This document shows, piece by piece, positions 1 through 64,000 of a stretch of 64,000 bases of DNA. Under the pieces are notes generated by a model. The model made no database searches and was not told the DNA's origin. It saw nothing but the letters and a program-made list of their open reading frames with translations. Source of the DNA: Hydrurus foetidus (Eukaryota). How positions within the stretch are numbered: position 1 is the stretch's first letter; the number at the start of each line of letters is the position of its first letter. The stretch is from assembly GCA_900617105.1 (NCBI GenBank), contig UYFQ01000001.1, forward strand, positions 1,302,001 to 1,366,000, in the 5' to 3' direction. Both the position numbers and the translations under genes were made by a program.

Positions 1-1034
1 GCGTACAAAATCGTGGGCACTGCGGTGCTGAAGGTGGAGAGGTAAGCGCCCAGGTTGGCATCGGTGTGCACACGCAGAGCCAAGAATTTACCGTCCTTGT
101 CCATCGCCATTTCAGCGTGGCTGACGTGGTCGCGGCCATGCGCATCAGAGAGGAAAGCCTCGCTACGGTCGCACGTCCATTTGATGCTACGGTTGAGCTG
201 CTTGGACGCCCAGGTCAGGCACACGTCTTCGGCGTAAAGGTAAATTTTGGAGCCAAAGCCACCGCCCACATCCGGTGCAATCACGCGGACTTTGTGTTCA
301 GGCAAGCCCAGCACAAACGCCGTCATCAGCAAGCGTTCGACGTGTGGGTTTTGGTTCGACACGTACAGCACGTACTCTTCGGTCGCCCGGTTGTACGAAC
401 CAATCGCGGCACGCGGCTCCATCGCGTTGGGGATAAGGCGGTTGTTGATGAGATCGAGCTTGGTGACGTGTGCGGCCGTGGCGAAAACGTTGTCTACCGC
501 GCCTTTGTCGCCAATCGACCATTTGTAGCAATGGTTGTCCGGCGCGATTTCATGCAAGGCCGTGGCTTTGGAAGCCGCGCTCACGCTGACCACCGAGGGC
601 AGCACGTCGTAGTCCACCTCCACCGCTTCGGCGGCGTTTTTGGCCTGTTCCAAGGTGCTGGCCACCACCATTGCCACGTGGTCGCCCACATAGCGCACAC
701 GGCCGATAGCGAGGATGGGGTGCATCGGCTCTTTCATCGGCGTGCCGTCGGCGGTGTTGTTGATGAGCCAGCCGCATGGCAGGCCACCCATCTTGCCTTC
801 GATGTCTTTGCCCGTGAAGATTTCCACCACACCGGGCATCGCTTTGGCCGTTGCAAGCTCTATGCTTTTGATAGCAGCATGTGCATGTGGGGAGCGCACA
901 AATACCGCATAGGTCTGGCGAGCGAGGTTGATGTCGTCGGTGTATTGGCCGGCCCCGGTCAAGAATTTGTAGTCTTCCTTGCGGCGCAAGGATTCGCCGA
1001 TATGCGGCAGTTTGGAAAAATCAGAAGCACCCAT
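1..1034 (-). CDS. Xanthine dehydrogenase/CoxL-family molybdopterin-binding large subunit (3' part outside window)
   Basis: Manual translation from ATG at 1034: MGASDFSKLPHIGESLRRKEDYKFLTGAGQYTDD...; directly downstream of a CoxS-like gene. The active-site loop lies beyond the window edge. Confidence 0.85.
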   Translation of the reverse strand, partial: MGASDFSKLPHIGESLRRKEDYKFLTGAGQYTDDINLARQTYAVFVRSPHAHAAIKSIELATAKAMPGVVEIFTGKDIEGKMGGLPCGWLINNTADGTPMKEPMHPILAIGRVRYVGDHVAMVVASTLEQAKNAAEAVEVDYDVLPSVVSVSAASKATALHEIAPDNHCYKWSIGDKGAVDNVFATAAHVTKLDLINNRLIPNAMEPRAAIGSYNRATEEYVLYVSNQNPHVERLLMTAFVLGLPEHKVRVIAPDVGGGFGSKIYLYAEDVCLTWASKQLNRSIKWTCDRSEAFLSDAHGRDHVSHAEMAMDKDGKFLALRVHTDANLGAYLSTFSTAVPTILY

Positions 1035-1057
1035 CTTTGATCTCCTTAATGTGAGGT

Positions 1058-1528
1058 TCAGGCCGCAGCCATGGCAGCCGCGCCGGTCTGCACCGCTTTG
1101 ACGATGTTTTGGTAGCCCGTGCAGCGGCACAGGTTGCCCTCCAGCAGTTCGCGGATCTCGCCCGCGCTGGCGTTGGGGTGGTTTTTGCAAAGGTCGATGG
1201 AACTCATCACCATACCGGGTGTGCAGTAGCCGCATTGCAGGCCGTGGCATTCTTTGAACGCCGCCTGCATCGGGTGCATGGTGCCGTCAGCAGCCGCTAA
1301 GCCTTCGATGGTGCTGACCTCCGCGCCCTCGTGCTGCACGGCCAGCGTGTTGCATGATTTGATGGCACGGCCATTGACGATGACGGTACACGCGCCACAC
1401 TGCGCCGTGTCGCAACCCACATGGGTGCCGGTCAGTTGGAGGTGTTCGCGCAGCACCTGCACGAGCAAGGTGTTAGGGGGAACGTCAACACTGGCGGCGC
1501 GGCCATTGACTTTAAGGTTTACCTGCAT
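1058..1528 (-). CDS. (2Fe-2S)-binding small subunit, CoxS/CutS family
   Basis: [20 protein letters not shown] and NLCRCTGY motifs; start MQVNLKVNG. Confidence 0.92.
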
Positions 1529-1664
1529 GGTGGGGTCTCCGTGGGGGGATTGAAGAAACGCTGTTGTGTCTGCGCTGCCATTGTTGGATGCACCTGTCTG
1601 CACACGACTAGGCGAAACCCTAGGAGAATGCAGCAAGCCACGGGATATTCTCAATATTGAACAT

Positions 1665-2849
1665 ATGCAAACCCTCGCCACCCCATCCTCATCAGATCGA
1701 CTCCAGCACATCCACACAGCGCGCATGGCACTGTTACCCGATGACAACAAAACCCGTGCGGTGCCCGCTGGCACGCCCGGCCTGACGCACAGAGGCCATG
1801 CAGGCCTTGATCCGTGGATAGAGCGGTCTTGGCAACGTTGCTTGGCCCAGGGGAAACGCCCTGGCGATCACCTCGTATTTGATGCCGTCAGCAGCGAGAT
1901 GACGCGGCGTGTGGTGGAGGCGAGTCGCCACTTGCTGTTGGCCGCCCGCCCCGTGCTGGGGCAATTGGCCCATGCCATGGCCCACACCCGCTACTTTGCC
2001 ATTTTGACCAACGCAGACGGTATCGTGGTGGACGTGAACGGCCCCGTAGACTACAACGACCGCCGCGCCAACCTCATCACCCGTGTAGGTGTGGATTTGT
2101 CTGAACGCGCCGTCGGCACCACCGCCATTGGTGTCGCTTTAGGCGAACAGCAACCCGTATGGCTGCACCGAGGCGAGCATTTTTACGCCGACAACAGCGC
2201 CTACAGCTGCGCCGGTGCGCCCGTGTTCGGCCCCAATGGCCAGTGCGTAGGCATGCTGGACTTAACCGGCATCGACGCGCCCGAGCGCCCTGAGCTGAAA
2301 CACCTCGTCAGCCAGTGCGCTCAACGCATCGAAAACGGACTGCTGCGCCAGCAACCCTTCGCCCTCCTGGTAAGGCTCAGTTGGCCTCAAGCAGACTGGG
2401 GAATGGGAGGCAATGGTGGCGGTGAAAGCGACGGTCTGATTGGCGTGGACAACGAAGGCTTCGTCACCGGCTCTAACACCGCCGCCCGTCAAATGCTGCC
2501 CCAACTGAATACCCAGACGCGCCTGGAGGCCAGCAACACCCATTGCAGCGACCTCTTCGCCATGCCCTGGGAAAGCCTCTTTGATGCAGCGCTTTTAGGC
2601 GCCGCAGCCATTGAAGTCCCCCTGTGGTCAGGCCTGCGCCTGCAAGCCCTGCCCCTGGCCGCCGAAGCCGCCAACAGACCCCACACCACAGCGCCCCAGC
2701 GCAGTGGCAATGCCTCTTTGCGCGAAGTAGAAACTGTGCTGATCCGCAAAGCGGTCGATCAAGCCAAAGGCAATGTGGCGCAGGCCGCACGGGCACTGGG
2801 GATCAGCCGGGCCACGGTGTACCGCAAGCTGAACAGCCGGGCAACATAG
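1665..2849 (+). CDS. GAF domain + Fis-type HTH transcriptional regulator (AcoR-like, no AAA+ domain seen)
   Basis: IERSWQRC...VGTTAIG GAF region; C-terminal [21 protein letters not shown]; divergent from the cox-like genes; start uncertain. Confidence 0.8.
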
Positions 2850-2871
2850 CACCCTGGCATCCTCTCACCTC

Positions 2872-3804
2872 TTAATACCGCTCAGGCACCATGATGTCCG
2901 CCGATACCTCGTTGCGGATGTAGTCCTCATGCCGCACCCGCGCCGGCAAATGCACAGCCGGGTGCTCTACCTCCTGGTAGGGCATTTGATCGAGCAAGTG
3001 GTGGATGCAGTTCAGCCGGGCTTTTTTCTTGTCCACAGCTTGCACCACCCACCAAGGCGCTTCGGGGATGTGGGTGCGCTCCAGCATGGTCTCTTTGGCC
3101 TTGGTGTAGTCCTCCCAGCGCACACGGGATTCAAGATCCATAGGGCTCAATTTCCACTGTTTCAGCGGGTCGTGGATGCGGCCTAAGAAGCGCAGATGCT
3201 GCTCATCGTCGGTGATCGAAAACCAGTATTTGATGAGTTGAATGCCAGAGCGCACCAGCATTTTTTCAAACTCTGGCACCGAGCGAAAGAACTCTTCGTA
3301 CTCTTCGTCGTTGCAAAAGCCCATCACCCGCTCGACACCAGCACGGTTGTACCAGCTGCGGTCAAACAGCACCATCTCGCCTGCTGCGGGCAGGTGCGAG
3401 ATGTAGCGCTGAAAGTACCACTGCGTGCGTTCGCGATCGTTCGGGGCGGGCAAGGCCGCCACACGGGCAACGCGGGGGTTGAGGCGCTGGGTGATGCGTT
3501 TGATAACGCCCCCTTTGCCCGCAGCGTCGCGCCCTTCAAACAAAATCACCACCTTGTGCTTGCTGCGCACCACCCAGTCTTGCAGCTTGACCAGCTCGCC
3601 TTGCAGGCGAAACAGTTCCTGGAAATACTGGCGGCGGGCGGATTTTTCGGAGTCCGTGCGGGGATGGCCGCCCGCGTCAGTCAGCTCGTCAACGGTGCGG
3701 TCTTCGAGTTCCATTTCCAGCTCTTCGTCGTAGCCGTCCATCAGGTCACGGCGGATACGGCGGATCAGGTCGTCGTGCGAGGAATCCAAGGTGTCAAAAC
3801 TCAT
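2872..3804 (-). CDS. ppk2: Polyphosphate kinase 2
   Basis: FEGRDAAGKGG, DRSWYNRAGVERVMGF, WKLSPMD. Confidence 0.95.
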   Translation of the reverse strand: MSFDTLDSSHDDLIRRIRRDLMDGYDEELEMELEDRTVDELTDAGGHPRTDSEKSARRQYFQELFRLQGELVKLQDWVVRSKHKVVILFEGRDAAGKGGVIKRITQRLNPRVARVAALPAPNDRERTQWYFQRYISHLPAAGEMVLFDRSWYNRAGVERVMGFCNDEEYEEFFRSVPEFEKMLVRSGIQLIKYWFSITDDEQHLRFLGRIHDPLKQWKLSPMDLESRVRWEDYTKAKETMLERTHIPEAPWWVVQAVDKKKARLNCIHHLLDQMPYQEVEHPAVHLPARVRHEDYIRNEVSADIMVPERY

Positions 3805-3949
3805 GGTGGTGTGCGGGGTGGCGCGAACAGTAGATAGACTTGCCAGCTTGCCCATCCGGTGTGACACCTTGATGACAAACCATAAAAACATGCGAATTAC
3901 CTGTCATGGCGTACTATCAACGCTCCTATTTTTGCAAGCCAACTGCACC

Positions 3950-4708
3950 ATGAAACTGCTTTTTTCCAGCGTTTTGATGTTTTTCACGGTGGCCATCAGC
4001 CAGGTTCAAACCGTTCAAGCCGCCGAGGTCAGCGTTGCCGTGGCAGCGAACTTTGCCGCCCCTATGCAAAAAATTGCCGCCGCCTTCGCCCAAGACACCG
4101 GCCACAAAGCGGTGCTGTCCATCGGCTCCACCGGCAAGTTCTACACACAAATCAAAAGCGGGGCCCCCTTCCAGATCCTGCTCTCTGCCGACGATGAAAC
4201 CCCAGCCCGGCTTGAAAAAGAAGGTTTAGGTGTACCGAACACCCGCTTCACCTACGCCATAGGCCGCTTGGTGCTGTGGAGCACCGACGCCAAACTGGTG
4301 GATGGTCGCCCCGAGATTTTGAAAACCGGTGATTTCAAACACATCGCCATCGCCAACCCCAAGCTCGCCCCCTACGGCGCTGCGGCCATGCAAACGCTTG
4401 AGAAACTGGGCCTGTCGCAGCAGCTCCAAAGCCGTGTGGTGCAAGGGGAAAACATCGCGCAAACCTACCAGTTCGTCGCCACCGGCAATGCGCCACTCGG
4501 CTTTGTCGCACTCTCGCAGGTGATGGTGGAGGGGCAGATGGGCGCAGGCTCGTTCTGGCTGGTGCCGCCCTCCATGCACGAGGCCATTCGGCAAGATGCG
4601 CTGCTGCTGACCACAGGGCGCGACAACCCGGCGGCGCTGGCCTTGATGCAGTACCTGAAAAGCGACAAAGCCCGCGCGGTGATTCGCGCCAGCGGTTACG
4701 TTTTGTAA
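3950..4708 (+). CDS. modA: Molybdate ABC transporter substrate-binding protein
   Basis: Signal peptide, VAVAANF, GSTGK, NPKLAPYG. Confidence 0.93.
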   Translation: MKLLFSSVLMFFTVAISQVQTVQAAEVSVAVAANFAAPMQKIAAAFAQDTGHKAVLSIGSTGKFYTQIKSGAPFQILLSADDETPARLEKEGLGVPNTRFTYAIGRLVLWSTDAKLVDGRPEILKTGDFKHIAIANPKLAPYGAAAMQTLEKLGLSQQLQSRVVQGENIAQTYQFVATGNAPLGFVALSQVMVEGQMGAGSFWLVPPSMHEAIRQDALLLTTGRDNPAALALMQYLKSDKARAVIRASGYVL

Positions 4709-4715
4709 GCGCACC

Positions 4716-5396
4716 ATGTTCAGCCCCGAAGACCTCACAGCCATTGGCCTCACACTCAGATTAGCCAGCGTCACCACCTTGGTGCTGATGCTGCTGGCTA
4801 CACCACTGGCTTGGTGGCTGGCACGCACGCACTCGCCGTGGCGCACCCCCATCGGGGCGGTGGTGGCGCTGCCGCTGGTATTGCCGCCCACGGTGATCGG
4901 GTTTTACCTGTTGATCGCCATGGGCCCCCACGGTGCCATCGGCCAGTGGACGCAGGCTTGGGGGCTGGGCACCCTGCCCTTCACGTTTGCGGGCTTGCTC
5001 ATCGGCTCGGTGCTGTACACGCTGCCCTTTGCGGTGCAACCGCTGCAAAACGCTTTCGAGGCCATCGGCGAGCGCCCGCTGGAAGTCGCCGCCACGCTGG
5101 GGGCTGGCCCGTGGGACCGCTTTTTCAGCGTGGTGCTACCGCTGGCCCGACCCGGCTTCATCACCGCTGCGGTGCTGAGCTTTGCCCACACCGTGGGGGA
5201 ATTCGGCGTGGTGCTGATGCTGGGCGGCAACATCCCCGGTGTGACGCGGGTCGTGTCAGTGCAAATTTACGACCACGTAGAAGCGCTGGAATTCGCTGAG
5301 GCTCACCGGCTGGCCGCGCTGATGCTGGTTTTTTCGTTTGCAGTGTTGCTGGGCTTGAATGTGCTGAACCGGCGACGTGCCAGGGCGGCGGCATGA
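4716..5396 (+). CDS. modB: Molybdate ABC transporter permease
   Basis: LPLVLPPTVIGFYLL, FAHTVGEFGVVLMLGGNIPG. Confidence 0.95.
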   Translation: MFSPEDLTAIGLTLRLASVTTLVLMLLATPLAWWLARTHSPWRTPIGAVVALPLVLPPTVIGFYLLIAMGPHGAIGQWTQAWGLGTLPFTFAGLLIGSVLYTLPFAVQPLQNAFEAIGERPLEVAATLGAGPWDRFFSVVLPLARPGFITAAVLSFAHTVGEFGVVLMLGGNIPGVTRVVSVQIYDHVEALEFAEAHRLAALMLVFSFAVLLGLNVLNRRRARAAA

Positions 5397-6547
5397 GCCT
5401 TGACACTGGCGTTCGCGCGAACTTCAAACTCAGCCGCCTCGGCTTCACGCTGGACGTGGATGTGACCCTGCCGGGTCGCGGCATCAGCGTGTTGTACGGT
5501 GCGTCAGGCTCAGGCAAAACCAGTCTGCTGCGCTGCGTAGCGGGGCTGGAGAGGGCACAAAGTGGCTTTTTAGAGGTGGCCGGTGAAGTCTGGCAAGACA
5601 GCCATGCCAAAAAGTGGCTGCCTACCCACCAGCGCCCGCTGGGCTACGTCTTCCAAGAGGCCAGCTTGTTCACCCACCTGGACGTGAAGGCCAATTTGGC
5701 TTACGGCTACCGCAGGGCGCAACGTGGCCTCGCCACGCACCAACGCCACCCTCCCCCGCTCTCGATGCCATTTTCAATGCATTTTTCGATGGAAAGCGCC
5801 ATCGAATTGCTAGGCATCGGCCACCTGCTTGACCGCTACAGCACCACGCTCTCCGGCGGCGAACGCCAGCGCGTCGCCATCGCCCGCGCCCTGGCCACCA
5901 ACCCGCGCCTGCTGCTGCTGGACGAGCCCCTGGCCGCCCTGGACACCGCCCGCAAGCAAGACATCCTGCCCTGGCTGGAAAAGCTGCGCGACACGCTGGA
6001 CATCCCCATGCTCTACGTCAGCCACGCCGCTGACGAGGTGGCGCGGCTGGCCGATACGCTGGTGGTGCTGGAACAGGGCCGCGTGCGTGCCTGCGGTGCG
6101 GTGGGCGACGTGATGGCGCGGCTGGATTTGCCGATGGCGCTGGGCGATGACGCTAGCGTATTAATAGCTGGAAACATCCACCAGATAAGCGATGAATGGC
6201 ATTTATGCCTGATCGCTTTCCCTGGCGGGCAACTGTGGGTGCGAGCAACACCCAACCCCGTCGCAGGCCGCACCGTGCGCTTGCGCGTGCTGGCCAGCGA
6301 TGTCAGCATCGCAACCAAAGAACCCGCGCCCGGCAGCAGCAGCATTCAAAACCTGTTGCCCTGCACCGTCAGCGCCATCCGTGACGACAGCCACCCGGCG
6401 CAAGCGGTGGTGCAACTGCGGCTGCACACTGAAACGGGGGAGGCGTTCATGCTGTCACGCATCACACGTCGCGCGGCGCACACCTTGGGGCTGTGCGTGG
6501 GGATGCCTGTGTGGGCACAGGTGAAGTCGGCGGCGTTGATGGATTGA
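5393..6547 (+). CDS. modC: Molybdate ABC transporter ATP-binding protein
   Basis: GASGSGKT, LSGGERQR, C-terminal TOBE/Mop-like region ending AQVKSAAL. Confidence 0.95.
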   Translation: MSLDTGVRANFKLSRLGFTLDVDVTLPGRGISVLYGASGSGKTSLLRCVAGLERAQSGFLEVAGEVWQDSHAKKWLPTHQRPLGYVFQEASLFTHLDVKANLAYGYRRAQRGLATHQRHPPPLSMPFSMHFSMESAIELLGIGHLLDRYSTTLSGGERQRVAIARALATNPRLLLLDEPLAALDTARKQDILPWLEKLRDTLDIPMLYVSHAADEVARLADTLVVLEQGRVRACGAVGDVMARLDLPMALGDDASVLIAGNIHQISDEWHLCLIAFPGGQLWVRATPNPVAGRTVRLRVLASDVSIATKEPAPGSSSIQNLLPCTVSAIRDDSHPAQAVVQLRLHTETGEAFMLSRITRRAAHTLGLCVGMPVWAQVKSAALMD

Positions 6548-6571
6548 AAAACCGGCAAAAAATCGATTCAA

Positions 6572-7402
6572 TTACGGCTTCACTGCATTCGGAAAAAACA
6601 ACTGATCGCTACCGATTTTGTAGCTCGCAATGCTGTTCTGGCCTGCGTTAGAGACCACCCAGTCCACAAATTTTTGCGCCTCTGCCACCTTCACATGCGG
6701 GTGCCGGGCTGGGTTGACCACCATCACGCCGTACTGGTTGAAAAGCTTGGTGTCGCCCTCCACCAAGATGACCAAATCACCCCGGTTTTTGAAGCTGAGC
6801 CAAGTTCCCCTGTCCGTCAGCGCATAGGCATTGCTGGCGCTGGCGATGTTCAGCGCCGGGCCCATGCCGCAGCCGCATTCTTTGTAGCCGCTGCCTTTGT
6901 TCGCATCTTGTCCCGCAGTCTTCCAGTAGCGCAATTCGGCTGCGTGGGTGCCGCTTTTGTCGCCGCGTGAGATGAAGGCGGCGTTGCTGGTGGCGAGCTT
7001 TTTGAGGGCCGCCACCACGTCACGGCCTTGGACAGCAGCGGGGTCAGCTTTGGGCCCAACGAGGACGAAATCGTTGTACATCACGGGATAGCGCTTCAGG
7101 CTGAAACCCTCGGTGACGAATTTTTCTTCAGCGGCTTGGTCGTGGACGAACAAGACATCCGCATCCCCCCGTCGCCCCATGTCCAGCGCTTGGCCCGTCC
7201 CCAAAGCCACCACTTTCACATCAATGCCGGTGGCTTTTTTGAAATCAGGCAACAGGTGCGCAAACAGCCCCGATTGCTCGGTGGACGTGGTCGAGGCCAT
7301 CGTGAGGGTCTGTGCCGCAGCACCACCAATTGCTATTGTATTAATAGCTGTCACCACCGATATAACAAGCGATAAAGCCTTAATTCTCTTAAAAAAAATC
7401 AC
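6572..7402 (-). CDS. tupA: Tungstate ABC transporter substrate-binding protein
   Basis: STTSTEQSGL (TTTS-type motif), SRGDKSGTH, MYNDFVLVGP. Confidence 0.9.
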   Translation of the reverse strand: MIFFKRIKALSLVISVVTAINTIAIGGAAAQTLTMASTTSTEQSGLFAHLLPDFKKATGIDVKVVALGTGQALDMGRRGDADVLFVHDQAAEEKFVTEGFSLKRYPVMYNDFVLVGPKADPAAVQGRDVVAALKKLATSNAAFISRGDKSGTHAAELRYWKTAGQDANKGSGYKECGCGMGPALNIASASNAYALTDRGTWLSFKNRGDLVILVEGDTKLFNQYGVMVVNPARHPHVKVAEAQKFVDWVVSNAGQNSIASYKIGSDQLFFPNAVKP

Positions 7403-8889
7403 ACCAACTCTCCTTTGACAAACAAAGCCGCCGCCTGCGAGGTTTGGGCCAGCAGGGTGCGGTCAAAAAACGCTGCCACGGGCAAATCAGCCAGCACATG
7501 GCCGCGTTCCAGGTAGATAACACGGGTTGCCAAGCGCTTGACTTGGCCAAGATTATGGCTGGCAAACACCAGGGTGATGCCGTCTTGCGCCAACTCGGCC
7601 ATCAGCGCTTCCACCTCGCGCTTGGCGTGCGGGTCAAGGTTGGCGGTGGGCTCGTCCAGCAACAGCACATCGGGCTTGAGGCTCCAGGCACGGGCCAGCG
7701 CGAGGCGTTGCTGCTGTCCGCCTGAGAGGGTGCGGGCAGGCCGCTCAGCGATGGCACTCAAACCTACGCGCGCTAAAGCTCGCAAAGCCAGTGCGTTAGC
7801 ACTTTGATGGCTTGAACCCAACAGCCCCAAGCCCAAAGCCACGTTCAACCGACAGTTGACGCGCAGCATGTGGGGACGCTGGAACAGCATGGCTTGGTGC
7901 AGCTCAGCACGAAGGGTCACACGGCCCGCAGCAGGCGTCCGCAAGCCGTGCAGCAGACGTAACAGACTGCTTTTTCCAGAGCCATTGGCCCCCACTAGCG
8001 CCACGTGCTCACCAGCGGCAATCTGCAACGTGGTGGCGTTCAGAGCGGGTACACCGTCGTAATTCAGGGATGCGCCCTCCAGGGTCAACAAAGGGCCAGA
8101 AAGCACTGGGGACGGTTTGGGGCGGGTCGCCTCAGCCAGCTGCACACTTTGCACACTTTGCAATACCGTGGGTTCAGGGTTTGCCACCTCGCTGGCCACC
8201 TCCTGTGTGCGTTGCCACCGCCGCAGCGCTGCGATCAACAGGTTCAGCAGCAGCACCACCAGCAACAGCAACAACCCCAGCGCCAGCGCCAGCGGCAAAT
8301 CACCTTTGCTGGTTTCCAGTGCAATCGCTGTGGTCATCACGCGGGTAAAGCCGTCAATGTTGCCACCCACCACCATCACCGCGCCCACCTCAGACACGGC
8401 ACGCCCAAAAGCGGCAATCAACACGGTCAAGAGGGCGTAACGCTCGTCAAAAGCGAGCAGCACACTGCGCAGCAGCGGCCCAGCGCCGAGCGATTGCAGC
8501 TGCTCGCCATGTGCGGCATCGGCATCTTCCACCGTCTGCCGGGTCAACGCCGTGACCATAGGCAGCACCAGCACAGCCTGCGCCAACACCATCGCCTTGA
8601 AGGAAAACAACCACCCCAGCCCGCCCAACGGGCCAGAGCGCGACAGCAGCAGGTAAACCAGCAAACCCACCACCACGGAAGGCAAGGCCAGCAATGTGTT
8701 CAGCACCATCAGCACCGCCCCTCGCCCGGCAAACCGCGCCACGCCCAGCCACGCCCCGAGCAGCAACCCCAAGCTGCAAGCCAGCACGCAAGCCGTCGCG
8801 CTGACGGCCAGGGAGCGGCCCACGATGGCCAGCAGCAGCGGGTCGAAGCTGGTAATCAGGTGCAGTGCGGTGAAGAGGCTGTCAAGCAT
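7399..8889 (-). CDS. tupB: Fused tungstate ABC permease + ATP-binding protein (TupB-TupC)
   Basis: N-half: EVGAVMVVGGNIDGFTRVMTTAIALETSKG permease; C-half: GANGSGKS, LSGGQQQR, LLLDEPT; one open frame. Confidence 0.85.
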   Translation of the reverse strand: MLDSLFTALHLITSFDPLLLAIVGRSLAVSATACVLACSLGLLLGAWLGVARFAGRGAVLMVLNTLLALPSVVVGLLVYLLLSRSGPLGGLGWLFSFKAMVLAQAVLVLPMVTALTRQTVEDADAAHGEQLQSLGAGPLLRSVLLAFDERYALLTVLIAAFGRAVSEVGAVMVVGGNIDGFTRVMTTAIALETSKGDLPLALALGLLLLLVVLLLNLLIAALRRWQRTQEVASEVANPEPTVLQSVQSVQLAEATRPKPSPVLSGPLLTLEGASLNYDGVPALNATTLQIAAGEHVALVGANGSGKSSLLRLLHGLRTPAAGRVTLRAELHQAMLFQRPHMLRVNCRLNVALGLGLLGSSHQSANALALRALARVGLSAIAERPARTLSGGQQQRLALARAWSLKPDVLLLDEPTANLDPHAKREVEALMAELAQDGITLVFASHNLGQVKRLATRVIYLERGHVLADLPVAAFFDRTLLAQTSQAAALFVKGELV

Positions 8890-8907
8890 GTTGAGCTAAG
8901 ACGCATG

Positions 8908-9360
8908 TGTCCGCGCCGACTGAAGAATGAGCCACCCTGCGGATCCAATAATGAGCCAGGGCGGGTTGCTGAATTTGGAATCAGCACCTGTGGTTAAGTG
9001 TACTCAATTGCTGGTTTTTGCTTGAGTTTCCTTGCATTCAATGGCGAGCGTGGGGCAAGGCAACGCAGGGCTTAGCCCGTAGCGGATTGCCCCCCTGCTC
9101 ACGCGCCCTCAGAAAGGCTCATCAAGCTCCTGTGTGGTGGGTTCTGTGGTGGCCTTTGCTGGTGCTGCGCTCACATTCTCTGGCCTTGCTGCGCGTCTTC
9201 GCCGCCGTGGTGCCGTGCCTAAACCGATGCGACTTTTTGCCCGCCTCCACGATGTGGCAATGGTGGGTGAGCCTGTCCAGCGGGGCCATCGTCATCTTGG
9301 CATCTCCAAACACCGCCGACCAATCCGAGAAACTCAGGTTGGTGGAGAGCAAGTGAAACG
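8908..9360 (-). mobile_element. IS21-family remnant: right end plus 3' fragment of istB
   Basis: Fragment LSTNLSFSDWSAVFGDAKMTMAPLDRLTHHCHIVEAGKKSHRF matches the IstB C-terminus; terminal TGTCCGCGCCGAC at 8908 followed by repeated AATGAGCCA (8926, 8950). Confidence 0.8.
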
Positions 9361-9544
9361 CCGACACCTGGTTTTATTTGCAGCAGTGGGCAGCTTCGCA
9401 CCCGCAAGCAAGACCTCGAAAAAGAGCTAAAACCACCTCAGCTCTAGATCGTGGCCTTGTAGCCGCCATCGGCCAAAAAGTAGCTGCACAACAGCCAAAA
9501 CCAGCAGCCAAGACAGCCAAAAAGTGAAGGTGTAGACTCACATC

Positions 9545-9799
9545 ATGGAAATTGAAATTTACAACGCATTTGTTAAAGCCGGTCTTGATTCTGCTGAGGC
9601 TAAAGCCGCTGTCGAATCCATCAACAAAGAGATTGACAAGCGTTACAGCATCCACAAAGACCCGTTGACAACCAAGTCCGATTTGGCTGAATTGGAAAAC
9701 CGTCTACTACGCGCAATGGCCGATATGCAGCGCTGGACGCTTACCGCCATTTTTGCAGGAATGGGCGCTGTAGCCGTAATTACCAAGCTTTGGCACTGA
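9545..9799 (+). CDS. Small coiled-coil protein with C-terminal TM helix (DUF1640/CCDC90-like, often phage-associated)
   Basis: AFVKAGLDSAEAKA...LTTKSDLAELENRL...WTLTAIFAGMG pattern. Confidence 0.6.
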   Translation: MEIEIYNAFVKAGLDSAEAKAAVESINKEIDKRYSIHKDPLTTKSDLAELENRLLRAMADMQRWTLTAIFAGMGAVAVITKLWH

Positions 9800-9821
9800 T
9801 CACACACACAAAACCGCTCTA

Positions 9822-11013
9822 GTACATTGACACGAAAATAACGGAACATTATTACACTACGAATGTTGCCATTCGGCATAACGAGGAGTGGTCATGCGTC
9901 AGACGGAGCTGAACTTGAGCGAGGAGGATCGCTCGACGATCGAAGCCATTCGCAGCAAAGGGGTGCATCAGGCGCGCGAGGTCAATCGAGCACATGTGCT
10001 GTCATGCCTGGACCGCGACATTCCCGAATCTCAGATCATGGCAGTGCTTGGCATTGGCCGCACCGCCGTGTGGCGTGCTCGCGCCGCCTACTTGCAAGGC
10101 GGGCTGGAGTTGGCCGTGTTCGATGTGGAGCGCTCTGGACGCCCGCGCCAATACGACACCAACGCCGAGGCGCGCGTGATCGCGTTGGCCTGCTCAGCCC
10201 CGCCCAAGGGACACCAGCGCTGGACCCTGGTCGAGCTCGAACGCGCTTCTCGTCAAGAGCCTGGCATGCAATCCGTGAGCCGGGAAACCGTGCGACGCAT
10301 ACTCAAAAAAACGATCTCAAGCCCTGGCGCCGGGTAATGTGGTGCATTGGGACGCTGACCGAGGAGTACCGTGCCCGGATGTATGCCCTGCTCGAACTGT
10401 ACGCGCGGCCAATATCCAAAGCAGAACCAGTCATTTGCATAGACGAGAAAAGCCTGCAACTCATCGCCCACAGCCGAGCGCCATTGGCCATGGTGGCGAA
10501 CAGCCCAACCAAGCAGGACTACGAGTACGTGCGCAATGGCACCACCAATCTGTTTGTGGCTGTCGAGCCCAAGGCTGGACGGCGAATCGTATCTGTCACC
10601 GAGCGTCGAGGAAAGGTTGACTTCGTCGCCTTCATCAAAGAACTGCTCACTGGCGCATATGCCAAAGCACAACGAATTCACCTGGTGCTCGACAACCTGA
10701 ACACTCACTTTAGAAAGTGCTTTGACGATGTGCTGGGCAGTCGTGCGGCCGCCACGCTCCTGCGTCGGGTGGAGTTTCACTACACCCCAAAGCACGCGAG
10801 CTGGCTGAACATGGCAGAGATCGAGATTGGCGTCCTGAGTCGCCAATGCCTGGACCGGCGCATTGCCAATCGTGAATTACTGGCCTCCGAGGTTGCGGCC
10901 TGGCAGCAAGCCCGAAACGAGGAAGAACGAACCATCGAATGGAGCTTTACCCGCCAGGATGCGGATCGAAAACTAGGGCATCATTATGTTTCTAAACTTG
11001 CGTGTTGATGTAC
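9822..11013 (+). mobile_element. IS630-family insertion sequence, apparently complete
   Basis: Imperfect terminal IRs GTACATTGACACG / CGTGTTGATGTAC, TA on both sides (9820-21, 11014-15), IS630 transposase inside. Confidence 0.92.
9894..11008 (+). CDS. IS630 transposase, two ORFs joined by a -1 frameshift at A7C (10305-10312)
   Basis: ORF A carries HTH; ORF B has CIDEKS, VLDNLNTH and TPKHASWLNMAEIE (DDE motifs). Confidence 0.9.
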
Positions 11014-11089
11014 TAGGGCGGTTTTTTTACGCCCAAAACGTCAAACAGTCAGGGGTATAGAACCCCATTCAAGCGTGGTGACATACGCG

Positions 11090-11637
11090 CGTTGGATTAC
11101 GCTTGACGAAGCTAAAAAACTGATAACCGAAGTCTCAAAATTGCGGTACGCCCCCACCCTCCCAGCTTCATCAAACTGACGCTGTCCACAAGATGCCGAA
11201 AAAGCGAACTGCTCAAACTCAAGTGGACGGCCATTGACTGGACGCGAAAAATCCTCAACCTTGAAGGCCCTGAAACGAAATCAGGAAAGCGGCGAGCTAT
11301 ACCTCTGAACACCCAAGCAATCGAAGCCCTGCGCACCATGCACGCTTGGGTAAATCGACGTGTGCCGAGTGCTGAATGGGTGTTCGCCATGGAAAACGCC
11401 ACCAGATTGACAACCTTGCAAAAAGGTTTCTCGGCGGCGTGCAGGCGGCTAAAAATTGAGAATTTCCGGATTCATGACCTGCGCCACACTTTTGCAAGTT
11501 GGCTCGTCATGGCTGGGGAAAATTTGTATGTGGTCAAGGAACTGCTAGGACACAGCTCCATTACGGTCACTGAGCGTTATGCACACTTGGCACCAAGCCA
11601 AACACGAAACGCTGTAGAAAAAATGCAATCTTTTTGA
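11090..11637 (+). pseudogene. Tyrosine integrase pseudogene (catalytic domain only, frameshifted)
   Basis: RWITLDEAKKL.../...STRCRKSELLKLKW...TKSGKRRAIPL...RIHDLRHTFASWL...LLGHSSITVTERYAHL; frameshift near 11150; ends 16 bp from the tRNA 3' end. Confidence 0.85.
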
Positions 11638-11653
11638 ATATGACACCAAAAAA

Positions 11654-11728
11654 TGGTGGGCGATGCAAGTTTCGAACTTGCGACCCCTGCAGTGTGAATG
11701 CAGTGCTCTACCCCTGAGCTAATCGCCC
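11654..11728 (-). tRNA. tRNA-Val (anticodon CAC)
   Basis: GGGCGATTAGCTCAGGGGTAGAGCACTGCATTCACACTGCAGGGGTCGCAAGTTCGAAACTTGCATCGCCCACCA: cloverleaf, T-loop GTTCGAA, CCA end. Confidence 0.97.
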
Positions 11729-11780
11729 TGATATTCATTCAGGAAGCCTTAGATTATGCCATATATTTTCGACACTGTGC

Positions 11781-12509
11781 CTATACGGCGACTGTGATGG
11801 ATTCCATCAGCTTGCGCCATACGGTTTTTTTGTTGCTTGACTTGTCCAGCTGCGTCAGCACCTCGTCATGGGCTGTAAGCTCCTGGTCGCTGGCGGTGAT
11901 GACATTCAAGGTGAAGCGGCTCAAATCGACTTTGGGCACGGCCAGACCTTGGGTCACTTCATCGTCACCATCACCGTCCATCAACAGCGCATCTTGGCCG
12001 CGCGTGAGGTTGATGTACACATCGGCCAGCAACTCGGCATCGAGCAAAGCGCCATGCAAGGTACGGCCCGAGTTGTCCACTTCCAGACGGCTGCACAAAG
12101 CATCCAGGCTGTTGCGCTTGCCGGGGAACATCTCCTTGGCCATAACCAGCGTGTCGGTGATGCTCGCTACATGCTGGATGAAGGCGGGTTTGCCGATGAG
12201 TTGCAGCTCTTTGTTTAAAAAGCCTACGTCAAACGGTGCGTTATGGATGATGATTTCTGCACCGGCCAAATACGCCAGGAGTTCATCTGCCACCGCCGAA
12301 AACTTAGGCTTATCGCGCAAGAACTCGTTGCTGATGCCGTGGACGCGCAAAGCCTCTTCATGGCTGTCACGACCTGGGTTGAGGTAAAAATGCAGGTTGT
12401 TACCCGTGAGCTTGCGGTTAAGCAGCTCTACGCAACCGATTTCGATAATGCGGTCGCCGCCCTCGGCAGAAAGGCCAGTGGTTTCGGTGTCAAGCAGGAT
12501 TTGGCGCAT
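11781..12509 (-). CDS. dnaQ: DNA polymerase III epsilon subunit
   Basis: LDTETTG, HNAPFD, LHGALLDAELLA. Confidence 0.97.
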   Translation of the reverse strand: MRQILLDTETTGLSAEGGDRIIEIGCVELLNRKLTGNNLHFYLNPGRDSHEEALRVHGISNEFLRDKPKFSAVADELLAYLAGAEIIIHNAPFDVGFLNKELQLIGKPAFIQHVASITDTLVMAKEMFPGKRNSLDALCSRLEVDNSGRTLHGALLDAELLADVYINLTRGQDALLMDGDGDDEVTQGLAVPKVDLSRFTLNVITASDQELTAHDEVLTQLDKSSNKKTVWRKLMESITVAV

Positions 12510-12532
12510 GGGGGACGGGCTCCGTCGCTGGA

Positions 12533-12871
12533 TTAATGGTTTTCTTTGGCGTGGTTGATCGAGTACTTGGGGATTTCCACCGTCACGTTGCTTTGCGCCA
12601 AAAAGGCTTGGCAGCTCAGGCGCGAATTCGGCTCCAGGCCCCAGGCACGGTCAAGCAGGTCTTCTTCCACTTCGTCCAACTCACCCAAGGACGCAAAGCC
12701 TTCGCGCACAACCACATGGCACGTGGTACAAGCCGCGCTCATGTCGCAGGCGTGCTCGATGTTGATGTGGTTTTCAAGCAGTGCTTCGCACAGGCTGGTG
12801 CCCGCAGGGGCTGAGATTTCAGCACCTTGGGGGCAGTATTCGGGGTGGGGAAGAATTTTAATGATAGGCAT
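12533..12871 (-). CDS. fdx: ISC 2Fe-2S ferredoxin
   Basis: EHACDMSAACTTCH, SRLSCQ, PKYSINHAKE; last gene of the isc operon. Confidence 0.96.
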   Translation of the reverse strand: MPIIKILPHPEYCPQGAEISAPAGTSLCEALLENHINIEHACDMSAACTTCHVVVREGFASLGELDEVEEDLLDRAWGLEPNSRLSCQAFLAQSNVTVEIPKYSINHAKENH

Positions 12872-12907
12872 GGGGTGTACTTTTTAATTTTAGGGCTTAC
12901 GACAGGT

Positions 12908-14765
12908 TCAAAGCGAAGCCACGTTTTTGCCAGACAAGGCTTGCTGGATGCCGTGGTTCATGCGTTCAGCGGCGAAAGCTTCCGTGCCTTTGGCCAATGC
13001 CTCGGTCGCCAGTTCCACCGTTTTGGCATCGGTGCTTTGGGCGACGGTGGCACGCAATTGCACCATCAACGCATCCATCTCAACGCGCTGCGCGTCGCTC
13101 AACAATTGACCATCCGCGTTCAAGGCGCTCTGGGTGGCCATCAGCATGCGATCTGCATCCACACGGGCTTCTACGAGGGCGCGGGCTACCATGTCTTCTT
13201 GTGCGGTGGCAAAACTGTCTTGCAGCATTTTGGCGATTTGTTCGTCCGAAAGACCGTAACTGGGCTTAACGTCGATCTTGGCCTCCACGCCACTGCCCTG
13301 CTCTTTCGCGGCCACGCTGAGCAAACCATCGGCATCGACGGTGAAGGTGACGCGAATCCGCGCCGCGCCTGCAGCCATAGGCGGGATGCCGCGCAGCTCG
13401 AAGCGAGCCAGACTGCGGCAATCGGCCACCAAATCACGCTCGCCCTGCACCACATGCAGCGCCAACGCCGTTTGGCCGTCTTTGTAAGTGGTGAAATCTT
13501 GCGCCATCGCGGTGGGGATGGTTTGGTTGCGCGGAACGATGCGCTCCACCAAACCACCCATGGTCTCAATCCCGAGAGACAAAGGAATCACGTCGAGCAG
13601 CAGCAAATCTCCAGCGCCCACGTTACCCGCCAGTTGGTTGGCTTGGATGGCGGCCCCCAGGGCGACGACTTCATCTGGGTTGAGGTTGGTGAGCGGCTCG
13701 CGGCCAAAGAATTCGGCCACGGCACGCTGTATTTGCGGCATCCGGGTGGAGCCACCGACCATGACCACACCCTGCACGTCATCCTTACTGAGCTGGGCAT
13801 CCCTCAGGGCTTTGCGCACGGCGACGAGGGTACGGGCCGTCAGCGGGGCGGTGATGGTTTCAAAGTCTGATTTTTTGACCTCAAAATGCAGGTTTCCGCC
13901 TTCCATATCAGCGTGGAAAGCTATCGAATCCGTAGCAGAAAGCGCCTCCTTGGCCACGCGGGCTGCCATGTGCAGAGCTGCTTTATCAGCAGCGGTATGG
14001 GCTTTGCGGCCAGTTTGCGCCAGCACCCCATCGGCCAATGCGCGATCATAGTCATCGCCGCCCAGGGCCGAGTCGCCACCGGCAGCCATCACCTCAAACA
14101 CGCCTTGGGTCAAGCGCAGGATGGAAATATCAAACGTGCCACCGCCCAGGTCGTAAATGGCGTACACGCCTTCGGATGCGTTGTCCAACCCGTAGGCAAT
14201 GGCGGCGGCGGTGGGCTCGTTGATAAGGCGCAGCACATTCAGGCCCGCCAGTTGCGCAGCGTCTTTGGTGGCTTGGCGCTGGGCGTCGTCAAAGTACGCG
14301 GGCACGGTGATGACGGCGCCGTAAATGTCGTCGTTGAAGGTGTCTTCGGCGCGGTAACGCAGGGTGGCCAAAATGTCGGCACTGACCTCCACCGGGGATT
14401 TTTCGCCCGCACCGTTTGCAGACCCACCATGCCGGGCTTGTCGATGAAGGTGTAGGGCAGCTTCTCGCGCTGGGCAATGTCGGCCAAACCCCGGCCCATC
14501 AGGCGTTTGACCGAGGCGATGGTGTTCTCAGGGTCGATGGCTTGGGCGGCGTGGGCATCGAAGCCGATCACCCGTTTATTGTCCGGCAGGTAGCGCACCA
14601 CGCTGGGCAGGATGACGCGGCCCTCGTCGTCTGGCAGGCATTCAGCGACACCATTGCGCACAGAGGCAACGAGCGAATGAGTGGTGCCCAGATCGATGCC
14701 AATGGCGATGCGCCGTTGGTGCGGGTTGGGCGCTTGGCCGGGTTCAGAGATTTGCAGAATGCCAT
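12908..14765 (-). CDS. hscA: Fe-S assembly chaperone HscA (frameshifted near 14400 and 14757, probably sequence error)
   Basis: [29 protein letters not shown] and DLGGGTFD spread over three frames. Confidence 0.92.
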
Positions 14766-14785
14766 GGGCTTATGGTCCTGGAGCG

Positions 14786-15329
14786 TCAGACCAGCAGGTC
14801 TAGGCGGTCGTCTAAATCGCGCTGAATCGCTCAATGAACATCAATGCGCGCACTTGCTGTGCGGCGGCGGGGAAATCGGGAGAAGCACTTGAAGAAGTGT
14901 CAATGAGGGCTTCAACAGCGCTGAGCACCACAGCATGGGCGGTGGTAACTTCTTGCAGCAAGCTTTGCAGAGTGCCTGCCCGGCAGCACCGCTGGGGGTC
15001 GTCCAGTGCCTCACGCCATTCCATTTGCTGCATTAAAAAGCAGCCGGCATGGCGGTGTTGTTTTCGGCATTGACGGGCGCACCGTGCAGTTCGCACAAGT
15101 AGGCGGCGCGTTTGAGCGGGTCTTTAAGCCGTTGGTAGGCCTCGTTGATACGCACCGACCACTGCATGGCTATGCGCTGTGCGGCTGCGCCTTGGGCGGC
15201 AAACTTGTCGGGGTGCGCTTCTCGCTGCAGTTCTTTCCAACGGGCATCAAGGCGGCGCGGTCTTGGCAAAGCGCACAGGTTGCCCTAAACCGAAAAGGTC
15301 ATCGGCAAATCATTGGCTTGCAGATTCAC
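14786..15329 (-). CDS. hscB: Co-chaperone HscB (several frameshifts)
   Basis: J-domain [35 protein letters not shown]. Confidence 0.88.
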
Positions 15330-15342
15330 AGGCGCGGAAAGG

Positions 15343-15665
15343 TCAGACGCGGAAGGATTCCCGCAACCACAACGGTCACGCTCGTTGGGGTTGTTGAATT
15401 TGAAGCCTTCATTCAAGCCTTCGCGCACGAAATCAAGCTGCGTTCCGTCGATGTAGGCCAGACTTTTGGGGTCGACCAGCACCTTCACGCCGTTGTCTTC
15501 AAACACCACGTCTTCAGGCGCGAAATCATCGACGTATTCGAGCTTGTAAGCCAAGCCTGAGCAGCCCGTGGTTTTGACACCCAGCCGCACACCCACGCCC
15601 TTGCCGCGCTTGGTCAGGTAGCGGGTCACGTGGCGTGCTGCGGCGTCAGTCAGCGTAACGGGCAT
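15343..15665 (-). CDS. iscA: Fe-S assembly protein IscA (1-nt deletion in the C-terminal CGCGESF)
   Basis: [22 protein letters not shown]. Confidence 0.93.
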
Positions 15666-15686
15666 TTGGTTTTTTCTTGGCAATGT

Positions 15687-16091
15687 TTACGCTGCAACTG
15701 CAACTGCGGCTTGAGCATGCTTTTTGTAGTCGTCCACAGCAGCCTTGATGGCGTCTTCAGCCAGGATGGAGCAATGGATTTTCACGGGTGGCAAAGCCAG
15801 TTCTTCGGCGATTTGGCTGTTCTTCATGCTTGCTGCTTCGTCCAACGTTTTGCCCTTGACCCATTCGGTGACCAGCGAGCTGGACGCAATCGCCGAACCG
15901 CAACCGTAGGTTTTAAAGCGTGCGTCTTCAATCACGCCCGTCAGCGGATTGACCTTGATTTGCAGCTTCATCACGTCGCCGCAAGCGGGTGCACCCACCA
16001 TGCCGGTGCCTACGGTGTCGTCGCCTTTTTCAAAGGAGCCAACGTTGCGGGGGTTTTCGTAGTGGTCGATGACTTTTTCTGAATAAGCCAT
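15687..16091 (-). CDS. iscU: Fe-S scaffold IscU
   Basis: MAYSEKVIDHYENPRNVG, LPPVKIHCS. Confidence 0.97.
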   Translation of the reverse strand: MAYSEKVIDHYENPRNVGSFEKGDDTVGTGMVGAPACGDVMKLQIKVNPLTGVIEDARFKTYGCGSAIASSSLVTEWVKGKTLDEAASMKNSQIAEELALPPVKIHCSILAEDAIKAAVDDYKKHAQAAVAVAA

Positions 16092-16120
16092 GGTGTTTCC
16101 TTGCTTAACGTGCTAACTTT

Positions 16121-17334
16121 CTAGTGCGCAGCCCACTGGATGGTGGAGATGTCAATGCCTTCTTTGTACATGTCCCAAAGCGGGCTCAGTCGCGCAGCTT
16201 GGCCACGTTCTCTTGATGGTGCCCATCGCATAGTCAATCTCTTCTTCAGTGTCCAGCGGCCCATCGTCATGCGCAGGCTGCTGTGGGCCAGCTCGTCGCT
16301 GCGGCCCAAGGCGCGCAGCACGTAGCTGGGTTCCAGCGAAGCTGAGGTACAGGCCGAACCACTCGACACGGCCAAGCCTTTGATGCCCATGATCAGCGAC
16401 TCGCCCTCAACATAGTTAAAGCTCATGTTCAGGTTGTGCGGCACGCGCTTTTCGGCGTGGCCATTGATAAACACCTGTTCGACATCTTTCAGACCGGCCA
16501 ACATGCGGTCATGCAGGCTTGGATGCGCTTGTTTTCAGCATGCATTTCAGCTTGGCAATGCGGTACGCCTCGCCCATGCCTACGATTTGGTGCGTGGGCA
16601 GCGTGCCTGAACGCATGCCGCGCTCATGGCCACCACCGTGCATTTGCGCTTCCAGGCGAATACGCGGCTTGCGGCGAACGTACAGGCGCCTATTCCCTTG
16701 GGGCCGTAGGTTTTGTGCGATGTCAGGCTCATCAAATCAATGGGCAATGCCGCCAAATCGATGTCCACACGGCCGGTGGCTTGCGCTGCATCGGTGTGAA
16801 AGATCACGCCTTTTTCACGGCACATCTCGCCGATCGCGGCTACGTCTTGGATCACACCGATTTCGTTGTTCACGAACATCACGCTGGCCAAAATCGTGTC
16901 AGGGCGAATCGCGGCTTTGAAGGCATCGAGGTTAACAAGACCGTCGGCCTGCACATCCAGGTAAGTCACTTCAAAACCCTGGCGCTCTAGCTCACGGCAG
17001 GTGTCCAGCACCGCTTTGTGCTCGGTCTTGACCGTGATGAGGTGCTTGCCTTTGGTCTTGTAGAAGTGCGCTGCACCTTTGATGGCCAAGTTGTTCGACT
17101 CGGTTGCACCGCTGGTCCAGACGATTTCGCGCGGATCAGCACCGATCAGCTGGCAACTTGCTCACGGGCTTTTTCGACAGCCGCTTCGGCTTCCCAGCCC
17201 CACGCATGGCTGCGCGATGCGGGGTTGCCAAAGTGCTCGCGCAACCACGGAATCATGGCATCCACTACCCGTGGGTCGCACGGGTTGGTGGCGCTGTAGT
17301 CCATGTAAATGGGGAAGTGAGGTGTTGCGTCCAT
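16121..17334 (-). CDS. iscS: Cysteine desulfurase IscS (several frameshifts)
   Basis: [42 protein letters not shown] across frames. Confidence 0.93.
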
Positions 17335-17427
17335 GGCTGGCTGTTGGCTTTGTTGCTGGCTCAAAATATCAAGAAAAAATGTTCAAACAAGACTTTAAAA
17401 CTCATTACAACTTGAGTTAGCCCATTG

Positions 17428-17456
17428 AGAATGGGACTGCAAAGCAATCCCATTCT
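17428..17456. other. Hairpin between iscR and iscS
   Basis: AGAATGGGACTGC-AAA-GCAATCCCATTCT inverted repeat. Confidence 0.55.
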
Positions 17457-17523
17457 GTCAATTAACCGATGATAACCACGGGAAAACCCGTAACCACAAC
17501 ACCACGCACCTTGTGCGTTAGCG

Positions 17524-18062
17524 TCAATTCATCTTGGCAAACGCATTACCCAGCGCAAAAACCGAATTCGGTGTATTCATGCGCATGGACTTAGACACCG
17601 GCATACTGGAAATAGCCCGTTTTACCACTGGCTTGTCTTCCACCTGTACACCCTTGGCCAGTTGCTCTTGCACCAGCTGGTCAACGTCACAGAATCCAAA
17701 AACTCAACCATCCGCTGATTCAATGAAGCCCACAATTCGTGGGTCATACAACGACCAGCATCACCTAAACAATTCTCTTTGCCACCGCACTGCGTGGCAT
17801 CAATCGGCTCATCGACCGAAACAATGATATCCGCCACAGTGATGTCGCTGATTTTGCGACCCAAGGTGTAACCGCCTCCAGGACCACGGGTTGACTCCAC
17901 CAACTCATGCCGTCGCAATTTGCCAAACAGCTGCTCAAGGTATGACAAAGAAATCTGCTGGCGCTGGCTGATAGCAGCCAGCGTGACAGGGCCGGTGCTT
18001 TGACGCAAGGCTAAATCAATCATTGCAGTGACTGCAAAACGGCCTTTGGTTGTAAGACGCAT
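17524..18062 (-). CDS. iscR: Fe-S regulator IscR (frameshift near 17690)
   Basis: [19 protein letters not shown], three Cys + H motif; C-terminus [10 protein letters not shown] lies in another frame. Confidence 0.93.
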
Positions 18063-18231
18063 GGCAAGCTCCTTATTGTTAGCTCATTTACCCTCAAACA
18101 AACACATGCGAATACTCCATCTTCGCATGCACTTAGCCACCTGACCTCAAGTCCCACCAGGTGGGTGATCTGCTCGGCTAACCGGGGTAAAAAGCTAACA
18201 TCTAGAAGTTAGCGCTTTCATATGCTTTCGC

Positions 18232-18256
18232 TTAGTTGACTAATTAAGTCAAGTAT
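18232..18256. promoter_or_regulatory. IscR type-1 binding site upstream of iscR
   Basis: TTAGTTGACTAATTAAGTCAAGTAT closely fits the type-1 consensus ATASYYGACTRWWWYAGTCRRSTAT. Confidence 0.75.
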
Positions 18257-18375
18257 ACCCGATAACCCGAACATTCCACTCGAACAACTATAACCCAGAG
18301 AACATCGTTTGTCTTGGACAAAATAACCCCGGATTTACCCGACTTATCTCACCTTTACAGAGAATGAACAGGCGT

Positions 18376-20512
18376 TCACGATACAGCCTTGAACAACAAC
18401 ACGTTGTCTTTGCCTGGAGCACCAAAAGCCCGCTCTTTGAGCAAGGCGAGTTGATCACGCACGCGAGCGGCTTGCTCAAACTCCAGGTTTTTAGCGTGTT
18501 CAATCATTTGCTTTTCAAGCCGTTTGATTTCACGGGCGATGTCTTTTTCACTCATATCCTCCACCTTGGCACGCTGGATTTGCAACTGCTCTAACTTCAG
18601 CGCCTCTTGCCCCGATTTTTCGCTGTACACACCATCAATCAAGTCACGCACTTGCTTCACAATGCTGCGCGGCGTGATGCCCATGGCCAAGTTGTGCGCC
18701 ACCTGCTTGGCCCGGCGGCGCTCGGTTTCACCAATGGCTTTGGTCATCGAATCGGTGATGCGGTCCGCATACAAAATAGCCCGGCCATTCAGGTTACGCG
18801 CGGCCCGGCCTATGGTTTGGATCAACGAGCGCTCGCTGCGCAAAAAGCCTTCTTTGTCGGCATCCAAAATCGCCACCAGCTCACTTCTGGGATGTCCAAG
18901 CCCTCACGCAGCAAGTTGATACCCACCAGCACATCGAAGGTACCCAGGCGCAAATCGCGCAGAATTTCGACCCGCTCCACCGTGTCAATATCGCTGTGCA
19001 GGTAGCGCACTTTCACGCCGTTATCGCTCAGGTAATCCGTCAGCTGCTCGGCCATGCGCTTGGTCAAGGTGGTGATCAGCACACGCTCGTTTTTGTCCAC
19101 GCGAATACGAATTTCTTGGAGCACATCGTCCACTTGATGAGTGGCTGGGCGCACCTCGACTTCAGGGTCAACCAAGCCCGTCGGGCGCACCACTTGCTCC
19201 ACCATTTGGCCTGAATGCTCTTTCTCGTAGGCCGCTGGTGTGGCAGAAACAAAGATCGCCTGCCGCATTTTGGTGCTCGAACTCTTCCAGCTTTAAAGGC
19301 CGGTTGTCTAGGCAGAAGGCAGGCGAAACCCATACTCCACCAACGTGGTCTTACGTGCCCGGTCGCCGTTGTACATGCCGCTGAACTGCCCCATCAGCAC
19401 ATGGCTCTCATCCAAAAACATGACCGCGTCTTTGGGCATGTAGTCCGTCAGCGTGCTGGCGGGTCGCCCACAGCCGCCCCAGAGAGATGCCGGGTGTAGT
19501 TCTCAATGCCCTTGCAGTGACCCACCTCGCTCAGCATTTCCAAATCAAACCGCGTGCGCTGCTCGATGCGCTGCGCCTCCACCAGCTTACCCTGCGAGAC
19601 AAACTCCTTCACCCGGCCCACCAGCTCCACCTTGATCGTCTCCACAGCGGCCAGCACCCGGTCACGCGGTGTCACGTAATGGCTGCTGGGGTACACCGTG
19701 AAACGCGGAATCTTCTGCTTGATGCGCCCCGTCAGCGGGTCTAACAATTGCAGCGATTCAATCTCGTCGTCAAACAACTCAATACGGATCGCCAACTCGC
19801 TGTGCTCTGCGGGAAACACGTCAATCGTCTCGCCACGCACGCGAAACGTGCCGCGTGAGAAATCCATGTCATTGCGCTGGTACTGCATCCGAATCAGCTG
19901 CGCAATCACGTCACGCTGACCCAGCTTGTCGCCCACCCGCAACGTCATGATCATCTGGTGGTAGCTCTCAGGCTCACCGATACCGTAAATCGCCGACACC
20001 GTGGCCACGATCAGCACATCGCGCCGCTCCAAGATGCTTTTGGTGCAAGAAAGCCGCATCTGCTCAATGTGCTCATTGATCGCCGAATCCTTCTCAATGA
20101 ACAAATCGCGCTGCGGCACATACGCCTCAGGCTGGTAGTAGTCGTAGTAGCTGACGAAGTACTCCACCGCGTTGTGCGGGAAAAACTCGCGAAACTCGCT
20201 GTACAGCTGCGCCGCCAACGTCTTATTAGGTGCAAAAACAATAGCAGGCCGCCCCAACCGGGCAATCACATTCGCCATCGTGAACGTCTTGCCCGAACCC
20301 GTCACACCCAGCAGCGTCTGAAACACCTCGCCATCGCGTACGCCTTCCACCAGCTTTTCGATAGCAGCAGGTTGATCGCCAGCGGGCGGATAAGGCATAA
20401 AAAGCTCAAAAGGCGAACCTGGAAAGCTGACGAACTCGCCTGTAGCAGCCCCGTCTGTGTTGGCGGGTTGGCGTTTATTCGGATGGGGAATGTCAACAAT
20501 AACTTCGTGCAT
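18376..20512 (-). CDS. uvrB: Excinuclease ABC subunit B (frameshifted between about 18880 and 19470)
   Basis: [45 protein letters not shown]-terminal UVR domain. Confidence 0.95.
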
Positions 20513-20632
20513 GAATCACCTCGGATAGGCCACGGGCCGTGCCTTTAAAATTAGCGCAACCCGACAGCGTACCGCAGGTTCGGGAAACCCGCCCACCCTC
20601 CCCATCCTTCCGCTTAACTTCTAGGAACCTCC

Positions 20633-21829
20633 ATGTCTCTGTTTACCGCCGTCGAAATGGCCCCCCGCGACCCTATCTTGGGCCTGAATGAACAATTCAA
20701 CGCTGACGCCAACCCTAACAAAGTCAACCTCGGCGTGGGTGTTTACTTTGACGACAACGGCAAACTGCCCCTGCTCAAATGCGTGCAAACCGTTGAAAAG
20801 CAAATGACCGACGCGCCCAAGCCACGCGGCTACCTGCCTATCGACGGCGTGGCCGCCTATGACGCAGCCGTCAAAGGCCTGGTCTTCGGTGCTGATTCCG
20901 AGCCCGTCACCAGTGGCCGCGTGGCCACCATCCAAGGCATCGGTGGCACCGGTGCACTGAAAGTCGGCGCTGATTTCCTGAAAAAGCTCAACCCCAACGC
21001 CACCGTCCTCATCAGCGACCCCAGCTGGGAAAACCACCGCGCCTTGTTCACCAACGCCGGTTTCACGGTTGAAAACTACGCCTATTACGATGCAGCCAAG
21101 CGTGGCGTGGACTTTGAAGGCATGTTGGCATCGCTCCAAGGCGCGGCAGAGGGCACCATCGTCGTGCTGCACGCCTGCTGCCACAACCCCACGGGTTACG
21201 ACATCACCAGCGCCCAGTGGGATCAAGTCGTCGCCGCCGTCAAAGCCGCCAAACTCGTGCCTTTCCTCGACATGGCCTACCAAGGCTTCGGCCACGGCAT
21301 CGTTGAAGATGGTGCCGTGATTGGCAAATTCGTCGCCTCGGGCCTGAGCTTCCTGGTGTCTACCTCGTTCAGCAAGAGCTTCAGCCTGTACGGCGAACGC
21401 GTTGGTGGCTTGAGCGTGCTGTGCGAAAGCAAAGACGAAGCCGACCGCGTGCTCAGCCAGCTCAAAATCTGCATCCGCACCAACTACAGCAACCCGCAAA
21501 TCCACGGCGCGACGGTGGTTGCCACGGTGCTGAACACCCCCGCGCTGCGCGCCGAGTGGGAACAAGAATTGGCCGAGATGCGCGTACGCATCAAAGCCAT
21601 GCGCCAAAAACTGGTGGACGGTTTGAAGGCGGCAGGTGTTGCGCAAGACATGAGCTTCATCACCAGCCAAATCGGCATGTTCAGCTACTCCGGCCTGACC
21701 AAAGACCAAATGGTGCGCCTGCGCAGCGAATTTGGTGTCTACGGCACCGACACAGGCCGCATGTGCGTGGCCGCGTTGAACAGCAAAAATATCGACTACG
21801 TTTGCGCTTGTATTGCTAAGGTGGTTTAA
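20633..21829 (+). CDS. tyrB: Aromatic amino acid/aspartate aminotransferase
   Basis: KVNLGVGVY, CCHNPTG, SFSKSFSLYGERVG. Confidence 0.88.
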   Translation: MSLFTAVEMAPRDPILGLNEQFNADANPNKVNLGVGVYFDDNGKLPLLKCVQTVEKQMTDAPKPRGYLPIDGVAAYDAAVKGLVFGADSEPVTSGRVATIQGIGGTGALKVGADFLKKLNPNATVLISDPSWENHRALFTNAGFTVENYAYYDAAKRGVDFEGMLASLQGAAEGTIVVLHACCHNPTGYDITSAQWDQVVAAVKAAKLVPFLDMAYQGFGHGIVEDGAVIGKFVASGLSFLVSTSFSKSFSLYGERVGGLSVLCESKDEADRVLSQLKICIRTNYSNPQIHGATVVATVLNTPALRAEWEQELAEMRVRIKAMRQKLVDGLKAAGVAQDMSFITSQIGMFSYSGLTKDQMVRLRSEFGVYGTDTGRMCVAALNSKNIDYVCACIAKVV

Positions 21830-21877
21830 CCCGCCCCCTCCGCTTGCATCAGCAGGCGGTTACTGATTTGTTCTCCG

Positions 21878-21919
21878 GCGCTTATATAGTTACACCAAAT
21901 AACTGTATAAGCGCTTTTT
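21878..21919 (+). terminator. Intrinsic terminator-like hairpin between convergent tyrB and mltG
   Basis: GCGCTTATATAGTTA-N7-TAACTGTATAAGCGC followed by TTTTT. Confidence 0.6.
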
Positions 21920-21965
21920 CATTGGAGATGCCCATACCGTATGGGCAGCGGCAGGTTGCCGGCCA

Positions 21966-22973
21966 TCAGTTGCCACCCATCTTGCCTCGAATAAAGCGGT
22001 TCACCGCCTTGTTGTGCGCGTCCAAGTCGTCGCTGAACTGGCTGCTACCGTCGCCCCGCGCCACAAAGTACAGCGCTTTGCTGTCTGCAGGTTGCACGGC
22101 AGCCAGCAAGGCGGCTTTGCCGGGCATGGCTATCGGGGTGGGGGGCAAACCCGCGCGGGTGTAGGTGTTCCAGGGGGTGTCGGTTTGCAAATCACGTTTG
22201 CGCAGGTTGCCATCGAACTGGGTGCCCAGGCCGTAGATGACGGTGGGGTCGGTTTGCAGCAGCATCCCGATGCGCAGGCGGTTGTGGAAGACGGAGGAGA
22301 TCATCGCTCGGTCGCTGGCCCGGCCGGTTTCTTTTTCGACAATGCTGGCCAGCGTCAGCACCTGTTCGGGGCTGGTCAGGGTGACACCGGGGGCGCGTAA
22401 GTTCCAGGCTGCTGCCAGTTTGCTGTCCATCGCTTTCATGGCGCGGCGCAGCACGTCCAGATCGCTGCTGCCTTTGGCGTAGGTGTAGGTGTCGGGGAAA
22501 AACCGGCCTTCGGCGGGGATGTCGGGATGACCCAGGCGAAACATGATGTCGTCGTTGCTCAGAGCTTCTGTGTCGTGCCGAATGAAGGCTTCGCGCTGCA
22601 AGGCTTCGCGCACTTGGCGGAAGTTCCAGCCTTCCACCAGCACCAGCGAGCGCAGGGTTTCCTCGCCGCGTGTCAGCTTCAGCAGCAGGCTGCGGGGGGT
22701 TTCGCCACTCACTATTTCATAGCTTCCTGCCTTTATTTGACGTGCTGTACCGGCTGCTTTGAACCACCACAGTAACCACATTGGGTTCACGTCCACCCCG
22801 GCATCGGCCACCGCCTTTGCCACGCCGCGCGGTGAGGTGCCCAGCTCAATGGACAAATCCAGCACCGGGGCACGCAAAGACAGCGGCTGGTGCAGCCACC
22901 ATGCTGCTGCAGCGCCCGCCACAACAGCGGCAAAAATCAAGGTGGAGAAGAGTCTGAGGAGGGTGCGGAGCAT
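21966..22973 (-). CDS. mltG: Endolytic transglycosylase MltG
   Basis: EGRFFPDTY, ASIVEKET, LQTDPTVIYG, GLPPTPIAMPG. Confidence 0.95.
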   Translation of the reverse strand: MLRTLLRLFSTLIFAAVVAGAAAAWWLHQPLSLRAPVLDLSIELGTSPRGVAKAVADAGVDVNPMWLLWWFKAAGTARQIKAGSYEIVSGETPRSLLLKLTRGEETLRSLVLVEGWNFRQVREALQREAFIRHDTEALSNDDIMFRLGHPDIPAEGRFFPDTYTYAKGSSDLDVLRRAMKAMDSKLAAAWNLRAPGVTLTSPEQVLTLASIVEKETGRASDRAMISSVFHNRLRIGMLLQTDPTVIYGLGTQFDGNLRKRDLQTDTPWNTYTRAGLPPTPIAMPGKAALLAAVQPADSKALYFVARGDGSSQFSDDLDAHNKAVNRFIRGKMGGN

Positions 22974-22996
22974 GGGCGGCGATGATAATCCACCCT

Positions 22997-23953
22997 ATGA
23001 CCACCCCTACCTCTCCCACCTCTGAAGCATCCCTGTTACTTCACGGCTTGGCCCCTCTTCCTCACTTGAGCGTGATTCGCGCCGAGGGTGCGGACGCTGC
23101 CAGCTTTCTGCACAACCAGTTAACCCAAGATTTCGCGCTCTTGGGTTTGAGCGATGCCCGCCTTTGTGCGCTGTGTACAGCCAAGGGCCGGATGCTGGCC
23201 AGCTTCATCGGCTTCAAGCGCAGCCCAACCGACATCTTGCTGGTGTGCAGCCAAGACATTTTGGCGGCCACATTGAAGCGTTTGTCCATGTTCGTGATGC
23301 GTGCCAAAGTCAAGCTGAGCGATGCCACGGCAGATTTTCAGGTCGTGGGCTTGATTGGGGATGCTCTTTATTCCATAGCGTCTGTAGTTGGTGCAGCATG
23401 GTCAAAGCAGGATATTGAAGAGGCAACCCTGGTCAATCTCTACCCCGCCAACGGCCAGCGGCGTGCTTTGTGGATCGCCCCCACGGGAACACCGTTGCCC
23501 CATGCCGCCAACCTCAACACGCCTCTCACAGCGGCCCAATGGCAGTGGACGGAGGTGCAAAGCGGTGTCGCCACCCTCACCCAGCCCATCGTCGAAGCCT
23601 TTGTGCCGCAAATGCTGAATTACGAATCGGTAGGCGGTGTGAGCTTCAAAAAAGGCTGCTACCCCGGTCAAGAAATCGTCGCCCGCAGCCAGTTTCGCGG
23701 CACGCTCAAGCGCCGGGCTTACCTCGTTCATGCCGATGTGGCGATGCATGCGGGCCAAGAAGTCTTCACCCCCAGCGATGCCGAGCAGCCCTGCGGCTTG
23801 GTCGTCCAAGCGGCGGTGGCACCTGACGGCCGCTGGTCTGCGCTGGTTTCCGTGCAAACCGCCAGCATTGAAGGCGGGTTGCGGCTGGCCTGTGCAGACG
23901 GTGCGACGCTGGCCGTGCTGCCTCTGCCCTACGCGCTGCTTGAAGACATTTAA
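22997..23953 (+). CDS. ygfZ: Folate-binding Fe-S repair protein YgfZ
   Basis: KGCYPGQEIVAR motif. Confidence 0.93.
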   Translation: MTTPTSPTSEASLLLHGLAPLPHLSVIRAEGADAASFLHNQLTQDFALLGLSDARLCALCTAKGRMLASFIGFKRSPTDILLVCSQDILAATLKRLSMFVMRAKVKLSDATADFQVVGLIGDALYSIASVVGAAWSKQDIEEATLVNLYPANGQRRALWIAPTGTPLPHAANLNTPLTAAQWQWTEVQSGVATLTQPIVEAFVPQMLNYESVGGVSFKKGCYPGQEIVARSQFRGTLKRRAYLVHADVAMHAGQEVFTPSDAEQPCGLVVQAAVAPDGRWSALVSVQTASIEGGLRLACADGATLAVLPLPYALLEDI

Positions 23954-23980
23954 CCCCCTCCTTTTCTCTTCAAAATCCCT

Positions 23981-25549
23981 GTGAACTCCGTCCTCCAAAC
24001 CCGTCGCAGCGGCGTCTTGCTGCACCTAACCTCCCTACCCGGCCCTCATGGCAGTGGTGATTTTGGGCCAGCGGCGTACCATTTCATTGACTGGCTGCAT
24101 GGCGCTGGTCAAACCCTGTGGCAGGTGCTACCGCTCAACCCGATTGGCCCCGGCAACTCGCCCTACGCTGGGGTATCCGCCTTTGCTGGCAACCCGCTGC
24201 TGATCGCCTTAGAACCCTTGATCGAGCGTGGCTGGCTCAGCGCACCTGATGTCGCCACCTTGGCCAAATTCGATGCCCTGCGCGTGGATTACGGCCAAAC
24301 CATCCCTTGGCGAATGCAGCAACTGCGGGCTGCGTGGAAAGGCTTCAGCCAGTTCGCCTCCGCCGAAGACAGCAACGCCTTGCGCACCTACGCCGCCGAG
24401 CAAGCCGCATGGTTGGACGACTACGCCCTCTTCATGGCGCTCGACCACGCCTTCAACCCGCCCGGCGTTGCGCCCGAAGACTGGCGTGCTTGGTGCGACT
24501 GGACGGACATGGACGGTGGCCTCGCCAAGCGCACCCCCGCCGCCCTGGCCGAAGCCCGCATCCAATACGCCGATGCCATCGCCTTTTGGCAATTCACGCA
24601 ATGGTGTTTCGAGACCCAGTGGCAGGCGCTGCGGGCCTACGGCAAAGCACGTGGCGTGCATACCGTGGGCGACTTGCCGATTTTTATCGCTCACCACAGC
24701 GCCGATTGCTGGGCTCGGCCAGACCTGTATTGGTTAGACGACAGCGGCCAGCCCACGGTAGTGGCCGGTGTGCCGCCCGACTTCTTTTCTGCCACCGGCC
24801 AACGCTGGGGCAACCCGCTGTACCGCTGGGATGTTTTCGAGGCCGAGGGTTTCGCGTGGTGGATTGCCCGCGTCAAGCGCCAACTGGCTTTGGCCGACGT
24901 GGTGCGCATCGACCACTTCCGGGGCTTCGCCGCCTACTGGGAGATCCCCGCCAGCTGCCCCACAGCGATGGACGGCCAGTGGGTCACAGCGCCGGGTCAT
25001 GCCTTGTTCAGCGCCATCCAGGCCGCTTTACAGCCTGCCCTACAGACCAATGCCAAAGCTGTGAACACCGCGCTACCGATCATTGCCGAAGACTTAGGCG
25101 TCATCACCCCCGACGTAGAAGCCCTGCGCGATGCCTTTGCCTACCCTGGGATGCGCATCTTGCAGTTCGGCTTTGGTGACACCCCGTCCAACGCCTTTTT
25201 GCCCCACAACTACATCCCCAACACCGTGGCCTACACCGGCACCCACGACAACGACACCGCACGCGGCTGGTGGGCCACCGCCAAGGAACACGAGCGGGCT
25301 ACCGCACAAAACTACCTCAACTGCACCGAACCCCAAGCCCACCACGGCATGACCCGCGCCATCATGGCCTCGGTCGCCAACACCGTGATCGTGCCCCTGC
25401 AAGACGTGCTGGGCATGGACGGCACCCACCGCATGAACACGCCAGGGCTGATGGGCGCGTGGGAATGGCGATTTGTATGGGAAAGCGTGGGGAGTGAGCC
25501 GGGTGCGCAGCTCAGGGCGTTGAGTGGGGCGTTTGGGCGGATGGGGTAA
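23981..25549 (+). CDS. malQ: 4-alpha-glucanotransferase (amylomaltase)
   Basis: GVPPDFFSATGQRWGNPLY, RIDHFRGF, AEDLG, YTGTHDNDT. Confidence 0.95.
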   Translation: MNSVLQTRRSGVLLHLTSLPGPHGSGDFGPAAYHFIDWLHGAGQTLWQVLPLNPIGPGNSPYAGVSAFAGNPLLIALEPLIERGWLSAPDVATLAKFDALRVDYGQTIPWRMQQLRAAWKGFSQFASAEDSNALRTYAAEQAAWLDDYALFMALDHAFNPPGVAPEDWRAWCDWTDMDGGLAKRTPAALAEARIQYADAIAFWQFTQWCFETQWQALRAYGKARGVHTVGDLPIFIAHHSADCWARPDLYWLDDSGQPTVVAGVPPDFFSATGQRWGNPLYRWDVFEAEGFAWWIARVKRQLALADVVRIDHFRGFAAYWEIPASCPTAMDGQWVTAPGHALFSAIQAALQPALQTNAKAVNTALPIIAEDLGVITPDVEALRDAFAYPGMRILQFGFGDTPSNAFLPHNYIPNTVAYTGTHDNDTARGWWATAKEHERATAQNYLNCTEPQAHHGMTRAIMASVANTVIVPLQDVLGMDGTHRMNTPGLMGAWEWRFVWESVGSEPGAQLRALSGAFGRMG

Positions 25550-27857
25550 GTGAGTTGGGCGTAGCCCGCAACTTCCCCCTGTATGCCGCTGGCACATCCC
25601 CCTTCACCAGCTCCTTGTCCGTCACCAGCGCCAAGTCATACGCCTGCTGGAACGCGGTCAGTGCCTTAGCTTCGTCGCGCAGGGGGTTTTGCTCTTCGGT
25701 GTAGAGCAGGCCGGTTTTGACCCAGCCGTCTACCGCCGTGGCAGGCCAGTCGCGGCTGCGCAAGGCGAGGCCTTGGAGGGCCAGTGCCCAGTTTTTGTGT
25801 TCCAGACCCAGCGCGTAAGCGGCGTTGACGAGGTCGGAGTCGTACACACCTTCGGTCAGTGAGCGCTGGGTCAAGGCCAGGGCTTCGGGGGTGCGGCCTG
25901 TGCGGCTCAGCAAAATCACTTCAAGCGAACGCACCGAGGGGGCGTTGGGTTGCAGGCGTTTGCAGCGCTCCAGGAATCCAAAGGCTTTGTCGAACCGGCC
26001 GCTTTGCGAATAGCCTCGGGCGATGTTGGACATGATGGCCACCACGTAGGGGCGTGAGGTGGTGACGGATTCCCAAATCCATACGGCGTTCGCCCAGTCG
26101 CCCCACTTTGCCACCTCGTCCGCCACCATCGGCGTGAGTTTGCGGTAGTGCGGGGTGATGGCGATGCCTTCGCGCAGCAACTGGAACATCTGCGCTTTGG
26201 TGTCCTTCCAACGCGGGCTGTGGACTTGGTTCGAGGCCGATACCGTCAGCGCCAGCTTCACGGCGTTGACGATTTTGTTTTCAGCCTCGGCTGCCTGCTG
26301 GCTGATGTAGAGGCACAGCGCCAGACAAGCGGCGCTCACGCCAAGCAGGGCTTGGGAGCGGCCCGGCGACCACGGCAGAGCACGGGCGAGCAGGTGTTTT
26401 TCCAGGGCATCGTCAGGTTTTTCTTGGGCCTGTGGATTTTGGGCTCGTACCAAGCGCGCATCAGAGGCCGCTAGCAAACCCAGGCACACGGCAAACAATG
26501 CCCCCGTCGCCGCCAATCGCCAAGGGAAACCGGCATTGCTGACAATCAAAAACAAGAGCAAACTTGTCAATATCAACATGCGGTAAGGCGCTTCTGAGAG
26601 GTCTTCTGGCGTGGTGGCACGCAATGTCTTCCAGGCCGCCGCGCTCAGGTAGCTGAGCAGCACCAGCAAAAAGCCCCAGCCCACCAGCCCGTATTCGGCC
26701 AACAGTTGCAGCACCTCGTTGTGGACGTAGTAATCGGTCTCTAGCTGCGAGCCTGCGTTTTGGTACCAGGGGATTTGCACCTCCCACGCACCGGCCCCCA
26801 CGCCTGCGATGGGGTTGGCGGCGATCATCCGGCCAGTGGCCGTCCACATCACCCAACGCAGTGAGAACGAGCGCTCGGTGTACTCGCGCTTGTCCGTCAT
26901 CGACACGGCGCGGGCGAAGCTGCGGGCGATGGGGGTCAAACCCCGGCCTTCGACGCGGTGCTCTTCGATCAACGCGGCATTGCCGGTACCCAAGCTGCCT
27001 AAACCGATGACGGTGGCGATCAACACCCCGGCGGCGATGGCGCGGTGCAGCTTGCTCCACGGCGCACCAAAACCATTAATCACAGCCCGTTCGTTGGGCT
27101 TAAGCGCGGCCAGTCGGCGGCGGTACAGCAGCGCCATCGCCGGGAGCAGCAGCACCAGCGCGGCCAGGGCGATCAGTGCAGAGCGCGTCCCCGTCATCAG
27201 CATGGCGACCAGATTAAAACCGGTGGTGAAACTCATCAGCACGATAAAGGCGCTGGCCCTGGCACGCAGCAACAACCAGACCGAGAACGGCAAGGTGCAA
27301 ACCAAGAACTCTGTAAAAAAGTTGCGGTTGACAAAGGTAGATGCTGGGTTTGGCCCTTGCGGGAAGGCTTTGAAATCCACCCAGAATTGCAGCGCCGTCC
27401 ACAGTGCCGCAATCAGCGCGCCGGTGTGGATGCCCCAAGCCAGCGTTGAAAATCGCTCACGGCTGAAGCTGTTCAGCCCCAGCCAGACGATCACGCTGAA
27501 AACGAACCAGCGGATGGCTTCCACCCCGCCCAAAAAAGCGTGTGACCAGACCATGCTGCCCAGCGCATAGGCCATCAATGCCAGCGGCAGCCAGACGATG
27601 CCATGCCACCGCAGCGGCGTGGTGCGGCCCCGCTCGCGCCAAAAAAACACCAGCAATGCCGACAGTGCCAACACGCTGACGACGATGGATTTCAGCGTGT
27701 CTTGCAGCAGCAACTCGTCCGGCGAGCCAACAGCAGGCGCGAGGAACATCATCAGCGCCAACAGCACCGCCGTCCAGTCGCCAGCGCCCACTTCAGCAGG
27801 CAGCAGGCGTGGCGCTTGTCCTTGCGCTGTAACTAACACCCTCTTCTTCTTGCTCAT
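25512..27857 (-). CDS. O-antigen ligase (Wzy_C) family membrane protein with C-terminal TPR-like region
   Basis: Many TM segments, STFVNRNFF, TGTRSA, GVGAG, HNEVLQLLAEYGLVG. Confidence 0.8.
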   Translation of the reverse strand: MSKKKRVLVTAQGQAPRLLPAEVGAGDWTAVLLALMMFLAPAVGSPDELLLQDTLKSIVVSVLALSALLVFFWRERGRTTPLRWHGIVWLPLALMAYALGSMVWSHAFLGGVEAIRWFVFSVIVWLGLNSFSRERFSTLAWGIHTGALIAALWTALQFWVDFKAFPQGPNPASTFVNRNFFTEFLVCTLPFSVWLLLRARASAFIVLMSFTTGFNLVAMLMTGTRSALIALAALVLLLPAMALLYRRRLAALKPNERAVINGFGAPWSKLHRAIAAGVLIATVIGLGSLGTGNAALIEEHRVEGRGLTPIARSFARAVSMTDKREYTERSFSLRWVMWTATGRMIAANPIAGVGAGAWEVQIPWYQNAGSQLETDYYVHNEVLQLLAEYGLVGWGFLLVLLSYLSAAAWKTLRATTPEDLSEAPYRMLILTSLLLFLIVSNAGFPWRLAATGALFAVCLGLLAASDARLVRAQNPQAQEKPDDALEKHLLARALPWSPGRSQALLGVSAACLALCLYISQQAAEAENKIVNAVKLALTVSASNQVHSPRWKDTKAQMFQLLREGIAITPHYRKLTPMVADEVAKWGDWANAVWIWESVTTSRPYVVAIMSNIARGYSQSGRFDKAFGFLERCKRLQPNAPSVRSLEVILLSRTGRTPEALALTQRSLTEGVYDSDLVNAAYALGLEHKNWALALQGLALRSRDWPATAVDGWVKTGLLYTEEQNPLRDEAKALTAFQQAYDLALVTDKELVKGDVPAAYRGKLRATPNSLTPSAQTPHSTP

Positions 27858-28732
27858 GCCTCCAACCGCACAAACATCTCTTGGTGCGGTATTCCCGCCT
27901 CTTCAAACACCACCCCACGCGACGTAAAGCCAAGCCGAGCATAAAACCCCTGAGCGCTGGTCTGCGCGTGCAGCAGCACCTCGGTGTCGCCTCGTGCTTT
28001 GGCCTGTGCCATCAGTGCAGCCAAGATATCGCGCCCCACGCTGGAGCCACGCAGCACTTTGTTCACGGCCATGCGGCCAACTCGCCCGATGCCCGGCGCG
28101 TGCGCCAGCAACCTGCCTGTACCAAGCGCCATGCCCAAACGGTTGTAAGCAACGGCGTGGACGGCGCTGTGGTCAGCTTCATCCCATTCCATCTCTTTGG
28201 GGATGCCCTGCTCTTCGATGAACACCTGCGCACGCACACGGCCAGCATCCTCACCCAATTCGCCCCACGCTCCCGTTTTGATAGCTATCGACGCTTTTCC
28301 TTCCTCGTAACCCATGAATAATTCACGTAAAGCAGGTGGTACGGGCAGAGAGATTTTCTTCACCGGATCGGCAAAAACGTAGATCAACTCGCCACTGACC
28401 AGCAACTTGTCGCCGCTGAAAATGCCGCCCACAAACTGGAATGACGAGGTACCTATGCGTGCGCACCGCAGCCCCACGTCGATCATCTCGTCGCAGGTGG
28501 CCGAAGCGTGGTATTCCAGCGTTGATTTTTTAACAAAAATGTCGCCACCCTGGGTGTGCATCGCGTCCATGTAGGGAAAGGCCAGCGCTCGCCAGTACTC
28601 GCCCATCGCGGTATCGAGGTACATCAGGTAATGGCCGTTGAAGACGATTTTTTGTGCATCCACCTCGGCCCAGCGCACGCGCAGGCGGTGAATCAGTCGG
28701 AAGTCTTGTCGTTTCATGGGGATGTTGGTCAT
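27854..28732 (-). CDS. YbgC/FadM-family thioesterase fused to a GNAT acetyltransferase
   Basis: VRWAEVDAQKIVFNGHY at the N-terminus; GRMAV...LHAQTSAQGFY...EAGIPH at the C-terminus. Confidence 0.88.
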   Translation of the reverse strand: MTNIPMKRQDFRLIHRLRVRWAEVDAQKIVFNGHYLMYLDTAMGEYWRALAFPYMDAMHTQGGDIFVKKSTLEYHASATCDEMIDVGLRCARIGTSSFQFVGGIFSGDKLLVSGELIYVFADPVKKISLPVPPALRELFMGYEEGKASIAIKTGAWGELGEDAGRVRAQVFIEEQGIPKEMEWDEADHSAVHAVAYNRLGMALGTGRLLAHAPGIGRVGRMAVNKVLRGSSVGRDILAALMAQAKARGDTEVLLHAQTSAQGFYARLGFTSRGVVFEEAGIPHQEMFVRLEA

Positions 28733-28735
28733 GGT

Positions 28736-29680
28736 TCAAAGAGCAAAAGCTTGTTTCAACGCGGCTGCCGCATGGGCATGGGCTATTTTGGCTTCAGGGA
28801 TGGCGCGGCCCATTTTGATGAATTCATGCACCACGCCCCGGTAGATTTCCAAGTCAACCGGCACGCCCGCAGCCCGCAGGGCATCGCCGTACTGCACGCC
28901 TTCGTCCACCAGCGGGTCGCATTCGGCCAAGCCGATCCAGGCGGGGGCCAAATCGGCAAAGTCAGCTGCCAGCAAGGGGGCAAAGCGCCAGTCTTCACGG
29001 TCTGCGGGGGTTCGCACGTAATGGTTGAAAAACCAGGTGATGGCGGGCTCGTCCAACACAAAACCTTTGGCAAAGCGCTGGTGCGAAGGGGTGTCTTGGT
29101 GGGCCGCCATGCCGGGGTAAAACAGCAGTTGCAGCACCAGCTTGAGGCCTGCAGCGCGTGCACGCATCGCGCACTGCACGGCCAAGGTGCCTCCGGCGCT
29201 GTCGCCACCCACGGCGATACGGGCGGCATCAATTCCTAAATCTATAGCATTCGACACAATCCAGACAAGCGCATCCCAGGTATCTTCGGCTGCGGTGGGG
29301 AATTTATGCTCAGGTGCCAAGCGGTAATCCAGCGCGATGACGGCGGCACCGCTCAAGCGGCTCAGCTCGCGGCACAGGATGTCGTGGGTGTTGAGGTTGC
29401 CCACGGTGAAACCACCGCCGTGGAAGTAAATCAGCAGGGGTAAACTGACATGAGCAACACCAGCATCCCCAGCCTCTTTGGCCACCGGGGCGTACAACCG
29501 GGCAGGCAGTGCGTGAGCATCGCGGGCGGGGATGGTGAAGTCTTCCACACGGGCCAGCTCAGCTTTGGGCAGCTCCAGCACCTCGGCCCCCAGTGCATAA
29601 GCGGCTTTGGCTTGGCGGGGCGACACGGTGTGCAAGGGCGGATGACCGGCGCGGGCCATGCGTTCAAGCACGCCACGCAT
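28736..29680 (-). CDS. HSL-family alpha/beta hydrolase (esterase)
   Basis: HGGGF, YRLAPEHKFP, GDSAGG; start approximate. Confidence 0.9.
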   Translation of the reverse strand: MRGVLERMARAGHPPLHTVSPRQAKAAYALGAEVLELPKAELARVEDFTIPARDAHALPARLYAPVAKEAGDAGVAHVSLPLLIYFHGGGFTVGNLNTHDILCRELSRLSGAAVIALDYRLAPEHKFPTAAEDTWDALVWIVSNAIDLGIDAARIAVGGDSAGGTLAVQCAMRARAAGLKLVLQLLFYPGMAAHQDTPSHQRFAKGFVLDEPAITWFFNHYVRTPADREDWRFAPLLAADFADLAPAWIGLAECDPLVDEGVQYGDALRAAGVPVDLEIYRGVVHEFIKMGRAIPEAKIAHAHAAAALKQAFAL

Positions 29681-29842
29681 AGCAGGGGTCAACAGGGAAA
29701 CGGGTGGGGGCAGGCTCAAAAAGGTCTCCAAAACAAGCACGCAACAGTCTGCAAAGGGCACAAACTTGGGAAGGCTGGTATCGTAACGTGTTGCTTTCCC
29801 CGCAGCACCCCACCCTATACACAAAGAGACACGCGACGCACC

Positions 29843-30979
29843 ATGGCTTTTATCTATTACGTTACCCACATCCATTTTGAATTTGGCGCGGTGCAGATGC
29901 TCAAGGCCGAATGCCAGCGCGTGGGTATCACCCGCCCTTTGGTCGTCACCGATGCGGGTGTTAAAGCCGCAGGCGTGCTGCAAAAGGCGTTGGATCAACT
30001 GGGCGGCTTGGCGGTGGCGGTGTTTGACCAAACGCCCTCCAACCCCACCGAAGCTGCTGTTCGCGCCGCGGCCAAAGCCTACAAAGACAACGCCTGCGAT
30101 GGCCTGATCGCCGTGGGTGGCGGCAGCGCCATCGACTGCGCCAAGGGGGTCGCCATAGCCGCAACGCATGAAGGCCCGCTCACACGCTACGCCACCATTG
30201 AAGGCGGCTCAGCCCTCATCACCGAACGCGCGGCCCCGCTGATCGCCGTGCCCACCACCAGCGGCACCGGCTCTGAGGTGGCACGCGGTGCCATCATCAT
30301 CGTGGACGACCACCGCAAGCTGGGCTTTCACTCATGGCACCTAGTCCCTAAAAGCGCCATCTGCGACCCTGAATTGACGCTGGGCCTGCCCCCCATGCTG
30401 ACCGCTGCTACGGGTATGGACGCCATCGCCCACTGCATGGAAACCTTCATGGCCCCCGCCTTCAACCCACCCGCTGACGGTATCGCCCTGGAAGGCTTGC
30501 GGCGCGGCTGGGGTGCCATTGAGCGTGCCACCAAAGATGGCAGTGACCGCGAAGCCCGTCTGAACCTGATGAGCGCCAGCATGCAAGGCGCGATGGCCTT
30601 CCAAAAAGGCTTGGGCTGCGTGCATTCCCTGAGCCACAGCCTGGGCGGCGTGAACCCACGCCTGCACCACGGCACCTTGAACGCCATGTTTTTGCCTGCC
30701 GTGGTGCGCTTCAATGCCGAGGTGGAATCACTGCAAAAAGAAGAGCGCCTCCAGCGCATGGCACATGCGATGGGGCTGGATTCAGGCGGTGATGTGGCCG
30801 AGGCGCTGACCGACATGAACGCCCGGTTGGGCTTGCCCAGCGGGCTGGCAGCGATGGGGGTGGAACGGGGTCAGTTTGCGCAGATCATTCAAGGTGCGCT
30901 GGCCGACCACTGCCACAAGACGAACCCGAGATTGGCGAGTGTGGCGGACTATGAGGGAATGCTGGGGAGTGCGATGTGA
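29843..30979 (+). CDS. Iron-containing alcohol dehydrogenase
   Basis: GGGSAID, PTTSGTGSE, GMDAIAHCME, HSLSH. Confidence 0.92.
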   Translation: MAFIYYVTHIHFEFGAVQMLKAECQRVGITRPLVVTDAGVKAAGVLQKALDQLGGLAVAVFDQTPSNPTEAAVRAAAKAYKDNACDGLIAVGGGSAIDCAKGVAIAATHEGPLTRYATIEGGSALITERAAPLIAVPTTSGTGSEVARGAIIIVDDHRKLGFHSWHLVPKSAICDPELTLGLPPMLTAATGMDAIAHCMETFMAPAFNPPADGIALEGLRRGWGAIERATKDGSDREARLNLMSASMQGAMAFQKGLGCVHSLSHSLGGVNPRLHHGTLNAMFLPAVVRFNAEVESLQKEERLQRMAHAMGLDSGGDVAEALTDMNARLGLPSGLAAMGVERGQFAQIIQGALADHCHKTNPRLASVADYEGMLGSAM

Positions 30980-31031
30980 GGCACCCATGTAAGGCGTAAG
31001 CCAGCAACCAGCGTCACCAGCGTCAGCTGTA

Positions 31032-32639
31032 TTACCGCGTCAATTTGAACGCCCCCACCATGCCCGTCAAATTACTGGCTTGGCTTTTTAGACTGTCCGC
31101 AGCGGCGGCACCTTCTTCCACCAAGGCTGTGTTTTGCTGCGTCACGCGATCAAGCTGAGCGACTGCGTGGCTCACGGTCGTAATGCTGTTGCTTTGATCT
31201 TGCGTGGTCATCGTGATTTCACCCATGATGGCGCAGACTTGTTGCACACCTGCCACCATCTCATCAATGGTTTTACCGGCTTTCTCAACTTGGGCACTGC
31301 CCAGTTGCACGCGCTCCACGCTGTCATTGATGAGTATTTTGATTTCCCGCGCTGCATTGGCGGCCCGCCCGGCCAAGCTGCGTACTTCGCCTGCCACCAC
31401 GGCAAAGCCACGCCCTTGTTCCCCTGCGCGTGCAGCCTCGACGGCGGCGTTGAGTGCCAAGATGTTGGTTTGAAATGAAATACCGTCAATCACTGCGGTG
31501 ATGTCGGCAATTTTGCGGGAACTGGTACTGATCTCATTCATGGTACTCACGACATGGGCGACCTGTTCACCGCCAAGGCTGGCCAAGTTAGAAGCCTGCG
31601 TCGCCACTTGGTTGGCCTGACGCACCGATACGGCACTGTTCTCTACCGTGTTACTGAGGGTGTTCAAGGTGCCCGCCACACCCTGTAGGTTGTTCGATGC
31701 CTGCTCCGTGCGGTTGCTCAAATCAAAATTGCCACTGGCTACTTCGGCGCTGTTGGCCGCGATCACGTCGGCAGTGCTGCTGATGTGACCGACCAATGTG
31801 CGTAACTTGTCTTGCATAGCCGCAATGGCTTCCAATAGGCGCCCTGTTTCATCATGAATAAAAACTTGAACTTGAGATGTCAAATCGCCATTCGCAATGC
31901 GCTCGGCCACCACCACTGCCCGACCAATGGGCAATGTGATACTCAAAGTAATTCGCCAAGCTATCAGCATACCCAACACCACCGACAGCATCACCAACCC
32001 TATGCTGATGGCGTTGGCACGGCTATAGGTGACTTCGGCCTCTTGCGTAGCAGCAGCGCTTTGCACGCTTTGCATATCTACCCATGCCGTCAATTTTTGA
32101 GCCCACAGTGCTTCACGTGGGGCCACTGATTTCATCATCGATGTGCTGGCACTGACAGAATCTCCATCGAGCGCAGCTTTCATGGCATCTTGTAGCAAAG
32201 GCAGGGTGGCTTTGCCCGCTGCCAAAGAAGAATCGAAAAATTGGCGCTCTTCACTGGAGGCAGCAGTATTTTTGAGAAGATCGGCAAGTACTGATTCTTG
32301 AAGTTCAATGTGCTTTTGTGTTTCTTGCGCTTTCAGTGCCACTACCTGCGCGGTTTTAATATCAATATCACCCAGCATAACGACTGAGCGTGCATGAATA
32401 CCCAAGGCATTCACACTGGCAAGTATGTCGTTCACCAAACGCATCTTGTGTGCTTGAGGGCCCGTCATTTCCTTCATTTCCCCATGCAGCACACCTGAAG
32501 ACCAACGCCCTAAGCCAGCGACGATCAACAGTAAAAACAATATGCAGGCGAAGCCTAAACCTAACCGCCAGGCAAGCGATTGCGATTGCGATTGCGATTG
32601 CGATTGCGATTGCGATTGCGATTTTTGATTCTGGAACAT
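31032..32639 (-). CDS. Methyl-accepting chemotaxis protein
   Basis: Two TM helices, [31 protein letters not shown]. Confidence 0.95.
32576..32623. repeat. Hexamer microsatellite (GCGATT)x8 encoding a Ser-Gln run at the MCP N-terminus
   Basis: Eight perfect copies counted. Confidence 0.95.
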
Positions 32640-32734
32640 ACAACTCCTACTTTTTTTACAGCACAGTGACGCATTCTTCACGCATCCCATAAAAAGTTAC
32701 ACCTCGAATCAAATGCCCTCAAAGAAAGCGAGGG

Positions 32735-33820
32735 CTAAAGCACCTCAACCCGCCTCATGTCAGGGTTTTTCACCCAAGCGGCAAACTCATCGGCGAGTTG
32801 CTGGGCTTGGCGAATTGCTGTTGTCCAGGCTTTCACGCGGCCCGCGAAATCGGTGCCGTAGTGGGTGAAGTCGGTACGGTCTGGCAATTTGGCGTTGGGC
32901 AGGGTTTTGACCCAATCGGGGTTGGGGGCCAGCACCAGGGCGTTATCGAGGAAGTGGGTAGATCCGTGCCGCCATTTCAGCCCTTTGTCCAGCCAGCCAG
33001 GGACGATACTTTTTTGAAAGTGGGGGTAGAGCACCAGACCATCCTCGCCACACAGCTTGCGGTAATCCAGGTGCAGGTGGTAATCGGTGATGCCGCCGTC
33101 CCAATAAGCACCACTGGGGGCACCAGGGATATGGCTGACCGAGCGCAGCACAAACGGTATCGAGCAACTGGCCTGCAAAGCGGGGCTGAAATTGGCCTCG
33201 CTCAAGTGGACTTGCCGGGTGCGGTAGTCAGCGGTGGCGAACGGTACATCGGCGTGTTGCGATGAAAATACCACCCGCTCCAGCCATGCGCCCATGGCTT
33301 TGCGGTGCAGGGTATTGGTCACAAAAGCGCCCAGGTAGCCCAGCGGCGTGCCAATGCGGTGCTCGCGCCGCAGCACATGTCGGCCACGCGCGGTGATGAT
33401 ATGCAGGCGGTAACGGGGGTGAGCCAAAATTTCCTCAACCCGTCCGCTGTAAAAGGCCTGCAAGTTGCGGCCAAAGACTTCACTTACTTGGTCTGCGGAG
33501 ACGCGCTTTTGCCCTGGCGGCACCACGTAATCCTGGTGGATGTAGTCGTGCTCTAACTTGTGCAAAGCGGTCGCGGGATCCGCCAAACAAGCCGTCGCCA
33601 TGCGCCACGCCCCGATAGACGCACCGACCAGATGCACAGGGTGCGTGCTTTGAGCGAGCCAGTCGCCAAACAGATAGCGGTCTAACGCCCCCAAAATCAA
33701 GCCTTTGGGGCCACCAGCAGCACCAGGGATGAGCTTGACGTGGTGGGGTTGCAGGCCATCACGGGCCAACAGGGCGCGGGCTTGGGGGCCAGCGTAAATA
33801 CGCAGCGCAGGAACGGTCAT
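32735..33820 (-). CDS. Patatin-like phospholipase family protein
   Basis: GAAGGPKG, GASIG nucleophile, DGG motif. Confidence 0.85.
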   Translation of the reverse strand: MTVPALRIYAGPQARALLARDGLQPHHVKLIPGAAGGPKGLILGALDRYLFGDWLAQSTHPVHLVGASIGAWRMATACLADPATALHKLEHDYIHQDYVVPPGQKRVSADQVSEVFGRNLQAFYSGRVEEILAHPRYRLHIITARGRHVLRREHRIGTPLGYLGAFVTNTLHRKAMGAWLERVVFSSQHADVPFATADYRTRQVHLSEANFSPALQASCSIPFVLRSVSHIPGAPSGAYWDGGITDYHLHLDYRKLCGEDGLVLYPHFQKSIVPGWLDKGLKWRHGSTHFLDNALVLAPNPDWVKTLPNAKLPDRTDFTHYGTDFAGRVKAWTTAIRQAQQLADEFAAWVKNPDMRRVEVL

Positions 33821-34620
33821 GAAGCTTCGAGCACGCCTTCAAAGTCGTCCATCAGCAAATCGGGGTCCAGTGTCAGCAGCTCACCCACTTCGTCGGGGTA
33901 GGTATGAATCAGGTCAACGCGACTTTGTTGGAGCTCCGCCGCTCTCGCCCGCCACGCGGCCATGTGGATCACGCCAGCCATCGGTTCGTACAGGTCGTTG
34001 TCAAACGGTGCCCGCTGATGCTCTATAGCGTTAATGATACTTTTGGGGAAATTCCAATCACGCGCCAACGCCGCCCCCACATCAGCATAGGTATAGCCAA
34101 ACATTTCAAATTCGGTTTGCGAGCGCTTGATGGCCAGCGGTGCTATGTTTTCGTCCAGCTTGAGCATGACTTCAGGCATACCCACATGCATCACAATTTC
34201 ACCGATCGAGTGAATCACGCCCACAGTGAAGGCGAGGTTCAAATCAATATCAATTTTGGAGGCCACATAGCGCGCCATGTTGGCGGTATTGAAGCTGTAA
34301 CGCCAAAACTGCTCCAACTTGACGCCTGGCACCACACTGAACGAGTTACCCATTACCGCGCCCAGCACCACAGCCCGCACGCGGGTGAAACCCAGCATGG
34401 CCATCGCATCTTGCGCAGTGGTGACGTTACGTGACAAGCCAAAGAATGCTGAATTTGCCTGCTTGAGCAGCTTGGCCAACAACACCGGATCGGTGGAAAT
34501 GTGGTGCGCAATTTCGCGCACATCCACGTCTTCTTTGTCAAAGGTTTCAATCAACATCAACGCCAACTCGGGCACGGTGGGCAGTGCGTTGGGTTGTTTG
34601 AGCAGTTGTTCCAACTTCAT
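33817..34620 (-). CDS. HDOD domain protein
   Basis: LPTVP, DPVLLAKLLKQANSAFFG, HSIG. Confidence 0.88.
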   Translation of the reverse strand: MKLEQLLKQPNALPTVPELALMLIETFDKEDVDVREIAHHISTDPVLLAKLLKQANSAFFGLSRNVTTAQDAMAMLGFTRVRAVVLGAVMGNSFSVVPGVKLEQFWRYSFNTANMARYVASKIDIDLNLAFTVGVIHSIGEIVMHVGMPEVMLKLDENIAPLAIKRSQTEFEMFGYTYADVGAALARDWNFPKSIINAIEHQRAPFDNDLYEPMAGVIHMAAWRARAAELQQSRVDLIHTYPDEVGELLTLDPDLLMDDFEGVLEAS

Positions 34621-34672
34621 GGGGAGCCTCGGCAAAGGGTTCTGTTTCGATTTTTGTCCTAGACGATTATGT

Positions 34673-37102
34673 CTATTTCTTCAATCCCTGCAACTTGGCA
34701 AAGGCTGATGCCATCGCATTACCTGCAGCGGGCTGCTGCCCGCCCGAATAGCTGCCTTGCTGACCCCGGCCTTGGCTTTGACCCCGCCCAGCGCCTTCAA
34801 AACGGTTGTCACGCGGGCCGTCTTTGCGAGCGGGGGCCGCGTCGAGTTTCATGGACAAACCGATGCGTTTGCGCGCCACGTCCACCTCCATCACCTTGAC
34901 TTTCACCACATCGCCAGTTTTGACAATTTCGCGGGCATCGCTGATGAACTTGTGGCTCATTTGACTGACATGCACCAAGCCGTCTTGGTGAACACCCAAG
35001 TCAATGAATGCGCCGAACGCGGCTACGTTGCTCACGGTGCCCTCCAGCACCATGCCCTCTTTCAGGTCTTTGATGTCTTCCACGCCTTCGCTGAAGCGGG
35101 CTACTTTGAAGTCGGGGCGCGGGTCACGGCCTGGTTTTTCCAGCTCGCTCAAAATGTCTTTGACGGTGATGATGCCGAATTTCTCATTCGCGAACAGCTC
35201 AGGCCGCAGCGTTTTGAGCATCTCAGCGCGGCCCATCAACTCGGTGATGGGTTTGGCGGTTTGGGCGATGATTTTTTCCACCACGGCGTAGGTTTCGGGG
35301 TGAACGCTGGTCATGTCCAGGGGGTTTTCACCGCCGCGAATGCGCAAAAAGCCCGCGCTTTGCTCGAAGGTTTTGGCCCCGAGACCCGACACGTCCATCA
35401 GTTGCTTGCGGTTTTTGAACGCGCCATTGGCTTCGCGCCAGCGCACCAAGGCTTTGGCAACGCTGCCCGAGAGGCCCGACACCCGGCTCAGCAGTGGCAC
35501 ACTGGCCGTGTTCAAGTCCACGCCCACCGCATTCACACAGTCTTCCACCACGGTTTCCAGCGTGCGGGCCAGCTCGCTTTGGTTCACGTCATGCTGGTAC
35601 TGGCCAACACCGATGGATTTGGGGTCAATCTTCACCAACTCGGCCAACGGATCTTGCAGACGGCGGGCAATGCTGGCAGCACCGCGCAGGCTCACGTCCA
35701 CATCGGGCATCTCTTGGCTTGCGAATTCACTCGCGCTGTAGACCGAGGCACCCGCTTCGCTGACGACGACTTTTTGCATCGTTGGGCCTGCTGTCGAACC
35801 TGTAGCGCTGGTGTCATGCAAGGCTTCCAGGCGCTTCATCAAATCCCCTGCCAATTTGTCCGTCTCTCGGCTGGCCGTGCCGTTGCCAATGGCAATCAAA
35901 TTCACGCCGTGTTTTCGCGACAGCAGCGCCAAGGTGTGCAGCGAGCCTTCCCAATCGCGGCGTGGCTCATGCGGGTAGATGGTTGAGGTTTCCAGCAACT
36001 TGCCCGTGCTGTCTACCACCGCCACCTTCACACCGGTGCGGATGCCAGGGTCTAAACCCATCACCACACGCGGCCCCGCAGGTGCTGCCAGCAGCAGGTC
36101 ACGCAAGTTGTCGGCGAAGACCTTGATGGCGACTTTTTCTGCATCTTCGCGCAGCCGGGCGAACAAATCGCGCTCGGTGGACATGCTGAGCTTGACGCGC
36201 CATGTCCAGGCCACGCATTTGCGGATCACGTCATCGGAAGCTCGCTTTTGGTGGCTCCAGCCCAGGTGCAAGGCGATGCGGCCTTCCGCAAGACTGACCA
36301 CCACGGCACGCGGTGATTTAACCTCCGTTGGGGATGATGCGCTTATATCATCGGCTTCAGGCGCTATCAATTTTGCATCCAAAATCTCTAACGTGCGCCC
36401 TCGGAACACCGCCAGTGCGCGGTGCGACGGCACGCGGTTCATCGGTTCGTCGTAGTCAAAATAATCGCGAAACTTGGCCACATCCGGGTTGTTCTCGTCT
36501 TTGCCGTCAGCGAGTTTGGAGCGCAGCAAGCCCTCGTTCCACAGCCACTCGCGCAAGCCTTGCACCAAAGAAGCGTCCTCGGCCCAACGCTCAGACAGCA
36601 GGTCACGCACGCCGTCCAGCACGGCTTGTGGCGTTGAAAAATCGGTGCCTTCGGGTGTGCCCGCAGGCTTCACGAAGGCAGTGGCCTCCAGAACAGGGTC
36701 AAGCGACGGGTCGGCAAACAGCTTGTTCGCCAGCGGCTCAATGCCAGCTTCGCGGGCCATCATGCCCTTGGTGCGGCGCTTGGGTTTGAAGGGCAGGTAG
36801 AGGTCTTCCAGCTCTTGTTTGGTCGGTGCGAACTCGATGGCGGCACGCAATTCGGGGGTTAACTTGCCTTGCTCGTCAATGCTTTTGAGCACAGCTTCGC
36901 GCCGGTCTTCGAGTTCACGCAAGTACGAGAGACGTGAATCGAGCTCGCGCAACTGGATATCGTCCAGCCCATTGGTCACTTCTTTGCGGTAGCGGGCGAT
37001 GAACGGCACCGTAGCCCCGCCGTCGAGCAAGTCCACCGCAGCCCTCACCTGTTGTTCGGTTACTTTGATTTCTGAGGCAATTTGGCGGATGATTTTTTGC
37101 AT
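34673..37102 (-). CDS. tex: Tex-family RNA-binding transcription accessory protein
   Basis: ATVPFIARYRKE, GLDPGIRTG, IGVGQYQHDV, C-terminal S1 domain. Confidence 0.95.
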   Translation of the reverse strand: MQKIIRQIASEIKVTEQQVRAAVDLLDGGATVPFIARYRKEVTNGLDDIQLRELDSRLSYLRELEDRREAVLKSIDEQGKLTPELRAAIEFAPTKQELEDLYLPFKPKRRTKGMMAREAGIEPLANKLFADPSLDPVLEATAFVKPAGTPEGTDFSTPQAVLDGVRDLLSERWAEDASLVQGLREWLWNEGLLRSKLADGKDENNPDVAKFRDYFDYDEPMNRVPSHRALAVFRGRTLEILDAKLIAPEADDISASSPTEVKSPRAVVVSLAEGRIALHLGWSHQKRASDDVIRKCVAWTWRVKLSMSTERDLFARLREDAEKVAIKVFADNLRDLLLAAPAGPRVVMGLDPGIRTGVKVAVVDSTGKLLETSTIYPHEPRRDWEGSLHTLALLSRKHGVNLIAIGNGTASRETDKLAGDLMKRLEALHDTSATGSTAGPTMQKVVVSEAGASVYSASEFASQEMPDVDVSLRGAASIARRLQDPLAELVKIDPKSIGVGQYQHDVNQSELARTLETVVEDCVNAVGVDLNTASVPLLSRVSGLSGSVAKALVRWREANGAFKNRKQLMDVSGLGAKTFEQSAGFLRIRGGENPLDMTSVHPETYAVVEKIIAQTAKPITELMGRAEMLKTLRPELFANEKFGIITVKDILSELEKPGRDPRPDFKVARFSEGVEDIKDLKEGMVLEGTVSNVAAFGAFIDLGVHQDGLVHVSQMSHKFISDAREIVKTGDVVKVKVMEVDVARKRIGLSMKLDAAPARKDGPRDNRFEGAGRGQSQGRGQQGSYSGGQQPAAGNAMASAFAKLQGLKK

Positions 37103-37320
37103 GGAAAAAAGAAAGGGGGTCAACAACGAGGTCGTGAAGCTTTACGAAGCGGCGAAGTTTGCCACAGGCGCTAACGCGCAAAGGAGGAAAAGGCCACAGT
37201 TTTGGTGGCCTTAAAAAATAGCTTAAGACATACCGGCAAAAGTACGGTTCTACCGGTTTTGACATGCGTCCCGGCCAACGCTCAAATTGCGCAGTACTGA
37301 GCGGCTAATCCCCCAGTAAC

Positions 37321-37815
37321 TCACTGCACAAATGTCGTGTCACCACTCACCTGAGGTGGAATCTTGATCGCAATGGCCTTGAACCGGCCCGCAGTCTCTA
37401 CCGTTCCCGCGTGCGCAGTGCCCTTGGGAATCACGATCAGCATGCCGGGCTTCAAGTCAATCTTTTTGTCACCCAACCACGCCGTGCCCGTACCTTCAAC
37501 GATGTACTGGATTTCATCAGACTTGCTGTGAATGTGCTTGCCAACATTGCCCATTTGCACGCCAAGGGTGGCGTTGTCCGTCACCACCAACGTTTTGGCC
37601 CGCAAATCTGGGTTCGGTGTGGTGGGCAGATCGGCTTCTTTGAGGCTTCCAATGTCAATGACAGCCGCAACCAAGGGCACCGCCTGGGCATGGGCCAGAC
37701 TCAGCACATGTTCGGTCGCCGGGGATACTACCAAGCCCGCACAAAAGGCGGCACCTATGGCCAGCGTGGCGCTTGTGACTTTGGATTTAACGAGCGTCGT
37801 GGCAGCGAATAGCAT
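37321..37815 (-). CDS. Exported cupin-domain protein
   Basis: Signal-like N-terminus; HIHSKSDEIQYIVEG...IPKGTAH. Confidence 0.8.
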   Translation of the reverse strand: MLFAATTLVKSKVTSATLAIGAAFCAGLVVSPATEHVLSLAHAQAVPLVAAVIDIGSLKEADLPTTPNPDLRAKTLVVTDNATLGVQMGNVGKHIHSKSDEIQYIVEGTGTAWLGDKKIDLKPGMLIVIPKGTAHAGTVETAGRFKAIAIKIPPQVSGDTTFVQ

Positions 37816-37847
37816 GGTGATTTCCTTGAAGATGCAGTAACAACGAA

Positions 37848-38075
37848 TCAGGGTGCGCGGTGCAACCTGGGGGCAGAAAGCGCGGCGATTTGGTCTGACG
37901 TCGCCTCGTCAATGTTGCGGTTTTTGGCCAGCAGATTGTCTGTCGCCAACAAAACGCGGAGCTGCTGCAGGTCTTTGACGGTCGGTGCAGCCTTGATTTG
38001 CAGCAACGCCCCGCTGCTGTTACCGCTTTTTATCAGCGCAGCGACTTTGGGTGCCCAAGCAGTGGGACGGGCCAT
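37848..38075 (-). CDS. Small hypothetical protein
   Basis: 75-aa ORF with GGAG RBS, same strand as the neighbouring cupin gene. Confidence 0.55.
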   Translation of the reverse strand: MARPTAWAPKVAALIKSGNSSGALLQIKAAPTVKDLQQLRVLLATDNLLAKNRNIDEATSDQIAALSAPRLHRAP

Positions 38076-38287
38076 GTGGGAACTCCTGAAAACGATGGAC
38101 GGCAGAGTGTGGCACAAAGCGCCATGAGATTCACCAGCGCGAGCAGCCCCCAGCCTGTTTCAGGGCTGTTATGGGTGTATAAACCAATCCCCTTTGAGCC
38201 TTCTGCCCTATTTTGAATAAGCGCACTCGGCTCAAACCCCACAAAAAACCAGCGCATCAACGCGCTGTAACACAAGGAATCTCGACC

Positions 38288-39001
38288 ATGGGCGCGCAAT
38301 GGAAAGCAAAAGGCAAGGAACTCGCGGCGAATGCCAGGGGCCGTCTGTTTGGCCGTTTAGCCAAGGACATCATGATCGCGGCCCGCAACGGGGCTGACCC
38401 CGCTACCAACGCGCGTTTGCGGCTGGTCGCCGAGCAGGCCCGCAAAGTCTCGATGCCCAAGGAAACGCTAGACCGTGCTATCAAAAAAGGTGCAGGCCTG
38501 ACGGGTGAAGCCGTTAATTTTGAGCATGTCATTTACGAAGGTTTTGGGCCGCACCGCGTGGCCGTGATGATCGAATGCCTGACGGACAACGTGAACCGCA
38601 CCGCCTCGGACATGCGCGTACTGTTCCGCAAAGGGCAACAGGGCACTTCCGGCTCGGTGTCTTGGGATTTTGACCATGTGGGCATGATCGAAGCTGAGCC
38701 CGCTACCAAAGACGCGGATGCAGAGCTGGCGGCCATCGAAGCGGGTGCACAAGATTTCGAACCCGGCGAAGAAGCCGGCGGTACGCTCTTCCTCACCGAC
38801 CCCACCGATCTCGATCTGGTGAGCCGCGCCTTGCCAGCCCACGGCTTCAAAGTTTTGTCCGTCAAACTGGGCTACAAAGCCAAGAACCCGATTGACCCCG
38901 CCACCCTGAGCGCCGAGCACCTGGAAGAAGTGGAAGCTTTCCTCTCAGCGGTGGATGACAACGACGACGTGCAAAACGTGTTCGTAGGCTTGGCGGGTTA
39001 A
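38288..39001 (+). CDS. yebC: YebC/PmpR family DNA-binding regulator
   Basis: [36 protein letters not shown]. Confidence 0.9.
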
Positions 39002-39037
39002 GCGCAATGGGCTGCTGTGCAGCACCCTGTGATGGTT

Positions 39038-39082
39038 TAAGAGAGTGTTTACGAGCCCTGAAGAAGCAACGCAAGGAATGTT
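39038..39082. repeat. 45-bp repeat, copy 1 (copy 2 at 50755-50799)
   Basis: TAAGAGAGTGTTTACGAgCCcTGAAGAAGCAAcGCAAGGAATGTT; 3 mismatches to copy 2. Confidence 0.85.
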
Positions 39083-39148
39083 CAGTGTGTATCACGTTAT
39101 ATGGCACTAGCATCTAATGCGCGCCCCGTTCCACTGTAGGTGCCGTCA

Positions 39149-39928
39149 ATGATGCATATCCCTCGATTCAATACACCCGGCCAATACCACGATGCGTGGG
39201 CGGAGATCCTGCTTTTCGCGCCAGACCAGTTCACGTCGTTTGACGATCGACCCGTCGATCAACGAGCTGAACTTGAGCGTGCGTTCAAAGACCTACGCGA
39301 AGGATTTCACTACGCGGAGAAGCGCGTAAAGGAAGTAAGGCTACGCCGCATCTGTCGAGAAATGATCGAAATGTCTTACGAAGCGTATGTTGCGGGCGAC
39401 CCAAAGCTAGGAACTCACACGTTGCAAGAATGCGAGGGTCTCATTTGGCCGAGTCGGCAGCTGCGCATCAAGCACGCTGTGGAGGCCGAACGACGAGCTT
39501 TCGGTGCTGTGGAGCATTTTGCAAATGTGGAGATTTCACCCTATCCCTACGAAGGCTCCCGCAGCGACTTGGGGCTGGTTCAGGAAAAGTTGCTGGAGCA
39601 CGTTCAGCGAGCTTGCGAACCCAAGCTGTCTCAGACAGAAGGGTTTATGTTGGTCTGGGTAGTGAACGAAGACGGGTCAGTCGCCGACGTTAAGTTGCCT
39701 TCGCAGAAGAAGACGCGCGAGTTCATTCGGGAAGGCGCGCGAGTTGGGCGGTTTATCGGTACTGCGTCGGCGCAACTACTGCCGGGGGGTGGTTTGCTCG
39801 TTTACCACCTTGAGGAGCCTGGCAAGCCGTTCGTGTCTGTGATGAACCTGCGGAGAGAAGGTGTGTTTGAGTCGCCCAGATTCCACCTAAATGAGCCGGT
39901 TACGTTTGCGGCTGCGGCCGCTGTTTAG
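39149..39928 (+). CDS. Hypothetical protein (cassette A)
   Basis: About 259-aa ORF filling the cassette; codon usage differs from the backbone. Confidence 0.8.
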   Translation: MMHIPRFNTPGQYHDAWAEILLFAPDQFTSFDDRPVDQRAELERAFKDLREGFHYAEKRVKEVRLRRICREMIEMSYEAYVAGDPKLGTHTLQECEGLIWPSRQLRIKHAVEAERRAFGAVEHFANVEISPYPYEGSRSDLGLVQEKLLEHVQRACEPKLSQTEGFMLVWVVNEDGSVADVKLPSQKKTREFIREGARVGRFIGTASAQLLPGGGLLVYHLEEPGKPFVSVMNLRREGVFESPRFHLNEPVTFAAAAAV

Positions 39929-39963
39929 GTTGGCTGGCGTACTTTCATGAATCGAGAACAGCC

Positions 39964-40017
39964 ATATAACGAGTAAGGTTAGATCGCGCTTGCCGCGATC
40001 TGAACCGTTTGTTGGAC
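39964..40017 (-). other. attC-like site belonging to element 1 (read on the minus strand)
   Basis: GTCCAAC AAACG GTTCAGAT CGCG-GCAAG-CGCG ATCTAAC CTTACTC GTTATAT: R'', 5-nt spacer, L'' with an extra C, L', R'. Confidence 0.8.
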
Positions 40018-40253
40018 GAGCCCGGTTTGAGGCGACACGGGCTGCCCCTGCAAATATCTTCTGGATGTCTTTATCTGAGCCGCGTGTCGACGCACACGCG
40101 GTCTATGTTTCAGGCACTCAAGTCAAGTGCAGTGTGCCGTTGCAGCACACTTTTTCGTCGGGTATCGCGCTTCTCAGGCATTTTTGACCGAACGGCTTCA
40201 CGCCCGCAGTCTCTGGTTCTGCGATGCTGATACTGCTGTGTGGATGCTGTGCC

Positions 40254-41414
40254 TTACTGGTTCTGGGTGACCTCAGCTTGCACCACAGGCGGCTCGTCGA
40301 TGGGCGGCAGAATGCGCCGCCGCACCACCACCATGGCCGCACCACAGCAAGAACACAACCACGGCGCTCGCACTTTGGCATCCTTCTGCGTCAGGTCTGC
40401 TTGACTGTCATGGGGCCGCTTGAACACCAGCAACTGAAGCAGCGCCCTTAACCGCCGACTGTTGGAGTGCAGAAAGCCAAAGTTGCGTGCCCTGCGAAAC
40501 CCTCTGGGCAGCACATGCTGCAACACCCGTTGCAAGAACTGCGCACCGCTTACCGTGGTGGTGTTCATCTTCTGGGTCTTGCTATCGCGCCATTGGTAAG
40601 TGACTTGGCCGTTCTCGCAACGCAAGATATCCTTCTCCTGAATCACGCCACGGTACAGATAGCGACCCAGGTAAACCAGCGCCTTCTCCCCATTGCCAAC
40701 ACCCTTGCAATCGACCACCCACTCATCGGGCAGTGTTGTGGGCAGCGTCAAGCCCGCTTGCACCAAGGCCGCCAGGAACTTGCCTCGAAACACTGTGGCC
40801 ATGGCTTTGTGGTTGAACAGATAGCCGCCAGCTTTGCTTTTGCTTTTGCCTTTGCTTTTGTGCCCGCCGTTGCTCTTGCCGCGCAAACTGCGCCACAAAC
40901 CTTCTTTACTGTCCAGTGCCGCAGCGGGCATGACCATGTGCACGTGGGGATGAAACGCCAGTTGGCGCGAATGCGTGTGCAGCACAGCCACTGCGCCGGG
41001 GGTTCCCCGCAGCTGTTTGTGGTTCTGGCTGAACGTGCGCAGCGTCTGCCAGGCACAGTCCACCAAGGCGCTGTAGACAAGACGCTGGTGCTGCCAGGCC
41101 AGCGCTCTGAGTTCAGCAGGCAGGGTAAACGTGACAAGGAAGTAATTGCCAGGCACCAGCCTGTGGGTTTGGCGTTCTGTCCAGGCTTGGCTCTCATGAT
41201 GTTGGCAGTGTGGGCACAAGCGGTGTCCGCAAGAATGGGGCACCAAGCGCTGCGCACCGCAGTCGCCACACTGGGCAAGCATCTGAGCTGCCAAGTGGGT
41301 GCGGCAACGCTTCATGGCGTTCAGAGCTTGGCGCTGGGCTTGCCGTGCACACAGCGGATACTGCGCCAAGTAGTCCGCTTCAAAGCGCTGGATGATGGCG
41401 CCGAGCGTGATCAT
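40254..41414 (-). CDS. IS91-family HUH (Y2) transposase/replication initiator
   Basis: Zn-binding CGDC...[26 protein letters not shown] (YxxxY), C-terminal CSCC. Confidence 0.92.
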
Positions 41415-42342
41415 GTGACACCGCCCCAGCTCACGCTAAAGCGCATCATCAAGGTTTCTATCTTCGCGCTGGCTTGGGTGTGGGTGCCGTGCGTGAGGTG
41501 GGTGTAACGGGTGGTGGTGAGGATGCTGTGGTGGCCCAGAATCTTTTGTACCTCCAGCAAATCGACCCCGGCTTCGATCAGGTGCGTGGCATAGCTGTGG
41601 CGCAGGCTGTGCGGGGTGATCTTTTTTTTAGGCCGCAGGCGACACAGACGTGATGCAAAGTCTTTTGCACGCCACCCCTGTCCAGCGGTGTGCGTGCTTG
41701 GCAGGCCCCGGCCAAGCCGCCCAGGCGGTTGGGGAAGAGGAGTTCGGGGTTGCGGTGGGTTTGCCAGAACCTGCGCAAGACTTCCAGCGTAGTCTGTGGC
41801 AAGGGCACGAATCGGTCGCGATTGCCTTTGGAGTCGCGAATAAGCACACGGTGGCGCACAGCGTCAATATCCCCGACTCTCAGCGCCAAACCTTCGCTCA
41901 GGCGCAAGCCCATGCTGTAAAGCGTGAAGTAGAACACCTTGTAGCTCAAGCACCGGGTGGCAGCAAACAAAGCTTGTGCTTCTTCGACGGTGACGATATC
42001 GGGCAGGCGTGAGACTTTGGGGGGCTTGATGAACTGGGGCATAGCCCAGGGCTTGCCCAGCACATGCAGGGTATAGAACTTGAAGCCGTACAGGTCGAGT
42101 TTGACGGCACTCCAGGAGTGGGAGGTGACGCGCTGGTGGAAGTAGTCGGTGAGCTGGTCTGGCGTCAAGTTGTCGATTTGCCAATCAAAGTGCTCACCCA
42201 TCGTACGAATGGCTCTGGCGTAGGCGTCAATGGTTTTGGGTTGTAGGCCTTTGAGCTTGAGGTGCTTGCACAGGGCGCGGTACTTGCTGGAAAAGGGCTC
42301 AGGAAAGGCAGCAGGGTCAAAGCCGCCGGGGTGGGTGGACAT
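41411..42342 (-). CDS. Tyrosine recombinase split by a -1 frameshift at A8G (41622-41629)
   Basis: YSMGLRLSE and KGNRDR in frame 0; [14 protein letters not shown]...[15 protein letters not shown] in the -1 frame; stop overlaps the transposase ATG (ATGA). Confidence 0.9.
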
Positions 42343-42452
42343 GGGCAATCTCCGGTTCAGTTGCGGTCAGCATGCTGCACAATTGCCGCATGTGCCTACA
42401 GCTTACGAATTCCCGGTCTGCGCACCCCCTCCGCGTAGCGGCTTCGTCCAAC

Positions 42453-42544
42453 ATGTCAGTCAACACGGACGCCTTGCGGCCTTTGGCGGCTTTGCCGCCT
42501 TTGCCGCCTTCGTTCGCAAGTCGCCGGTTACCTTCACGTTAAAT
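42453..42544 (+). other. Right part of the cassette A attC
   Basis: ATGTC AGTCAACA CGGAC...CTTGCG...CGCAAG...CCG GTTACC TTCAC GTTAAAT, imperfect palindrome. Confidence 0.8.
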
Positions 42545-42547
42545 GAC

Positions 42548-42772
42548 ATGAAACGACGGTCCCGCTCAGGTACAGCAGACCACGCCGACGAAGCGTCAAA
42601 GATGTCGCGGGCGGAGTTCGACTCCGAAATTCAACGGTGTTTGTGGGGCGCAGAAAATGGCGGTTCGTCCCAAGGACGTAAGTCTTTTTTCAAGCGGCTG
42701 GTTTGGCTAGAACAGCAACGCGAAGAGCTGTTTGAAGTAGTTGCCCCAAGGCGGGAGTTTAGGGAGCGATAG
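42548..42772 (+). CDS. Small hypothetical protein (cassette B)
   Basis: 74-aa ORF starting 10 nt after the core GTTAAATGAC; inverse core GTCACTTAAC follows the stop. Confidence 0.7.
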   Translation: MKRRSRSGTADHADEASKMSRAEFDSEIQRCLWGAENGGSSQGRKSFFKRLVWLEQQREELFEVVAPRREFRER

Positions 42773-42782
42773 GCCTGCTGTC

Positions 42783-42884
42783 ACTTAACAGGTTCGTCGA
42801 TTGGACCCACAACGGCGGGACGCGCTTCTGCCATTCTTTACCAGTAAGTGCGTCGTTGCGGTTCACTAACGGCCGACGTTGAAC
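42783..42884 (+). other. attC site of cassette B (degenerate)
   Basis: ACTTAAC AGGTT CGTCGATT GGACCCACAACGGCG...GCGTCGTTGCGGTTC ACTAACG GCCGAC GTTGAAC. Confidence 0.7.
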
Positions 42885-42945
42885 AAAACCGCTGACGCGG
42901 TGGTGGTCTGCACAAACTGCCACCGCGTCAGCGGTTTAGTTCAAC
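42878..42945. repeat. Long inverted repeat starting at the last cassette core site
   Basis: GTTGAACAAAACCGCTGACGCGGTGG ... CCACCGCGTCAGCGGTTTAGTTCAAC. Confidence 0.8.
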
Positions 42946-43022
42946 TGATGTCGCTGGCGTGTTTCTTTCTCATACCCATAGTTTTAGGGGGAATTCAGGG
43001 TCAGGCGGATCGCAAACACGTT

Positions 43023-43352
43023 CTAAGGCGCGATGGATTTGGAAAAAATATTCAAAACTGCCACGCCTGACACGATGAGCGTGAGGCCAATCACGGCGGC
43101 CACGTCCAGCTTTTGCCCCAAAACGAGCCAGCCGATCAAGGCAATCAGTGCCGTACCCACGCCTGACCAAATGGCATAGGCCACACCTACCGGCACGGTA
43201 CGTATCACCTCGGACAGACAGTAAAAAGCAAGGCCATAACCTGACACGACAGCCACAGAAGGCCAGAAACGGGTGAAACCGTCGGCCGCTTTGAGGGCGG
43301 AGGTTCCGATGACTTCAGAGATGATCGCGATCGCGAGGTAGAGCCAGTGCAT
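43023..43352 (-). CDS. SMR (EmrE/Qac-like) efflux transporter
   Basis: WLYLAIAIISEVIGTSALK, PVGVAYAIWSGVG; four TM segments. Confidence 0.92.
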   Translation of the reverse strand: MHWLYLAIAIISEVIGTSALKAADGFTRFWPSVAVVSGYGLAFYCLSEVIRTVPVGVAYAIWSGVGTALIALIGWLVLGQKLDVAAVIGLTLIVSGVAVLNIFSKSIAP

Positions 43353-43368
43353 GGCTCAGTTTACCAAC

Positions 43369-43671
43369 TCAATCCGCAAACAAGCGGTACATCGCATCCA
43401 CCGACTCATGCCCATACCCCACCGACCCCACGGGTACAGCACCATCTACAGCGGCCAGCACCGCAGCCGTGCCAATCGGACCAAAACCGCCACACAGTTC
43501 AATCAGCTGAACACCCTCAGCAACCAAACTGCAGGCCACTTGCGCACCTTGGGCAGGTGTCGATACGCCGACAGCAATCATTTCAAATTGAGGAGAAGCC
43601 ATGACGCTGCGGTGCTCTGCAGGGTCTAAGCCAGTGCCAGTCACGATAAATCCAAAACGGGTCAATGCCAT
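43369..43671 (-). CDS. Small conserved protein (DUF6506-like)
   Basis: GVQLIELCGGFGP motif; probably co-transcribed with the SMR gene. Confidence 0.65.
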   Translation of the reverse strand: MALTRFGFIVTGTGLDPAEHRSVMASPQFEMIAVGVSTPAQGAQVACSLVAEGVQLIELCGGFGPIGTAAVLAAVDGAVPVGSVGYGHESVDAMYRLFAD

Positions 43672-43785
43672 AGTAAGTTCCTTTGAAAGTCAGGTTGAAA
43701 ACCCCCATCATCGGGACACAATCTATGTCCGTCTACGTCTTTTATGGTCATGAATGAGACCCAAAAGGTCTTAACTTAAAACCCT

Positions 43786-44679
43786 ATGCTTGACCTCCAG
43801 CAACTGAACTGCTTCGTCGCCGTCGCGCAAACCCAAAGCATTGCGCGGGCCGCTGAGCGTTTGCATATTTCGCAGTCCCCCCTCAGCCGACAAATCATCG
43901 CGCTGGAAGAACGCCTGGGTTTGCAGCTCTTTGCCCGCAGCGGCAAGCGCTTGAAACTCAACACAGCAGGGCAACGCTTGCTCGTGGAGGCCACATCGCT
44001 GCTGGCGCAAGCCACCCGCCTGGAACGCTCACTGCGGGATGAGGCCAGCGGCGAAGCCGGGGTATTGTCCGTGGGCTATGTCGAAAGCGCGGTTCACGCG
44101 GGCGTACTTCCCACGGCCTTGCAGGCGCTGAAACGGCTGCGCCCCCAGGTGCGCGTGCAGCTGCACAACCTGAGGTCAAGCGCCCAAATCATGGCACTTC
44201 ACAAGGGCGAGCTGGACATGGCTTTCACCCACAGTCGGCCCTCCGACAGCGATGGCATGACTTACCGTCGCGTCGTGCATGAACCGTTCTTGCTGGCCAT
44301 CCCATCCGAGCACCCATTGGCCTGCACCGGACAAACTACGTCAATCACAGCCAAGCAACTCGATGCCCAACCCTTTGTGTTTGTGCCGCAAGCAGCGTCC
44401 CCAGCAGGCCACGCCGCGCTACTCAAGGCTTGCCGCCAAGCTGGGTTTGACCCCGATATTCACCACGAAGCAGCCGAACCCTCCGTCGTTCTGGGCTTGG
44501 TCGCCGCCGGTTTGGGCTTGGCGATTGTTCAATCAGGGCTGCGGCAGATGGCACCGTCAAGCGTCTGTCTGCGGCCTTTGCCCGAGGGGTTTACGCTCAT
44601 GTTGGAGGTCTACGCTGTGCTGCCTGTGCAAGCCTGCGCATCAGCCAAGGCCTTGTTGGATTTACTTCCCGTTTTATGA
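43786..44679 (+). CDS. LysR-family regulator
   Basis: SIARAAERLHISQSPLSRQIIALEERLG; divergent from the SMR operon. Confidence 0.93.
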   Translation: MLDLQQLNCFVAVAQTQSIARAAERLHISQSPLSRQIIALEERLGLQLFARSGKRLKLNTAGQRLLVEATSLLAQATRLERSLRDEASGEAGVLSVGYVESAVHAGVLPTALQALKRLRPQVRVQLHNLRSSAQIMALHKGELDMAFTHSRPSDSDGMTYRRVVHEPFLLAIPSEHPLACTGQTTSITAKQLDAQPFVFVPQAASPAGHAALLKACRQAGFDPDIHHEAAEPSVVLGLVAAGLGLAIVQSGLRQMAPSSVCLRPLPEGFTLMLEVYAVLPVQACASAKALLDLLPVL

Positions 44680-44805
44680 CTGTGTGGGGAGCAAAAGCCA
44701 TCCTACTCATACTTTGTGTGCCCTACACGACACCATTTTCAATTTATACCAAGCATTTGCTTTTCATAAAGAATATACTCCCCCGTCACCACCCCGGAGC
44801 CGTCC

Positions 44806-46026
44806 ATGCCCTCAGCGCTTGCCCCTGCCCTGCCGCCCGCCACTGCCGCGATGATGGAGCGCATTCGGGTTCAGCTCGCTACGGGGCAAGCAGACTGGCA
44901 GGCCTGCACCGATGCGGAAGCCAAAATTCCCGCCAGCAACTACTTTGACCCCGCCATGTGGCAGGCGGAACATCAGCATTTGTTCCGCGCCCTGCCCTTG
45001 ATCGCGGCACACAGCAGTGAATTGGCCCCTGGTCAGGTGTTGGCGCATGACAGTTACGGCGTGCCCTTGCTGCTCACGCGGGACAGTGAGGGGCAGGTAC
45101 GGTGCTTTTTGAACGTCTGCCGTCACCGGGGGATGCGCTTGGAAGGGTCTTGTGCCGCAGCGCCGCAAGCCGCTCGCAGCTGCACCGGTGTGGTCTGCCC
45201 GTACCACGGCTGGGCTTACAAGTTGGATGGCAGTTTGCGGCACATGAGGCAGGCGCAAGCGTTTGACGATTGCCCGTCCGTCGAGCGTGATTTGGTGGCC
45301 TTGCCTTGTGCTGAGCGGCATGGGTTGATATGGGTTATTCCGCATCAACCGCATGCAGGTACGGCGATGACAGCTATCAATTTAGATGCGTTTCTAGGGG
45401 GCTTGAATGACGAATTGCCGTTTCTGGAGATCGCCGGGCTGCGCCACTTTCGCACCATCGAGGCCGAGTACCCCGCCAATTGGAAGCTCATCATGGATGC
45501 GTTTTTGGAGCCGTACCACATCCGCATGCTGCACAAAGAGACGATTTACCCCTTCTTCACCGACGGCATCACCGCAGGTGCGCAGTTTGGCCAGCATATC
45601 TGCTCACTGGTAGCACGCCGCCCGGCTCAAGAATGGGCTGACACACCAAGCAGTGCAGTCCCCTTGAACCTGGATGCACTGCGCCGCTTGGTCACACCTT
45701 CCCACACCATCTTCCCCAACACGGTGACGATTTTTCACCCCGACTACCTGAGCCTGATTACCGTCTACCCCACCAGCGCCGAGACCCTGCGCTGGACGCA
45801 CAAGATGCTGATCCCCGCCGATAAAGCCTCATCAGACTGGACTTCGCATTGGGAAAAGACCTTCAAATTGATCGAAAAAGGCGTGTTCCAGGCCGAGGAC
45901 ATCCACTGCGCGGTGGAAACGCAAAAGGGCCTGAAAACCGGGGCCAACACCGCTTTGTCGATAGGCCGCATCGAGCAAGGCGTGGCGTGGTTCCATGCGC
46001 AGGTCAAACAGGCTATTCACGGTTAA
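44806..46026 (+). CDS. Rieske aromatic ring-hydroxylating oxygenase alpha-subunit-like protein
   Basis: NVCRHRG...CPYHGW Rieske motif; NWKLIMDAFLEPYHIRMLH. Confidence 0.9.
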   Translation: MPSALAPALPPATAAMMERIRVQLATGQADWQACTDAEAKIPASNYFDPAMWQAEHQHLFRALPLIAAHSSELAPGQVLAHDSYGVPLLLTRDSEGQVRCFLNVCRHRGMRLEGSCAAAPQAARSCTGVVCPYHGWAYKLDGSLRHMRQAQAFDDCPSVERDLVALPCAERHGLIWVIPHQPHAGTAMTAINLDAFLGGLNDELPFLEIAGLRHFRTIEAEYPANWKLIMDAFLEPYHIRMLHKETIYPFFTDGITAGAQFGQHICSLVARRPAQEWADTPSSAVPLNLDALRRLVTPSHTIFPNTVTIFHPDYLSLITVYPTSAETLRWTHKMLIPADKASSDWTSHWEKTFKLIEKGVFQAEDIHCAVETQKGLKTGANTALSIGRIEQGVAWFHAQVKQAIHG

Positions 46027-46123
46027 AAAAGGCGACAAACCGCCCCGTTGCGCACCTTTCGCACCTGATATGAACCCGATAAACTGCCGTCAGCCCCACC
46101 CTATTCCCACGAAAGAGTCCCTC

Positions 46124-46312
46124 ATGATTGCAGAACAAGAACAAGTCGCACGACGCGCTACTGTGCAAAACGCACTGGCCAGCCAACGCATGGAGGGCTT
46201 GGAGCCAGAACGCCAGGTGCTGGAAGATGCCCAAAAGTGGATACGCGGTGAAAAGAGCATCAGTCAGGCCATTGCCGAATTCAAAGCCAGACTTCAACGC
46301 ACACCGGCATGA
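46124..46312 (+). CDS. VbhA-family Fic antitoxin
   Basis: 62 aa with inhibitory motif SQRMEG; ATGA overlap with the Fic gene. Confidence 0.8.
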   Translation: MIAEQEQVARRATVQNALASQRMEGLEPERQVLEDAQKWIRGEKSISQAIAEFKARLQRTPA

Positions 46313-46899
46313 AATACGCAGGTGACCGGGGCGACCCCTATCTGGACAAAGACACCGGGGTCTTACGGAATTTACTGGGCATCACCCATCAATCAGCCTT
46401 AGATGAAGCGGAATCCAGTTTGTCTTTTTTGCGCACCAGCGAATTACGTGAGCAGCCGGTACTTGGTAATTTCGACCTGTCGCACTTGCAAGCCATTCAC
46501 CAGCGACTTTTTTGCGATGTGTATGACTGGGCAGGGCAACTTCGATCCGTCGAAATTCAGAAGGGCAGTACTGACTTTGCCCGGCATCTGGTAATCGAAA
46601 GCGCAGCCAGACAATTGTTTGGGCAACTTGCCAAGGAACAACATTTGTGCGGTCTTGATGCTGCACAGTTTAGCCAGCGAGCCGGGTATTACTTGGGCGA
46701 AATCAACGTGCTGCATCCTTTTCGAGAAGGTAACGGTCGGACTCAGCGTGAATTCATTGCACAACTTGCCCTGCAAGCAGGGTATTCGATGGATTGGGGT
46801 GACATCAGTCAAGCGGAAATGATTCATGCGTCCATTGCGGCCTACAACAGCGATGCCGCAGCCTTGGCCCGGTTGATTCGGCGGGCGCTTGTGCCTTAA
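46309..46899 (+). CDS. Fic-domain (class I) AMPylating toxin
   Basis: Canonical HPFREGNGRTQR. Confidence 0.92.
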   Translation: MKYAGDRGDPYLDKDTGVLRNLLGITHQSALDEAESSLSFLRTSELREQPVLGNFDLSHLQAIHQRLFCDVYDWAGQLRSVEIQKGSTDFARHLVIESAARQLFGQLAKEQHLCGLDAAQFSQRAGYYLGEINVLHPFREGNGRTQREFIAQLALQAGYSMDWGDISQAEMIHASIAAYNSDAAALARLIRRALVP

Positions 46900-47084
46900 G
46901 TGCTGAATGGTCTCCAATGTCTATCTGAAAAAATGGAATATGTCCCACAGCCTGTGGAACATATTCCATCAAGCAAGTCAAAAATAACACCAAATAGGCC
47001 ACCAGAACATACAAATACTGCGTAGGCAGCTATCATTTTTCACTGTCAAATTTACCCCACCCAACCCACTCCAAGGAGATCCCG

Positions 47085-48290
47085 ATGACCGAAGCCTATG
47101 TGTACGACGCCATCCGCACCCCACGCGGTAAAGGCAAAAAAGACGGCAGCCTGCACGAAGTCAAGCCCGTGAACCTGCTGGCTGGCGTGCTGACCGAATT
47201 GCAGCGCCGCAACGACTTTGATACCGCGCAGGTGGACGATATCGTCATGGGTGTGGTGTCCCCAGTCGGCGAACAAGGCTCGGTGATTGCCAAGGTGGCG
47301 GCGCTCAAGGCGGGCTGGGATTTCACCTGCTCAGGCGTGCAAATCAACCGCTTTTGCGCCTCGGGCCTGGAAGCGGTCAACATGGCAGCGCAAAAAGTGC
47401 GCTCAGGCTGGGAGGATTTGGTCGTTGCCGGTGGCGTGGAAAGCATGAGCCGCGTGCCGATTGGCTCCGATGGTGGGGCCTGGGCACAAGACCCAGAAAC
47501 CAACTCCGCCACGCTGTTTGTGCCCCAGGGCATTGGTGCCGATTTGATCGCCACCATCGAAGGTTTCAGCCGTGCCGACGTGGATGCGTTCGCGCTGGAA
47601 TCGCAAAAACGGGCCACCGCTGCCCGTGCTGCCGGTTACTTTGACCGCTCCATCGTGCCGGTGAAAGACTTCCTGGGCCAAACGATTTTGGCGCAAGACG
47701 AGTTCATCAAACCGGGCACCACGCTGGAAGGCTTGGGTGGCTTGAAGCCCGCTTTCGAGCAACTCGGCGCGATGGGCTTCAACCAAGTCGCGCTGAACCG
47801 CTACCCGCAGGTTGAGCGCATCCACCACGTTCACCACGCCGGTAATTCGTCGGGCATTGTGGACGGTGCCGCCGCTGTGCTGATCGGCTCTGAGGCTGCG
47901 GGCAAAACCCACGGCTTCACGCCGCGTGCCCGCATCGTGTCGGTGGCACTCAGCGGTGCCGACCCCACCATCATGCTGACCGGCCCCATGCCTGCGGCCC
48001 GCAAAGCACTGGCCAAAGCGGGGCTGACGATGGATCAAATCGACTTGGTGGAAATCAACGAAGCCTTCGCCGCCGTCGCCATGCGCTTCATGAAGGAAAT
48101 GCGCGTGCCGCACGAGAAAGTCAACGTGAACGGCGGCGCGATCGCGATGGGCCACCCGCTGGGGGCCACCGGCGCGATGATTTTGAACACGGTGATTGAC
48201 GAGCTGCACCGGCGCGGTCTGCGCTACGGCATGGCCACGCTGTGCGTGGGCGGTGGCATGGGTATCGCCACGATCGTTGAACGCATTTAA
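47085..48290 (+). CDS. Acetyl-CoA C-acyltransferase (thiolase)
   Basis: [27 protein letters not shown]. Confidence 0.95.
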
Positions 48291-48329
48291 TTGGAATCTG
48301 ACCCCCATTAAAGAATTGGGATTACACCT

Positions 48330-50483
48330 ATGAAAACCATCCAATACGCCTTTGATAACGGCATCGCCACCCTCACTTTTGATGAGCCCGGCTCGCCCGT
48401 CAACACCATGTGCCGCCAGTGGCAAGAAGACCTCACCAACGTCACAGCGCAGGTTCTGTCTGATAAGTCTGCTATCAAAGGCATAGTATTAGCGTCCAAC
48501 AAGACCACCTTTTTTGCCGGTGCCGACCTGAAAGGCACGATGCGCTTGCAAGCTGCGAACGCATCGGACGTGTTCAAAGAGATTGAACAAACCAAAAAGA
48601 ACTTTCGCACCCTGGAAACCCTGGGCGTGCCCGTCGTATCGTGCATCAACGGCGCAGCGTTGGGCGGTGGCTGGGAAGTCGCGCTGGTAGGCCACCACCG
48701 CATCGCCATTGACGACAAAAAAATCCAGCTCGGCCTGCCTGAAATCACCCTCGGGCTGATGCCTGGTGCCACGGGCGTCACCAAAATGACGCGGCTGTTG
48801 GGCCTGATGGCGGCGCAACCGTACATCCTGGAAAGCAAACTCTTTACACCCGCAGAGGGCCACGCCCTGGGCTTGATCCACGCACTGGTCGCCCCTGGCG
48901 CCAACGCCGCCGCCGAAATGCGCGAAAAGGCGCTGGCCTGGATAGCGGCCAACCCCAGCTCACAGCAACCGTGGGACGACAAAGCCTACAAAATGCCAGG
49001 CGGCACGCCCAGCAACCCCAAAATCGCCGGTGCCTTGGTCGTCGCCCCCGCGATGCTCAAAAAAACCTCGCGTGGCCTGTACCCTGCCCCTGAAGCCGCC
49101 TTGGCGGCCATGGTGGAAGGCGCGATGGTGGACTACGACACCGCCACCCGCATTGAAAGCCGCTACCTCGCCCGCCTGATCGTCAGCCCGGTGGCGAAGA
49201 ACATGATCAACACGTTCTTTTTCAACATGAACGCGATCAAGTCTGGCCAAAGTCGTCCCAAAGACGTGCCCCGTTTCAAACCCAGCAAAGTCGGCCTGCT
49301 GGGCGCGGGCATGATGGGTGCAGGCATCGCCTACGCGCAAGCCAGCCGGGGCATCGCCACCGTGTTGAAAGACGTGGCCCTGGACAAGGCCGAAAACGGC
49401 AAAGCCTACAGCCAAAAACTCACGCAAGCCCGCGTGGACAAAGGCCGCATGACGGCAGAGGCCCAAGCCAAGCTGCTCGCCTGCATCACCCCGACGGAAA
49501 GCTACGACGATCTGCAAGACTGCGACCTCATCATCGAAGCCGTGTTCGAGCAGCGTGATTTGAAAGCCAAAGTCACCCAAGCCGCAGAACCCAAGCTCAA
49601 AGCCGGTGGCTTTTTCGCCAGCAACACCTCCACCCTGCCCATCAGCGGCCTTTCCGCAGCCAGCGCCAAGCCCGAGAAATTCATCGGCATCCACTTCTTC
49701 AGCCCCGTGGACAAGATGAAGCTGGTGGAGATCATTCGCGGCAAGCAAACAGACGATGAAACCGTCGCCCGCGCTTTTGACTACGTGCAGGCTCTTGGCA
49801 AAATCCCTATCGTGGTGAACGACTCACGCGGCTTTTACACCAGCCGCACCTTCGGCACCTTCGTGATGGAGGGTGCCGCCATGCTGGCCGAGGGCATCCC
49901 CGCCCCGGTGATCGAAAACGCCGGCATCCAGTGCGGCATGCCCGTAGGCCCGCTGGCCGTGCTGGACGAAACGGCACTCTCCCTGAGCGTCCATGTGATG
50001 GAACAAACCCGCGCGGACATGGCGGCTGAGGGCAAGCCTTACGAAGTAACCCCTGGCCAGTTGCTGGTAGAGCGCATGGTGAAAGAACTCAAGCGCCCCG
50101 GCCGTGCGGGCGGTGGTGGCTTCTACGACTACCCGGTGGGCCAAAAGAAAGCCCTCTGGACGGGACTCAAAACCACGTTCGAACGTGCAGATGTGGCCTA
50201 CGACATGACCGACATCAAAGACCGCCTGCTCTACCGCCAAGCCGTGGAAACCGCCCGCTGCCTGTCTGAAAACGTGCTGACCACGGTGCATGACGCGAAC
50301 ATCGGCTCCATCTTCGGCATCGGCTTCCCAGCCTGGACAGGTGGCGCGATGCAGTTCATCTACGGCACAGGTGTGGATGCGTTTATTGAGCGTGCAGGGC
50401 AACTGGCGGCGAAGTTTGGCGATGGGTTTGCGTTGACGGATGCGGTGAAGGCCAGCATTCGGCAGCATCAGCCGGTGTATTAA
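48330..50483 (+). CDS. Enoyl-CoA hydratase/3-hydroxyacyl-CoA dehydrogenase (FadB/FadJ-like)
   Basis: ALGGGWE, GLPE, GAGMMGAGIA, SNTSTLPI, HFFSPV. Confidence 0.93.
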   Translation: MKTIQYAFDNGIATLTFDEPGSPVNTMCRQWQEDLTNVTAQVLSDKSAIKGIVLASNKTTFFAGADLKGTMRLQAANASDVFKEIEQTKKNFRTLETLGVPVVSCINGAALGGGWEVALVGHHRIAIDDKKIQLGLPEITLGLMPGATGVTKMTRLLGLMAAQPYILESKLFTPAEGHALGLIHALVAPGANAAAEMREKALAWIAANPSSQQPWDDKAYKMPGGTPSNPKIAGALVVAPAMLKKTSRGLYPAPEAALAAMVEGAMVDYDTATRIESRYLARLIVSPVAKNMINTFFFNMNAIKSGQSRPKDVPRFKPSKVGLLGAGMMGAGIAYAQASRGIATVLKDVALDKAENGKAYSQKLTQARVDKGRMTAEAQAKLLACITPTESYDDLQDCDLIIEAVFEQRDLKAKVTQAAEPKLKAGGFFASNTSTLPISGLSAASAKPEKFIGIHFFSPVDKMKLVEIIRGKQTDDETVARAFDYVQALGKIPIVVNDSRGFYTSRTFGTFVMEGAAMLAEGIPAPVIENAGIQCGMPVGPLAVLDETALSLSVHVMEQTRADMAAEGKPYEVTPGQLLVERMVKELKRPGRAGGGGFYDYPVGQKKALWTGLKTTFERADVAYDMTDIKDRLLYRQAVETARCLSENVLTTVHDANIGSIFGIGFPAWTGGAMQFIYGTGVDAFIERAGQLAAKFGDGFALTDAVKASIRQHQPVY

Positions 50484-50548
50484 GTCTGCGAAATTAGCTT
50501 TCAGTGCACATCACATCTGCGCTGAAAGCTATCAATTTAATTGCAAAA

Positions 50549-50737
50549 TCAACCTTTGTTAGCTTCCATTGCAAACCGCAGTAGCGCGGCACTGCTGTCC
50601 AGGTTGAAGCGCTGACGGATATTGGCCCGGTGCGCGTCTACGGTACGAAAGTCGATTCCCAAACTGCGGGCAACTTCTTTGCTGGTCAAGCCCTGGGCAA
50701 TCAGGGCCAGCACCTCGGTTTCGCGAGCGGTCAGCAT
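50549..50737 (-). CDS. Stand-alone or truncated LuxR-type HTH protein
   Basis: LTARETEVLALIAQGLTSKEVARSLGIDFRTVDAHRANI; the upstream sequence runs into the 45-bp repeat. Confidence 0.75.
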   Translation of the reverse strand: MLTARETEVLALIAQGLTSKEVARSLGIDFRTVDAHRANIRQRFNLDSSAALLRFAMEANKG

Positions 50738-50754
50738 GGGCTGCTGCGACGCAC

Positions 50755-50799
50755 TAAGAGAGTGTTTACGATCCTTGAAGAAGCAAAGCAAGGAATGTT
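50755..50799. repeat. 45-bp repeat, copy 2
   Basis: TAAGAGAGTGTTTACGAtCCtTGAAGAAGCAAaGCAAGGAATGTT. Confidence 0.85.
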
Positions 50800-50903
50800 A
50801 AATAGGCCAGTGCAAAACCTGACCCTGGCTTTTATGGGCAGTTTTTAGCAAAAAATCCTCCAAGCTGTAGCTTAAGAGGTTTGTCTTTTTCCAGAATGCA
50901 GCT

Positions 50904-51021
50904 GTGAATCAAAAAAGCCTCAATCTCAGGGACACCCAGGCTTCGCGTATGCTTTATTTGGCCGCTCCCGCAGTTGGTCAAGTATCCGAATTGATTGGAG
51001 CAGAGAAGTGCCGGGTTTCAT
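50904..51021 (-). pseudogene. intI: Integron integrase remnant (two N-terminal fragments)
   Basis: 51021-50962 gives MKPGTSLLQSIRILDQLRER and 50951-50904 gives HTRSLGVPEIEAFLIH, like IntI1 ...VLDQLRERIRY... and ...HPATLGSSEVEAFLSWL; divergent from the cassette array. Confidence 0.8.
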
Positions 51022-51034
51022 GGAAAATTTATAA

Positions 51035-51050
51035 CTGTATATTTATCCAG
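51035..51050. promoter_or_regulatory. LexA (SOS) box in the intI promoter
   Basis: CTGTATATTTATCCAG = CTG-N10-CAG, 13 bp upstream of the intI ATG. Confidence 0.85.
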
Positions 51051-51099
51051 CATACGCAATGAATTGCAAGGCTGCAAGCCAGTTTCAGGAGAATTCCAT

Positions 51100-51162
51100 G
51101 TCCAGTTTATCGAGCAACGTCCAGTTTCTAGAGCAGGTTATGCTCTGGACATTACGTTAAGT
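51100..51162 (+). other. attI-like site
   Basis: Direct repeats GTCCAGTTTatcGAGCA (51100) and GTCCAGTTTctaGAGCA (51119), then CTGGAC-ATTAC-G|TTAAGT at the start of the first cassette. Confidence 0.7.
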
Positions 51163-51172
51163 TTTCCTACCT

Positions 51173-51667
51173 ATGAGCGCAGATATCAATCCCGCCGACG
51201 AGGCTGAGCACATCGCAACACTTGTACATCCTGACGAGTACGCGAAGTACGTGAACCAAGTGGCAAGTATTTCGAGCGAGCGAATCCTATTCGTGAAGCG
51301 AAAGGAGTTGGCGATGACGCCTTTCGAACTGCTGCAGTTCGCGACTTCCTCATGCACCTCGGTGCGCTACCAAAAGAAGTTGGCGGTGATCCCTATGCTC
51401 ACAGGAGCCTTCTTCATAGGGCTGGTTGTTTTCATTCTTACCTCCGAAGTTGCCCCTGGAACAAGGGTGCCGGTTGGAGCGCTGGCGATACTCCTAGTCT
51501 TCGGAGCAATACTCTTCCTAGGACCTCGGCGCCATCAGCTCACGTTCGAAGTGGACGGCAAGACTTTGAAGTGGAAGAGTAAGGCCGGCGACTTCAAGTA
51601 CAAAGTGGTCAGCTCCCAAAAGGTCGTTGAGTGGGCGCGGGCGAAGGGAATTCTCCGTGAAGGCTAA
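51173..51667 (+). CDS. Hypothetical 2-TM membrane protein (cassette C)
   Basis: 164-aa ORF between core GTTAAGTTT and inverse core AAACTTAAC. Confidence 0.8.
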   Translation: MSADINPADEAEHIATLVHPDEYAKYVNQVASISSERILFVKRKELAMTPFELLQFATSSCTSVRYQKKLAVIPMLTGAFFIGLVVFILTSEVAPGTRVPVGALAILLVFGAILFLGPRRHQLTFEVDGKTLKWKSKAGDFKYKVVSSQKVVEWARAKGILREG

Positions 51668-51675
51668 GGACGGAA

Positions 51676-51733
51676 ACTTAACAGGTTGCTCCATCGGATC
51701 GCCTTCGGCTCCCGCTGAGCGCCAACGTTAGGC
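51676..51733 (+). other. attC site (58 bp, intact)
   Basis: ACTTAAC AGGTT GCTCCATC GGATCGCCTTCGGCTCCC GCTGAGC GCCAAC GTTAGGC. Confidence 0.9.
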
Positions 51734-51750
51734 CTTCAACGGAACCGCAT

Positions 51751-52452
51751 ATGCATATTCAGGGAAATGTGACGAAAATCGGAGCCTTTGATCTAGCCGC
51801 CCATGTGATGGACATTTCCGCAGATCAAGAGTATCGATACGTTATTGAGGTCACCGCCGATAAGCGTGAACGGGTTGGTCAGTACTTCCCGACACATGAG
51901 CTAAGGAAGGTCTTGCCGGCTGACTTGCCCAACGATTTTTATCTCTCAATTGAAAGCATTGATTCCCAGCGCACTCAATTCAGGAACCTTCGGTACTTGA
52001 CGCTGACCAAGAAGCCAAGACACAACAGATTGTGTGCCCTTATAAGCTTTGAGCACTGGGATTGGCACCTTCCCGAAAACTTGCACCACTTCGCAGAGCG
52101 ATTTGTTATGGACGCTCAAACAGAGCGCTGACCTTCAATTGACGCCACCTTTGATCGCGAAGATGTCGGTGTCTCTGTGTTCGCCACCGTCTCGGCTCCG
52201 TCAAACCAGGATCTTTACGCAACGTTTCTGCAACTAGCGGCCAGCACCCTTGGTGCACACCGGGCAACGCTTGCGCAAGGCTACAGCACACCATCCGAAT
52301 CAGCACCGAGGGAACCGACTGAGGTAAAGTCGTCGCCTCAGATTAGCGACTCGCATGGACCCCGTTGGTGGATCCGCTATGTAGTTGTTCCAATATTGGG
52401 TAGTGGCACGGTTGCGGCCGTAATTGCCGGGATGTTGGGGCTTCTGAAATGA
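51751..52452 (+). pseudogene. Cassette D gene with one in-frame TGA (52129-52131) and a C-terminal TM helix
   Basis: ORFs 51751-52131 and 52177-52452 share one frame, separated only by the TGA; cassette runs from GTTAGGC to GCCTAAC. Confidence 0.7.
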
Positions 52453-52500
52453 GTCAGCCGGGAAGCCAAATCAAGTGCAAAACCGTGCCTTCGCGCCTCA

Positions 52501-52554
52501 GCCTAACGAATAAGGTTAGATCGTGCTTGCCACGATCTGAACCGGCTGTTGGAC
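52501..52554 (-). other. attC-like site belonging to element 2 (read on the minus strand)
   Basis: GTCCAAC AGCCG GTTCAGAT CGTG-GCAAG-CACG ATCTAAC CTTATTC GTTAGGC. Confidence 0.8.
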
Positions 52555-52770
52555 GAGCCCGGTTTTGGGCGACGCTTCTCGCCCACTGCAAATATCTTTT
52601 TGAAGTCCCCGGTGGAATGTGTGTTTGCGTAGCGCCTGCGTGATGGCGACTACGTAGAGGGTGGCGTTGCGGCACCTGAGATCAAGCAAAGCAAGGTGCT
52701 GTTGCTGTTTTTGGCCGAGCGCTGACACAGCACCAACTGGGCACTGCCGGGGCCGATGATGCTTTGAGAA

Positions 52771-53880
52771 TTACTGGCTCGTGCAGGCCTCACTTGGTGC
52801 GCTTGGCGGCGCTTTTGGGGGTGTCGTGATGCGCCGCCGAATGACGGTCATCGCGCCGCCACAACAGGCGCATGTCCATTGTGCTCGAGGTGTTGCGTTT
52901 GCTGGCGCTGCGTTTGCCCGCTTGAACACCAGCAACTTCAGCAGTGCAATCAGCCGCTTGCTGTTGGGGTGCAGGAAGCCAAAGTTACGCGCTCGCCTGA
53001 AGCCTTTGGGCAAGACGTGCTGTAACACCAGCCGCAAAAACTCTGCGCCGCTGACGGTGCGTGTGGCCATCTTCTGGGTCTTGCTGTCCCGCCAGCGGTA
53101 CGTCACGGTTTTTTCGTCGCAACGCAGGATGTCTTTCTCCTGAATCACCCCTCGGTACAAGTAGCGCCCCAGATAGACCAAGGCCTTCTTGCCATCGCCC
53201 ACCCCCTTGCAATCGACCACCCAGTCTTTGGGCAAGTTGTTTGGAATACTCAAACCTTGATCGCGCAAAGCCGACAAGAACTTGCCGCGAAACACTTTGG
53301 CCAAGGCCTCGTGATTAAACAAATAGCCCTTGCCTTTGCTACTGCGGCGCAAGCTGCGCCACAGACCCTTGTCGGCATCCAGCGCTGCCCCTGGCATGAC
53401 CATGTGCACATGGGGATGGAATTCCAATTGCCGCGAATGCGTGTGCAGCACGGCCACGGCACCAGGCGTGCCTTGCAACTGTCGGTGGTTCTGGCTGAAC
53501 GTGCGTAGCGTCTGCCAGGCGCAATCCATCAAGGCGGTGTAGACGACACGTTGGTGCTGCCACGCCAGCGCTCTCAGTTCTGCGGGCAAAGTGAACGTGA
53601 TCAGAAAGTAGTTGCCCGGCACCAGCGCTTTAGTTTGTCGCTCTGTCCAAGCTTGGCTCTCATGGTGCTGGCAGTGCGGACAATTGCGGTGACCGCACGA
53701 ATGCGGCACGACACGTTGTTCGCCACAGTCACCACACTGGGCCAGCATGCACGGGGCCAAGGCGGTGCGGCAGCGCCGCATGGCGTTGAGCGCTTGGCGT
53801 TGTGGGTGAGCGGCGCACCGGGGGTATTGGCTGAGGTAGTCCGCGCCAAAGCGCTCGATGAGATGGACAAGCGGGATCAT
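52771..53880 (-). CDS. IS91-family HUH (Y2) transposase/replication initiator
   Basis: [24 protein letters not shown]-terminal CACC. Confidence 0.92.
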
Positions 53881-54808
53881 TTGACACCCGCCCAATCGAG
53901 ATGGAAGCGGCCCATCAGGGTTTCGATCTTCGTGCTGGCTTGCGTGTGGGTGCCGTGCGTCAGGTGGGTGTAACGGGTGGTGGTGAGGATGCTGTGGTGG
54001 CCCAGAATCTTCTGCACTTCCAGCAGATCTACCCCGGCTTCGATCAGGTGCGTGGCATAGCTGTGGCGCAGGCTGTGCGGAGTGATCTTTTTTTTAGGCC
54101 GCAATCCAGCGTGACTTGATGCAGCGTCTTTTGCACGCCGCCTCGGTCTAGGGGCGTGCGTGCCGCATGCGCCCCCGCCAGGCCGCCCAAGCGGTTGGGG
54201 AACAGCAACTCAGGGTTGCGGTGGGTTTGCCAAAAGCGACGCAGCACATCCAGGGTCATGACGGGCAGTGGCACGAAGCGGTCGCGGTTGCCTTTGGAGT
54301 CGCGTATGTGCACGCGCTGGCGTACCGCATCAATGTCACTGACCTTCAAGGCCAGGCCTTCGCTCAGGCGCAGGCCCATGCTGTAAACGGTGAAGTAGAA
54401 CACCCGGTAGCTCAAGACCCGCGTGGCCATGAACAGGGTTTGCGCTTCTTCGACGGTGACGATGTCGGGCAGGCGCTGCACCTTGGGCGGTTTGATGAAG
54501 TTGGGCATGGCCCAGGGTTTGCCCAGCACGTGCAGGGTGTAGAACTTGAAGCCATAGAGGTCAAGCTTGACGGCGCTCCACGAGTGGGAGGCGATCAGGT
54601 CGCTGAAGTAATCGGTGAGTTGTGCGGGGGTCAACACATCAAGCCGGAAATCAAAGTAGTCGCCCATGCGCCGGATGGCACGGGCATAGGCGTCAATGGT
54701 TTTGGGTTGCAGGCCTTTGAGCTTGAGGTGCTGCAAGTGGGTGCGGTACGCGCTGGAAAAGGGTTCAGGAAAGGCAACGGGGTCAAAGCCGCCGGGATGG
54801 GTGGACAT
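53877..54808 (-). CDS. Tyrosine recombinase split by a -1 frameshift at A8G (54088-54095)
   Basis: YSMGLRLSE in frame 0; [11 protein letters not shown]...LGHH...TRYTHL in the -1 frame. Confidence 0.9.
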
Positions 54809-54928
54809 GGGCAAACTCCAGTGAAGTTGAAGGTCAACATGCCTCACAATTGCGGCATGCGCCTACAGCTTACGAATTCACCGATGGCCCTCGCGCCGCT
54901 CCCGCTCCGCGTAGCGGCTTCGTCCAAC

Positions 54929-54988
54929 TGTAGGTTCAACGCGGACAAAAATGCTACGCATTTTTGCCGGTTAACCTGGGCGTTCTAC
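54929..54988 (+). other. Right part of the cassette D attC
   Basis: TGTAG GTTCAAC GCGGA CAAAAATGC-TAC-GCATTTTTG CCG GTTAAC CTGGGC GTTCTAC. Confidence 0.85.
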
Positions 54989-55112
54989 GGCGCACGTGCT
55001 TGTCTGGCAGCCTACCCGAGCAACCATCCCACCGCGCGGGAAACAGGTGCTCCCCTGTCTGCCCAAAATCACCGCACCCATGCTTTAGGAAATCGCCAAT
55101 CTGGGCCAGCAC

Positions 55113-55292
55113 ATGGGCCATTACCTGGGTCAAACTGCCCGCCTGATGGTTGGCGTGCCCAACTACAGCGCCTACGTAGCCCACCAACGCAACACACACC
55201 CGGATCAACCCGTGGTGGACTGCGAAGCGTTTTTCAGGGAACGGCAAGAGGCGCGTTATGGCGGAAACGGGCATGTGGATGGTGATGGCTGA
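55113..55292 (+). CDS. YbdD/YjiX-family small protein (orphan, possibly decaying)
   Basis: MGHYLGQTARLMVGVPNYSAYVAHQRNTHPDQPVVDCEAFFRERQEARYGG; an upstream in-frame ATG at 55080 is blocked by TAG. Confidence 0.75.
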   Translation: MGHYLGQTARLMVGVPNYSAYVAHQRNTHPDQPVVDCEAFFRERQEARYGGNGHVDGDG

Positions 55293-55503
55293 ACACAAGC
55301 TGACTCATGGCTTTATCAGGGTCGCATGAAAGGGTTTTGGCCTCACCAAGGCCAAGCACTGACAACCCGCTCTACACTGCGCTCACAAAGCCTAGGTCAA
55401 CCCGTTCGAGGCGACCTTCGTTTTGTGACATAAGTCACGTTGTGCGGTAGGTACGGCAAGCTCTGCGGCCCCACCCACGGTGGCAAACACACTGCGAGTA
55501 GCT

Positions 55504-57279
55504 ATGCAAGCCTTATCCACACCGCCATCCATACCCGACGTTGCTCTCACCGACTTGCCAGCCACACTGGCACCTACTGACGCACTGCTGCCAGATTCAA
55601 AGAGCGCAGCACTGCCAAGCAGCGTCATGGCGCTTTTTGCCACCTCGGCCTTGGCGGCCTGTGGCGGTGGTGGCAGCAGCGATAGCCCAGCACCAGGCCC
55701 TGTGCCCGCCCCTGTACCTGCGCCTGTGCCCGCCCCCGCGCCCAATACATCACCCACCACTGCACAGGCCGCACGCCTCGTGCTGCAAGCCCAGTTCTCA
55801 GCCTCCACCGCCGACATCGCCGCCGTACAGTCGCTGGGCTACGCCGCGTGGCTGGATGCGCAATTCAGCGCCGCCCCCTCCACCACCGGGTGGGACTGGC
55901 TGATGGGCAAGGGCTACAACGATGCCAGCTTCATCAACAGCGCAGCCCCCGCGGATTACATGGTGTGGAACCAGCTCATTACCTCCCCGGATGCCCTGCG
56001 CAAACGGGTGGCGCTGGCTTTGTCGGAGATTTTTGTGGTCTCCAGCACCGGCGTCAACATCCAGTGGCGGCACTTTGCGATGGCCGCTTACTGGGACGTA
56101 CTGTCTGCCAATGCCTTTGGCACCTACCGCGCCCTGCTCGATGCCATCACGCTGAACCCGGCGATGGGCGTGTACCTCAACACCAAAGGGAACCAAAAAG
56201 AGGATGCCCCTACTGGGCGGCTACCGGACGAAAACTACGCCCGTGAGGTGATGCAGCTGCTGTCCATCGGTGTCTACAACCTCAACATCGATGGCAGCCT
56301 GATGCTGGACGCTTCAGGCAAACCGGTGGAAAGCTACGACCAGTCCACCGTCACCAACCTCGCCAAAGCCTTCACTGGCTGGGATTTCGACAGCACCGGG
56401 GCCACGGCGACCAACCCCTTGCAGGTCAAAACACCGATGAAGCTCACCGCTTCCCGGCATTCCACAGCGGCCACCACATTTTTAGGCACCACCATCCCCG
56501 CCAGCACGGACGGCACGGTGGCCCTCAAAACCGCGCTGGACGCGATTGCCAACCACGCGAATGTCGCCCCGTTCATCGCCAAACAACTGATCCAGCGCTT
56601 GGTGACGAGCAACCCCAGCGCCGCTTACGTGGGCCGCGTGGCGGCGGTGTTCAACAACAACGGCAGCGGTGTGCGAGGCGATCTCAAAGCCGTCGTTAAA
56701 ACCCTGCTGCTCGACACCGAAGCTCGCAGCGACACCGCCATGGCCCAACCCACCTGGGGGAAATTACGCGAACCGATGCTGCGCATGGTGCAATGGGCAC
56801 GCACCTTCAATGCAACGTCCACCAGCGGTGGCTGGCAAATCGGCGACCTGAGTGACGGCGGCACACGCTTAGGCCAAAGCCCCTTGCGCTCAGGATCCGT
56901 ATTCAACTTCTTCCGCCCTGGCTACGTGCCGCCCAACACCGCACTGGCCACCGCCGCTTTGGTAGGGCCGGAATTCCAAATCACCAACGAATCGACGGTG
57001 GCGGGTTACATCAACTACATGACGACCGTGGTGCGCTCTGGCGTGGTGGACGTGCTGCCCAACTACAGCGCCGAGTTGGCCTTGGTCAATGACACCACCG
57101 CCCTCACCGACAGACTGAACCTCTTGCTCTGCGCGGGCCAGCTTTCCAGCGCCACGCTGAACAGCATCCGCACCGCCATTGCCACCATCAGCACCAGCAC
57201 GACAGCGGGCCAGCAAAACCGCGTCTATGCCGCCGTGCTGCTGACCCTGGCTTCACCCCAGTACATTGTTCAAAAATAA
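55504..57279 (+). CDS. DUF1800-family lipoprotein
   Basis: Lipobox LAAC, PAMGVYL, PDENYAREVMQL, GKLREP, SVFNFFRP. Confidence 0.88.
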   Translation: MQALSTPPSIPDVALTDLPATLAPTDALLPDSKSAALPSSVMALFATSALAACGGGGSSDSPAPGPVPAPVPAPVPAPAPNTSPTTAQAARLVLQAQFSASTADIAAVQSLGYAAWLDAQFSAAPSTTGWDWLMGKGYNDASFINSAAPADYMVWNQLITSPDALRKRVALALSEIFVVSSTGVNIQWRHFAMAAYWDVLSANAFGTYRALLDAITLNPAMGVYLNTKGNQKEDAPTGRLPDENYAREVMQLLSIGVYNLNIDGSLMLDASGKPVESYDQSTVTNLAKAFTGWDFDSTGATATNPLQVKTPMKLTASRHSTAATTFLGTTIPASTDGTVALKTALDAIANHANVAPFIAKQLIQRLVTSNPSAAYVGRVAAVFNNNGSGVRGDLKAVVKTLLLDTEARSDTAMAQPTWGKLREPMLRMVQWARTFNATSTSGGWQIGDLSDGGTRLGQSPLRSGSVFNFFRPGYVPPNTALATAALVGPEFQITNESTVAGYINYMTTVVRSGVVDVLPNYSAELALVNDTTALTDRLNLLLCAGQLSSATLNSIRTAIATISTSTTAGQQNRVYAAVLLTLASPQYIVQK

Positions 57280-57295
57280 GCACAGAGCCCTCGCC

Positions 57296-58693
57296 ATGAA
57301 CACCAAAAACCATAGCAGCTCTAGCACATCCAATCTGGCACGCCGGGCATTTTTACAACGCGCTGGGCACTTGGGGCTGGCCGGCATCGCCACCCCCTGG
57401 GCGCTTAACCTCGCCGCCCTGGGTGAAGCCGCCGCCTTGACCGCCACCGACTACAAAGCCCTGGTCTGCGTCTTCCTCTACGGCGGTAACGACTACGGCA
57501 ACACAGTGCTGCCGGTGGACAACGCCAACTACGCCCGTTATGCCGCTATCCGCACCGGCATCGCCACCCCTCAAGCCAGCTTGGCGGCTACCGCACTCAG
57601 CCCCACCACCGCCCTGCCCAATGGGATGCAATTGGCACTGGCACCGCAAATGACGGCGTTCAAAACCCTGTTCGACGCAGGCAAACTGGCCGTTCAGCTC
57701 AACGTCGGCCCCTTGATCCAGCCCACCACGCTGGCGCAGTACAACGCCAAATCCGTGCCGCTGCCCCCCAAACTGTTTTCGCACAACGACCAGCAATCCG
57801 TCTGGCAATCGTCGCTGCCCGAAGGCTCCACCGCAGGCTGGGGTGGCAAGCTGGGTGATTTGGCACTGGCCAGCAACACGAATTCGGTCTTCAGCTGCAT
57901 CTCCGTCACCGGCAACGCGGTCTACTTGGCGGGGCAAACCGCTGTGCAGTACCAGGTCAGCACCAACGGTGCGGTGGCGATCAGCGGTGTCAAGAGTGGC
58001 TTGTACGGCTCCAGCAGCTGCGGTGCGGCGTTGAACGCGCTTATCACCCAGGCCAGCACCCAGACACTGGAAAACGAACACGCCAACATCACCCGCCGAT
58101 CCATCAGCGCAGAAGGCCAAGTGACAGGTGCATTGGCCAGCGTGCCCGCCTTCAGCACCGTCTACCCGGCGGGCAACTCCCTGGCCAGCCAGCTTCAGAC
58201 TGTCGCCAAACTGATCGCCGCACGCAACACGCTGGGCGCCAAGCGGCAAGTCTTCATGGTGTCGCTGGGCGGCTTTGATTTGCACGACAACCTGCCCACC
58301 TTGCACCCCGGCCTGTTGACGAACGTGTCGGATGCGATGGCGGCGTTCTACAACACCACCGTGGAACTCGGCATCAGCAACAACGTGACCGCCTTCACCG
58401 CATCCGACTTTGGCCGCACCTTGAGCTCCAACGGCGACGGCTCAGACCACGGCTGGGGCAGCCACCACTTTGTGCTGGGTGGCGCGGTGCAGGGCAAACA
58501 GTTCTACGGCACCGCCCCCGCCATCGCCGTCAACGGCACCGATGACGTAGGCCAAGGCCGCTTGCTGCCCACCACCTCGGTAGACCAGTACGCGGCCACG
58601 CTGGCATCGTGGTTCGGCGTGAGCGCAACTGAATTGCCCACGGTGATGCCGCATATCAGCAACTACAGTTTGAAGAATTTGGGGTTTGTGTAG
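57296..58693 (+). CDS. DUF1501-family Tat-exported protein
   Basis: RRAFL Tat motif, YKALVCVFLYGGND, SDFGRT, GSDHGWG. Confidence 0.9.
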   Translation: MNTKNHSSSSTSNLARRAFLQRAGHLGLAGIATPWALNLAALGEAAALTATDYKALVCVFLYGGNDYGNTVLPVDNANYARYAAIRTGIATPQASLAATALSPTTALPNGMQLALAPQMTAFKTLFDAGKLAVQLNVGPLIQPTTLAQYNAKSVPLPPKLFSHNDQQSVWQSSLPEGSTAGWGGKLGDLALASNTNSVFSCISVTGNAVYLAGQTAVQYQVSTNGAVAISGVKSGLYGSSSCGAALNALITQASTQTLENEHANITRRSISAEGQVTGALASVPAFSTVYPAGNSLASQLQTVAKLIAARNTLGAKRQVFMVSLGGFDLHDNLPTLHPGLLTNVSDAMAAFYNTTVELGISNNVTAFTASDFGRTLSSNGDGSDHGWGSHHFVLGGAVQGKQFYGTAPAIAVNGTDDVGQGRLLPTTSVDQYAATLASWFGVSATELPTVMPHISNYSLKNLGFV

Positions 58694-58803
58694 CAAAACG
58701 AGGGTAGTTTGGGGAAATTGCAAGCAGTGAAAAACATTTAATGTAACTTTTATAAACTATAAAATTATTGTAATATTCCAAATATTGCAATAAACTAGGT
58801 ACT

Positions 58804-59991
58804 ATGAACCCTATTCGTAATCCGTTTTCCCCCGGTGCGGGCACCCCTCCTCCTGAGTTGGCGGGCCGTGATGAATTGCGTGAATCGCTGCGCGTCACGC
58901 TGGAGCGGGCCAAAATTGGGCGGCCCGCCAAAAGTGCCATGTTGGTGGGGTTACGAGGTGTTGGCAAGACGGTATTGCTTGACCGGGTGCGCGAAGACGC
59001 AGAGGCAGCAGGCATCCACACCGTCAGAATCGAAGCGCCAGAAGGTCGTTCGCTTCCCGCACTGCTTGCGCCTCAACTGCGCCAAGCGCTCTTGCGCCTG
59101 AACCAGGTCGAAGCGGCCAAAGAGTTCGCGGTGCGCGGGCTGCGTGCTTTGGCAGGTTTCGCTAGCAAATTGAAAATCACTTATGGCGATATCGAAGTAG
59201 GCTTTGATTACGACCCTGAGCCAGGTTTGGCAGACAACGGCGACCTTGAGCATGATTTGCAAGCGCTATTTGAGCAAGTTGGCTTGGCCGCAAAAGCGGC
59301 AGGCACAGCATTGGCTATCTTCATTGACGAATTGCAGTATGTGGAAGAGCACCAATTAGCAGCACTGATAACGGCGATGCACCGCACAGAGCAACGCAAG
59401 TTACCTGTGGTTTTGATTGGGGCCGGCTTGCCTCAGTTGCGTGGCCGTATGGGCAACGCCAAGTCTTATGCAGAAAGACTGTTCGACTTCCCCACTATTG
59501 GCCCGCTGCCATCAGAAGCGGCCAGCCTTGCCATTGAAAAACCACTCCACGACGAAGGGGTAAATATTACCGCCGAAGCGTTGAATCAAATTCTGCAAAT
59601 CACGCAAGGCTACGCTTACTTTTTGCAGCAATGGGGAAGCCATACTTGGCGTGCTGCACTGACTTCTCCGATTGGTGTGGATGCCGTCACGGTGGCATCA
59701 AGCACGGCTGTGGCGGCCTTGGACGAAAGCTTTTTTCGAGTCCGTTTTGACCGGCTCACGCCCAAGGAAAAAAAATATCTCCGTGCCATGGCCGAGTTGG
59801 GTGAAGGCCCACACAGATCGGGCGATATCGCTACCTGCTATAGGGCAGACGTTTCATCGCTGGCCCCTACGCGCAGCTCGCTGATTGGCAAAGGCATGGT
59901 ATGGAGTCCCAACCACGGGGACACTGCGTTCACCGTACCCATGTTTGACGAGTTCATGAAACGGACAATTCCAGGTGACGATTGGCGATAG
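58804..59991 (+). CDS. AAA-type ATP-binding protein with C-terminal wHTH-like region
   Basis: NPFSPGAG, Walker A GLRGVGKT, Walker B IFIDELQ. Confidence 0.85.
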   Translation: MNPIRNPFSPGAGTPPPELAGRDELRESLRVTLERAKIGRPAKSAMLVGLRGVGKTVLLDRVREDAEAAGIHTVRIEAPEGRSLPALLAPQLRQALLRLNQVEAAKEFAVRGLRALAGFASKLKITYGDIEVGFDYDPEPGLADNGDLEHDLQALFEQVGLAAKAAGTALAIFIDELQYVEEHQLAALITAMHRTEQRKLPVVLIGAGLPQLRGRMGNAKSYAERLFDFPTIGPLPSEAASLAIEKPLHDEGVNITAEALNQILQITQGYAYFLQQWGSHTWRAALTSPIGVDAVTVASSTAVAALDESFFRVRFDRLTPKEKKYLRAMAELGEGPHRSGDIATCYRADVSSLAPTRSSLIGKGMVWSPNHGDTAFTVPMFDEFMKRTIPGDDWR

Positions 59992-60025
59992 CACCCCGCG
60001 AATTTCAACCGCTTTGCGATTCCAC

Positions 60026-60170
60026 CCTCAATCCACCGCTGCGCCGGAATGCCCGCTTTGAACGTGTGCTTCACCATCGTCATCTCTGTCACCGTATCGG
60101 CCAGCGCGATGATCTCGGGTGGGCAGCGGCAGCCTGTGAGGCAAACGTGAACGTCCTTGGGCCGGGCCGC
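60026..60170 (-). pseudogene. Diverged duplicate of the cobO 3' end (145 bp; partner 61509-61653)
   Basis: [48 protein letters not shown] versus the cobO C-terminus. Confidence 0.9.
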
Positions 60171-60180
60171 TACATCTGCT

Positions 60181-60570
60181 TTACACCCATAGATCATTCA
60201 TGGCGGTGCGCTCTCCATTTTCCTCACCCGTATTGACAGTACCGCGCGGTTCGATGAGCAGCATCTTGACCTCTTTTTCTGCAAAAGGTTTGTGCTCGAT
60301 TCCTTTGGGAACAACAAACATCTCACCCGGATTCAGGTAGACGCAGCCATCTCTGAAGTCGATTCGCAAGCAGCCATCGATAACCAGGAATACCTCGTCT
60401 GTTTCTGCATGATCGTGCCAGATGAAATCGCCTTCAATTTTGACAACCTTGAATTGGTTATCGTTCATTTCAGCAACCACTCTTGGTTGCCATTGGCCCT
60501 CGAACTGGGACAGTTTTTCAAGAAAATTAATGCTGGAATAGGTTTTGCCAGCCTGCATGCTGATGCTCAT
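60181..60570 (-). CDS. Cupin-domain protein
   Basis: GDFIWHDHAETDEVF...VPKGIEHKP. Confidence 0.9.
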   Translation of the reverse strand: MSISMQAGKTYSSINFLEKLSQFEGQWQPRVVAEMNDNQFKVVKIEGDFIWHDHAETDEVFLVIDGCLRIDFRDGCVYLNPGEMFVVPKGIEHKPFAEKEVKMLLIEPRGTVNTGEENGERTAMNDLWV

Positions 60571-60614
60571 GGGATGCTCCTGAGGTTTAAAAACCGAGGA
60601 TACAAGTGCCTCGT

Positions 60615-61454
60615 TCAGACGTCTTGAACGATTGTGCGAGTTGGCGCATGGGTTGTCGTTGTCTTCAGCCAACGTGCTGGAGACAGACCAAAGGCTTTCG
60701 CAAACTGCCGGGTCATATGGCTCTGATCAGCAAAACCAGCGGCAAATGCGCAGTCCGCCAAAGAGTGGCCTAACTGCATTGACCGCTTGACAACATCCAG
60801 GCGTCTCAAGGTCTGGTAGCGGTACGGGCTGGTACCGAAAAACTGCTTGAAGTCGCGTGACAAGCTCCAGCGGTCGCGTGCGCAGGCCAACTCCAGTTGC
60901 GCCATGGTCACACCAACACCGAGAGACTCATGGATGTAATCGCGAGCTGACTGTGCAGCTGAAAAACTTGCCGTGCAGCGTCGTGGCTTGGTGCCCGCGG
61001 CGCTCTCAAGTGCTGAGGCCAAATTTGCCAATGCTTCATGGCTCGCCAAGTCATTACAGCCCAGGCTGGTATCGTGCACCAAGGCCGCCACGGCCAGCTT
61101 GAGATGCGGATGCCTGGAAATGCCGCCTTCAATGAAGGGTAACGCGTTACCACCCAAGGCTTGTTGCAGCAAAGCGGGTTCAAGGTAAACCATCCGGTAG
61201 CCAAAGCCCTCGTCAGTGCCAGCTTGCCCATCGTGGGGTTCGTCAGGATGCAACACCATGATGTCGCCAGGCAAGCTGTTTTGCAGACTACGGCGGTAAT
61301 TGAAGCTTTGCACGCCGTGCAGTGTGACACCAAGGGCATAGGTATCGTGCCTGTGCAAACCATAGGCATTGCCACAAAAGAATGCCTCAATCCGCTCAAT
61401 GCCAGCAAGCGGGGTGGAATGATGGATCCAGTCTTGGTTGGTGAATCTGCTCAT
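60615..61454 (-). CDS. AraC-family regulator
   Basis: HRHDTY cupin-like N-terminus; GFADQSHMTRQF HTH. Confidence 0.92.
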   Translation of the reverse strand: MSRFTNQDWIHHSTPLAGIERIEAFFCGNAYGLHRHDTYALGVTLHGVQSFNYRRSLQNSLPGDIMVLHPDEPHDGQAGTDEGFGYRMVYLEPALLQQALGGNALPFIEGGISRHPHLKLAVAALVHDTSLGCNDLASHEALANLASALESAAGTKPRRCTASFSAAQSARDYIHESLGVGVTMAQLELACARDRWSLSRDFKQFFGTSPYRYQTLRRLDVVKRSMQLGHSLADCAFAAGFADQSHMTRQFAKAFGLSPARWLKTTTTHAPTRTIVQDV

Positions 61455-61503
61455 GGTTGACTACTTTAAACCACTCGAACCAACCTGCCGACAACAAAAA
61501 GAC

Positions 61504-62073
61504 TCAATCCTCAATCCCCCGCTGCGCCGGAATCCCCGCTTTGAACGCGTGCTTCACCATCGTCATCTCCGTCACCGTATCGGCCAGCGCGATGATCTCG
61601 GGTGGGCAGCGGCGGCCGGTCAGGCAGACGTGAACTTCTTTGGGCCGCGCCGCCAGGGTGTCCAGAACGTCTTGCAACGGGAGCCAGCCGTAAATCAGCG
61701 GGTAGGTAATTTCGTCCAGCACCACCAAAAAGTAATCACCTGAGAGGATGGCCGCGCGGGCTTTTTGCCAGCCGTCACGGGCGAGTTGGGCGGAATGTTC
61801 CAGGTCTTGGCTTTTCCAGCTGAAACCATCGCCCAGACCTTCGATGGGGATGCCAATTTGCTCGAACATGCGGTGCTCGCCGAAGCGGGCACTGGGCACT
61901 TTCATGAACTGGTAAATCTTCACCGCTTTGCCCCGGCCATGCGCACGCAAGGCCAGGCCGAACGCGGCGGTGCTTTTGCCTTTGCCGTCGCCGGTGTTGA
62001 CGATGACGATGCCCCGGCGTTCGCCTTCAGGCTTTTCGTAGGGTTTGGTGGCGGGTGGGGTTTCGATCTGCAT
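61504..62073 (-). CDS. cobO: Cob(I)alamin adenosyltransferase
   Basis: [37 protein letters not shown]. Confidence 0.93.
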
Positions 62074-62119
62074 GGTTTGATTTTGAGAGATAAAAAGAGG
62101 GAAAGGGATAACAGCGTCG

Positions 62120-64000
62120 TCATACCCGCGAAGGAGGATTCCGCCGCCCTTGAAAGGCAGCACCGCACAGCAGCACAAAACCCATCACCAGCCACGCCAG
62201 AGCGCGGGTGAGCAGATCAGCATCAATGACGGGGGCTACGGCTTCAGGTTGGCGCTCAAGCAGCAAGCCTTTTGGCGGAGGGGGCGGTGGTGCAGGCAGA
62301 GGTTGAACGGGTTCAGGCGGTGATGTGGGTGTGGCTTGTGGTGCGGGCTTGACATTGGGCGCAGGTGGCGCGGCCTGCGCAGGCATGACGGCATCCGGCA
62401 CCAGCGCAGCATCCCCACCGAGCGCAGCCTTCACCACCCACTGGCGCACGACAGCCAGCTCGTTGTTCAGGGGTGCAGCGCGGGTCAGCGCTTGGTAGAC
62501 GGTGGCGAGTTGCTGTTGGGTGGCCTTGTCCGCCTCCCAGTAGCCCAAACGCTGCGCTTGCACCAGCCGCTCCAGCGCCTGGGCGTAGGCTTGCGGGTGG
62601 GTGCTCATCCACTGCGGCAGACCGAGTTTGTGCTTGTCTTTGACCAGCACGTCGAAAAAACTCTGCCAATGGTCAGGGCGGATGGTGTCGGGCGCGACGG
62701 CTTGCCAGCCCCAGGCGAACTGCACGGCTTTGAGGACTTGCAACGTGCCGGAATACCCCTCGGCCTTTTGCGCCTGCAACCAGCCGGGGTGCAGATAGCG
62801 TGACTGCATCTCTAAGGCGATGCTGCGTTGCGCGGTTTCCGTGGTGGCCTCGCTCACGTCCTGCAACTGGCTGACGTACAGGCCCAGCGCTTCTTTTTTA
62901 CCGGCACTGTGGGCCGCAGCGGCCAACCCGCCCAGGTACTGGAACGGGTCGTCTGAGGTGACCATCGCGTAAAGGTTGGAGCTGCGCGACAGCACGGCCG
63001 CATCGGTTTGCCGCAGGTGCGCGCCCAGGGCCTGGGCAGCAGCGGCGGCGGGGATGCCGGTCAGCGCCTGACCATCGACATAGGGCTGGCTCATGCGCTG
63101 CAAGAAGAGTTCGCCCAGACGGGCATCGCTGCCACCGGTGCCAGTGCCCGCAGCATTGCCACTGGCACCGCTTGCACCACCAGCAGCCGCAGGTGCGTCT
63201 CGCCGCAACCCGTCAGACTGCACCGCGTCCGACACGCCCGTGCCGTAGTCGCCCACCACGTTGCCGAAGACGCGGGCGCGGGCCAAGGTTTGGGCTTGTG
63301 CGGCAGAGAGGCCACGCTGACGCAGCTCAGAAGCGACTTGGGCGGTGTTGCGGGCGATGGCGTTGCCAGCAGCCGTGCCTTTGTCGCCATCTTCAGCGGT
63401 TGTCGCCACTGCCACTGCTTGGTCGATCAAGGCCATCAGCGCGGGGAACTGGTCGCGGTAAGAGCCTGTCACGCTCAGCAACACATCCACACGGGGGCGT
63501 TGCAGCTCAGCCATGGGGATCAACTCGGTGCGGATGGGGCGACCGGCATCGTCCCACACGGGCCGCACGCCCAAAGCCACCAAAGCCTGCGCTTCCATGA
63601 TGCCCTGATGGCGCAGCGTCTCACCCGCCCACAGCGACAGAGCCATTCGCGATGGGGTATTTTTTTGATGAAGGCCTTGGTGCGTTGCTCGCCAGTCTTT
63701 CAGCCAATCGGTGAACAGCGTCTGCGCCACCGCATAGGCTTGGCGCGTGGGCAGGCGGCTGGGGTCTAAACCCGTCAGGTTACGGCCTGTGGGCAGGCTG
63801 TCCGGGTTGCGGATGGGGTCGCCACCGTAGGCAGCGGGGAGGAAGCGGCCTTCCAGCGCCGTCAGTAGACCGGGGATTTCGCCCTCGGTAGCGAGGAGTT
63901 TTTCCAGCGCTTGGGCGCGTTCGGCCAGTTTGAACAAGGCCGGGCTGTCGATGGGTTGACGCGCTGCACGGTTGGGCACCGGCCCCTGGGGTTCGGGGGG
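62120..64000 (-). CDS. cobN: CobN-like chelatase subunit with Pro-rich linker and C-terminal TM (5' part outside window)
   Basis: [41 protein letters not shown]. Confidence 0.8.

Follow-up and report, generated by a model that had tools for sequence, protein, structure and literature searches.

Two related mobile elements occupy the minus strand of the window, the whole 64-kb stretch of DNA that was analysed. Each couples a tyrosine recombinase (YR) to an IS91-type Y2/HUH transposase, and domain searches and alignment agree with the initial annotation on both this pairing and its coordinates. The elements align with 77.8% identity over 2055 nt and with 83% identity in their initial 100 nt, and a search of the window for further copies of either found none besides these two. 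The intervening 10 kb is ordinary host DNA; the two small cassette clusters are separate, and intI was not found within the 64-kb window. The features are, with their basis in brackets:

39964..39970, plus strand: R'' box of host attC1, left of the insertion (sequence, folding)
39968..40017, minus strand: attC-like end hairpin of element 1, on the oriIS side, with the shared GTT closing it (box rule, folding)
39971..42452, minus strand: element 1, 2482 bp, YR and Y2/HUH (alignment, domains, junctions)
40254..41414, minus strand: IS91-type transposase of element 1, with Zn domain, HUH 155-159 and Y248-x3-Y252 (PF04986, PF14319, NF033538 at 359 bits against a cut-off of 125 bits, motifs)
41411..41629, minus strand: YR of element 1, C-terminal -1 frame with H-x-x-R, H and Tyr, its stop overlapping the Y2 start (frame analysis, profiles)
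41622..41629, minus strand: A8 run followed by G in element 1, likely programmed -1 slip site (frame analysis)
41623..42342, minus strand: YR of element 1, N-terminal frame with SAM-like domain PF13495 and the catalytic Arg and Lys (domain search)
42431..42452, minus strand: conserved 5' end of element 1, with short palindrome, terIS side (comparison of relatives)
42453..42544, plus strand: remainder of host attC1, with L'', stem, L' and R' (box rule, folding)
42783..42884, plus strand: further attC-like site in cluster 1, following ORF 42548-42772 (direct reading; imperfect by our own rule)
51676..51733, plus strand: attC without an insertion in cluster 2, following ORF 51173-51667 (L score 5 of 6)
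52501..52507, plus strand: R'' box of host attC2 (sequence, folding)
52505..52554, minus strand: attC-like end hairpin of element 2 (box rule, folding)
52508..54928, minus strand: element 2, 2421 bp, YR and Y2/HUH (alignment, domains, depth)
52771..53880, minus strand: IS91-type transposase of element 2, with HUH 155-159 and Y236-x3-Y240 (NF033538 at 375 bits, domains, motifs)
53877..54095, minus strand: YR of element 2, C-terminal -1 frame with catalytic residues (frame analysis, profiles, selection)
54088..54095, minus strand: A8 run followed by G in element 2, likely programmed -1 slip site (frame analysis)
54089..54808, minus strand: YR of element 2, N-terminal frame (profiles)
54907..54928, minus strand: conserved 5' end of element 2 (alignment, comparison of relatives)
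54929..54988, plus strand: remainder of host attC2 (box rule, folding)

A palindrome at 42878-42945 of the window has no match in viral contigs, and a protein-based scan of such contigs gave no locus. The transposases carry the HUH and YxxxY motifs and the Zn domain that mark the IS91 family; a PDB search returned no relative of the Y2 protein. An Rfam search gave no match, and a promoter scan of element 2 found none. The single RNA run compared with the window yielded no reads.

The YR catalytic set R-K-H-R-H-Y is complete in both window elements but spread over two frames, a split at the A8 run that the initial annotation does not mention. The enzyme is probably produced in small amounts by -1 slippage at this run. 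Its catalytic end is under purifying selection: behind the slip the two window copies differ by 7 synonymous and 0 replacement changes, and pN/pS of this segment is 0-0.32 over 21 pairs. The A8 slip recurs in 12/36 elements and in 20/20 copies in a single genome (G005), and no indel is listed at the run of element 2 in contigs at a depth of ~240. Sequencing error or decay as the source of the frameshift is ruled out by this recurrence, the depth-240 contigs and the purifying selection. The YR has 5-6 residues where 10 IntI have the 36 of the I2 insert, and so cannot read extrahelical bases in the IntI manner; IS91-borne YRs have been described as an Integron-like subgroup without this insert (bioRxiv 10.1101/542381, as far as its available text goes). 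That the YR recognizes a folded host strand is not supported; I2 is what IntI uses for folded attC.

Each element is preceded by a host AAC (39968-39970 and 52505-52507) and terminates in another (42450-42452 and 54926-54928). Re-reading of the junctions gave the same result as before, with no target duplication at either element beyond the shared triplet (AAC/GTT). The cassette-like layout claimed for the minus strand is also borne out: both elements end in an attC-like site with an L-box score of 6/6 and an extra C, by our own attC rule (R and L boxes plus an extrahelical base), and with one base more than is normal between L' and R'. In multi-copy relatives the ends are fixed and polar, with subterminal palindromes, and GTT is the sole shared triplet. 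In the source runs, a second copy of element 1 elsewhere has its end exactly at 42452, and element 2 has a read depth ~5x that of its flanks. No circle or excision joint occurs among the listed joints of the assembled contigs, a weak test as contigs drop rare forms.

Removal of the elements restores two attC sites, as first proposed. Once rejoined, the flanks form much more stable folds than shuffled sequence does (z -3.9/-5.5 for attC1 and -5.5/-4.5 for attC2, two strands each) and have R'', L'', L' and R' boxes with an extra C and L-box scores of 5.5 and 6 of 6; the R' tail of attC2 is imperfect (GTTCTAC). Both insertions lie directly after the AAC of R''.

Insertion at R'' is a habit of the family. 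Among 179 flanks of relatives, classified by the same rule and drawn in many cases from a few multi-copy genomes, 62 are attC entered in reverse at R'', against a background of ~2%, 5 are attC entered forwards and 112 are non-attC. A stricter set has 33/128 perfect reverse-at-R'' flanks and 3 forward ones (background 0.75% of 13,878 other AAC). About one third of relatives across bacteria thus occupy attC backwards at R'', a bias that may be exaggerated by the survival of copies in intergenic attC, where insertion does no harm. A 2336-bp relative in E. coli splits the aadA1 attC at the same base as the window elements, and its excision in silico leaves a 165-nt junction identical to the native aadA1 attC on a Salmonella plasmid, a natural empty allele. 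Targeting of R'' therefore stands, and attC as a required target does not: attC is preferred, since the 112 non-attC flanks keep a linear motif only. Predominance of non-attC sites or of IS91-type tetranucleotides had been named in advance as evidence against attC targeting; the former is found in these flanks, the latter is not. One end motif is estimated to occur in ~2400 stretches across the genome collection.

A sister subfamily (n=109) has 20 forward insertions at attC R' and 2 reverse ones, and in 9/58 flanks lies beside intI. Its positions, at attI-like sites and at R', are exactly those of cassettes, with the forward, bottom-strand insertion that the window clade rarely shows. Judged from these flanks, strand choice follows element lineage, because the sister subfamily inserts forwards and the window clade backwards.

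On balance we favour the reading that these are IS91-related elements moving by their own enzymes. The HUH transposase would copy out a single-stranded circle, and the element YR would join the attC-like junction of the circle to a host G-N-T core, probably with crossover at G|TT. The preferred site would be the R'' arm in the top-strand reading of attC, possibly recognized as double-stranded DNA (like attI or attG) and not as a fold. The end of the inserted element would give a new R'' to the remaining host attC, and the element would thus ride inside the upstream cassette.

Classical IS91 rolling-circle transposition is a real possibility, though one we hold less probable. Here HUH/Y2 would nick at AAC, transfer the strand and pick the target, the attC-like end would be the oriIS palindrome, and the YR would be an accessory for excision, tandem resolution or termination control in place of Orf121 of IS91. 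With IS91, IS801 and IS1294 the window elements share HUH/Y2, polar palindromic ends, absence of duplication and an upstream gene that runs into the start of tnpA; a single-stranded bottom-strand circle would also fit, and the layout is exactly that of IS91, with the target beside oriIS and the terIS tetranucleotide beside a palindrome, where HUH alone inserts (PMC13181058, available in part). The NF033538 scores and the lack of I2 in the YR point the same way, as do tandem element copies and tandem partial hairpin-end repeats; each short repeat is preceded by GTT, which misfits a simple G|TT model. The upstream gene is, however, a YR and not Orf121, and the donor end is laid out like attC, its R and L boxes and extra base falling in the matching register. 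The CTTG/GTTC-type tetranucleotide beside oriIS is replaced by a G-N-T core, related in form but not in spectrum, within a motif that extends as far as 12 bases. In two sets of hairpin ends the first base is invariably G (108/108 and 54/54), the second varies (GAT 8, GCT 1, GGT 1), and the fourth target base is A in 25, G in 15, C in 13 and T in 1 of 54; in IS91, by contrast, the first base varies and the second is fixed (PMC13181058, in the part available). At the 5' end a non-G first base was met 3 times only (L195; 2 of ~150 listed), second- and third-base variants there being equally common. The fixed G and variable second base lean towards the YR over HUH as the target-joining enzyme, and the attI-like and R' positions of the sister subfamily are more simply explained by a YR.

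A further alternative, about as probable as the IS91 reading and compatible with both readings above, is that only a short linear motif is read, that attC top strands match it by chance and that survival at neutral sites does the rest. The motif (AAC, A-A, five bases, T, two bases, A, G/C) marks non-attC targets too, which keep A11 (65/113), T8 (63/113) and A1/A2 and do not fold more strongly than the background (median z -0.47, background -0.61); 31/60 recent copies are at plain, non-attC sites, and all four targets of the four identical copies in one genome (G346) fail the attC rule. Enrichment of attC nevertheless persists among motif-matching sites (31/49 vs 22/105, odds ratio 6.5, measured against a background in which cassette arrays are already plentiful), the 64 kb of the window contain the motif only 7 times, and both window copies are in attC.

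That the elements are passengers, with host IntI reading the attC-like junction and inserting them at attC, attI or attG (GWT), is very improbable: the junctions are GWT-like, as are IntI genome sites (bioRxiv 2022.09.11.507474, partial text), intI is present in 5/5 first-tested genomes and the forward subfamily can adjoin it, but the window clade enters attC on the strand that IntI avoids, the enzyme favouring the bottom strand by orders of magnitude (PMC5027507, partial text), and intI is found in 16/24 element-bearing vs 17/24 element-free genomes. In G346 no intI was detected at E 1e-25 (one 5.59-Mb contig of 5.7 Mb, 0.1 Mb outside the main contig). That the element has multiplied there to four identical copies, in a genome that is nearly complete, argues against IntI, and against the possibility raised in the initial annotation that insertion needs it, for this one genome. 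IntI may drive movement of the forward subfamily.

The YR+IS91 gene pair is already known as an IS91 subgroup. ISSod25, ISWz1, ISAzo26, ISSde12, ISMno23 and ISCARN110 (ISfinder names) are IS91-family elements with an upstream YR. In ISShvi3 and similar elements the gene pair and its order are as in the window elements. The available text on such elements differs in having no attC insertion, R'' register, target motif, slip site or strand-opposed subfamilies (bioRxiv 10.1101/542381; PMC9229058), and PMC9229058, in the part available, states that no IS was found interrupting attC. A description of R''-of-attC targeting by YR+IS91 elements was not found in the literature searched. With integron cassettes and IntI the elements have in common GTT at the 5' end, genes followed by an attC-like end, the G-W-T core and the grouping of the YR, whereas the window clade carries its own enzymes and inserts backwards, and an in-frame YR relative scores 154 bits against the TIGR02249 cut-off of 265. 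IS1111-attC and group IIC-attC introns likewise enter attC opposite to cassettes (PMC9229058, PMC8876359, both partial), with unrelated enzymes, an IS110-type recombinase and a reverse transcriptase ribozyme.

Since the reverse R'' position is shared by both window elements and about a third of relatives, the elements probably represent a third kind of mobile element homing to integron sites with its own enzymes. This would add a third, widespread attC-homing class, able to enter a clinical class 1 integron. Within a unit the size of an IS it combines an HUH enzyme and a site-specific recombinase. The I2 domain of IntI and attC sites have been called a chicken-and-egg problem (PMC4792948, partial text), on which these elements offer a direct handle: their YR is closely related to IntI but lacks I2, it comes with an attC-like site, and its two lineages choose opposite strands. 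It is conceivable, though we think it unlikely, that integrons originated by way of YR+HUH elements, which would be surviving intermediates of that process: an I2-less IntI relative would recombine a single-stranded attC-like hairpin made by rolling circle, with sister lineages on opposite attC strands, and integrons would have arisen when such a recombinase settled and the element end became a cassette site. In the tree the YR groups with IntI apart from XerC/D, IntI and element YRs meeting in an unresolved fork, and against the PDB archaeal XerA and IntI4 score alike with the in-frame YR relative.

Both mobile elements lie exactly where the initial annotation placed them, each in one of two small cassette clusters. 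The features of the window are as follows:

9863–11637: DDE_3 transposase beside a tyrosine recombinase fragment
39971–42452, minus strand: element 1
42783–42884: further attC-like site of cassette cluster 1
43023–43352: small multidrug resistance (SMR) gene
45995–46899: VbhA-Fic toxin-antitoxin pair
51676–51733: further attC-like site of cassette cluster 2
52508–54928, minus strand: element 2

The two elements are 77.8% alike across 2055 nt. Their proposed gene content is borne out, as each has two minus-strand genes, one for a tyrosine recombinase (YR; PF00589, PF13495) and one for an IS91-type transposase (PF04986, PF14319), the latter scoring far above the NF033538 cut-off and having HUH and YxxxY motifs. 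The junctions also hold: a host AAC precedes each element, whose own last bases are AAC, and its own end has the attC-like build claimed for the minus strand. When the elements are removed, the rejoined flanks fold (z -3.9 to -5.5) and have the R and L boxes of an attC together with its extra C. In the two source runs, depth is ~5x that of the flanks for element 2 and ~2x for element 1, and other copies terminate at identical bases. The elements are real, widespread and well bounded. Source-run contigs also join positions 40025 and 42133 at single-copy depth, which probably reflects a further genomic copy that either is divergent or has an internal deletion.

The pairing of a YR with an IS91-type transposase is already known, and the two-enzyme (YR + HUH) mechanism is putative. 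The attC target habit is apparently undescribed in print; the available parts of PMC8876359, PMC5001619 and PMC9345347 contain nothing on the target of this pair, and ISfinder notes, ISSod25/IS1111-attC papers and preprint supplements may say more.

A 22-base motif at the 5' end is common to the window elements and to 40%-identical plasmid relatives, and its search gave 123 genome loci (sample of ~2400) and eight viral loci. Flanks were scored by our own rule, based on six L-box pairs in attC register; the 139 matches supplied 128 flanks that were non-redundant and 150 nt or longer. Perfect attC sites were found in reverse at R'' in 33 and forward at R' in three, against a background of 0.75% and 0.73% at other AAC triplets and <0.2% in shuffles. 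With multi-copy genomes included, at a threshold of 5.5, the reverse arrangement at R'' was present in 62/179 flanks and the forward one in 5/179 (background 1.9%). The proposed insertion into R'' therefore stands as a family habit, but 112/179 flanks had neither arrangement, and attC is for this main clade a preferred target and no requirement. E. coli plasmid NZ_LT985243.1 provides the cleanest case: its aadA1 attC holds a 2336-bp relative behind the same AAC, and deleting the relative from the sequence gives a junction identical in every letter to that of a Salmonella plasmid. This relative was absent from a search of the E. coli genome collection. A Shewanella plasmid (NC_008573.1, locus L374:1501-1754) carries a 254-bp hairpin-end remnant 95% like it.

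A linear profile is kept in 113 non-attC flanks (A1 in 64, A2 in 69, T8 in 63, A11 in 65; background ~27%), and the A11-G12 spacing equals that at the element's own junction. Folding of these flanks was mostly no better than background; decayed attC is plainly recognisable in some. Sixty copies in five genomes divided into 21 in attC, eight in hairpins of another kind and 31 in plain sites. Enrichment of attC persists among motif-matching sites (31/49 used vs. 22/105 unused), survival bias being not removable here.

As to whether the YR or the HUH protein would join the target, the sequences only lean towards the YR. The hairpin-end triplet in 40 genomes was GTT in 100, GAT in five, and GCT, GGT and GTC in one each, the first base always being G; in a five-genome set, 54 located ends had GTT (51) or GAT (3). 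These triplets are closer to the GWT genome sites of the integron integrase IntI (bioRxiv 2022.09.11.507474, in part) than to the CTTG/GTTC target of IS91 (PMC13181058, in part). Against this, at the 5' end just three first bases are non-G, and variants at positions 2-3 are equally many. The element as a whole is laid out like IS91, and its YR, unlike IntI, has no I2 insert, a lack that bioRxiv 10.1101/542381 also states for IS91-borne YRs. Locus L195 (genome G003) is the sole copy with A as first base; if the crossover is placed at G|TT, the site before insertion would have been an extended -10 box of consensus sequence.

Host IntI is unlikely to move the main clade because it favours the bottom strand by orders of magnitude (PMC5027507, in part), and the clade uses the strand that IntI disfavours. 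Its gene was present in 16/24 element-bearing vs. 17/24 element-free genomes, many of them incomplete, and in 5/5 genomes of an earlier sample. None was found within the 64-kb window. In genome G346, where a single contig covers 5.59 of 5.7 Mb, there are four identical copies, and the search for intI at E 1e-25 found none.

A sister subfamily, judged from its flanks, reads the opposite attC strand. Its variant 5' end, taken from window position 42878, gave 120 loci in a metagenome scan; among 109 flanks of scorable length, attC was forward at R' in 20, backward in two and neither in 87 (Fisher p 3e-13 vs. the main set). An intI-like gene lay within 500 bp in 9/58 longer sister flanks vs. 2/110 main-set flanks. 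The Y2 protein is encoded in 33/34 loci with enough room, and many elements terminate in a similar hairpin. These elements behave like true autonomous cassettes, possibly with IntI help. In the window, a 68-bp palindrome (42878–42945) consists of two inverted 5' ends of this subfamily, forward at R' of the attC-like site 42783–42884, and is possibly a remnant or miniature derivative.

A quick tree limited to 31 element YRs, 10 IntI and nine XerC/D placed IntI as a single clade (support 100) within an unresolved fork with element YRs, separate from Xer. Element YRs formed a single group with support of just 77. The YRs of the sister subfamily come closest to the deep branches. The tree fits a close kinship with IntI; ancestry of IntI is neither shown nor excluded. 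The kinship bears on the I2/attC chicken-and-egg problem posed in PMC4792948.

The initial annotation overlooked that in-frame YR reading ends early in both window elements, the H-x-x-R, H and Tyr residues lying in the -1 frame downstream of an A8 run. Among 36 elements with both YR halves, 12 (including two copies from one genome) had a -1 shift on an A8/A9 run, one a +1 shift, and 23 were in frame; the -1 arrangement is present in 20/20 copies of genome G005 and 4/4 of G346. The 45 codons past the slip differ between elements 1 and 2 by seven synonymous and no replacement changes, and downstream pN/pS is 0 to 0.32 (21 pairs). The frame break is likely a programmed slip, either ribosomal or transcriptional.

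A biofilm-metagenome contig joins across 39023–43027 with 18 other letters instead, making cassette cluster 1 a 4-kb island missing from a related strain. Single-base changes and indels in source-run contigs at 51700–52260 mean that ORFs 51751–52131 and 52177–52452 may be one gene.

Hairpin-end pieces of 30-60 bp, each preceded by GTT, lie in tandem behind full copies at nine loci of genome G003 (L177, L179, L183, L184, L187, L192, L197, L199, L201) and two of G005 (L234, L236). They may be traces left when copying aborted or when an element was excised imprecisely and then reinserted, or else assembly errors. At L227-L228 (G005) an element is inserted head to tail at another's end hairpin; at L086, and probably L034, one lies backwards in another's R''-like box.
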